Source of the DNA: Octopus bimaculoides
Taxonomy: Eukaryota
Direction: 5' to 3'
NCBI RefSeq assembly: GCF_001194135.2
Contig: NC_068983.1
Span: forward strand, 89,430,709 to 89,483,088
DNA: 52,380 nucleotides
The position numbers were made by a program, and so were the translations under genes. The notes beneath the pieces are model-generated. The model was not told the origin of the DNA, made no database searches, and saw nothing but the letters and a program-made list of their open reading frames with translations. This document shows positions 1 through 52,380 of this stretch, piece after piece. How positions within the stretch are numbered: the first letter of the stretch is position 1; each line of letters begins with the position of its first letter.

Positions 1-170
1 CCCACTACACTCTCTGAGTGGTTGGCGTTAGGAAGGGCATCCAGCTGTAGAAACTCTGCCAAATTAGATTAGAGCCTGGTGTTGCCATCCAGTTTCACCA
101 GTCCTCAGTCAAATCGTCCAACCCATGCTAGCATAGAAAGCGGACATTAAACGATGATGATGATGATGAT
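1..170 (+). mobile_element. 3' end of RTE-clade LINE with (GAT)n tail
   Basis: Near-identical to the 3' UTR of the RTE element at 43988-44150 (minus) and to 52155-52340 (minus); ends ...cggacattaaacgatgatgatgat. Confidence 0.85.
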
Positions 171-178
171 GTATACAT

Positions 179-210
<32 letters not shown>

Positions 211-211
<1 letters not shown>

Positions 212-285
212 GTTTTAGGGAAAAGAACCAAGGTTCATGAACTCATCGGTGAAAATCCACTGTCACATATAGTTTCCCTAAAACT
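211..285. repeat. Short segment bounded by a 13-bp perfect inverted repeat inside (TA)n
   Basis: agttttagggaaa (211-223) and tttccctaaaact (273-285), flanked by TA runs. Confidence 0.75.
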
Positions 286-400
286 ATATATTTATATATA
301 TTTTATACTGTGAAACTTAATTTAATTTTAATTTTTAATAAATTGATTTTAACTGAGTTTCTACCTGTAATTTTGGATTTTATCCCTAATATTATTATTA

Positions 401-541
401 TATATATATATAATTGCCAACCAAGTGTGGCATCCCATACAGGACTGCTACAGATGTTTATAGCCCCAGGAAGACATCTCTTCCAGCTGTGTGTCCAATT
501 AGTATTTGTGAGGGGAGGTCATCACTCCCATCTCTAGCCTT
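401..541 (+). repeat. Direct repeat A, copy 1 (copy 2 at ~2690-2837)
   Basis: Both copies share aatt(g/a)ccaaccaagt...tttatagccccaggaagacatctcttccagctg...gggaggtcatcactcccatctctagcctt. Confidence 0.85.
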
Positions 542-739
542 TTCTTTACTTACTTGCTTCACAAAATAAGAGCAGTTTTCAAATCCTCACTGAAATAAGT
601 TTAGAAGTAGAAATGTATGTGCGCATGTGTGTATGTGCCTTTAACTACTATTGATCAAGCCACGGTCAAGCTCAGTTATTCATTGAAAGAACTCAAGTTC
701 TGGGTGGTTACCGATCCTCAGTGAGTGTTAATCACTTGC

Positions 740-2566
740 TTGTTTCTTTATTACAAGCACAAGGCCTAAACACAGAGGGGACATACACAGACATGCGGGA
801 ACAAAAAACACATGAAAGAATGAATAGAAAATGAATTAAATTACAATGAATATGTGACTGTTGTCTCAGTCCCGCTCCGAGATGAAACCGTGATTTCTTT
901 TTTTACAATTAAACATTCTTTGTTTGGATTGTTCTTTTTCTTTTTCCTTTAAACTTTTTAACAGTCTATTTTCTTCTTTTTTTTCTATGAAACACAAATT
1001 TTACTCACTTGCTTTTTAATGTTTATAAAGGGTTTCGAATCTTCTAATTCCACGACCAGTGGGAGCTCATCAAACTCGACTTCAACCCCCAGCGGGTCTA
1101 TATAACTTCCAAACATCTCTCGCAATTTCTCAAATCTCTCTCTATCTATGACTATTCCTTTAGAGTTTTCCAGGCATTTTCCTGGCAGCAGCTTTACTCT
1201 TATTACCGATTTATATTTTACAATCTTTTTCTCTATTTCTGTACTTTTGGTATACATAGCCAAATGCCACTTATATCTCTTCCTTTTCACTTCTGCTTGC
1301 TTTGGCTCCCGTCCTGATCTGTCTGGGCGTGCAGAAACATCATAACCAATATTATAAACGTTTCCTCTTTCTACCTGTTGTAATGTTGTTTTTTTCTGTG
1401 TGCCTTCTTTCACTACTACTTCTGTTGGTGCTTCACACTTATTTCTCTTTTCTTCCATCACAATCTCTTTTAGCCTTTTTTGACTGTCTGGGGGAGAGCT
1501 CACCCATTCCTTTCTCTTCCTCCTGTTTACTTCTGTGAAGGATTCCTCCACTCTATCTGTCTCTGTTATTGGTACTACCTCTTCAGTATTGTTTACTTCA
1601 CTTTTCTCCTCTTCGTTTTCCTTCTCGGGACATCTTGCTTTCATGTGCACTTTTTTGCCACATAGGAAGCATGTTGGTGGTCTTCCTTCTACTGTTATTT
1701 GAACTCTGGTGTCTTCCAGGAGTATCATTTCCTCCATTATACTATGCAAGTCTTCCAAAGATAACTGCATGGTCTTTTCGAGGCCATAGCCCCAACAATT
1801 GACCTTCTGGGTCCACATTATCTTGAGGATTTTCACCCTCTCTTTCATATCATGTGTTATGGCTACCACCAGCCATTCTTCCTCAATTTTGGGAGGCCCT
1901 CTCCCAACTCTCACTCTGGCAATACGTTTGCCATAGTACGTCAGAAGTAGTATCCATTTCGTTGTCCGTAACGGGTCTGTGGAGTGGTTTATGGCATCTT
2001 CTTCATTGCTAGACCATACTTCCACTGAGCCATACTTTCTTCCACATGTATAGAATGTGGTCAATTTTAAAACTTTTTGAGACACTCCTCTATTTCTTTT
2101 GTTGGGGCAAACTCTATCTTGCTCATGGACATAGATAGCATTCTGTATACTACCATCCTCTTTGCTATGCTCTTCCTCAGTTATTCTGGAGGTGTCAGCT
2201 TTAGACTGGCTCCCACTATTTTTACCATTTTGCTTTCTTCTTTCCACTTTCTTGTGTCAGTTTCTATTTCCTGTACTTCCAGGGTGTTGGCATTTATTCC
2301 TTGGGTCATTGCTGCTGTGTAACTTTGTCTATTCTCCATCTCTCTTCCTTTCTCCACTTCTCCCATAGACCTGGAATATACAGATGCCAATAAAACAGTA
2401 ACTGAAATTCAACAATTTAAACAATCCAACGAAACTTGGTTCACCCGTGCGGGGGAGACCTACAACAAACATACAATATCAGTGTGTAACAATTCAAACT
2501 CACGTCGAAGAAATCACTACCAACACCCATGAGTGACAATCACTAGCTAGTGATGAAAACTCATTC
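740..2566 (-). mobile_element. ORF1-only (half-L1-like) L1/Tx1-type non-LTR element, apparently full length
   Basis: Flanked by direct repeat cacttgc (733-739, 2567-2573). Ends ...gtaataaagaaacaa on minus. Contains one gag-like ORF1 and no ORF2 sequence. Confidence 0.7.
985..2339 (-). pseudogene. LINE ORF1p (gag-like, CCHC zinc knuckle), with one stop and one frameshift
   Basis: VQITVEGRPPTCFLCGKKVHMKARC is a CX2CX4HX4C knuckle. The likely true N-terminus MENRQSYTAAM (in ORF 2181-2390) hits a stop at 2181-2183, continues LRKSIAKRMVVYRML..., then shifts near 2075 into the 420-aa frame. Confidence 0.75.
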
Positions 2567-2607
2567 CACTTGCAAAATACTATATGCTTTTTCCAGCGAC
2601 AAACTGT

Positions 2608-2913
2608 CGCTGATCTCAAAAAAGGAGAAATAAGTTATATTAAATCTCTGAGCAAGATATAAACAGTAGCAATATGGAATCGTAACATACAATTACCAAC
2701 CAAGTATGGCTTCCTATACAGGACTGTTACTGACGTTTATAGCCCCAGGAAGACATCTCTTCCAGCTGGCTAATGACACACCTTCTATGTTTGATTAGTA
2801 TTTGTAAGGGGAGGTCATCACTCCCATCTCTAGCCTTACATAATACACACGCTGATCTCAGAAAAGGAGAAATAACCTATATTAAATCTCTATTTACATC
2901 TCGCTCAGAGATT
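2608..2913 (+). repeat. B-x-A-B partial tandem repeat with a short terminal inversion
   Basis: B (gctgatctca.aaaaggagaaataa..tatattaaatctct) at ~2608-2649 and ~2849-2891; A at ~2690-2837. gctcagagatt (~2903-2913) is the reverse complement of aatctctgagc at the end of B1. Confidence 0.7.
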
Positions 2914-4329
2914 CCCAGGGGAATTGCAGCTGCTTTTAGGACAGAGAAAAGGGAAGCAACAGAACACTCCTGAAACTGTATGTATGTATCTATGAGTGTA
3001 TGTGTTTGTGAAAGTATAAATGTTTATACAGATAAAAAGATTGATAGTAAAATTATTGTCTCTAGGCCAAATTCTTTCTTTCAATGCATAGCTGAGCTTC
3101 ACCTTGGCTTGATCAATAGCATTTTGTATTATTGCATCATCTTTGGGAGTAAAATTTGGCCAGTATAGTTTACATAGTTGTTGAAGTATAGAATTGCATT
3201 TCCACTTGACTCCTAACCCTTTGGTTGTTTTCCTTTCTCTTCTCAACCATTTTTCATCTTTTGTTTGAAATAGAAATGACAGGTACTATTTTCAAGAAAT
3301 TTTTCCTCAAATTTGACTTGATTGTAATTGAGGTGGCTAACAAAATATCTGGATAATTTCTGGCAAAGATGCTATTGTGAAGAAGCTATAAAGAATATTT
3401 TATGTTGAGTTTTTAGGTTTAGTATGAGTTTCATTAATTTCATATTATGTGCTATTTTTCTATAATCGTCTTTCATTTGACCAAGATATTTTAAATTTTG
3501 TTGCATTTCTGATGTCTAAGGATGTTTGTTTATGTGTATGATTCTTTTTCAAATTTAATTCTTGAGAAATGGAAGAGCATATTTAGCTTGTCTTATCTTA
3601 CCCATATTGCCCTGCCTAAATTTGTCTTTTATATGTTGAAAGAGAACTGTGATAATTTTCTAAAAGCGTTCTGAATATATTATAGGTTTTACTGCATTTA
3701 GAGGAGATCTTTGCTGTGCTGCTATAGTTTTGGCAATGTAGGAACATTTGTAAAAAAATAGATATACTTCAAAATCAAAAATACAGTAAATATTACTCAT
3801 TGTGCCCCACCTTCCCCTACTGGATACTGGAGAAACAGACTTTCAGAAATAGCTATTTGAATTTCCTGTTTTTGTCTCTACCTCCCCACTCTCTCTCTCA
3901 CACACACACACACACATCATGCCTTTGGAACAGCAAGAACAAAAAAAAGAAGGATTTTTTTTTTTTCGTCATTTTATCTTATTCTGCATTCTGAAACATT
4001 TGTAACTCACATTAAAAGTTTAAAAACTCTTACTCCTCCCTTCCCTCCTCCATTGTACTTTTCACAATGAAGGAAAAGTCAAACACCATAAGTGGTTGTG
4101 TGGAAAACGAAATTTGAATTTTGAGAAATGTATCTATAAAGCGACATTTTCACTCATTTATTTAAACTTTCTCTGCTAACTCATCAAATTCAATTACATG
4201 AAATATACAGAGCTTGAGATTTAACTTTTGTTATTTTCTGAGATTTTAATTCTTGTGTATAATGGGCCCACTGAACCTGAAGTGCCCCAGGCCCCACCCT
4301 GGTTTAAATCCAGTCTTGGGCTGGGTATT

Positions 4330-4625
4330 CTATCAGTGACAACAATGAGTGTTCCAGTTGATTTGATCAATAGAACAACAGCCTGCAAGTTAAATTGATG
4401 TGCATGTAGCTGAGCACTCCACTAACACATGCAACTTTCACATAGTTCTCAAGGAGATTCAACATGACATATCAAATATAACAAGGCTGGCTCATTGAAC
4501 TACAGATACAACTCATTTTTGCCATCTGAATGGACTGAACAACATGAAATAAAGCATCTTGCTCAAGGTCACAACACACCACTGGGAATTGAACTCATGA
4601 TCTTACGATTGTGAGCCAAATACCC
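4330..4625 (-). mobile_element. SINE family C (tRNA-like head)
   Basis: Reverse complement of the element at 10325-10630 (…gagtggagtgctcagctacatgcacatcaatttaac…). Confidence 0.7.
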
Positions 4626-5621
4626 TAACAACTAAGCCACACACACATATATACATTCACGTACACATACTAGTACATCTAGAGGAAACATGGAATTCAT
4701 TGAGTAGCGAAATAGACACTAACGTGTGTGTGACATGCTGGTAGTTATAGATTGGTATAGCCTGGGGCATATGGTGTTGGTTGTAATTGTTGTTGTTTAG
4801 CTCCAGGCTGGCCTTTATCATGCAGGTTTATGATCAAAGATGTTCCAGTTATGACCTCTTTCTTCAAATATAGTATAAGTAGGGTTGCATAATCCAATGT
4901 ATCCTTGTTAGGCAGAATAATGGGATTTAAAGGAAATTTAGTTGCTATTTCTAGCAGGTTGAATAACTATGTACAAGTTCCTTTGTTAACCCAGTTGCTA
5001 CAGACGATGCTGATATTGCTACTGTTGATGCAATTGCTGCAATTTTATTGACGTTCTTGATATTTTTGTATTACTGTTGCTATTGTTGATATTATGATGA
5101 TAATGTTTTGTTGTTTGTGTTGTTGAGTAGCCCCAAGTCAACTCAGATCAAGCAGTCTCATGTTATTGAAAGAGTCATTTAAACAATGAGGCATGACTTG
5201 CAGATCCATGTCCTCAAGTTTGCCATGTCTTCATCTAGATGAGGGCTATACTGCATATTTCAATATGCAGTATAGTCCTCATCTATATGGAGGGCAGTCT
5301 GACAATCTGGACGTTTTGCACTCACTCCACTGTCCAGTCTAGTTCTGTGTGTCCATAGATTTTGTCAGTGAATACAGCAAGTAGGCAAGGTGTACTCAAT
5401 TAGACTGTAATAGTTGCTGTTCCTCTGCATTTCTTGTTGGGGGTATGCAACCAAAGCTCAATGTTTGTGTTTTGTGAAACTATTGATATTGCAACTATTT
5501 CTCTATGCTTGTGTTCCTTGTTTTTGTTCATGTTGAGTGGGAGAAATAGGTTTAGTCATGCTCTGAGTTATTGTATGTGTGTTTGGCAGTGTTACCAACT
5601 TAAAATCACAATTTTATGCTA

Positions 5622-6006
5622 GGCGCAGGAGTGGCTATGTGGTAAGTAGCTTGCTTACCAACCACATGGTTCCGGGTTCAGTCCCACTGTGTGGCACCTT
5701 GAGCAAATGTCTTCTACTATAGCCTCAGGCTGACCAAAGCCTTGTGAGTGGATTTGATAGACGGAAACTGAAAGAAGCCTGTCGTATATATGTATATATA
5801 TATGTGTGTCTGTGTTTGTTCCCCCAACATCGCTTGATAACCGATGCTGGTGTGTTTATGTCCCCGTAACTTAGCGGTTCGGCAAAAGAGACCGATAGAA
5901 TAACTACTAGACTTACAAAGAATAAGTCCTGGGGTTGATTTGCTCGACTAAACGCAGTGCTCCAGCATGGCTGCAGTCAAATGACTGAAACAAGTAAAAG
6001 AGTAAA
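5622..6006 (+). mobile_element. SINE family A (tRNA-derived head), nested in the hAT left end
   Basis: A-box-like tggctatgtggt and B-box-like ggttcagtccc; high identity to 9487-9868 and 26830-27233. Confidence 0.9.
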
Positions 6007-6126
6007 TTTCAGTAGAAAAAATACCAAAAAAAAATGCTAAAAAATGCTAAATAAGGAAAAAAAAAATGCTTAAGACTAATATCAAAAAGCTTAATTTTTA
6101 TTTACATTTTTATTTACTTTCCTTAA

Positions 6127-8072
6127 TTATATTCTGCATTGAGAAATAATTTCTTGAATTTCACTGATTTGATCACTTTCAGCTGCAGTGCCTAGGTCTT
6201 GACTTATACATCCCTTATTAATTATGTGTTTTAGAATATCGAAATTTTTGCAACATCTGCCATATCTTTGCAGGCCATATTTTATAGACATTATTGATCT
6301 AAGCATAGGAAGATGCATTTTGTTTTTCAATTTTGATTTGATTACACCCATTCTACTGAACAACCGTTCAACTTCTGCATTTGAGTTTGGCAATGTCAGT
6401 AGATTAATGGCAAAATTTGCAACATCTCTAAAAAGGATTTCCTCCAGTAGCATCTTTATATTCCCAGACTTCCCACCAGAATGCTTCAGTATTGGACATA
6501 TTTGTCCATTTAACTAAACGAATGCTAGTAAACTGAACTTCAATTGAAGCAATTTTTTCTTCATTCAAATGCATTGCTTCTAAGACAGGTAAAATTGGCT
6601 CTTTGAAATGCTGCAAAATATTAATATATTAATATATCAGTATATTAATATTTTCTGGCAAGCGGTGCCTGAGCTCTTTATAAAGGCAGAGTAAAAATTG
6701 TTGTGCTCTTTTGCAAATATTATTTTCTTCAGTGGCTGTTATAGTCTTCTTGATAATCATTTCTGCTACCTTTCTCTACCTGTAGCCTAAATTTGGTTTA
6801 GGATCCAGAAAATTTTCAATAGAAGCATCCGGATCAAGAGGATCAATTCTACATGTTGGCAACACTATCATATTAGCAACAGATTTGATCAAATTTGAAA
6901 GATTTTCAAGTAATTTTGTTTTGTTGACAGTGTTTGATTCAAACAGTTTATTCACTTCCTGAACATGTTTTGAAATTAGATGCAAAAATAAGAAGTAAAG
7001 TTCATTCCTTGAATTACAAAACATTTCATGTAATGCTTGTGCTGTAAAGCATTTTTCTTTTGTAGTTGTAGTTTGGAAGTGAGTTTGCAATTCAAACCAT
7101 TGGCTTAAAATTCTATTTACAGCTGGTTCTATTAACAGCCCCCTAGTTGTACAAGAATTCACAATCTTCAAAGGCTCTTTATCATTGATAGTAAGGTAAA
7201 GTTATTTGTAGGCACTAGTCTTGTTGAAGAATGAGAGAACTATTTATAGGTTTTGGATACTAAAATATCTAAATTTATGGGCAGGCATTCAGTAAAAGTG
7301 TGCCAACTGTAAAGAATGACATACACATCTAAATAGAAGTAATGATGGAACTTCTTTTAATTTCTGGAAAACATCATTGTTGACTCCTATCATTACTCTA
7401 GCATTGTCGGTTCCTATAGCCAGTAAACTTTTTATATTTCTTTTTCACTAATTTAATTTTTAAGGCATCTACAATGCCATCTACATCACATACATGTTTC
7501 TGAAGATATCATACTGAGATATGTATGTACCACTTTTTTGTGAGTGTCACTGTAATATATGATAACAATTCCTAACAACTTGTTTATTGATATATCATTG
7601 GATTCATCTATTAACAGGCTAAATTTTCTATCTCCTATATCAGAAATCAAATCTCCATCAAAATATGGAGCTAGAACATTTCTCACAATATTTGCACATT
7701 TTGTATGATGCAACTTCACTTTGGACATAATATCACTATCAGACATATAATTCTTGCATTACTCTATTAAGTGATCACAGCTATTAAATGATGAGTAGCA
7801 ACAAATAAACATTGCATAGACATTTTATCATTTTTGGTTTTAATAAAATTGGTAAGAGGAATCATTTGCTGTGGTGTTGATACTTTATGTTTCTTTGTTT
7901 TACAGTGGCTTACTAAAAGAGAATATTTTGCCAACATATTACATTTACAATATCTGCAATGTGCTTTAGATTGGTCACTAGGTACTTCACACAACCACCT
8001 AGTAAACATTGGCGTCTTAAGCCATTCCTTTCGGAATTTTTGCTGGTACAACTTTGTCTTTTCTTTGCTCAT
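6127..8072 (-). pseudogene. hAT transposase, frameshifted (BED-type Zn finger, DDE core, C-terminal dimerisation domain)
   Basis: Fragments in the expected order: WLCEVPSDQSKAHCRYCKC...HCKTKKH; FSLLIDESNDIS; TRGLLIEPAVNRILSQW; LLTLPNSNAEVERLFSRMGVIKSKLKNKM. Confidence 0.9.
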
Positions 8073-9486
8073 TATAATATAGTGGGAAGCAAGAAAATAA
8101 ATTGAATGATTAATAAAAATATAAAATTGAAAACACAACTTATCAGTTTGCTGCTAACAATTCTTTCATTTGCCGTTAACAATTCTTATGTTTGCTGCTT
8201 ACAAATTCTTGAGGTGAAGAATACTGATTCAGGATGCAGGGTGGCCAACTTATTAATGGAAAAGTAAATTCTGCAGAAATCCTAAAACTGTGTTCTGATA
8301 TAAACCTGGGAAATCATATTTCACTTCAAATCTTACAATATCTATAGGTAAAACTACAAATATAACTACAATACTTGAAAAAGAAATTAGTAGAAATATA
8401 AAGGGGGAAACCCTGCCACCCCTGTACTTCTACACAAGACATATAATCCAAAACAAGCATGAAAAAAACACAGGCCTATTTTAAAACAGTCAAACTGAAA
8501 GTAAATAAATCAACCTATCATGATAAAAAACTCATCACTACAGGATAAAGCATTGTGAGGACGAATTTCCATGCTTTCATTCTGTAGCGAACTCTAGTGA
8601 ACTCCCTCTCTCTATTATATAAGTACATACGAACATAGCAGATAACAGCTAACCTTTGGGTACTGTTTTGGACCCTGTTGTTAATGCTAAATAAAATTTT
8701 AAACCTGCTATTTTCCTTGTTAAATGCTTGATTCAAAAATTTTCTACCAAATGCTGAAAAAAATGCTAGATCTAGCATAAAATATACTAAATTGGCAACC
8801 CTAGGTGTTTGGCTAGTTGGAGGTGGTATTATTTCGCAGTGACATGGACAGTAGCAACAAGCATTACCCTTTGCATGTCTAGGCTTTCAGTATTTTTTTA
8901 TTTCATTACAAAGGTGGTTTGTGGGTTGTGTACTTGTTTGGCTTGTTATTTTCTTAGTTGATGTGCATGTGTGATGAGTTGGTGGAAGTAATTGCCATGA
9001 GGTTGAGGCAGCTGGATGTATAGAGTAGGTCATGTTTCAGGTAGAGTTGTTCTCATGTTGGTGTGCGTTAGTCTAGATTGTTTGGGATGTAAAAGGAGCA
9101 ATAGCTGAGTTTTGGCAATGTTATATAATTGAAGTTAGCTTGAAAGGTAATCAGAGATTTGTAAGGATTAGAATTTTAGTGAGTTGAATAGTAATGTGTA
9201 GGAAGAATGTGTAGGAAGAATGTGTGCGTATGTGTGTGGCAAGACTGTTTTTACTTTTGGAGATTAGATTATCATGTTACTATTCACTTATGTTTGCAAG
9301 AAGGGACCGCATGATTAGCATGTGGTGTCTAGCTTCTATTGCATTTAGGTGATACCTATATATTGAAGGTTAACATGAATAAAATGGTGGTATCATCTTC
9401 AAATGAGTTTGTATAATTAGAAATAACAACGAGGAAGTCACTAACTTACAGAGTTTTGAATATCATAAACATAAATTCGATAAATA

Positions 9487-9868
9487 GGCACAGGAGTGGC
9501 TGTGTGGTAAGTAGCTTGCTTACTAACCACATGGTTCCGGGTTCAGTCCCACTGCGTGGCACCTTGGGCAAGTGTCTTCTACTATAGCCCTGGGCTGACC
9601 AAAGCCTTGTGAGTGAATTTGGTAGACGGAAACTGAAAGAAGCCCGTCGTATATATGTATATATATGTGTGTGTTTGTCCCCCCAACATCGCTTGACAAC
9701 CGATGCTAGTGTGTTTACGTCCCCGTAACTTAGCGGTTTGGCAAAATAGACTGATAGAATAAGTACTAGGCTTACAAAGAATAAGTCCTGGGGCCGATTT
9801 GCTCGACTAAACGCAGTGCCCCAGCATGGCCACAGTCAAATGGCTGAAACAAGTAAGAGTAAAGAGAG
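9487..9868 (+). mobile_element. SINE family A, full length
   Basis: Colinear with 5622-6006: ggcacaggagtggctgtgtggtaag...ctgaaacaagtaagag. Confidence 0.9.
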
Positions 9869-10324
9869 AATATACTCAGGTACACCATAATTGATAGCAT
9901 TAAGTTAAAGAGAAATCTACAAATGCACACTAGTGAAGTGGTTTCACATAAGCTTCTAATCCTCAGTGTGAGACAGATTAAGGCTAATAGCTGAGCAAGT
10001 TTTCTAAGAGTTTTTCATGCCTTACATGGTCCATACCCACATGGTCCAAAGTTTCACTGATACCAAGTACGACAACATTATTTTCAGTGATTGTTGAATT
10101 CAAAGACCATTGCTGTGTTGACAGGGTGAAGCTAATTTCTGACACATCTAGTTTTATGGAAACTAAGAAAGAAAAGAAACTCATGATATAAAAGATGCAA
10201 CAGTTTTCTTCTCTTTGACATACTGGAAGTAGAGGTGGTAAAATGGTAGTTGGCACAGTCAGGGAAGTCGCATCCTTTTGAGAAAAGCCTACACTATTGT
10301 ATATTTCCATAGGCTGAAATAGTG

Positions 10325-10630
10325 ACGGTGCATGGCTTAGTGGTTATGATATTTAGCTCATGACAGTAATATCATAAGTTTGATTCCCAGTGGTATGTTG
10401 TGGTCTTGAACAAGATACTTTATTTCATGTTACTCCAGTCTACTTAGCTGACAAAAATGAGTTGTACTTGTAATTCAAAAGAGCCAGCCTTGTCACATTT
10501 GATGTGTCAAGCTGAATCTCCCTGAGAACTACATTAAGGGTACACATGTCTGTGGAGTGCTCAGCCACTTGCACATTAATTTCATGAGCAGACTGTTCTG
10601 TTGATCAAATCAACTGGAACACTTGTTGTC
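10325..10630 (+). mobile_element. SINE family C
   Basis: tRNA-like head, then ctccagtctacttagctg core. An internal 90 bp recurs at 11858-11950 and the element is inverted at 4330-4625. Confidence 0.7.
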
Positions 10631-11104
10631 AATAATTACAAGCCAGGCCAGACTGAAATAAATTTCAATAAAGAAAGCAACATTGAAAGGTTTCACGAGA
10701 AGCGGAATTTGCATGAGAAAACAATGCTTAAGAATAATGAAAAGAACACTGGTAAGGTTGATCACCTTGTTTGGTTGGAGTGACTATTAAAGTTGTCACA
10801 CTTGGCAACTGTTTACATGTGGTTGTAAGACAGACGGGACCAATGAGGGGAGAGCAGTGCAGAATTGGAAACAAATTGTGTAGCAGATGTGATGGCTTTA
10901 TCATCAGGAGTATTCTTACAGAACCATCTTGGTTGAGGAATTGCAAGTAAAGAACAAATAAGTAGTTGAGATGTTTTAAATTCAGAGCAACTATTAGTGG
11001 TCAAAAGCTAATAGTGGAGAGTAGATGAATGATGAAAGAATCCTTTACTAGGGAAACTATAAATCTTGGTTGTAAAGTCTAGGAGTGAAAAGTGATAGGA
11101 ATGT

Positions 11105-11236
11105 GGATTTTACTAGCATTAGGAAGGGCATCCAGCCATAGAAACCATGCTAAATCAGGCTGGAGTTTGGTGCAGCCCCTCAGCTTACCAGCTCTGGTCA
11201 AACCATCCAACCTATGCCAGCATGGACAACAGACAA
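11105..11236 (+). mobile_element. Diverged RTE 3' end fragment
   Basis: taggaagggcatccagccatagaaacc...aaaccatccaacctatgccagcatgga matches 1-150. Confidence 0.7.
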
Positions 11237-14200
11237 TGCCACCTTTAATAAAGAAGTTTGAATATAAAGAGTAGCCTGAACAACAGAAATAGGTTAAGAT
11301 ATTTGTGTTTCAGAGAAGAATAAGATTTGTTATTTACATGTTAGTTGATAGAACTGGTTGGGTTAATCAAAGTGCACAAATATTGCTTTACAAGAAGAAT
11401 TCTTCCTTTTTATGCCAGTTTTGACATAGTATGGTGAATGTTTGGTGAAGCAGTTACAAGAGCGATGGCTCATCGGTGGCCACTGCATCATTTCACTTGA
11501 ATCGACTGGCTGGCTGGATGTCACATTTTTCTTTGTTTTTTCTTTTTTGGCTAGGCCTCCAGAAATCTTTTGGTTACTGAAAAGTGCATCAGTCATGAAT
11601 AGTAGGAGTTCTATTCTTCACATTACGTTTAAACTATTGATAGAATAACAGAAAATTTACTCCAAGAGGATATGCTCACATTTCTCAGAAATCATTTTTG
11701 TTATCCACCAAAGTGAACTATAATAATTCTAAACATAAATAGTACCCCACAGGCAAATAGATAATTTGTTTTGCTTTTTGCCTTAGAGTTTCAGAAGTTG
11801 GTAATTGTTTAAGTATTAATTTTGGTTTGGGCCATTTACTTAAGAGTCATGTTCATGTTGATGTGTCAAGCTGAATATCCCTGAGAACTACATTAAGGGT
11901 ACACATGTCTGTGGAGTGCTCAGCCACTTGCACATTAATTTCATGAGCAACCAGATCTACCTCATACCACATCCTACAGACTTAAAATATCAGGACACTT
12001 CGGATAACGAAGGAGGTGGTCACTGACGAAATGCTTTGATAATAGGTCTGCTTGATCAGGACTAACAACACAATTGCCTCTTTGGTGTATTCAGTGTCGT
12101 TCAACTCTAGAAGACGTCTAAGTTAAGCCTAAAACTATGTAACAAAAATATTCTTTTCTTCAATGAAATTTATCGAAGCATTTCAAGTTTGGTATATTTT
12201 TGTAAACTTGTTCAAATAATAAGAATAAACGAGTGTCATTCCTTTCTTTTATATTTAGAACCTGTCAAAAAAAAATCTATATAAAGAATATTGATTGCTG
12301 TCCGTAATTTAGATAACATGACCCTTGGTAAATGTTACAAAAGGTTTGTATAGCTTATAATAGAAGGGGAGCTGAATGATGGCTTTGTGATTATCGCAGC
12401 AACCAACTGTTAGATGTATGAAGACCAAGTGGTAACCTTGATTCAGTGAAGAAATTGAAGTAAAGGGATTTGTAATGTCTCACGACTCTAGGAAATGAAC
12501 TAACAAAATTTGACGCAGAACTTCAGTTCTTTACTTCGATGTTAAGACATTTGCTCTCTTCCAATAGGCAATAGTACGATCAACAGTAGCATCAATAATT
12601 GAACATGTAGTAGTAGTAACAACATAAATATCACTTTACTTAAGTCATTAGTTATTCGATCAGGTAGACAATAAGCAACCGACCATACTAGAAATACAAA
12701 CACTCACACAACACGCGGATGCAGATCTGATGGGATTTAAGCGTAATAAAGAGGGGGAGGATGAAGAAATAGAAGAAAGAATTCAATGGCATGTTTGTTC
12801 ATCGAGCTACCATCACATGATGTTTGAATAATGTCCATAACACTTGATGGTGTTGGTCAGCTCATAAATAATCCTGCTGGGATGTAAACAGTCAAAAGAA
12901 AAGAGTTTGAAAAAGAGAAAGATAGAGAGTGTGTGCGTGACAGAAAAGAGAGAGGAAGTAATAAATGGCGGCAATAAGAGAGAACACAACATAGCGTCAT
13001 ATATATATAAGTAATCGAGAGGAATAAAAACGATGGGAAGAAAAAGAGAGTGGATGTAAAATGTAGAAAAAGATAAAGAGAAAATAAAAGAAAAAGAAAC
13101 AGATAACAGAGTATCAGACACATTTGGATGTAAGAACAAGAAGAGAGTGACAAACAAAACGATAGTGAAAGAAAAAGAGAAAAAAGCAGAAGCAATGTAG
13201 GAGAGAAATATAGTACCCAGAGTGCGTGAAAGACAACACATAGATACACACACCAAAAATCAAAACAAAAACAAAGCAAAAAAAAAAAAGGAAAATAGTG
13301 CAATGGACAGAAAATAGGAGCCATTGTATGTTGAATGTGTGCGCGCCAGTGATGGAGGGATGCGTGAATATAATTGATCATCTGCAGCAGTGCAAGATCA
13401 ACAGCACAGCACTGCAGTGATATTGAGATGTGTGACGTCTTGCTGCAATATGTAAACAGCAATGCTTGGTCCACACAAACTCCTTCGCACATCTCTCTCT
13501 CTCTCTATCACACACACACACACACACATACACTTTCTACATCCAATTCCAGTAAATCTCTCTCTCTCTCTCTCTCTCCTCTATCTTTCCAATATATTCT
13601 CTCTTACACTCTTTCTCTTTACATCGTTTTTTTTTAACTCTTTAAACAGATGAATGCGCAAACAATTACATAAACACCAACTTCACCAAATGACTACCAC
13701 CCTCTTCATTCTTTCTTACACACTCATACAAACACACTCCTTTTCATATCTACATCTATCTACACACTCACCAACACGCTCTCTCCTTTCCCATCTTTCT
13801 GTCCATTTCACTAAGCTGTTACAACTACTTTCATTTTCAAGCATGCTGGGTTCATTGTGTCTGCATGTTTCTGTATGTATTAACTAGTGTGTCTATTATT
13901 GTTAATGTTAGTGCTACTATGTTCTTGTTAATATTGTTATAGTACTAGTGATATCAAAAGTGTGTGTGTTTACACGATACTGTGTGTGTATCTGTATTAG
14001 TGTTTTGACATTAGTAAATGTGTTAGTATGTTAATAGCAATGTATTGGCACTTGTGTGTCTGTTTGCGTATTAGTGTTTTTTGTATATTTTAGCAATAAT
14101 GCGTTGTATGTTAATATACATTGAATTTAATATGTATGTGTACTGCTATTATGTATTAGTAATAGTGTGTGTAAGCAAATGTGTATTATATAATCTATTA

Positions 14201-14804
14201 GGATGTGCATTTTCTAGCCTTAACCTAGTTTCCAGTCAATTCAGCACTTTTAATTGTTCATTGTTTCAATCGATGTTTGGATTGACTCCAAAACTTCGTC
14301 TTTCAATGTAATTCGTTTTTTTTTTATTTTGTTTTAACTTAATTTTATTGGACTTCAATTTTTTAATTTTGCAATTTGTTCATATTTCCTAAAAGTTCCA
14401 TTTTGTCTTATGGTAAATTCTAGGCGATACGAGTTAACGAGGTTTCGATTTCCGATAGAGTAAAGGAAAAGGGCCTTCCTAATTAAAAGCTAGTTTATAT
14501 CTCCAGATTTCTCTAGAAAATGTCTGTCATTGTTATTATTAACTGTTGCATATCCCAAGACTGGATTTGGGGGATTCGCTTATGCCACATTTGTTCTGAC
14601 AATAGCAACATTTCTAATTAATTACTTCGTGTCTTTTTATTCTTCTAAATGCAATTAGGCTTTGCAGAATCTATAATTTAATGTTATTTGAACAATTTGT
14701 TCCATTAAATTGAGTCATTGTTATTTTCATTATACTTTTTTTTATACTATTAGTTTCTTTTTGATTTGGCGTAAGATCTGTACTTCAGGGTTGTATGATG
14801 ATGA

Positions 14805-15019
14805 TGATCATCATCATTTTAATATCCACTTTTCCATGTTGGACGAAATTTGTTGAGGTAGATTTTCTATGACCAGATACTCTTTCTGTCACCAACCCTC
14901 ACTTGTTTCCATGTAATATTTCCCCATGACTAGGGCATGTTTTCACAGAAGACTGGAAAAGAAGGACACTGCTTGTATGACATTGACACTTGCTTACAAC
15001 TATAACATGTTGTCAGGGC
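14805..15019 (-). mobile_element. Older RTE-type 3' end with (ATC)n tail
   Basis: catcatcatttttaatatccactttccatgttggacg resembles the RTE terminus at 43988 and 52155. Confidence 0.55.
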
Positions 15020-15035
15020 AAGAATACAGTAATAC

Positions 15036-15296
15036 TGGGCGGTGAGCTGGCAGAAAGGTTAGCAAGGGCAGCGAGCTGGCAGAAAGATTAGCACGCCAGG
15101 CGAAATGCTTAGCAGTATTTCGTCTGCCGTTACGTTCTCAGTTCAAATTCTGCCGAGGTCGACTTTGCCTTTCATCCTTTCGGGGTTGATAAATTAAGTA
15201 CCAGTTATGCACTGGGGTTGATGTAATAAACTTAATCCCTTTGTCTGTCCTTGTTTGTCCCCTCTGTATTTAGCCCCTCATGGGCAATAAAGAAAT
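15036..15296 (+). mobile_element. SINE family B (Meta-domain-like core) with L1/Tx1-type tail and 16-bp TSD
   Basis: TSD aagaatacagtaatac at 15020-15035 and 15297-15312. Core gcctttcatcctttcggggttgataaattaagtaccag. Duplicated 5' head. Tail ends aataaagaaat. Confidence 0.85.
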
Positions 15297-16429
15297 AAGA
15301 ATACAGTAATACACTCACATACATATACTCATATACAACAGGCTTCTTTCAGTTTCCATCTACCAAATCCTCTCACAGTAGAAGATATGGCAAGGTATCA
15401 TGCAGTGGGACTCAACCAATAATTAGAACCCTCCCCACCCACCCCCACACATACATACATATGTGTGTGTGTGTGTGTATACACCCACAACACAGATACA
15501 TAATTTATTAGTATTGAACATGATTTAATTATGGCTTAGCAATTCTCGTCCTTGTAACATTAACAAATAAGACCTCTCCAACATTAAAAAACATTAATTC
15601 TGAATTTGTTAAACACTTTGAAAAACTGATTTATTGTTTCCATCAAATATTGAGATTTTGTTGAAGCTATTTGAATAAACCTGGTGGATCCAAAACAATG
15701 TTTGGATTTCAAAAGCTATTTCCTAAAGCTACCTTTACTTGGAACCATTTTCTTTCTTAACACTTAAACAAACATTTCAACTTCCATTTTTCTTCTTTCG
15801 CAAAAAGTTTTAAGTTTCACATCCATAATGCAATTATATAATTATGTGGCCAGTACCATAGATTACAGATAGTTCCTCAGGTGAGGCTAAAAGTACTTAA
15901 TTTCCTTGAGAATATCTTGGAATAGGTGTGAACACCACATATTTCATTCTTTATCAATCTGAGGTTGTAAGCATATTAAAGTCATCATTTTTGATTCCTT
16001 TCACTTAAACTCTTTATCATTTAAACTCGCTATATCCAATACAAATATTCATATTCTTTTATTTCAAACCAGTCAGATCTGGCTTCTCTCACCAACCCTA
16101 CAATGAGATTTTAAAATAAGCACCCACCTCACGGAAATCTCAGAGTTACAAGATAATTAACTCAATGTAAATAAATAAGCATTACATTTAACAGAGTAAT
16201 CTGAATGCTAAAGGGTTAATAAAAGGCCTTATATTATATGGGAAAATGTGATGTAAAGCTCACACTTCTTCCTAAAGACATTAGTAGTTCAAGTAAAATG
16301 AGATGTCACCAAGAAGGAATCAACTCCAGGTCACAGGGTAGCATGAACTATGTTGGGAGGTTTAGATCTTACTCTAATTATTGATTTCTTATTCATGCCA
16401 ATACAGAAAAAAAATGTGATTGTGAGATG

Positions 16430-16575
16430 TAGTGTGGCTGTGTGGGAAGAAATTTGCTTCCCGGCCATGTGGTCTTGGGTTCACTCTCACTGCAAGCTAA
16501 TTTGGACAAGTAACTTCCACTATAGCCTTGTGAATGGATATGGTTGATGGAAACTGAAAGAAGCCTGTTGTATGT
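16430..16575 (+). mobile_element. SINE family A, 5' half, degenerate
   Basis: tgtggctgtgtgggaag...gccttgtgaatggatatggttgatggaaactgaaagaagcctgttgtatg. Confidence 0.65.
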
Positions 16576-17529
16576 ATATGTTGGGTCATTTGAAAAGTAC
16601 TTTATCTCGGGTGCAACAAGTTACAAGGAATCCAGTACAAACTGTTGCATGGCTGGATTGTTGGCAACTAAACCAGCACCTCCACCAAGTTGGCCTGGTG
16701 AGGTGGGTTACTAGGAATCCAGCAGGACTAAAAACAAAACCTGTTAAAAAGACAAATGAATTGAATGTAAGTTCAACAACTATCTAACAAGAACAGAGGC
16801 ACTCAGAAACTCTGGGTTAGTGCCTAGCATGCTGAAAGACCAGTGGGAGTGAGGTACCACTCAGCTTTTGTTAAAACATGTCTCTAGGAGGTCACTCTGA
16901 TATAAAACCAGATATGCAAAACATGGCATTGGACATTTTGGTGAATTTTTGCATGTGCTTGAGATCATGGCACACCCACATTCCTAAGCCTGCAAACCAT
17001 ATTGGCACTAGATATCTTACCTTGGTTTGTCTCTGGATCATATCAAAAGGGTAGAAAGGCTTTATGAGGTGTCATGCAAACCTTATTAAACTGAAAATTT
17101 TGCACTGGCATTGCTGATTTTCTACATGGGCATTGCTGCTTAATTTTATCTATACATTTTTAACCCTACATTTTTTAATTTCACACATTTTAACCTTACA
17201 CTTTTAACTTTACTTTTTTTTTATTTTTTTAATTTGAAAGTCCTGTGGCGATGGGAAGGTGGTGATGTAAGCAGACCTGGCACAATCTATGGAAGCATTT
17301 AGTCAGTGACTTCCACTTAGGTGGTCCATATTAGATATAAAGTTATCCCTTTATTGCCTAAGACAATGATGGGATTCAGTTGCTGTATGGGTGTCAGAGC
17401 AGTTCCATTTGGGGAGGGCACTGCTCATGCAGGGACTGGGGTGGTTCTAGAAAAGGTGAACTAAAAATTTCCTGTCTTCTCTCTGGTCAGTTTAGTGCAA
17501 CTTGCATTTGGGAAAATAGGAAAATATCT

Positions 17530-18660
17530 ATAAAATCTGGACAGAATATGAATATTTCATGTTGGAAAGTGTGTACTCTGTTGGTTGACAACAGTGAATG
17601 TTGGTATTTGTTGCTCTTGAACTGAACCACTATAACAGTTATAGCTGTTCTTCCAGAGACATATTTGGAAGGTGATGGTCAGCTTGACGGGGTTGGAGGT
17701 GGAGCCATGTTTTTCTGGAAGGGTAAAACCAAAAGAGGAGCACAGCAGGACTGGATTGGTTTTGCAGTTTGATCTGAAATCCTCAAGATGGAAAAGCTTC
17801 CTTTCCCTATAAACGATAATTTGATGACTCAGCATCTGCACTTGAGAAATGGGTGATTTACTCTGATAAGTGCTTATGCTCCTACTCTGACCAGTTCTGA
17901 TGAAGATAAAACAACTTTCTATGCCCAGCTGAGAGCTGTACTCATGAATATCATTCTACTGAGAGATTTCAATTCTCAGGTTGGAATAGATTAGCAAACA
18001 TGGAACTCTCTTGGGTATTTCAGTGTAGGGGAAGATGAATAACAATGGTCTCATGCTCCTAGAGCTTTGAGATGAATATGGTTTTTGCATTGCTAGCCTT
18101 CACTTTAAGCACAAAGGTGATCACCCAAGAACATGGATGCATCCAAGGTTTAAGGTTTGACTTTGCTGGATTATGAATATCATTCACATGTATGATATCT
18201 TTGATACTTGTAATGCTTGGTGTGATCACTGCTTGGTATGAGCAAAGTTCTGAATAATAATTAGAGTGAAAGAGAAAAGAGGCCCAGCTAGCATTCCTTG
18301 ACATCTGAATGTGCATTAAGGAAAGAACTTCAGAATCATATCCAGCATTGAAAATATTACAACTTGGAAGGAGTTCTGAGACCAGGTATTTCAATGTGCT
18401 GCTGAAACACTGGGATATGCTACAATCAGTCACAGGGACTAGTTTGATGGAAATTATGCTGAGGTTCAGAGACTTCTGCCTGGAAAGTACAATGCCCATA
18501 ATTTATTACTGCACAGCAGGTTATCAGTTGTGTAGCAGAATCTAGCACTTTCCCATTATAAGAATACAAAATCCCTACTGCAGTGATCACTCAGGAAGAT
18601 ACAGAACACCTGGTGGGAAGGTCTTGCTCTTGATATTCAAGAATCAGTGAATACCAAACC
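17530..18660 (+). pseudogene. Degenerate RTE (BovB-like) AP-endonuclease region
   Basis: Across frameshifts: NISCWKVCTLL, ETYLEGDGQL, FFWKGK, GFAV, FTLISAYAPTLTSSDEDKTTFYAQL, GKMNNNGLMLLEL, TWMHP. Confidence 0.8.
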
Positions 18661-18692
18661 TTTCTAGACTTTATAGCCTCTTCTTTTCTACT

Positions 18693-18860
18693 CTAGGCAC
18701 AAGGCCCAAAATTTTGGGGTAGGGGGCCAGTCAATTAGACCAACCCCAGTACGCAACTGGTACTTCATTTATCGACCCTCAAAGGATGAAAGGCAAAGTT
18801 GACCTCAGTGGAATTTGAACTCAGAACATAAAGACAAAATATCACTAAGCATTTCTCCCA
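18693..18860 (-). mobile_element. SINE family B
   Basis: Reverse complement of the core: tggtacttcatttatcgaccctcaaaggatgaaaggcaaagttgacc. Confidence 0.8.
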
Positions 18861-18874
18861 GTTTGCTTAGCAGT

Positions 18875-18992
18875 ATTTTGTCTCTCTTTATGTTCTGAGT
18901 TCAAATTCTGCTGAGGTTGACTTTGCCTTTCATCCTTTCGGGGTCAATAAATTAAGTACCAGTTGCATACTAGGGTCGATCTAATTGACTCC
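18875..18992 (+). mobile_element. SINE family B, partial
   Basis: ttctgagttcaaattctgctgaggttgactttgcctttcatcctttcggggtcaataaattaagtaccag. Confidence 0.8.
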
Positions 18993-20642
18993 TCCTATGA
19001 TTAGATGTAAGAATGAGTAACATATTGCAAGAATACATATGAAATACTTATGGAGTAACAATGAAGTTGACTTTCCTTCATTCATTATATCCTTTTAAGC
19101 AGTCACTCCCTTTAAGCACCAACTTTGGTCTAACACTACTCAATTCTCCATGAAATCACTTTTAGCTATTTCCAATCACTAAACTGTTCTTTAAATGTTA
19201 CCTATTCATTAATTAATTCATTCATTATTCACTTAAATATTGTAGTCCATTAAAATTGCTTTTGCTACCTGAGAGTGATTTTTTTTCATTTTTATGTGTG
19301 TCCACTATTTGATTCATAATTGTCTGTTTCCTTGTTTTTTGCTGATATTTTTTCTATGCCAGATAGAAATAGACACAACATTTCTTTGTAATGCATTCTC
19401 ACAAGCATTCTCAGATTTAATCAAAACAATTTCTCCCATCTCTTCCATAGTTTGTTTTTAAAAGTAAGTAACTTTCACTACTGAAATTATTGAACAGACT
19501 TTCAATATAGTGCTCCATGTAACTTGGTTGTGTGTCATCTCATTTGTGTAGCAAAACATTCTCAGAATAAATCCACATAATTTCTCACATGTCTTCTTTT
19601 GTCTACTTTTTTCAGTAGGTAGTTTCTATTAACTGTTAGCTGTCTTTCATCCAACCACATAGCCACACTATTCCAGCAATTTCTCCTGCACTCAGCCTAT
19701 GCCTCTGATGTAATTCCCTTCAGAGATTTCAAAAGTCATTGATTAGCTTTAATTTTATAGCATTAAGTAGATGAAAAATAACTCACCTAGGAATATGAGG
19801 TCAGCATATCATAAATAACATTCTCAGCTGATCTGGTATCTATTCTCTGCCTCCACTCACTTACATGATGGATTGAAATTAGATAGAATTAAATGTAATG
19901 CCCAACAAAATATCTACAGTGGATTTAAACTCAAGATCTACAAACAATATCCAATCAAGTAATTTGTATCTACATTGGTGCCCAGCAATTTTCTCAATTC
20001 ACTTGTATTTATTATTATTTTTTTTTTTTTTCAAAATTAATACTGTACATCAAACTGATATTTAACTCATTCCTATTCTCTTTTAATTGCAGATTCTCAG
20101 CATTTTATATTCATGTTCTTTTGGCATATAACCCGCTTTGTTATGCTACATTTTATCTGTCTTCAGTATGAAAGAAAAAAGCCTTTGAATCCAACATAGG
20201 TTCTCATGTCTTTGAAATTTATTTTCTTCCATTCATACCCAAACACTAATATTTTCACTCTCTCCATCCCCTGCACTAATCATGTTACTAACAGAATTTA
20301 TCTACTAATTACAGTGTGCTGTCAACATTATAAAGAAAGTGGCCTTTATGTTTAAACAAAAGAAATCATCAAGATTGCCTGATGTACTACAACTAGTCCA
20401 AGGAAAACAAAGAAGGAAAATAGTAAGGCCAGATTTTACAATTTAGAGCCTTATAGACAGCATGATCCAACTACCCAATGCCAGCACAGGGAAAATGAGA
20501 GTAAGTGATAAATATCAAAACTTTCTGTCCTTTGAAAATGGCCTATAGAGAATATCAGAGTTATACAATAAAGATAGAAATAGAAAACGATGTTTATGTA
20601 TGATATATGGAAGATTTTGTAGAGCATCATAAGACATTTATA

Positions 20643-20994
20643 TTATTACCTCTGCCTTCACTAAGGCAGAGGTATTGCTTTCAGTCATGTTTGTTTGTTT
20701 GTTTGTCTATGGACAAGATATTTCAAGAACCGCTGGATGGATTCGGATGAAATTTCCAGGGATGTTTGGCCTCATGACTGGCACAAATTGATTAGATTTT
20801 GGGATCGATCTGGTACCAGACAAGGATTCTGGATTATTTTTCGTTTTGTTTTCCTTAATTTTTGAGAGTGATCGGGTTCATTTTTAGTATTCTTGTTTGT
20901 GAGAGCAGTTGAGTTTATTTCAAATATTCTCATTTTAAAAATCATCTCTGGCTAATTGTTGAGAGGATGTTAGTGTTGCCTTGGTGGAGGTTTG
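20643..20994 (+). mobile_element. Non-autonomous Helentron-type (HINE/DINE-1-like) element
   Basis: 5' hairpin acctctgcctt-cact-aaggcagaggt (20648-20673), then a (TTTG)n block, then a 3' subterminal repeat ccttggtggaggt (~20979-20991). This matches the general HINE layout. Confidence 0.6.
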
Positions 20995-21059
20995 TTATTA
21001 TTATTATTATTTAGATACCTTCAGACAAGTTTTCCAATAATGCCTATAATCATATCAAT

Positions 21060-21720
21060 CTTGCATGCATATTGCTAACTTACCAATAGTTTTTGCTTCT
21101 ACATCTTTCTTTAAAAAATCCATGAATATTGATGTAGTACACCCTTTCCTTCAATGCCCTTGTATTGGTTTCCGTAGCACCAACTGATTGGCTGGCTGGA
21201 AGATCTCAGTGTCTCTGGTAGTGATTAGTCAGCCTCATTCTTCTGACTGTTAGTTTCTCACTTAAGGTGCTTGTTGCTTAATATGCTCATTCTGTTTGAT
21301 GTTAAGCACTGCAAACAGCATTCTGATGTAGCAACCATTCAGAGACTTTTGCAAAGTTGGTTTCAGGATCCAGTATTCACAACAATGTAGTAAAGCAAAC
21401 TCTACTGTTGCATAGAAGAAACTGAGTCATGGAAGGATAGAGTTCCATATACATTGGCCATACTGCTCAAATCCTACAATGCAAGCTACCTTTTACATTT
21501 TGAGGGCTTGCTCTGATGAGTTAAACCATGAACCTATGTATTTGAAGTCTTTGACTTCCCTCAGAGCAGTGCTTCTTGTTGTCACTAAAGATGGATGGTC
21601 CAGGAGGATACTGTCGGTGATGACTTTGGTGTACCTGACATTTAGTCAAAGAGCAATATGTCCACTTTGCTCAAGAGCTCCTGTACTTGCTCCATATGAT
21701 TAAATCCCAACCTGGCTGAC
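21060..21720 (-). pseudogene. Degenerate RTE-type RT C-terminal fragment
   Basis: Minus translation gives LREVKDFKYIGSW, FFYATVEFALL, WILKPTLQKSLNGCYIRMLFAVLNI. Confidence 0.75.
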
Positions 21721-22326
21721 TTTTTCATTCTTCTAAAGTAGAAAGAATAAGTATTAGTCAATATAATCAACTATATCTATGAAGTCAATGCCCTAATGTA
21801 GAAATAATTTAATGACTGAAACCAATAAATAATACAAGAACACTTTTCCTAAAAAGCAAAGTTATTTCAAAATCAGAAAAATACTCAGACAAGTGATTCA
21901 CACAGTAAGTACAGTTCATATCAAATAAGCAATAAATATGCAGTTACTTGTTATATTCATGGATTAAACTTTACAAAAATATATTCTGTAAAAGAAACTA
22001 AAACCATTATTATATAATATTACTGAAAAGTCTTTCCAGAAAGCTCTGAGAAAGCAATATTTTTTTTTAAATTACATAATTTTTTTAATATAATTCTGTA
22101 TTTCTATGATGAGAAATTTTATATATTATGTATTGTGTGTGTGTGTATACATATAGATATATGTGTTTGTGTGTGTGTGTATGTGTGTGTGTGTGTATAC
22201 ATATAGATATATGTGTTTGTGTGTGTGAGTTGTCTAAGATACCATAAGTCAGGAAAAGATGCACTCGTATATCAGTCAGAAGAGTGGGTATATCATTTGA
22301 AATGTATAATATTAAATATTTATCAT

Positions 22327-22418
22327 GGCTGATATTGCCAATCGTTTTTGTGTAAAGAATACAATGGAGTGTTAGGTAACAAGCCGATTATATAACTTTA
22401 AGATCATCAGAGTTAGCC
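22327..22418 (-). ncRNA. Hammerhead ribozyme remnant, family 2 (type I topology)
   Basis: GGCTAACT-CTGATGA-tcttaaag...ctttacac-aAAA-acgattgg-CA-atatcagcc. The CUGAUGA core is intact. GAAA and stem II are decayed in a way consistent with CpG loss. Confidence 0.6.
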
Positions 22419-23260
22419 AATATGGAAGGGAATATGGTGACTGCTTTCTATTGTCGGAGGTTGATTAGCACAACCAGTCTGCGGCTGCTGTGAAAAAAGT
22501 GATGGAATGGAAAGGGGCCAAGGGATTAGTTTAGGAGTTATGTCCCTGGGTTGGGTATGTTGTGAAGCCGGCAAGAGCTACCTTGAAGTGGGGAAAGTGT
22601 GTATTATTAATGTGGTGCTCCTATGGAGATGGGGTGTGTGGTATGTGTAGTGGTGTCATATATATAATTTTTTCCAGGGGTGTAGGTATATATAGTTGTG
22701 TTTGTTTGTCTGTTTTCTTTCTGTAAAGGATAAAGCTGTGGGGTGGGGATTGTGTGTGCGTGTGTGTGGGGTCTGTGTATATGTGGGTGTACAATTTGTG
22801 TGAAAGGGTATGTGTTGGGGGTGGTAGGAGACAGTTTATTTTGTGGGATGTCTGCATGTGTGTATATAGGTGCCTTGGTGTGTACTTTGGTCAAACTCTT
22901 TTTGCCAGGCTCAAGGGCATTGGTGGAAGGTCATTTGCAGAAGGCCAAGACAGGAGACCTGTGATTGGAGTCATGGTAGGGTGTGCAGGTATATATACCT
23001 ACACCCCTGAAAAAAATTATACATATGACACCGCTACACATACCACACACCCCATCTCCATAGGAGCACCACGTTAATAATATACACTTTCCCCACTTCA
23101 AGGCAACTCTTGCCGGCTTCATAGCATACCCAACCAAGAGACATAACTCTTAAACTAATCCCTTGGCCCTTTTTCATTCCACCACCTTTTACACAGCAGC
23201 TGCTGACCGGTTGTACTAATCCACCTCTGACAATAGAGACCAGTCACCATATTCCCTTCC

Positions 23261-23374
23261 ATATTGGCTAACTCTGTCATCAGAGTTAGCCAATATAACG
23301 TAAAGTTATATAATCAGTTTGTTACATAACACTCCATTGTATTCTTTACGTGAAACTGATTGATAAGATCAACC
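23261..23374 (+). ncRNA. Hammerhead ribozyme remnant, family 2
   Basis: Perfect 8-bp stem II ACGTAAAG (23298-23305) / CTTTACGT (23344-23351), then GAAA-ctgattga-TA-agatcaacc. The 5' core is broken by a local inversion. Confidence 0.6.
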
Positions 23375-23822
23375 ATGATAGATATTTAATACTATACATT
23401 TTAAATAATACATACACACACACACACACACACACACATTTATATATATTCATACATGTATATAATCCTGAACACCCCCACACAACTGAAGGTGAACTAA
23501 CTGATTACAATAAATAAGAACTGAGTGAACTGTCAAGGAGGTAGTTGATGGTGGTTAGTTCAACAGTTTTGGTTAACTGTGTTAGTTCAACGTGCGCTGG
23601 TTTAACAGTCAGTAGTTGAACAGTGAATACTGAGTATTATATCTACATTTGAGTAGTGCATTCTGTGTTAACATATATTTCTGCAATAGGTTATTTTTAG
23701 ATAACCACAACCAACTATTTATTAGTGTAATACCCTTTTACACCAGATGTATAAACCCATGTCATAACATTTTTGGCAAGAAGCTTATTCGAAGCTCATA
23801 CTGGACTAATTTTTGCTTGAAC

Positions 23823-24730
23823 ATGGAAGGTTTACTAACTTCAGTCAGTGAATTACAGAAACAATAACAACATTAGTTGTTAGAATTTCAGAAGCAACAG
23901 CAACTGTTAGTACAACTGATACAGAAGAAAACAGAAAATACATTTAGTTTGATCACCCCTGACACTGTTGCAAACTTGATCAGAGAGTTTGTATATAACC
24001 CAGAGGAAGGTACTACTTTCTCTTCTTACTTTAGAAGATATGAGGAAATTTTTAGAGAAGAATGTTGCGACTGGCAAAGCAAGAAAGAAACTTGAGTTTT
24101 GTTGAGAAAGTTGGCACCAGCTGAGCATGAAATATATTGAAATTACACATTACCAAAGAAACTGGGTGAAATCTGTTTTGAAGAAACGGTGAATATTCTA
24201 TTAAAGATTTTCAGCAAAAAAAGCACCTTATTTAATACATGCTGGCAATGCATGAATGTTACAAAAACAGAGGAACAAAGATTTTATTTCATATGCTGGA
24301 ATCGTTAATAGGGAATGCAAGAAATTTAAAATTAATGAACTAACATCAGATATACTTAAATGCTTAATTTTCATGCAAGGTTTAACAGCAAAAAAAGATG
24401 CAGAAATTCATAACTGAATTCTGACAAAATTAGAACAAAATCAGAAGCTAACACTACAAGAAATATCTGAGGTTTGCCAGAGAATAATAAACCTAAAGCA
24501 TGATATGGAACAAATTGAAATGAAAAACTGCTCTCATATACAGTCAGTGTGACCAAAAGTAAGAAATGAAAAGCAGAAAATTAACCGATGTTTTGGATGT
24601 GAAAAATTGCACTATAGATTTGACTGTCTTTATAAAAAGCGAAAATGCTTCAAGTGTGGTAAGACAGGTCATAAAAAATTACACTGTAAAACAAAACCTA
24701 GAAAAATGGCTCAACAGGAAAAAACCATGT
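23823..24730 (+). pseudogene. Gag with two CCHC knuckles
   Basis: EFVYNPEEGTTFSSYFRRYEEIF; CFGCEKLHYRFDC and CFKCGKTGHKKLHC; several stops and frameshifts. Confidence 0.85.
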
Positions 24731-24779
24731 AAACAGTTTATCGGTGACAAGAAATACAAACGAAATTCAAAGGAAATTT

Positions 24780-26110
24780 GTGTATGTAAAAATTAAATAA
24801 TACAAATGTAGAGTTATAGTTAGATACAGGTAGTGACATTACTTTAATTAAAGAAAACACATTGAACAATATCAGGAAACCTACACTACAGAAAACTTTG
24901 AAGAATGCACATGGAGTCTTGGGGGATTAAATTAATTTTTAAGGACAACATTTTCTGTAACGTTACATTTCACAGTTAGACTATAAAAACAAAAGTTTAT
25001 GAATTATAAAATACAAGCAACCTTTTTGGAACTGACAGGATGGGACTGTTCGACTTATGGGATTTACCCATAAATAATTTTTGTGAAAATGTAATGGGGT
25101 CATGTACCAGTTCTAATACAGAGTCAGGAAATTTTTTTGAAAAGTGAAAAGGTTGTTTCCTGATGTTTTTTCAGATGAGTTGAGTCTGTGCAATAAATTT
25201 AAAGCAGAATTTCAGGTAAAAGGAAATTCATTACCAGTTTTCAAACCCAAACATAATATACCATTTGCAGCACTAGAACAGGGGAATAAGGAATTAGACA
25301 GACTGGGGAAAATGAGTGTGATTGAAAAGATCAACTATCCAGATTAGGCGTCTCCAACAGTGTATGTAAAAAAGAACAATAAAATTCATGTATGTGCAGA
25401 TTTCTCGATGGGACTAAACGAATGTTTAAGACAATATAACTACCCATTACCTAGCCTAGAAGGAATCTTCTTGAAATTAAACGATGGAAAATTGTTCTTG
25501 AAATTAGACTTTTCTGGTGCTTACTCACAAATACAAGTGGAAGATGAATGTACTAAGCTACCGACAATACCCATAAAAATCTGTACAAATTTAACCAGCT
25601 CCAGTTTGGTATAAAAGTTGCTCCGGCTATATTTCAATAAGTGATGGATGTGATGCTTGCAGAGTGTGACATCGTGATGGCCTACCTAGATGATATATTA
25701 ATTAAAATGTATCCTGTGGTCAGCATGTCGAGCATGTAAAATATGTTTTTGAAAACATAAGAGATTACAGTTTCAAACTAGGTCAGGAGAAATGCTAATT
25801 TTTCTTGCCTAAAATTAAGTACTTAGGGCAAATTATTGATAAAAGTGGTCATCAACCAGATGTATGTATGTGTGTGTATAGGAAGATTAGATCAGTGTTT
25901 GATGAGTTGTTACTGGGTAAAAAGAAGAAAAATATCAGTCAACAAATATAATATAAAATTTTTCAAAATTGGTGACAAAGTTTGTTTTAAAATGTATAAA
26001 AATGGTAAAGAAATGTGGGAAGACGGAGTGATTACTAAACAGATTGGGAAAGTGTTATTTTTGGTAAAAGGTCACAACTACAAACATAAGAGACATATAA
26101 ATCAACTAAA
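24780..26110 (+). pseudogene. Pol remnant: protease, RT and integrase C-terminal tail (RNase H and integrase core missing)
   Basis: LDTGSDITLI; CADFSMGLN, KLDFSGAYSQI, FGIKVAPAIFQ, AYLDDILI, KYLGQII; then directly FKIGDKV...WEDGVI...KRHINQL. Confidence 0.85.
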
Positions 26111-26754
26111 AAAAGGTTTACCGAGGAAACGGTCACAAGAAACTAAATTCCAATGGAAGTCTTTTATGATATGTTTGATGTACCAACACATAAACAAATT
26201 GTGGAAACTACATGTTCAAGTATGAGGAAAAGAAAACGAACAGAAGTACTTGAAATAGACCCTAAACACAAAAGATATTAAGTTCTGGGTGGAGCTAAAT
26301 TCTCACAAAGGGGAGGTGTTATGGGAGAATCCTGAACACCCCCATGCAAATGAAGGTGGACTAACCAATTACAATAAATTAGAACTGAGTGAACTGTCAA
26401 GGGGGTTGGTAGTTGAACAGTGAATACTGAGTATCGTACCTTCATTCAAATAGGATGGAGTGCATTCTGTGTTAACATATATTTTTGTGATAGGTTATTT
26501 TTAGATAACCACAACCAATTATTTATTTGTGTAATATCATTTTACCCCAGATGTATATACCCATGTCATAACACATACATACATGTATGTATATATATAN
26601 NNNNNNNNNNNNNNNNNNNNNNNNNNNNNNNNNNNNNNNNNNNNNNNNNNNNNNNNNNNNNNNNNNNNNNNNNNNNNNNNNNNNNNNNNNNNNNNNNNNN
26701 NNNNNNNNNNNNNNNNNNNNNNNNNNNNNNNNNNNNNNNNNNNNNNNNNNNNNN

Positions 26755-26797
<43 letters not shown>

Positions 26798-26829
26798 CAT
26801 ATACATATATACATATACATATATACATA

Positions 26830-27233
26830 GGTGTAGGAGTGGCTGTGTGGTAAGTAGCTTGCTTATGAACTACATGGTTTTGGGTACAGTCCCACTGCAT
26901 GGCACCTTGGGCAAGTGTCTTCTACTATAGCCTCAGGTCGACCAAAGCCTTGTGAGTGGACATAATCTGAAAGAAGCCAGTCGTATATATGTATATATAT
27001 GTATGTATATGTGTGTATATGTTTGTGTGTCTGTATTTGTCCCCCTAACCCAACATCGCTTGACAACCGATGCTGGTGTGTTTACGTCCCCGTAACTTAG
27101 TGGTTCGGCAAAAGAGACCGATAGAATAAGTACTAGGCTTACAAAGAAGGTCCAGGGGTCGATTTGCTCGACTAAAGGTGGTGCTCCAGCATGGCCATAG
27201 TCAAATAACTGAAACAAGTAAAAGAGTAAAAGA
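26830..27233 (+). mobile_element. SINE family A, full length
   Basis: Colinear with 5622-6006 and 9487-9868. Confidence 0.9.
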
Positions 27234-27659
27234 ATATATATATATATCTTATATAAAATAGACCTCTGTGTGTGTATGTGCGTATTTGCTTTTAATGCAA
27301 AAACAGCTGCGCAAATTGCTTCCATACTTGGGATGCATGAATAATTTGACCTTGAATACATAATAGGGTCTTCAGTTAATTTTTTTTATCAAAAATAAAT
27401 AATATTGCTTTATATATATGATTCACTTCTTTGAAAAGATTTCTCAATGTCAACTTCCAGTATTGATGTAGCAATGGCGAAATTTTCCATTTTCATTTGC
27501 AGAGTCTCTCACTCTCTATTTTAATGTTTTCATTTCAAGTTTTAATTCACTATTTGCAAACAACTACAATAAATTACTGAAAGAAATATTTACTAAGTTC
27601 ATAAATTTAAATATTTGGTACAAGAGCTTTTATTTATGATTTTTTCATTTCTTCCTCTC

Positions 27660-27702
<43 letters not shown>

Positions 27703-27880
27703 TGCATACAATTCAGTCACACACACACACATGTGTGTGTTTTTGTAAGTATGTTTGTATACATTTATGTATGTGTATGTATTTGAGAGAGAGAGAGAGA
27801 GTGAGTCAATCAGTCAAGGGATGTGTTGTCATGTATATGTACATACATAAATACATATGCATACATCTTTTTTGTATATA

Positions 27881-27919
<39 letters not shown>

Positions 27920-28319
27920 CAGACAAAGAAAGAGAGAGTGATGTCTAAGTGGCATTCTCTCTCTCACTCACTCACTCTCACATACACACACATACATACA
28001 AAGAAGATGTATGCATATTTATTTATGTATGTATGTACGCATGACAACACACCTCTTCTCTCTCTCTCACACACGCATGTCCATTTCATCTGATGTTTGA
28101 TATTGTGTGTGTGTATGTGTGCGCGCGCGTGCACACGTGCACACATGGTACATTCCACAATTGCCATTTATTTCAATCACTCTTGTGAAGATATTCATGT
28201 GACTCATTTTCTCATTTAATCCCCATTTTAATTTTTGAAGAAGTTTCTGAGAACAATGTTCTCACACTCTACTAGAAAAGTCAGGATAGATCAGTATTCT
28301 ACAGTGAAGCAAAGATGAG

Positions 28320-28758
28320 TACAAGTAGCCAGAGTCAATGTTGAATTTTGCAACTCTGTTAATTCTATCAAGTATGTTTGCAAATATATAAACAAAGGCT
28401 TAGATGCTGCAACATACACTCTTATGCAGAATGGCAGTCAGCAGATAAATAAAAAGGACAAAGACACACAGTATGACAGAGGAAGATACATCAATACCAA
28501 TGAGGCTTTCCAATTTTCCCATTCATGAGAGGCACCCAGTGTCCATCTAGAGAATGGCCACTGGGTTATCTTTACAAAACAAACAGCCTCGCAACAAGCA
28601 CTTTTTCCAAAAGAAACTACTCTTACTACATTTTTAAAGTTGTGTCATATAGATGAAGATGCAAGAAAACTCCTTTACCCACAATTACCCAAGTATTACA
28701 CCTGGAGAAACAATAAATGACACAAGAGGTAATGGGGGCTGATGCCCCTGCAAGAGTT
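28320..28758 (+). pseudogene. Helitron Rep/helicase fragment (runs into the N gap)
   Basis: VNVEFCNSVNSIKYVCKYINKGLDAA, GRYINTNEA, FPIHERHP, HLENGH, TTLTTFLKLC, LLYPQLPKYYTW. Confidence 0.85.
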
Positions 28759-30058
28759 NNNNNNNNNNNNNNNNNNNNNNNNNNNNNNNNNNNNNNNNNN
28801 NNNNNNNNNNNNNNNNNNNNNNNNNNNNNNNNNNNNNNNNNNNNNNNNNNNNNNNNNNNNNNNNNNNNNNNNNNNNNNNNNNNNNNNNNNNNNNNNNNNN
28901 NNNNNNNNNNNNNNNNNNNNNNNNNNNNNNNNNNNNNNNNNNNNNNNNNNNNNNNNNNNNNNNNNNNNNNNNNNNNNNNNNNNNNNNNNNNNNNNNNNNN
29001 NNNNNNNNNNNNNNNNNNNNNNNNNNNNNNNNNNNNNNNNNNNNNNNNNNNNNNNNNNNNNNNNNNNNNNNNNNNNNNNNNNNNNNNNNNNNNNNNNNNN
29101 NNNNNNNNNNNNNNNNNNNNNNNNNNNNNNNNNNNNNNNNNNNNNNNNNNNNNNNNNNNNNNNNNNNNNNNNNNNNNNNNNNNNNNNNNNNNNNNNNNNN
29201 NNNNNNNNNNNNNNNNNNNNNNNNNNNNNNNNNNNNNNNNNNNNNNNNNNNNNNNNNNNNNNNNNNNNNNNNNNNNNNNNNNNNNNNNNNNNNNNNNNNN
29301 NNNNNNNNNNNNNNNNNNNNNNNNNNNNNNNNNNNNNNNNNNNNNNNNNNNNNNNNNNNNNNNNNNNNNNNNNNNTTGCTTTTTATTATTATTTTTTTTT
29401 TTTGTATTATGAATCCAGAATTGATTTCCCAATTTAAGAATAAATTGAATTTAGAATAACAAATTTCTATACAACATATTTTGCTTTTTTCTTCCAATGT
29501 ATAATGAACAATTTCATTCCCAAGTAACACCAGGTGCTTCTGCTAGTATACACACACACACACACATACATATATATCCTCATCATCATCTATGCATTTA
29601 GTGGTATGTTATAGCAAAGTTAAGAAATCCGCCTGTAGCTATGTTACATTGGCTTTAGCTAGGGAATAGGGCAGCCATAGTGTTTTGCCGTTCGCTGTTT
29701 TTGCCAGCACGAGGATATTACTTCTGCTTCTCTCACCCCACCCCCTATAAATTAGCTCCCTTCAGATTCCCTACATCATATTTACAATATTTGCCTCATG
29801 AAGTGGAAGTCAGAAAGAGAAAATATTCAGACAAGCAACTCGCGTTTTCCAGCCTGACATACATCTAAACCTCATTTTACAGTACTAATTATAATTACCA
29901 TCATTATTCATTAATCTATCTATGTACCCACACAGTATCACTTATTTCATGCTGTATGTTGTAGTAAACTTAAGAAACCCTATGTTTAATTCAATTCTCT
30001 CTCACTTTAATACTCATTATAATTATTATTATTGTTATTCATTCATTTATTTATCTCA

Positions 30059-30340
30059 TTATGATGTTGTATGCTCTATTTTTTTACATGCATCTAATTG
30101 TAAGTCTATGCAAATGTTCTCGAATGTTTTAAGATCCATCAAGGATTTTATATACCTTTGAGAACGTTCATGTTTTAGAATAGCCATATATAAATTATTT
30201 AAATCATCATAACCTTTATCATCCCGAACAGTTTTTTCTAAACAAAACAACACACATGGCCAGCAGAATAACTTATTAAGCGTAACAGTACCAGTTAACC
30301 ATTTTGTTTTTTCATACAAATTAACTTGAAATTGTCTCAT
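30059..30340 (-). pseudogene. hAT (ZMYM1/TTF-zinc-finger-like) transposase N-terminal fragment
   Basis: KWLTG...LFCWPCVLF...GYDDLNNL...KHERSQRYIKS. A possible 5' TIR cagtggtgtgc lies on minus near 31690-31700. Confidence 0.7.
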
Positions 30341-31367
30341 GAATTTCTTGTTTTAGCTTCACAAATCAGGTAATTTGACCACCATTGTTTTCCTTCAAAT
30401 TTTTTTTTTAAAATCTATTTTTCAAAATTTCTTCTATAACACATTTCAGTCATTTGGACAAATATTTCAAAGATCCTAAAGAGATCTTATGAAAGTAATA
30501 GTGCACATGTGAGTGTGTGCATGAATTGTAAATCAGTTTCAACAAAATGGAAAGAAAATTTTAGTAAATCAAAATTAATTAGCAATATTATATTTCTGAT
30601 TTCAGAATTTTTGAAAATTTGTTCAATACAAAGGATGGTTAATGGTAATGTTCAAAACTTACGACAGAGCGAAATAGGTATTCCAAAGTCATGGCAATAT
30701 TTGAGCTGACTAATTAAGAATTAAGGAATCGTAAGGGATACGTTTTGGCCAGAATTTTTATGGGTCAAAAAGTCAAGCCCATTCAAGTATTTAGCCTGTC
30801 ATGTTAGCGGCATCAATTACAAAGAATTCTTGACAAAGAACTGATAGAAAGGGAGGGGAGAGCCAAAGCTGTAGCATTTGTTTTTCTCAAATCATGCCTT
30901 CTATAGTTATTTTATTGAGATAAAGAATCTTACAGGCATTGACTTTACAGATAGGCAGGAGAGAAATGATAGTTATTGAAAGATAGCATAGTGAGAATAT
31001 ATGTTCAGTATCAAGTATTGAAATGGCTGTGTATATTATTAAAAGAATTCTTACAAAGAAGAAGAAGAAATTTAAGAACTATATATTTACTACATAAAAA
31101 TATATTTTATTCATTGGTTGTTGATGAAACATAATCAATATGTAGAATCTAGTTGAATGAAGTAATCTACACAAGAAAGTTCAGAAATGTAGAAATAGCA
31201 GCGGCTCAGAGTATAGTCGACTAGGAAGCAAAGAGCAGGGCAAGCAAGTTGTTTTTATTAATGGAATGTTAGACATTCTAGAAACTTCCAAGAGAAATGT
31301 GAAGCTTCTTGAATAATTAAGAATTACTTCTCAGGACATAGATGTTTTGAGAAACTTATTAAAGAGA

Positions 31368-32437
31368 GATTACTCTATAAAACTTTCTGCAAGATAGATC
31401 ATTCAACTATTTTAGCTACAGACCACAGATTACTATAATAGGAAGGGGAGGACAAAAGATTTCATATGCATTTTTCTTTAAGCATGCCCAGAGGGAGCAG
31501 AATGGAAACACTGCAACATATCAAATCTGGATAGGTTTCTTTTGAAATGAAGTAACTATTTCAGTTCAGTTTCCAATGATTTGGACAATTTTTCAATGTC
31601 GTTATGAATATATTATGTTCTTAACTCAATTTTTGAGTTATATAAAAAATAAACGAACATGCAGTGCATGACTTTCATGCCTCGACTGCACACCACTGAT
31701 ATATATATACATACATACATACATATANNNNNNNNNNNNNNNNNNNNNNNNNNNNNNNNNNNNNNNNNNNNNNNNNNNNNNNNNNNNNNNNNNNNNNNNN
31801 NNNNNNNNNNNNNNNNNNNNNNNNNNNNNNNNNNNNNNNNNNNNNNNNNNNNNNNNNNNNNNNNNNNNNNNNNNNNNNNNNNNNNNNNNNNNNNNNNNNN
31901 NNNNNNNNNNNNNNNNNNNNNNNNNNNNNNNNNNNNNNNNNNNNNNNNNNNNNNNNNNNNNNNNNNNNNNNNNNNNNNNNNNNNNNNNNNNNNNNNNNNN
32001 NNNNNNNNNNNNNNNNNNNNNNNNNNNNNNNNNNNNNNNNNNNNNNNNNNNNNNNNNNNNNNNNNNNNNNNNNNNNNNNNNGATTACTCTATAAAACTTT
32101 CTGCAAGATAGATCATTCAACTATTTTAGCTACAGACCACAGATTACTATAATAGGAAGGGGAGGACAAAAGATTTCATATGCATTTTTCTTTAAGCATG
32201 CCCAGAGGGAGCAGAATGGAAACACTGCAACATATCAAATCTGGATAGGTTTCTTTTGAAATGAAGTAACTATTTCAGTTCAGTTTCCAATGATTTGGAC
32301 AATTTTTCAATGTCGTTATGAATATATTATGTTCTTAACTCAATTTTTGAGTTATATAAAAAATAAACGAACATGCAGTGCATGACTTTCATGCCTCGAC
32401 TGCACACCACTGATATATATATACATATACATATATA
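31368..32437 (+). other. ~355-bp duplication on both sides of an N gap (probable assembly overlap)
   Basis: 31368-31727 and 32082-32437 appear identical, and the second copy starts right at the gap edge. Confidence 0.8.
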
Positions 32438-32439
32438 TG

Positions 32440-32580
32440 ACAGGCTTCTTTCAGTTTCCATCCACTCACAAGGCTTTGGTCGGCCCGAGGCTATAGTAGC
32501 AGACACTTACTCAAGGTGCCATGCAGTGGTACTGAACCCTGAACCATGTGGTTGGTAAGCAAGCTACTTACCACACAACC
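32440..32580 (-). mobile_element. SINE family A, 5' half
   Basis: Reverse complement of the SINE head: aaccatgtggttggtaagcaagctacttaccacac. Confidence 0.8.
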
Positions 32581-33870
32581 TGTATTTCAATAAAAATCTA
32601 TAATTTGCCCTTCTTCCCCCCACCCCTGGGGCGTTGGGTAAATTATATGATAAAATGAGAAAGTTGCAAAAAGTGAAAGTCTGAGGTAATAACAGAGACA
32701 AGGTGACTTATATCAGTGAAGACAAGAACAGTGGTGAGAATGGGGTGATTATGTTAATAAAGCTGTCATATACACACGACACTGCATACATACTTTTGTA
32801 AATATGTAGATACAACATACACAGAAAGGTGGGTTTGAGAAATATATTGCTTTAAGGAGAGAGGGGTTAGGTGGCTTTTCTGCTGTCCATTGCAAAGAAA
32901 CACTCCCACACAGACACACACACATACATACATATGTCTACTATATACCATTTTAAACTCATGATTACTTGTGTGTGCATTTGTAAATTTGTGTGTGTGT
33001 ATGTGTGTGTGTGTGTGTGCGTGTGTGTGTATGTATGTANNNNNNNNNNGTGTGTGTGTGTGTGTGTGACATCCTATAACTGTCTGTCTCTCTACTTTTC
33101 TAGAGTCTTCCCTGTTGCTGTCACATATTATGAGATTTTAAAACTGTCAAAATTTTCAAATTTGGTATATTGAGATAATTTTCCATGTTAAATGCGATTT
33201 TGTTATTTATTTGTTCCTAACATCCAGTTGAATTATAGGCGAATTGGATTTCAATAAAAATCTATTACTGGTCAACTCATTTATTTTATTCATATGCATA
33301 TTTGCTTGTTAAAATAATATAGGGACATTCCTTAGTTTGTAATAACTATTTTTAGCAATACACAATTACCATAAAGGTTACTAAATATTTAATGGCTTTA
33401 TTACACCTAACTGATTCTAAAATTTACATATTGACATAGTTTTGGGGATAGGAATGGGAGTGGAACTAAAACAGGAACTGAACATGAAACAGTGTAATGG
33501 AAATGGGAACTGGAAATAACCCTTGCTTTTCCAGGTATTACTGGGTAATTCAGCTAGTATGTATATAGATATATATATATATATATACANNNNNNNNNNA
33601 CTGCTGGGAGGGTACCCAATTATTGTTACACTAGTGTTATACCAAGTGTAATAAGTGGGTGCGGCTAAAAGGGGTGTGTGTTTTACCCTAAATTTATATA
33701 GCAATTAGAAAATGGAGGATAATATGCTGTACCCAACGACTTGCAGGCAGTGTATTCCGTTGAATTAATTAACTTATTTTGTAATTAAAGTGACAAAAAA
33801 CCACAAAATACAAATGTTTATGACAAACCATGTTATATTGACAATCAGGTTTACAAATAAAAGTACATTA

Positions 33871-34031
33871 GGAATTTGAGAATAAACATACACTTACAGC
33901 TGTTTTGGCCTAGCGTTGGCATGCCCCATTTTATCCGAATAGCTCCTGCCAGAGTAATTAGCGGATGAAATGCTGAAATGGGGGTACATGCACGATTCGC
34001 TAGGCCTCTTCAGAGATTCACAAAAAATTCC
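33871..34031 (-). ncRNA. Hammerhead ribozyme family 1, inverted copy with G12 to A
   Basis: Minus strand reads CTGAAGA-GGCCTAGCG...CGCTAGGCC-aAAA-CAGCTG-TA-AG. Stem II is a perfect 9 bp, but the catalytic G12 (position 33906) is A. Confidence 0.8.
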
Positions 34032-34439
34032 ATACAAATATACAGTAAGAGATAAAAACAAAAATGAAATAAAAATAAAAATAAAAATAAGGGTACAGCG
34101 AGAATAAAATAAATAAATAAATAAATGAAAAATGAAAATATAAAATATATAAATATAAAAAGATAAGGCACATAAAAAGCCTACAAACAGTACATGAGGT
34201 CATACAAATAGTTATAGACACTCCATGGCTATGCACATGGACTTATATATTAGAGTGTCTAGAACTATTTGTATGACCTCATGTACTGTTTGTAGGCGTT
34301 TTATGGGCCTTATATTTTTATATTTTCATATTTTTATATTTTATATCTTCATTTTTCATTTATTTATTTATTTATTTCATTCTCGCTGCACCCTTATTTT
34401 TATTTCATTTTTTTTTTATCTCTTACTGTATATTTGTAT

Positions 34440-34600
34440 GGAATTTTTTGTGAATCTCTGAAGAAGCCTAGCGAATCGTGCATGTACCCCCATTTCAGTA
34501 TTTCATCTGCTAATTACTCTGGCAGAAGCTATTCGGATAGAATGGAGCATGCCAACGCTAGGCCGAAACAGCTGTAAGTTTATGTTTATTCTTAAATTCC
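34440..34600 (+). ncRNA. Type I hammerhead ribozyme, family 1, with 82-nt stem-II insert
   Basis: CTGAAGA (34458-34464); stem II AGCCTAGCG / CGCTAGGCC (34465-34473 / 34556-34564); GAAA (34565-34568); palindromic stem III ACAGCTGT; GTA site ending at 34576; stem I CT/AG, GAAT/ATTC, GGAATTT/AAATTCC. Confidence 0.85.
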
Positions 34601-34859
34601 TAATGTACTTTTATTTGTAAACCCGATTGTCAATATAACATGGTTTGTCATAAACATTTGTATTTTGTGGTTTTTTGTCATTTTAGTTACAAAATAAGTT
34701 AATTAATTCAACGGAATACACTGTCTGCAAGTCATTGGGTACAGCATATTATCCTCCATTTTCTAATTGCTATATATATATTTATACATATATGCATACA
34801 TACATGCATACATACATACATGCATACATATACACATATATATACACACATATACATAC

Positions 34860-34900
<41 letters not shown>

Positions 34901-35211
34901 CATATANNNNNNNNNNNNNNNNNNNNNNNNNNNNNNNNNNNNNNNNNNNNNNNNNNNNNNNNNNNNNNNNNNNNNNNNNNNNNNNNNNNNNNNNNNNNNN
35001 NNNNNNNNNNNNNNNNNNNNNNNNNNNNNNNNNNNNNNNNNNNNNNNNNNNNNNNNNNNNNNNNNNNNNNNNNNNNNNNNNNNNNNNNNNNNNNNNNNNN
35101 NNNNNNNNNNNNNNNNNNNNNNNNNNNNNNNNNNNNNNNNNNNNNNNNNNNNNNNNNNNNNNNNNNNNNNNNNNNNNNNNNNNNNNNNNNNNNNNNNNNN
35201 NNNNNNNNNNN

Positions 35212-35268
<57 letters not shown>

Positions 35269-35349
35269 TATATACATATACACACACACGCACACACACA
35301 ATGTCTAAGAATTCATAAGTCAGAAAAAAATGCACTTGCATATTTGTGA

Positions 35350-36400
35350 ATAGAGTGGGTATATTACTCAAAGTGTACTGTATAATATATCCAGTATGGC
35401 TGATCTTACCAATCGCTTTCGCGCTAGGGTTTCCATGGAGTGTTAAGTAACAACCAGATTATGTACCCCTGAGCATTTATGGAATGAAATGTGGCAACTG
35501 TTCTCTATTGGTGAAGGTGAAAAGATACATTTGGTTTGTGGTTACTGTGAAGAAGACATCGTAACGAACTGAGCAAGGGTTAATTTAAGAGTTATGTCCC
35601 TTGGCACCAAAGCTCTATCTCTAGAGGTATTGCAAGGTGACAAGAGTTTTCTCAAAAAGAGTGTATGGGAAATGTGCATATGTTTTAGGGTTGGTGTTCT
35701 TGTAGAACTGGAATGTGTGTAGTGTTTTCAAGGTGGGGCCCAAAGGTGACATAAGCATCTGTGTGTTCGTTTGTGTGTCTTTTGTTTATGCCTTGGGTAA
35801 AACTTTGGTTAAATTATTTGGGGCATTAATGTATGCATGGAGTGTGTGTAGGGGTACTATATGTGTGTGGGCTTATATTGGTGGGGTAGAAAACGGTCTA
35901 TTGGGTGGATGTCCACTGTTTCCAGGCATGTGTGTCTGTGAGTGCATCTATGTATGTTCTGATCAAACTCTTTGCTGGATTTCCAGGTATTTGTTGTGGG
36001 AGGACTGAAATTGGGGGACTGACAATTATAGTCATGATGGGTCACATAGGTATGATAGGATGTACTTCCTTTCATGTGGGCAAGGATTAAAAATTTCACT
36101 TCCACTGTTCAAGTAGATACCTGGGTACTGAGAGTTCTTTAATATCATTCTTTCTCAGCTAACATAATCTGCACTTCCTGCTGCTATTGAAGTAAGCCTT
36201 GCACTTCTCTAATATCCTCCACTTTATACGGTGCTCTGTGGTGCTTTCTTTCAATGACTATATGTACTTGGCCAGGGTTGTGGCATTTCATTTCTCTGGG
36301 ATGCTGAAAGAGGACTTGTGATTGTTATAACCAATTCACCATGAAAATCAATTGCATTGATATTTGGACAATGCACATCTTCTAAAAGATGAAACATAAG
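35350..36400 (-). mobile_element. Penelope-like element 3' part: GIY-YIG-region C-terminus plus ~700-nt 3' region with a family-2 hammerhead remnant
   Basis: 36055-36330 minus reads HKSSFSIPEK*NATTLAKYI*SLKE...IKWRILEKCKAYFNSSRKCRLC / EKRMIL...LNSGSEIFNPCPHERKYIL, the typical Penelope C-terminal pattern. ccctagcgcGAAAgcgattggTAagatcagcc lies at 35398-35429. Confidence 0.8.
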
Positions 36401-38269
36401 AGAAAATGCACACAAAAAGAATTTTCTTTTTAAATTTCAGTCCCCAAAACTTTTAGCTGTTGTTGTTAGTGTGTTACAACTCCTTCACCAGTATCTTTGA
36501 GTTTGTTCAATATATCCAACACCTTTATCTGCACCTTAAAACCAACTAACTTATGTTTAACAAGGGATCCTTCTCCACTTTGATATCTGAAAGTCACACA
36601 ATAATATTTGCTACTAGCATTGAGATCTGCTCTGCTGGACAGCTTCATCTGGGTACACACTCACCATTTCCATACATGCCATAGCACACACTCGACTAGG
36701 TCTCAGTTCACACACACTTTAAAAAAGATACCATTACCATCCTGTTTTGTAGTCAGGCAACAGTCACTCACTCCAGCACCTTCCATTTTTAGGCCCAGTT
36801 GATTCATTAACAATGACATCATCCTGATCCAATAAAGGAACTACTACATAGTTATTTCATCTCCTAGAAATAGTAGCTATATTTCCTTCAAATTACACTT
36901 CACTGTCTTTTGGACAAAGTAATTGTGAGAGAAGGAGGATGGTCACAGCTTCAGTGGCTTTAATCTTGGGTCTACTCAGTGATGTGACTAGAAGCTAAAG
37001 AGCAGCGCTAATTATCATACATTCAGCAAACACAGCATTTGTTACATTATTTTGTGTCACTGGTCTCTCACTAGTTTTTGCGTGTTGTTGAGCTCCAGTA
37101 CTGTTCCCATTAAACAGACTTTCAATTAAAAACAGTCCAGCCTTGACCACCCTACTTTGTTTTCAAATTCAGTGTATTTAGAACTGCATTATGTAGGGTG
37201 CCCTTTTTTTAAAAAAGGCTGGGTGTGAGTTAAAAAAGATTTTGCTGCTATAGCTGGCAGGTCAAGCAACTATGTACAGGTTTTCTCATTGGCTCATGTT
37301 GTTAATCCAACATCAAACTCTAGTTCAACTAAAAGAATAGGAAAATTTGATCAATGTTTTATTTGTTTGAACTCTAGCAAATTAAATGGTAGGGCTAGTA
37401 TTTAAGGCAGAGGTGAATTCTAGTAAACAGTAAAATAATTCATGTGTATGAGCTGGGAGAGGAGGTGGTAATCTCTACCAGAATGAGGCACAGTTGAAAT
37501 GAGATGACAATAAAGAGATATGAGCATTGGGTGGGAGTGAGGGCCAAATTTAAATGCAAAATAATAATAATAATAATAATAATAATCATCGAATCATTTT
37601 CAGTAGAAACAGGAAATATTGATTATTTTGGTAACTGCTGTTAAGACATTAGATATGATTGGAGTATTCTAGGACTTCTAAAGAAGTGATTCTAAAGAGA
37701 TCTTAAGGTCTTCTATGACATCTATTTGAAGTCATTTACAAATAGCATTGACGTTTCACTTAAAGTCAATGGGAGTACTTCAAAACCATCATTCTAATCA
37801 AATGAAATATTCTGATTTAATTTTCTAAACTAGCCTGATAGCATCATTGAATATTGATCTTCCTGGTGTTTCCTCTTGATATTTATTATTCCAGCTAGTG
37901 AAGAAGCAAGTGCCTGTGATGTATGTATGTATGTATGTATGTATGTATGTATGTATGCATGTATGTATGTATGTATGTATGTATGTTTATATGTATGTAC
38001 ATATGTATGTATATACGTACATACATATGTACATATATGCATATGTATATATATACATATGTATGTATATACATGTGTGTGTATGTATTATTTAAGTTTT
38101 GTATTTGTTTTGAAAATTCTTGAAGTGAAAATGTCATTATTTCTTGGGAGGGTCATTTTACAAATAAAAAGCACACACACTTGTTCTACTTCACTTCCTT
38201 TTTTAAAATATATCATTATTGTTATTTTCATATACACTCAACATATTAGACTGTTAGAAAAGAAAAGAA

Positions 38270-40465
38270 TCCTAACATCGGGCTACAACAAGTAACCTTA
38301 GATGCCAAGAACCCTCCTATTGGGTTACAGCAAGTAACCTTAGATGCCAAGAACGCTCCCAAGTATCAAAGCTGTCCCTAATAACACTGTTTTCTGGAGC
38401 TGTGCTTAACTGGGTTTTATGCCTATGTCTTCTATCCATCAGTTCAGATCTTTAGGGATAGTTCTCAATGCACCTAAAACTACTGGGATAAATTTTACCC
38501 ACACTTTCAATAGTCTCTGTAATTCAATAGCTAGGTCCTGGTACTTTGCTATTTTTTCTACATCTCTCATATTAACTTTTTCATCGTTTGGGACTGTAAA
38601 GTCAATTTATCTGGCACTTTTTATTCTCTTTATCTACTACTACCAAATCAAGCCTTCTAGCTTCTATTACTCTGGCAGCCTGAATGTTAAAGTCCCACAA
38701 CATCTTGTATTTCTTACTTTATAGTGCTTTACTAGGTTCATGTTCATACCATTTATCAGTTTGTTCAAATCCTAGCTTTCTACATAGCGCCAAGTGGGTT
38801 ACTCTCCCTAGATTGTCATATCTTTTCTTGTATTATTTCTATTCCAGCATGCTACATTCATTTACTCTATGAGTAACACTTTTCTCTTTTAATTTGCATA
38901 ATCTACATGGGGAATCTACTTGGTTTTTGTCTATCTTGGCTTTTATCTAATTAGTCCTTAATGCTTGATCTTGTGTAGCTACTAACAGACTTTCTGTCCC
39001 CTCTTTAGCTTTCCTTTCTGCAACCATAACCACATCTCACTACTACTATTTGCTGCAACTATCTTTGGGAATCTACCATGTAACACCTTCTCCTGCCAGT
39101 TAGATATTTTTTATTCTTTTTTCTGGTTTTTAACTTCGTTTGGGTTTTTGGTTTCCCTATGTCTTGTTGTGACTCTAGCATCTTTTAATAAACTTTCTTC
39201 ACTATTATCTACATAGGAGTCTATATCTATTCTAGCTAACTCCATGCAGTCTTCTACTGATATTAACCCACTTCTGCCTTCCTTTCTAGGTAGGTATAAT
39301 CTTGCTACTCCTGCCCTTGGGTGGAGTCCTCCATTCATACTGAATTCCTTCCTTGCTCTTCTGTCTAGCTTTTCTAATCCAGTTTTTGTCCAATCTACAA
39401 AATCCTCTGAGTATCTAAGTAATGATACTGCCCGAGTATTTACAGCCTTCACTAGATTTGGACCATTTGGCTTTGACTTCATTAGCTTCTTCACTTTTCT
39501 GATGTACTCCTTCTCAATTTTCGTTTTTATTTCTGTAGTTAGTACTCTGTCAGATTCTAATACTCTGAGATACTTATACCTCTCTCCTCCTTTCAATGAT
39601 TTTAATGTCTAACCATCTGGTAATTGGATGCCTTCACTGTTGACTAGATGACCTTTTCTCATGACTAACATTGGACACTTATCTATGCCAAATTCCATAC
39701 CCATATCTTTGCTGAAGTGTCTTACAGTCTGTATTAAAGAATATCTCTTTTTCATTCTTACTAAAAAGCTTTATCCATGTAGACCAAATGGTTAATTTTT
39801 CCCTTACTATTTCTGAACTGATACCCTGCTTTGCCTTCCTTAATACTAAACTGAGGGGGCCCTGGAAAATTCCTCTTTTGATATTAACTTTCCCTAACAG
39901 TGTGTCGCCTGAGTAGAGGTCTACTTTCCATTTCTTCATGTTACAGCTAAATAATTCTCTTATGTTGTTTGCTATACTGAATATATTCAAACATGTCATA
40001 GGCTTTCCTATAATCTATCCATACTATTGTTAGATTTTTCTTTCTCGCTTTTACTTCATTTGTCTTGTCTATATGTAATAGATCATGCAACCCTCTAACC
40101 TTCTTCCTGCAACCTTTCCATTCTTTTAGTAGTAAATTCTGGTTGTCAAGGTGCTCATAAGTGCTTTCTGAAAGCATTCCTGTAAACAGCTTCCACACTA
40201 ATGGTAAGCAAGTGATTGGTCTATAGTTACTAGCTGCATTACCCTTGCTCTTATCTTTCATAATGAGTATTGTCCTCCTTCTAGTCATCCAATCTGGTAT
40301 TATTCCTCCATTAAGGCAATCCTGAAGTTGCTCCTTCAGCCCCCCATGTAAACCACTGAATTTCTTTTGCCAGTACCCTTGAACTAAATCTGGTCCTGGG
40401 CCCTTCCAATTTGGCATTTTCCCTAACATTTTACTCATTAATGCACTAGTTTTGGTTGCTTTACT
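38270..40465 (-). mobile_element. R4/Dong-clade non-LTR retrotransposon, 5'-truncated (RT plus restriction-like endonuclease)
   Basis: NWKGPGPDLVQGYW, NYRPITCLPLVWKL, NIKRGIFQG, KAVNTRAVSLLRYS, GGLHPRAGVARLYLPRKEGRSGL; REL domain LWDFNIQ...IEARRLD...DFTVPND...KYQDLAIE...IPVVLGAL. 3' tandem duplication at 38283-38360. Confidence 0.85.
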
Positions 40466-40502
40466 ATTATCATCATCATCATTATTATTATAATTATTAT
40501 CA

Positions 40503-40720
40503 AGGTGGCAAGCTGGCAGAATCATTAGCATGCCGCGCAAAATGCTTCGTGGTATTTTGCCTGTTGCTACATTCTGAGTTCAAATTCCACTGAGGTCGGC
40601 TTTGCTTATCCTTTTGGGGTTGATAAATTAAGTACCAGTGAAACACTGGGGTCAATGAAATCGACATGTCCCCTCCCCACAAATTTCAGGCCTTGTGCCT
40701 TTAGTAGAAAGGATTATTAT
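40503..40720 (+). mobile_element. SINE family B with (ATT)n tail
   Basis: aggtggcaagctggcagaatcattagc...ggccttgtgcctttagtagaaaggattattatt. Confidence 0.85.
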
Positions 40721-41219
40721 TCATCTATGAAGATTGATGTAACTCTTCACAAAGGTGTGATACGGCTTGTGATAATAGAGTTTGACTATTGAATTGAGCA
40801 ATGTTTTAACAGTATACCAGTCTTCCTTTAGTTCAGAATAAAAAATAAATATGCAGAAATACAAAAATTCAAAGTTTGAACTGAATATCCTCTGTTCCTT
40901 TTTAGACAAAATGATATCAATTTTTGTTTTTTTGTAACTAGTAACAAGAGAAAAGAAAAAAAAATGCAGGTAAGCAAACATTTAGTCAGAAAGTGTTGTG
41001 TAAATGTAATGAAATTCTGTCATTTGTTCATTCCTCCAGAGTGTGACATTAGTAACTCACTAATATATTTATCCTCAAATGTTTTGAAGAGTGAAATTAT
41101 AGTGGAATCAGAATATTTTCTGAGAGTACATATTTTCAGGTGTTTCTCAAATTAAAAGTCATTTGATGTAAAATATTCTGCAGGTTCAGTTGAACTACTG
41201 TTATTGTGCCTAACATCAT

Positions 41220-41790
41220 ACCTATGCTCACCTTATCTTCTTCACCCGTTTATTCCTGGAAGGGTCTTCTCAGAAGCAACCATCTCCAATTGATCAAGCT
41301 GGATTTTCGAGTCCAACCAAGTGAAGATTGAGATGTTCATCCTCTCAAAGAAGCCTGTGCAATGCATTCTACAGGGGAGTTTCACTGAAGCAGGTGGAGA
41401 AGTTCAGGTATTTTGGGGCTGTTTTCATGAGAGATGGAAGGCAAAAAGCTAGGAGAATTACAGTTTCAGCATTCCATCATCAGAAAACTCATTATCTTCA
41501 ATTCAGTGTTCACACTTACTTATCATGAATCTTGAGTAATGACCAAAAGAATATGATTGTGGATTCAAATGGCTGAGATGGAGTTCCAGCAGAGGGGCTT
41601 TGAAATAACGTTACACTCAACAGAGTACATTGACCAGAAATCAGAGAGATGCTCCAGGTAGAGCCACTATTTCTATAAATTGAGAGATCACAACTCCAAT
41701 GCTACAGATATGCAGTAAGAATGTTTGGGATATGAATGGCTAGACAGTTTTTATGGGCAAAACTAAATAGCAGGAGACCCAGGGGTAGAC
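41220..41790 (+). pseudogene. Degenerate RTE (Expander-like) RT fragment
   Basis: GVSLKQVEKFRYFGAVFMRDGRQ, followed by IQMAEM and LQVEPL...IERSQL remnants. Confidence 0.65.
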
Positions 41791-42276
41791 TACAAGCCCA
41801 TTAGATCATTTATTTAGTTTTTCTGTTGTGCAAACAACATAAATCAAGTTGTGTTTGGTGCATTCCACTGCATATACTGAACTGGAATCCTTAAAGGTCC
41901 CACCTTCGGTATAAATCATAACATTTCTGTTATGATTTGTGAGGGAATTGACTTGACTTGGGTTGTTGCACCATGAACAGGGTTTCTCTTGCAGCTGCTT
42001 TTTTTGGGGTATTGTTCAGAAACTCCAATAGAGTTTTTATTGAGATTAGAGATACTGGTTAATAGTTCTTGTATTTTTATTGCATCTAAAGGTTATAATA
42101 GGCAGGTAAGAAAATATGTGTTTGAAATGAGAATTTTTTTCTGAAATATGCTGGTAATTTGCATGCATGACTTTTGAAATACCAGTGAAATTTCAGTGCC
42201 AGTTAATCTCTAAAGAAAATTGGTCATAAATTTTACTTTGGCTGCTAAAATTAGGTTATAATGCTAAAATTAGCTA

Positions 42277-43535
42277 TTAGGTTGTCAAGAAAGTTCTTGC
42301 GGTTTTTAACTTTTAAATTCAGATGCACATATCTCGGCTCAAACAAAACTTTATTAATCGAAATAAAACACCATCAGAATCAACACACTTTTGCCAACGC
42401 GAAACAAGTTTATTTATGCCAGTAGCATAAAAAGCCTGCGTTCTGGTGGCAAAGAAGTTGTTGAAGGCGTGTTTGGCATCGTCTTGGTTTTTGAAGCATT
42501 TCTCATGCAGGAAGTTGTCGAGATGCTTGAAAAATGGTAGTCAGAAGGCGAGAGGTCTGGTGAGTATGGCAGATGAGGCAGAGTTTCGTAGCCCAATTCG
42601 TTCAACTTCTACTGGGTCAGTTGTGCGATGTGCAGCCAAGCATTGTCGTGGAGAAGAATTGGTCCTTTTCTATTGACCAATGCTGGCTGTTGTTTGTCGG
42701 AGTTTCTTATGCATTGCTGACAGTACTTCTCTTCTGTAATGGTTTCGCCTGGATCCAAAAAGCTGTGATGGATAAGACCAGCCGCAGACCACCAAACAGT
42801 CACCATGACCTTCTTTTGGTGCAACTTTGGTTTCAGGAAGTGCTGTGGAGCTTCATTGGTGTCCAACCACTGAGCTGAGCATCGTCGGTTGTCATAAANN
42901 NNNNNNNNNNNNNNNNAATCCGGTTGAGAAACGGGTTGTTCTTGTTGCGTAAAAGAAGGGAAGACGACACTTCAAAACGGCATTTTTTTTGGTTGTTGTT
43001 CAATTTGTGCGGCACCCATTTCTCAAGTATTTGTTTTTCAATCTTTTTCAAGTGGTTGGAAATTGTTGTATATATTATGTCTAATTCAGAAGCAAGCTCT
43101 TGAACAGTTGAGCATAGATTGGCTTCGGCTGAGTTGATCATTGTCAACATCCGATGGCCGACAACTACGTTTATCATCTTCAAGACTCTCGTCACCACTA
43201 TGAAATTTCTTGAACGACAATTGTGCTGTATGTTCATTAGTGGTTCCTGGGCCAAACGCATCGTTGATATTGCGAGCTGTTTCAGCAGCTTTTCGGCCTA
43301 TCTTGAACAGAATGAGAAAATTGTGTGAATTTGCTTTTTGTACATGTTATATTCGATGTTCCGGAAAAAAATGGCCTAATTATTCAAAAAAAAAAACAGT
43401 AACAGTATTAGATAGAGCGAAAAACAGGCTTTAAAATGATATCTAAAGTCAAAGTAATTTAATGAAAATTAATTTGAAAATACACCATTTAAAACCAAAA
43501 TTAAAAATTCCACAAGAACTTTCTTGACAACCTAA
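42277..43535 (-). mobile_element. Mariner transposon, full length, with TA TSD
   Basis: TIR TTAGGTTGTCAAGAAAGTTCTTG at 42277 and CAAGAACTTTCTTGACAACCTAA ending at 43535; TA on both sides. Confidence 0.95.
42370..43330 (-). pseudogene. Mariner transposase, frameshifted
   Basis: KWVPHKL, LHQKKVMVTVWWS, ILLHDNA, LPHLPYSPDLSPSDYH. Confidence 0.9.
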
Positions 43536-43685
43536 TAGAAAAGTCAAACTTTCATATCCAATTTTAGCCCCCAAAGTAACATTTGTTATGAAATTCCTTT
43601 ACAGATTAAGTTACCAAAATATTACAGAAGAATATCCTTGTTTCCAACAAATATTTCTTCATTTGCCTATTGTAGTTTCTTCTGT

Positions 43686-43743
<58 letters not shown>

Positions 43744-43926
43744 AGTGGCGAGCTGGCAAAAAAGCCAGGCAAAATGCTTAGCATTATTTTACCCATCTGT
43801 GTGTTCTGAGTTCAAATTCTGCTGTGCTCAACCTTGCCTTTCATCTTTTAAGGGTCGATAAATTAAGTACCAGTTAAGTTCTAGGACTGATGTAATTGAT
43901 TCATCCCCTCCCCCCAAATTTGAAGC

Positions 43927-43930
<4 letters not shown>
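43744..43930 (+). mobile_element. SINE family B next to (ATT)n
   Basis: gtggcgagctggc...gcctttcatcttttaagggtcgataaattaagtaccag. Confidence 0.8.
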
Positions 43931-43959
<29 letters not shown>

Positions 43960-43987
43960 CATTCGTCTTCTTCTTATTATTATTGTT

Positions 43988-46900
43988 CATCATCATCGTT
44001 TAACGTCCGCTTTCCATGCTAGCATGGGTTGGACGATTTGACTGAGGACTGGTGAACCAGATGGCTACACAAGGCTCCAATCTGATTTGGAGAGTTTCTA
44101 CAGCTGGATGCCCTTCCTAACGCCAACCACTCCAAGAGTGTAGTGGGTGCTTTTACGTTCGAATGTCTTTTCACGTGCCACCGGCACAAGTGCCAGGAAG
44201 GCAATGCTGGTAACGATCATGCTCGAACGGTGCTCTTAGTGCTTCACTGGTACAGGTGCCATCACGATTTCACTTTTGCTTGCCTCAACAGGTCTTCACA
44301 AGCTGAGTTTAGTGTCCAATGAAGGAGATGTTGGCATGAGTGCCAGTCATCAAATTTAGTTCGATTACGATTTCACTTGCCTCAACAGGTTTTTGCAAGC
44401 GGAGTTTAGTGTCCAATGAAGGAAAGGTACGCATGAGTGGGCTGGCTACATCCCTAGCAGAGGCTTTGGATTTTGGTCTCACTTGGCTTGCTGGGTTTTC
44501 TCACGCACAGCATATTTCCAAAGGTCTTGGTCACAAGTCATTGCCTCAGTTAGGACTAATGTTCGAACACCGTGCTTCACCACCTCACCNNNNNNNNNNA
44601 GGACTAATGTTCGAACACCGTGCTTCACCACCTCACCCCAGGTCTTCCTGGGCCTACCTCTTCCACAGGTTCCCTCAACCGCTAGGGTGTGGTACTTTTT
44701 CACACAGCTGTCCTCCTCCATTCTCGCGACGTGACCATACCAGCGCAATTGTCTCTCTTGCACACCACAACTGATGCTTCTTAGGTTCAACTTTTCTCTC
44801 AAGGTACTTACACTCTGTCGAGCATGCACACTGACATTACACATCCATCGGAGCATACTGGCTTCATTCTTTGTGAGCTTAGACATGTCCTTAGCAGTCA
44901 CAGCCCATGTTTCACTGCCATGTAGCATGGCTGTTCGTACACATGCGTCATACAGTCTGCCTTTTACTCTGAGTGAGAGGCGCTTTGTCACCAGCAGAGG
45001 TAAGAGCTCTCTGAGCTTTGCCCAGGCTATTCTTATTCTAGCAGCTACACTTTCAATGCACCCACCCCCACTACTAACTTGGTCACCTAGATAGCGGAAG
45101 CTATAGACTACTTCTAGTTTTTCTCCCTGGAATGTGGCAAAAGTTGTTTTCTGCACATTTTCAGTGTTTATTGCTCCTGAATATCTGCCACATGCAGATA
45201 TTAACTTCCTAGTTAACCTTCCTTTGATATTGCTGCACCTCTTATGTGTCCATAGCTTGCACTGGGTACATCTTATAGAGTTTCTACCTACACCTTTTCT
45301 ACAGATCGAACAGGGCCATCTACCTGAAGGGGTTTGTGTTTTGTCTAACTTCCTACTTATTAGGACTTTGGTTTTAGCTAGGTTGACTCTACGGCCCTTC
45401 GATTCTAGTCCTTGCTTTCACACCTGAAACTTCTCCTCTAGTTCTGATAGTGACTCAGCAATTAGTACAAGGTCATTAGCATAGAGGAGCTCCCAGGGGT
45501 ATCCTGTCTTGAATTCCTCTGTTATTACCTGGAGAACTATGATAAATAGGAGGGGGCTGAGGACGGAACCTTGGTGGACCCCTACCTCTACCTGGAATTC
45601 TTCACTGTACTCGTTGCCAACCCTCACCTTACTGACAGCATCTCTGTACATGGCTCGCACAGCTCTCACTAACCATTCTTCTATCCCTAGTTTTCTCATT
45701 GACCACCAGATAAGGGATCGGGGTACCCTGTCAAAGGCTTTCTCCATGTCAACGAAAGCCAGGTACAGAGGTTTATCTTTGGCTAGGTATTTCTCCTGAA
45801 GCTGTCTTACCAGAAATATAGCATCAGTGGTGCTTTTCCCAGGCACGAACCCAAACTGCATCTCATCTATACTGACTCTCTCCCTAATTAGTTGGGCTAT
45901 GACCCTCTCCGTGACTTTCATTACCTGGTCCAACAACTTGATACCTCTGTATTTGTATCTAAAGCACTACCTTTACCCTTGTAGCAGTTGACTATGGTGC
46001 TGCTACACCAGTCATTGGGTATGACTCCTTCGTGTATTATCTGGTTAACAATACGGTTGACTAGGCTATAGCTGACACTGCCAGATATTTTGTGCATCTC
46101 TGTAGTGATTCCTGATGGGCCGGGGCCTTTCCCTGTCTTCATACTCTTAATTGCTTTATCTACCATAGTACTGTCAACTTGGATAGCTTGTCCCTCTGTT
46201 GGGTCAACATTTGGCAGACTCTCTTTCTCCCATTCATTCTGTTTATTGAGCAATCTTTCATAGTGGCGTCTCCAAACCTCTTTCTTTGCAGCCTCATTCA
46301 GTGCAAGTGTACCATCATCCATGTGAACACATTTCTCTCCCATGACATCACGATTCTCTATCACACACTGTCTTGCAACACAAAATACCTCAAGCCTTTG
46401 GTCCTCACGGCGCAGAACATTGGCAAATTTTTTCTTTTCTGCTTTCTCTCTTGCTAAATAAACCTGTCGCATAGTTTCCCTTCTGACAGTCTGATACAAT
46501 TCTCTGCTACAACCATTCTTCCAGTCCTTCCAAGCTTGTTTCTTTTGTCTAATAGCCCTGTCAACAACATTGGGTTGAGATCAGACTTTGCACCATTCAC
46601 AGATCTGGTCAGTGGCCCTCCAATTGTCTTCTACACCGCGTGAAGCTATATCCCCTTCTATTTCGTCAAAGGCTTCGAGTAATAAGTCTCTAAATATCTG
46701 TCCATTCGCAGGATCTTTGAGCTTCTCCTCCTTGCTGGTCGTCTTCTGGGCAACCACTTAGCCCTGATCCTGAAGTCACTAACTACTTGTCTATGTTGTA
46801 GGGTACATTCTTCACCTGGGAAGGTTTTGGCATTTATAAGCAGACATCTTTCCCTTTTCTTGGCGAGGATGTAGTCAATTTGGCTAGTGTGTCTGCCAGA

Positions 46901-47600
46901 ATGGTAGGTGACTGGCAGGTTTCCTGAAGTTAGTATTGCAGACCATAAGGTCATTTGCATCACAGAACTCCAGCAGCCTGGTTCCTTCCTCATTGCGGGA
47001 ACCAAAACCATAGCCTCCATGTACACCATGGAAGGCCCCTGAATGTTGTCCAACATGACCATTGAAGTCACCAGCCACAAAGAGAAGGTCCCTGTCATTC
47101 GTCAATGAGGTCGTCTGCAAGAGGGTGTCATAAAATTGGTCTTTCTGTCCATTAGGTAGCCCGGGCTGAGGGGCATAGGCTGAGATAATGGTTGCTAACC
47201 CATGGTGAAGGACTAATCTAATCTTAAGTATTCTATCACATACTCTGGTTACCTCGATTACCTTATCCACTCATTTCTCTCATTTCTCCGCAAGAAGTAT
47301 ACCCACGCCTCCGACCCTGTCTGTGTTCCCTGCCTAGAAAATCTTGTACCTGTGTTCTTTGCCTGTGAGGAACCTAGTGGAACCTCCTCTCTACCTTACT
47401 TCTTGGAGGCAGCAGATATCGACACATCTCCGTTCAAGCATCTCAACAATCTCACCAAACCTACCTTTCAGTGTGCCAACGTTGATAGTGCCAACCCTGA
47501 GGGTGTGGGAGGTATGGGCCCATGAGACCCTAGGGCGGGGAACAGTAGCGTCATGTACTTGAAAAGAAAGCTTGCATTTTGCAGAATTCATAAACAGTCA
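43988..47600 (-). mobile_element. Near full-length RTE-clade LINE (APE-RT, frameshifted); 5' UTR probably extends to ~48200
   Basis: GTINVGTLKGR/DICCLQEVR, SAYAPQ, GDFNGHVG, QFGFVPGKST, DMEKAFDRV, GVHQGSVLSPLLF, LLYANDLVL, YLGD, LRWYGHVARM, GRGRPRKTW; 3' UTR ends in a (GAT)n tail. Confidence 0.95.
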
Positions 47601-48255
47601 GTAGCCTTCATTTCAACCTGCATCTACTACACTATTATATTTTGCACTATATGATCACTACCTTACATAGGAGATAAACCCTAAGTGGGGTGGGGGAATG
47701 GCGTGAAGCCTTTAGAAGTGTTCATGGGAGACAGCNNNNNNNNNNTATAGTCCTGGCGAAGCAAGAGGTAATTGAAAGAGGGAGAAGAGAGAGAGAGTGG
47801 GATCGAGAGAGACAGAGTAAAGCAGAGAGGGTTAGGCCAGAGCATGAGGGATATAGAGAGAGATATTCTTTTAGGACTTCTGTCGCATAGTTTAAAGAGA
47901 CAGTAAATATTGAATGGTAGAAATATAGAATTGAAAAATAAGAGTTTTTGGTCAGCTAATCTAAGACAGAATTATAGAGATAAGTGACAGTGTGATAAAA
48001 ATTAAAATTGAATAACTTGAATAACTGAATGAATTTGACGACATCGTAATGGATAACTGAAATGAATTTGACGACATTGTAATGAGATGGACAGAATAGT
48101 GGAAGCACTAAGTAAGGTGTTATGAATCAGCGCATAAATAGGAAGGTCCGAACGAGGTTGGAAAGACAGAAAACTTATCTGGTCATGTTTCTGGGTTCGT
48201 ATTTATTCGGCAGAGGTTCTAGGAACGAGTGGGGGAATTGGGGTGCGTGCACTAG

Positions 48256-48324
<69 letters not shown>

Positions 48325-48328
<4 letters not shown>

Positions 48329-48520
48329 AAGGCAGTAATCTGGTCAAATCATTAGATCATCAGAAGAAATACCTTGCAGCATTTTTCCTGAGCTCAAAAC
48401 CCACTAAGGTTAACTTTGTTGTTCATCCTTTCATGATCAATGAAATAAAGTACTGGGATTGATTTAATCAACAAACAACCTTCCTTCAAAATTGCTGGCC
48501 ATGAGCCTAAATAGAAACAA
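48325..48520 (+). mobile_element. SINE family B, degenerate
   Basis: aaggttaactttgttgttcatcctttcatgatcaatgaaataaagtactgg resembles the family core. Confidence 0.55.
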
Positions 48521-48857
48521 TTATTATTTGTAGTAGTCAACTAATTAACCAGTCAACTAATTATCCAGTCAACTAATTGATTACTTGTTTGATCAATCAA
48601 TCAGCTGGTTTGTCTGAGTCCTTGCATCACAATTTGCAACTTCATCAAAGACACGTCTGCATTGTTTCGGGTCTGTCATTAAGTTTTAATTGTTTCCAAT
48701 TCTGTGCTGCTGATGTTTCCCTTTTATTTTGTGCATATGTGTACACACACACACACACATACACACACGCATACGTGCGCACACACACACACACACACAC
48801 GTGTACATGTATAATGGTGGATGTGTAAGGAGCATTTGTGACCAGCTGACTGTGTGT

Positions 48858-48897
<40 letters not shown>

Positions 48898-48906
48898 AAG
48901 AGTACA

Positions 48907-50200
48907 TATGAGGCAGTATCGAAAAGTTACAGGACTAGCTATGTTTAATACAAAAATAACTTATTTACCTAAGTTTTAACATTATCGCCTTCGAAATAGA
49001 CACCTTGCACAGCAATAGACTGGTTCCAGCATTCCTGCCACTTTTGGAATCCGACCTGGAAGTAATTTTCTGTGGTTTGCTCTGGATTTCAACAACAACA
49101 TTAAAACAGTGACCTTTGAGTTGTATTTTCATCTTGGAGAAGAGATGGAAGTCCACAGGTACTAAATCTAGCAAATAGGGTGGGTACAGAAGCAATACCA
49201 TGTTGTTTTTGGCAAGAAATTCACAAGTGAGGAAAGCTTGGTGACAGGGTGTGTTGTCATCATAAAGAATTCAATTATTTGTGCTCCACAGATCTGGTCA
49301 CTTTCACTGAATATCCTCCCTCAAATGCTTTAAAAGGTCTTGATTGATGGACAAGCCCCAGGGGACAAATTCTCAATGTACAATACTTCAGATGTCAAAA
49401 AAAAAAAAAAATGATGAGCATGCTCTTGATTGAGCTGTAGCTCTGACGTGCCTCCTTTGATCATGGAGATGAGGGCCTCTTCCATTGTGACGACTGTTGC
49501 TTCATCTCAGGTACATATCAGTAGACCCTACTCTTGTCACTGGTGATGATCCTCAACATGAAGGATGGGTCATCAGTGGCATGCTGATGGAGATCTTGAC
49601 AGACTTTGACATGATGTTCTTCCTGCTCAGTGGGTGGGGGGAACACTTGGCAGAGATACACCACATGTTCAATTCAGAAATTAAGATTACTGGCACAAAC
49701 CCATATGACAGGCCAACAACATCAGCAATGTCATTGATTGCCTTCTGACGATCTTTGTGCTCGAGCTGATGAATTTTCTCTGCATTTCTGGGAGGTGACG
49801 GTCATGGCAGGTCTTCCAGATCGCTAATCATCTTCCAGGGATGTTCTTCCACTTTTGAAGCACCTGTGCCACTCGAAACATTGCATACGAACCATTACCT
49901 CATCACTGTAAGCTTGTTGAAGCATGCTCAATGTTTCTGTAGTAGACTTCCCAAGTTTAACACAAAATTTATGTTGGCACTTTGTGCCTGTCCATGACAA
50001 AATCGTAGACTACAGCATAAATGTGATCACTAAAAAAACAAATTTCACAACTTGTAAAATAAGCACAGCAATGTCACTTGGTGCACTGCCTCATGAAAGT
50101 CACTGCTAGCTCTCACTGCACACACAACCATGTGCTGCTATCTGTTGGCATACCACAGAACTGACTAGGCTGGAAACTTTTTGTGCATGCATGTAGTGTG
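48907..50200 (-). mobile_element. Second, older mariner of a different subfamily with a decayed transposase
   Basis: Minus strand: NIKFCVKLGKSTTETLSMLQQAYSDE...FEWHRCFKSGRTSLEDD*RSGRP and YPPYLLDLVPVDFHLFSKMKIQLKG. Degenerate TIRs tatgaggcagtatcgaaaagttac and ggaaactttttgtgcatgcatgta. Confidence 0.8.
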
Positions 50201-51066
50201 TTTGGGGGTGGGGTGCATATGTAAGTAGGAAACTTCTTGTCTTTTTCTTTTGTTTTGGCACATTGTATTTCATCCTTTTTGTTTTTCTTAACTGCTTTGT
50301 CCCTTCATTTCTATATATTTACATTTTTATCAAAATATGCTATTAGTTCAATTGTTTTAAAGATGATTTAGTCATACTGTAAGAGAAGAGAAAATAAATT
50401 GAAATAAATTAAATTAAATTCATTTTCATGACATCAGTTCTGGAAGTTCATGTTTTTCTTACAAAATTCACATGGTGCAGGTAGTTGGTATCCTCTGATG
50501 GCTGATGGGTTATAATAATAAATAGTGACAGTTCTAGCACTGGTAGTTGTCTTTTGTTCTTTACTGGGAATATTAGTATTAAGGAGTGATAATTAGTTGT
50601 AGAAGCAGCAATGGTAGTGCCCATAGATATACTGGCTGTATCAGTCTCACCAGTTGAAGCAGCAGTATTAGTAGTAGCTGCAGCAATATCTATCAAATTG
50701 TGTGCTTATGTGTGTATGTGATTATATTTGAATTGCTGTGTGTATGAAGAAATACGTAGAAATTAAAAAGCTTTTGTAATATATGTAACAGGAGGCAAGG
50801 ATATGAGATGAAAAGAAATTTCTTGTGAATTGTATTGATGATTAGTTTTAATTCTTGTTCCTGGCCATATGAAAGCCATAAATGGCACCTCTTTGCCCCT
50901 TCTTAAAAACAAAGATTATTTTTATGCTTGCAGGTTAAGAATTTAGCTTTTCAAACATAGGTTCTATCTACTGCATGATAATTTGGGCAAGTCTTTTCTG
51001 CTTAGCCTCAATTTCATGAATACCCTGTGAATGGAATTTGGTTTAAAAAGCCCATCTTGTGTGTAA

Positions 51067-51183
<117 letters not shown>

Positions 51184-51309
51184 TGTGTGTTTGTGTGCAT
51201 GTTTGCATGTTGATTTTGTCACTCTTTGGAAACATGCAACCAACAACAAACACTATTGATCACAAATAGTGATATAAATTCAAATCAAATCAATCAAATA
51301 CTAATATTC

Positions 51310-51495
51310 ATTTCTACTCTAGGCACAAGGCTCAAAATTTTTTGGACAGGGGCCTGTCAATTAAATGGACCCCAGTATGCAACTGGTACTTAATTTATTG
51401 ACCCCGAAAAGATGAAAGGCAAAGTCAACCTCAGCAGAATTTGAACTCAGAACATAAAGACAGACGACATACCACTAAACATTTCACCCTGCATG
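51310..51495 (-). mobile_element. SINE family B
   Basis: aactggtacttaattttattgaccccgaaaagatgaaaggcaaagtcaacc is the reverse complement of the core. Confidence 0.8.
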
Positions 51496-51497
51496 GT

Positions 51498-51715
51498 TAA
51501 GGCAATGAGCTGACAGAATTGTTAGCACACTAGGCAAAATTCTTAGCAGCATTTCATCCATCTTTATGTTCTGAGTTCCAATTCCACCAAGGTCAACTTT
51601 GCCTTTCATCCTTTTGGGGTCTATAAAATTAGTACCAGTTGAGCACTGGGATGGATGTAATCTACTAGCCCTCTCCACCAAATTGCTGTCTTTGTGCCAA
51701 AATTTGAAAGCAATA
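51498..51715 (+). mobile_element. SINE family B
   Basis: aaggcaatgagctgacagaattgttagc...gcctttcatccttttggggtctataaaattagtaccag. Confidence 0.8.
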
Positions 51716-51789
51716 TTAATAATATGGCTGAATAGTTGAGGAATTCACTTCATGACCTTGAACTCTCACCAAGTAACTTGTCTTGTAAG

Positions 51790-52113
51790 TTACTTGGTGA
51801 CCTCAAAATTCCTTGTCTTGCAAGTCACTTGGTGACCCTGCTGGTGCTGGTGACACATAAAAAGCATCCAGTCCACAATGTAAAGTGGTTGGCATTTGGA
51901 ATGGCATCCTGCTGTAAAAATCATGCCAAAACTGACTTTGCCTGTGCTGGTGCCATGTAAAAGTACTCAGTCCACCCTGCAGAGTGGTTAGTGTCAGGAA
52001 GGGCATCCAGCCGTAAAGGTCCTTCCAAAATACACAGTAGCCTGAGGTAGTCTTCTACCTGGGCAGCTCCTGTCAAATGTCCTACCCATGCATGCATAGA
52101 AGATGGACGTTAA

Positions 52114-52154
<41 letters not shown>
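51790..52154 (+). mobile_element. RTE-type 3' end with (GAT)n tail
   Basis: gaagggcatccagccgtaaag...gatggacgttaaatgatgatg. Confidence 0.75.
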
Positions 52155-52380
52155 ATCATCATCATCGTTTAACGTCCGCTTTCCATGCTAGCATGGGTTG
52201 GACGATTTGACTGAGGACTGGTGCAACCGGATGGCTACACCAGGCTCCAATCTAATTTGGCAGAGTTTCTACAGCTGGATGCCCTTCCTAACGCCAACCA
52301 CTCAGAGAGTGTAGTGGGTGCTTTTACGTGTCACCCGCACGAAAACGGCCACGCTCGAAATGGTGTCTTTTATGTGCCAC
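52155..52380 (-). mobile_element. RTE 3' end (continues past the window edge)
   Basis: Near-identical to 43988-44200 and to the reverse complement of 1-170. Confidence 0.9.

What the first reader, a model, noticed from the sequence alone, without database searches (positions are those of the whole stretch)
33696..34775. 1-kb palindrome carrying two divergently oriented hammerhead ribozymes with an unusually large structured stem II
Seen: each arm holds a type I hammerhead layout. The parts are CUGAAGA, a stem II (GGCCUAGCG/CGCUAGGCC: 9 bp in the left arm, 8 bp plus an A·C mismatch in the right), GAAA, a palindromic stem III ACAGCUGU, a GUA site (predicted cut after 34576) and a bulged stem I. 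The 82-nt loop II can itself extend the helix (GCAUG/CAUGC, CCCCAUUU/AAAUGGGG, AUCCG/CGGAU in the left-arm copy). The two copies carry different single lesions: the right arm has A10.1·C11.1, and the left arm has G12 to A at a CpG. The inferred ancestor is therefore canonical. Known: Penelope-like element pLTRs and retrozymes carry hammerheads, often minimal ones with palindromic stem III that act as dimers, and PLE insertions often carry inverted copies. Inferred: this is a non-coding retrozyme-like or non-autonomous PLE family whose large stem-II domain may be a lineage-specific ribozyme variant.
Basis: partly seen in the sequence, partly recalled or inferred. Interest (0 to 1): 0.88.

Follow-up and report, generated by a model that had tools for sequence, protein, structure and literature searches.

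The report
Decayed hammerhead-like motifs in octopus palindrome
A 1.1-kb inverted repeat in an octopus genome carries, on each arm, a mutated copy of a hammerhead-ribozyme-like motif of the kind found in Penelope-like retrotransposons, and it is most likely a dead transposon fragment rather than a working or clearly new ribozyme.

Summary
The palindrome is real. Its arms are 33692-34223 and 34253-34779, about 95% alike, around a 29-nt centre.

Neither copy is a canonical hammerhead:
- The right arm has an A10.1·C11.1 mismatch.
- The left arm has G12->A, a CpG decay.
- No Rfam hammerhead model matches, even at E<=10.
- The 82-nt cap on helix II folds no better than shuffled sequence (z -1.6 to -1.8).

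The best-case ancestor would be a complete type I hammerhead: a 9-bp helix II, a self-complementary ACAGCUGU helix III and a weak helix I. Such a motif arises by chance about 8e-4 times per window.

The window is octopus DNA, rich in transposable elements. The context fits a Penelope-like-element (PLE) insertion: head-to-head copies with their inner (5') ends at the centre, 3' ends outward, set between (TA)n tracts, with no ORF.

The arms have diverged as fast inside the motif as outside it, so the locus is decaying neutrally. I could reach no other copy, because no searchable collection holds eukaryotic genomes. Family-wide conservation, covariation and the "large stem II variant" claim therefore remain untested.

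Verdict: probably a dead PLE-type hammerhead relic. Modest interest.

The parts
33692..34779 (.). Whole palindrome (inverted duplication), about 1.09 kb
   Evidence: the arms are about 95% identical outside indels, around a 29-nt centre
33692..34223 (-). Left arm. The sense strand of the hammerhead-like motif is the - strand, with its 3' end at 33692
34224..34252 (.). Unpaired 29-nt centre of the palindrome, where the inner (5') ends of the two copies meet
34253..34779 (+). Right arm. The sense strand is +, with its 3' end at about 34779, abutting a (TA)n/(TACA)n tract
34453..34581 (+). Right hammerhead-like motif. Helix I 34453-57 / 34577-81 (4 of 5 pairs); CUGAAGA 34458-64; helix II 34465-73 / 34556-64 with an A10.1·C11.1 mismatch at 34465/34564; GAAA 34565-68; ACAGCUGU 34568-75; A17 at 34576 (predicted cut after 34576)
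   Evidence: sequence; one-lesion descriptor hit; helix II present in the MFE fold
34474..34555 (+). 82-nt insert capping helix II, right copy
   Evidence: z -1.62, no more structured than shuffles
33890..34018 (-). Left hammerhead-like motif. CUGAAGA 34013-34007; helix II 34006-33998 / 33915-33907 (9 bp, G10.1-C11.1 intact); AAAA 33906-33903 (G12->A); ACAGCUGU 33903-33896; A17 at 33895; helix I only 3 of 5-6 pairs
33916..33997 (-). 82-nt insert capping helix II, left copy. Its MFE fold contains GCAUG/CAUGC, CCCCAUUU/AAAUGGGG and AUCCG/CGGAU
   Evidence: the pairings are present, but z is only -1.76
33600..33691 (.). 92 nt of single-copy sequence between the left N gap and the palindrome. It may be part of the insertion (a 'tail') or original flank
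   Evidence: no other match in the window or in the fetched octopus loci
33560..33589 (.). (TA)n tract left of the 10-N gap; candidate target microsatellite
34780..35270 (.). (TA)n/(TACA)n microsatellite to the right of the palindrome, interrupted by the N gap at 34907-35211

Best explanation
This is a dead, non-coding fragment of a hammerhead-bearing retroelement of the Penelope-like (PLE) kind in an octopus genome.

Inferred history:
- About 540 nt of the element's 3' part was inserted into a (TA)n microsatellite as two head-to-head copies, with their inner (5') ends at the centre and their 3' ends outward.
- Because the two copies end within about 29 nt of each other, they most likely arose together, by snap-back or template switching at integration.
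- Both arms then decayed neutrally, partly by CpG deamination.

Inferred function of the source element:
- Its RNA carried a minimal type I hammerhead: CUGAAGA, a 9-bp G+C-rich helix II, GAAA, and a 2-bp helix III whose sequence ACAGCUGU is self-complementary.
- Two sense copies, in a tandem transcript or in trans, could pair into an 8-bp intermolecular helix III and cut 3' of GUA, as proposed for PLE hammerheads.
- Helix II is closed by an 82-nt segment instead of a short loop. That segment was already there before the duplication. Whether it is a family feature or a private insertion is unknown.

At this locus the ribozyme is almost certainly inactive. The left copy has lost G12. The right copy has lost the G10.1-C11.1 pair. 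The two copies are antisense to each other on any one transcript.

Shown: the palindrome, the motif anatomy, the lesions, the neutral divergence, the host and the flanks.
Inferred: the hammerhead ancestry, the PLE affiliation and the dimer mechanism.
For: - Anatomy: the palindrome and motif are at the stated coordinates.
- Beyond chance: the best-case ancestor passes a full descriptor whose chance rate is 0.016 per Mb, about 8e-4 per window. With a fully palindromic helix III there were no hits in 62 Mb.
- Lesion polarity: the G12 lesion is a CpG->CpA change, so G12 was ancestral.
- Folding: helix II forms in the MFE folds of both copies, and the 100-nt domain has z -3.9 and -3.5.
- Dimer: cofolding two left copies forms the 8-bp intermolecular ACAGCUGU helix, at -95.9 versus 2 x -43.4 kcal/mol.
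- Match to published PLE hammerheads: helix II larger than usual (6-8 bp), helix I 2-5 bp, G10.1-C11.1, palindromic 15.2-16.2 and loop 3, action as dimers, and mostly dispersed non-coding copies (PMC4209133; PMC6765202; PMC7761336).
- Match to PLE insertion habits: an inverted 5'-truncated copy adjacent at the 5' end, the hammerhead near the 3' end, a microsatellite/(TA)n bias, and assembly trouble (PMC8557442). The locus shows outward-pointing sense strands, (TA)n on both sides and N gaps on both sides.
- Host: the window is octopus. Proteins encoded by transposable elements in the window are 81% identical to an O. sinensis protein and 92% identical to an O. vulgaris protein.
- Neutral decay: there are 9 differences in the 166-nt motif region, the same rate as the rest of the arms. 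Changes at paired sites keep pairing (wobble) in 2 cases and break it in 3.
Against: - No Rfam hammerhead model matches, even at E<=10.
- Neither copy is canonical.
- The polarity of the 10.1 difference is undetermined.
- Published PLE hammerheads have short helix-II loops and usually an extra nucleotide between A9 and 10.1. Here there is an 82-nt cap and no extra nucleotide.
- No RT or GIY-YIG coding remnant lies in ORFs of >=45 aa across 30.0-37.4 kb.
- No second copy of the family was found in the window, in 42 kb of O. vulgaris / O. sinensis DNA, or in any searchable collection.
- No other hammerhead, canonical or minimal, was seen in 94 kb of octopus DNA, so the prior density in this genome is unknown.
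- Chance motifs of this quality are expected about 40 times in a 2.7-Gb genome if the palindromic helix III is not required.
- Helix I is weak.
Confidence: 0.55

Rival explanations
1. Chance resemblance. The palindrome is a foldback or MITE-like DNA element, or an ordinary inverted duplication of non-coding repeat DNA. Its 9-bp G+C-rich clamp happens to be flanked by CUGAAGA and GAAA-like strings, and no hammerhead ever existed.
For: - No Rfam hit, and neither copy is canonical.
- A one-lesion core plus helix II motif, with no demand on helices III and I, occurs about 0.25 times per shuffled window.
- Strict motifs are expected about 40 times per 2.7-Gb genome by chance.
- The long spacer allowed between the core halves is what creates most of the chance opportunities.
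- The 82-nt insert is not significantly structured, helix I is weak, and there is no selection signal.
- No PLE protein remnant lies nearby.
- Perreault et al. warn that consensus-conforming hammerheads occur by chance in large data sets (PMC3088659).
Against: - The full best-case motif with helices III and I has a chance rate of about 8e-4 per window, and about 1/50 of that within the 1.1-kb palindrome itself. With the 8-nt self-complementary helix III there were no hits in 62 Mb.
- The one-lesion full descriptor gave 0 hits in 60 shuffles.
- Several independent context features agree with PLE habits: outward sense orientation, (TA)n flanks and a head-to-head layout.
- No TSD or recognisable DNA-transposon termini are visible at the ends.
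Confidence: 0.3
2. A real hammerhead relic, but the large stem II is not a ribozyme feature. An unrelated ~80-nt sequence inserted into a normal short loop 2 of one source copy before the inverted duplication, which disabled or merely decorated it.
For: - Both arms share the insert, so it predates the duplication.
- The insert alone folds no better than shuffles.
- All described PLE and retrozyme hammerheads have short loop 2.
Against: - The insert matches nothing else in the window or in the fetched octopus DNA, and no TSD flanks it.
- In the left copy it forms about 18-25 bp coaxial with helix II.
- Craig et al. note PLE 3' UTRs in which the hammerhead core halves lie 35-50 nt apart.
Confidence: 0.2
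3. A retrozyme: a non-autonomous element expressed as a small self-cleaving circular RNA.
For: - It has a type I motif, low G+C and no ORF.
- Helix III of 2 bp plus a tetraloop is as in invertebrate type I hammerheads (PMC7229834).
Against: - Metazoan retrozymes are direct tandem repeats of 150-450 bp, each with a hammerhead. Here there is one sense copy per strand in an inverted pair, and no direct repeat of the unit.
- No loop 1 / loop 2 tertiary-contact layout is possible with a 100-nt helix II.
Confidence: 0.05
4. Assembly artefact: the palindrome is a mis-join in a short contig bounded by gaps.
For: - The palindrome lies in a 1.3-kb contig between N gaps (33590-99 and 34907-35211).
- Other gaps in the window are flanked by redundant duplicates.
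- PLE-type structures are known to upset short-read assemblies.
Against: The arms differ at 28 positions plus indels, with a transition and CpG-decay spectrum. A fold-back mis-assembly of one copy would give identical arms.
Confidence: 0.05

Closest known systems
Minimal type I hammerheads of Penelope-like elements (Cervera & de la Pena 2014, PMC4209133; Lunse, Weinberg & Breaker 2017)
   Same: - Type I topology.
- A canonical CUGANGA / GAAA core in the inferred ancestor.
- Helix II longer than usual (9 bp here, 6-8 bp published).
- G10.1-C11.1 present in the left copy.
- A very short helix III with palindromic sequence, suited to dimer formation.
- A short, weak helix I.
- Copies mostly dispersed in non-coding DNA.
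   Different: - Helix II is capped by 82 nt instead of a short loop.
- There is no unpaired nucleotide between A9 and 10.1.
- No PLE ORF or direct pLTR is nearby.
- Both copies carry core or helix lesions.
- Family conservation was not shown.
PLE insertion architecture (Craig, Yushenova, Rodriguez & Arkhipova 2021, PMC8557442)
   Same: - An inverted 5'-truncated copy abutting the 5' end.
- The hammerhead near the 3' end.
- A microsatellite/(TA)n target bias.
- Assembly gaps around such insertions.
- That paper also notes 3' UTRs with hammerhead core halves 35-50 nt apart ('HHR_half_core').
   Different: - Here both copies are truncated at nearly the same point and no full-length unit follows.
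- The core halves are 100 nt apart, joined by a clean 9-bp helix.
- The strongest (TA)n bias was reported for Naiads, which lack canonical hammerheads.
Metazoan non-LTR retrozymes (Cervera & de la Pena 2020, PMC7229834)
   Same: Non-coding, low G+C, a type I hammerhead, and a helix III of 2 bp plus a tetraloop as in invertebrate motifs.
   Different: Retrozymes are direct tandem arrays of 150-450 bp, with helix I of about 6 bp, helix II of about 4 bp and loop-loop contacts. None of these is present here.
Sm-alpha / Sj-alpha SINE-like retroposons of schistosomes with a hammerhead (cited in PMC6765202)
   Same: A short non-coding dispersed retroposon carrying a type I hammerhead with a weak helix III.
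   Different: Those hammerheads are canonical, compact and demonstrably active. No sequence similarity was found, and no pol III features were seen here (no tRNA-like hit).
Discontinuous hammerhead in mammalian Clec2 3' UTRs (Martick et al. 2008; recalled from my own knowledge, not checked here)
   Same: It shows that a natural hammerhead can tolerate hundreds of nucleotides inserted in the loop of one helix.
   Different: A different helix, a different host and context, and conserved and active copies.

Membership tests
Hammerhead ribozyme (type I) | CUGANGA box (C3-A9) | tested here: met
   CUGAAGA at 34458-34464 (+) and 34013-34007 (-)
Hammerhead ribozyme (type I) | GAAA box (G12 A13 A14 A15.1) | tested here: inconclusive
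   The right copy has GAAA (34565-68). The left copy has AAAA (33906-03), a CpG->CpA change, so G12 was probably ancestral.
Hammerhead ribozyme (type I) | Helix II starting with the G10.1-C11.1 pair, flush with the core | tested here: inconclusive
   The left copy has 9 bp with G-C at 10.1/11.1. The right copy has A·C at 10.1/11.1 followed by 8 bp. The polarity of the G/A difference cannot be decided.
Hammerhead ribozyme (type I) | A15.1-U16.1 pair, helix III and a non-G residue at position 17 | tested here: met
   In GAAACAGCUGUA, A15.1-U16.1 and C-G close an AGCU loop, and A is at position 17. The 8-nt stretch is self-complementary, so the helix is stable only as a dimer.
Hammerhead ribozyme (type I) | Helix I pairing from 1.1-2.1 | tested here: inconclusive
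   The right copy pairs AGUUU with AAUCU at 4 of 5 positions. The left copy pairs only 3, and fails the descriptor.
Hammerhead ribozyme (type I) | Score at or above the gathering threshold of an Rfam hammerhead covariance model | tested here: not met
   No hammerhead hit at gathering, nor at E<=10 on 1.3 kb or 161 nt. The 82-nt insert and minimal helix III are expected to cost most of the score.
Hammerhead ribozyme (type I) | Conservation of the core and covariation of the helices across family members | not testable with these tools
   No other copy could be retrieved. The two arms show neutral divergence only.
Hammerhead ribozyme (type I) | Site-specific self-cleavage | not testable with these tools
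   Needs an in vitro transcription and cleavage assay.
Penelope-like element (PLE) | An ORF with a PLE reverse transcriptase and a GIY-YIG endonuclease | tested here: not met
   No Pfam domain in any ORF of >=45 aa across 30.0-37.4 kb. The reverse-transcriptase (RT) ORFs elsewhere in the window are non-LTR types. A truncated or non-autonomous copy would lack the ORF.
Penelope-like element (PLE) | pLTR or inverted 5'-truncated copy architecture, with 3' ends outward | tested here: met
   Head-to-head arms with the sense strands pointing outward (criterion from PMC8557442).
Penelope-like element (PLE) | Minimal hammerhead with palindromic helix III in the terminal repeat | tested here: inconclusive
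   The architecture matches, but both copies carry lesions and helix II has an atypical 82-nt cap.
Penelope-like element (PLE) | Insertion into microsatellite DNA | tested here: met
   (TA)n at 33560-89 and 34780-35270 bracket the segment, although N gaps intervene.
Metazoan retrozyme | Direct tandem repeats of 150-450 bp, each with a type I hammerhead | tested here: not met
   There is only an inverted pair, with no direct repeat of the unit in the window.
Metazoan retrozyme | Expression as small circular RNAs | not testable with these tools
   No transcriptome data were available.

The most novel reading that the evidence does not exclude
Octopus genomes may harbour a multi-copy, non-autonomous retroelement mobilised by PLEs. 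Its hammerhead would have a conserved ~100-nt helix-II domain (a 9-bp clamp plus an ~80-nt irregular hairpin) and would cleave as a dimer through the ACAGCUGU helix III. That would be a lineage-specific structural variant that current descriptors and Rfam models miss.
Probability: 0.22. Interest if true: 0.5.

Novelty: new member of a known kind. Interest (0 to 1): 0.3.

Why it matters
If the family exists and keeps the large helix-II cap, two things follow. Descriptor-based and Rfam-based censuses would be undercounting hammerheads whose core halves lie far apart. Cephalopods would also be added to the hosts of ribozyme-bearing retroelements.

As it stands, the locus itself is a decayed transposon relic with no sign of present function. 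Its main value is as a seed sequence for a genome-wide family search.

Tried and rejected
- **Rfam.** I scanned the whole window at gathering, and 1.3 kb and 161 nt at E<=10. There was no hammerhead hit. The 'miRNA' hits at the palindrome centre and in the TA/TACA microsatellite come from hairpin shape or low complexity.
- **tRNA-like or pol III origin.** ARAGORN found nothing.
- **Other copies in the window.** BLASTN with word size 9 found only the two arms.
- **Other copies in public collections.** Exact-pattern scans of viral contigs returned only chance 16-18-mers. Scans of metagenome contigs and of bacterial/archaeal genome contigs found nothing. None of these collections holds eukaryotic genomes.
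- **The spurious-ORF trick.** I used the 55-aa ORF that spans the motif as a protein query.
  - The word-indexed search found no homologue.
  - The exhaustive phmmer search gave two hits. The best, P0122, is a 59-nt minisatellite read as protein. It has CUCAAGA rather than CUGANGA and no Rfam hit, so I rejected it as chance inflated by repeats.
- **Sampling octopus DNA.** I fetched 42 kb of O. vulgaris and O. sinensis through proteins related to TE proteins encoded in the window. It held no copy of the arm and no hammerhead of any kind. The ENA relatives of the RT were not octopus.
- **Window ORFs in the protein collection.** None is present, so the source contig could not be extended.
- **A PLE ORF next to the palindrome.** None found.
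- **Supplementary consensus sequences of Craig et al. 2021.** Not held.
- **Lunse et al. 2017 full text.** Not held.
- **Bacterial-type promoter/terminator scan.** Irrelevant for this host and uninformative.
Full report

The inverted repeat is real. The repeat finder reports arms 33692-34074 and 34397-34779 (383 nt, 95% complementary). The pairing continues through an A/T-rich, indel-prone stretch, 34107-34223 against 34253-34369. A global alignment of the left arm with the reverse complement of the right gives 504 matches, 28 mismatches and 24 gap columns, around a 29-nt unpaired centre. BLAST finds only these two copies in the 52-kb window.

- Right arm, + strand:
  - CUGAAGA at 34458-64.
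  - Helix II at 34465-73 / 34556-64.
  - An 82-nt cap at 34474-34555.
  - GAAA at 34565-68.
  - ACAGCUGU at 34568-75.
  - A17 at 34576.
- Left arm, - strand:
  - CUGAAGA at 34013-07.
  - A perfect 9-bp helix II at 34006-33998 / 33915-07.
  - AAAA at 33906-03.
  - A17 at 33895.

The sense strands point outward from the centre.

**2. How good is the hammerhead?**

Neither copy is canonical. A strict descriptor finds nothing in the window. A descriptor that allows one lesion finds exactly the two arms. The right copy has A10.1·C11.1. The left copy has G12->A and also a poorer helix I.

Rfam gives no hammerhead match at the gathering score over the whole window. It gives none at E<=10 on 1.3 kb or on 161 nt. 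The large insert and the minimal helix III would be expected to cost most of the score, so this is a failed membership test, not proof of absence.

The G12 lesion is a CpG->CpA transition, so G12 was almost certainly ancestral. The G/A difference at 10.1 is not at a CpG, and its polarity cannot be decided from two copies. 'The ancestor was canonical' is therefore a best-case reconstruction.

That best-case sequence passes a full descriptor: core, helix II of at least 8 bp, helix III and helix I. In 62 Mb of composition-matched random sequence the descriptor's rate is 0.016 per Mb. That is about 8e-4 per window and about 40 per 2.7-Gb genome. If helix III must also be fully self-complementary, there were no random hits. 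The motif is thus well beyond chance for this window, but not so rare that chance can be dismissed genome-wide. Perreault et al. make the same point (PMC3088659).

**3. Is the large stem II 'structured'?**

The 100-nt domain folds with the 9-bp clamp in both copies and is more stable than shuffles (z -3.95 left, -3.48 right). The 82-nt cap alone is not: z -1.76 and -1.62, with 15 and 14 of 200 shuffles folding at least as well.

In the right copy they are partly lost.

Between the arms, changes at paired sites keep pairing as a wobble in 2 cases and break it in 3. That is what neutral transitions would give. The motif region differs at 9 of 166 positions, the same rate as the rest of the arms. 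Nothing has been under selection since the duplication.

**4. Where is it?**

The window is octopus DNA.
- A gag-like ORF (985-2247) is 81% identical to Octopus sinensis LOC118764025.
- An RTE-type reverse transcriptase is 92% identical to an O. vulgaris protein.
- Repeats in the window are 80-91% identical to the fetched O. vulgaris and O. sinensis loci.
- The window is rich in transposable elements: non-LTR reverse transcriptases, hAT remnants and a ~390-bp SINE-like repeat.

The palindrome sits in a 1.3-kb contig between two N gaps. It is bracketed by (TA)n tracts, at 33560-89 and 34780-35270, with 92 nt of single-copy sequence on the left. No ORF of 45 aa or more across 30.0-37.4 kb has any Pfam domain, so no PLE protein remnant lies next to it.

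**5. What is it?**

The core architecture is the one published for hammerheads of Penelope-like elements (PLEs) and for the thousands of dispersed 'minimal' type I motifs in animal genomes. Those have these features (PMC4209133; PMC6765202; PMC7761336):
- Helix II longer than usual (6-8 bp).
- A G10.1-C11.1 pair.
- Helix I of only 2-5 bp.
- Helix III reduced to one or two pairs with palindromic sequence, so that two copies form the active dimer.

Cofolding two left copies does form the 8-bp intermolecular ACAGCUGU helix.

The locus layout is the one Craig et al. describe for PLE insertions (PMC8557442):
- An inverted 5'-truncated copy abutting the 5' end.
- The hammerhead near the 3' end.
- A microsatellite target bias that includes (TA)n.
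- Frequent assembly trouble.

Because the two copies end within about 29 nt of each other, they probably arose in one event, by snap-back or template switching. This is an inference.

My best reading (confidence 0.55) is a dead, non-coding relic of a PLE-type, hammerhead-bearing retroelement. Both ribozyme copies are now disabled, and they are antisense to each other on any one transcript.

**6. What does not fit?**
- Described PLE hammerheads have a short loop 2 and usually an extra nucleotide after A9. Here there is an 82-nt cap and no extra nucleotide.
- No other hammerhead of any kind was seen in 94 kb of octopus DNA.
- Craig et al. do mention PLE 3' UTRs whose core halves lie 35-50 nt apart and fit no descriptor. 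That is the nearest precedent.

The main rival (0.3) is a chance motif in a foldback element or inverted duplication. A sub-variant of the best explanation is that the cap is a private insertion into a normal loop 2. It overlaps the best explanation rather than competing with it; taken as a separate statement, I give it about 0.2. The retrozyme reading fails its defining test, direct tandem repeats. An assembly artefact is unlikely, because the arms differ with a transition and CpG-decay spectrum.

**7. What could not be done?**

The decisive evidence is other genomic copies, a family consensus and covariation. It was out of reach because no searchable collection holds eukaryotic genomes. These attempts all failed:
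- Pattern scans of the viral, metagenome and prokaryote collections.
- A protein-space search with the ORF that spans the motif.
- Sampling of octopus loci through proteins related to TE proteins encoded in the window.

The only statistically 'significant' protein hit, P0122, is a 59-nt minisatellite translated as protein. It has no hammerhead.

**8. Verdict**

The sequence observation is accurate. The label 'two hammerhead ribozymes with a structured stem II' is an overstatement. The PLE-type affiliation is plausible and the best available explanation. The 'lineage-specific ribozyme variant' claim is untested. Novelty is a new member of a known kind. Interest is 0.3, rising to about 0.5 if a conserved family with the large helix-II cap is shown.

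Noticed in passing
window 31728-32081 and 44590-44599: These N gaps are flanked by redundant sequence. The 346 nt right of the first gap repeat sequence found just left of it. A 38-nt duplicate brackets the 10-N gap inside a LINE ORF, which is why ORF translations repeat 'GEVVKHGVRTLV'. These look like unmerged contig overlaps, that is, assembly redundancy.
   Followed up: partly
window 5620-6006, 9485-9870, 26821-27233, 32404-32580: A SINE-like repeat of about 390 bp is present at least four times in the window. It also occurs several times in the fetched O. vulgaris and O. sinensis loci, at 80-91% identity.
   Followed up: partly
window 44371-47270 (-): An RTE-type non-LTR retrotransposon with Exo_endo_phos_2 and RVT_1 domains in consecutive ORFs. 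It is 81% identical at the nucleotide level to a copy on O. vulgaris chromosome OX597814.1.
   Followed up: partly
P0003: A 194-aa 'RNA-directed DNA polymerase, partial [Escherichia coli]' on a 586-bp contig is 81% identical to the RT of this RTE-type LINE. It looks like animal DNA contaminating a bacterial assembly.
   Followed up: no
window 985-2247 (-): A 420-aa ORF with a CCHC-like knuckle and no Pfam hit. It is 81% identical to O. sinensis 'uncharacterized protein LOC118764025'. It is probably a gag-like TE protein annotated as a host gene.
   Followed up: partly
window 6127-8138 (-): Remnants of a hAT-type transposase. There is a C-terminal dimerisation domain hit at 6127-6453, with neighbouring ORFs on the same strand.
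   Followed up: no
window 39111-40579 (-): A second, more degraded non-LTR reverse-transcriptase remnant split over several ORFs. These fragments gave no Pfam hit.
   Followed up: no
window 34179-34294 and 34771-34900: Sub-threshold Rfam 'miRNA precursor' matches (mir-3149, mir-297 and others) fall on the palindrome centre and on the TA/TACA microsatellite. They reflect hairpin shape or low complexity, not miRNA genes.
   Followed up: yes
L046 2988-5293: An ENA contig carries 39 copies of a 59-nt minisatellite that a gene caller read as a 778-aa protein (P0122). It surfaced only because the repeats inflate the phmmer score.
   Followed up: yes
window 35302-35604 vs 22231-22550 and 23307-23410: The sequence right of the (TA)n tract shares a diverged repeat (69-75% identity) with two places near 22-23 kb. 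It is an unidentified older interspersed repeat.
   Followed up: no
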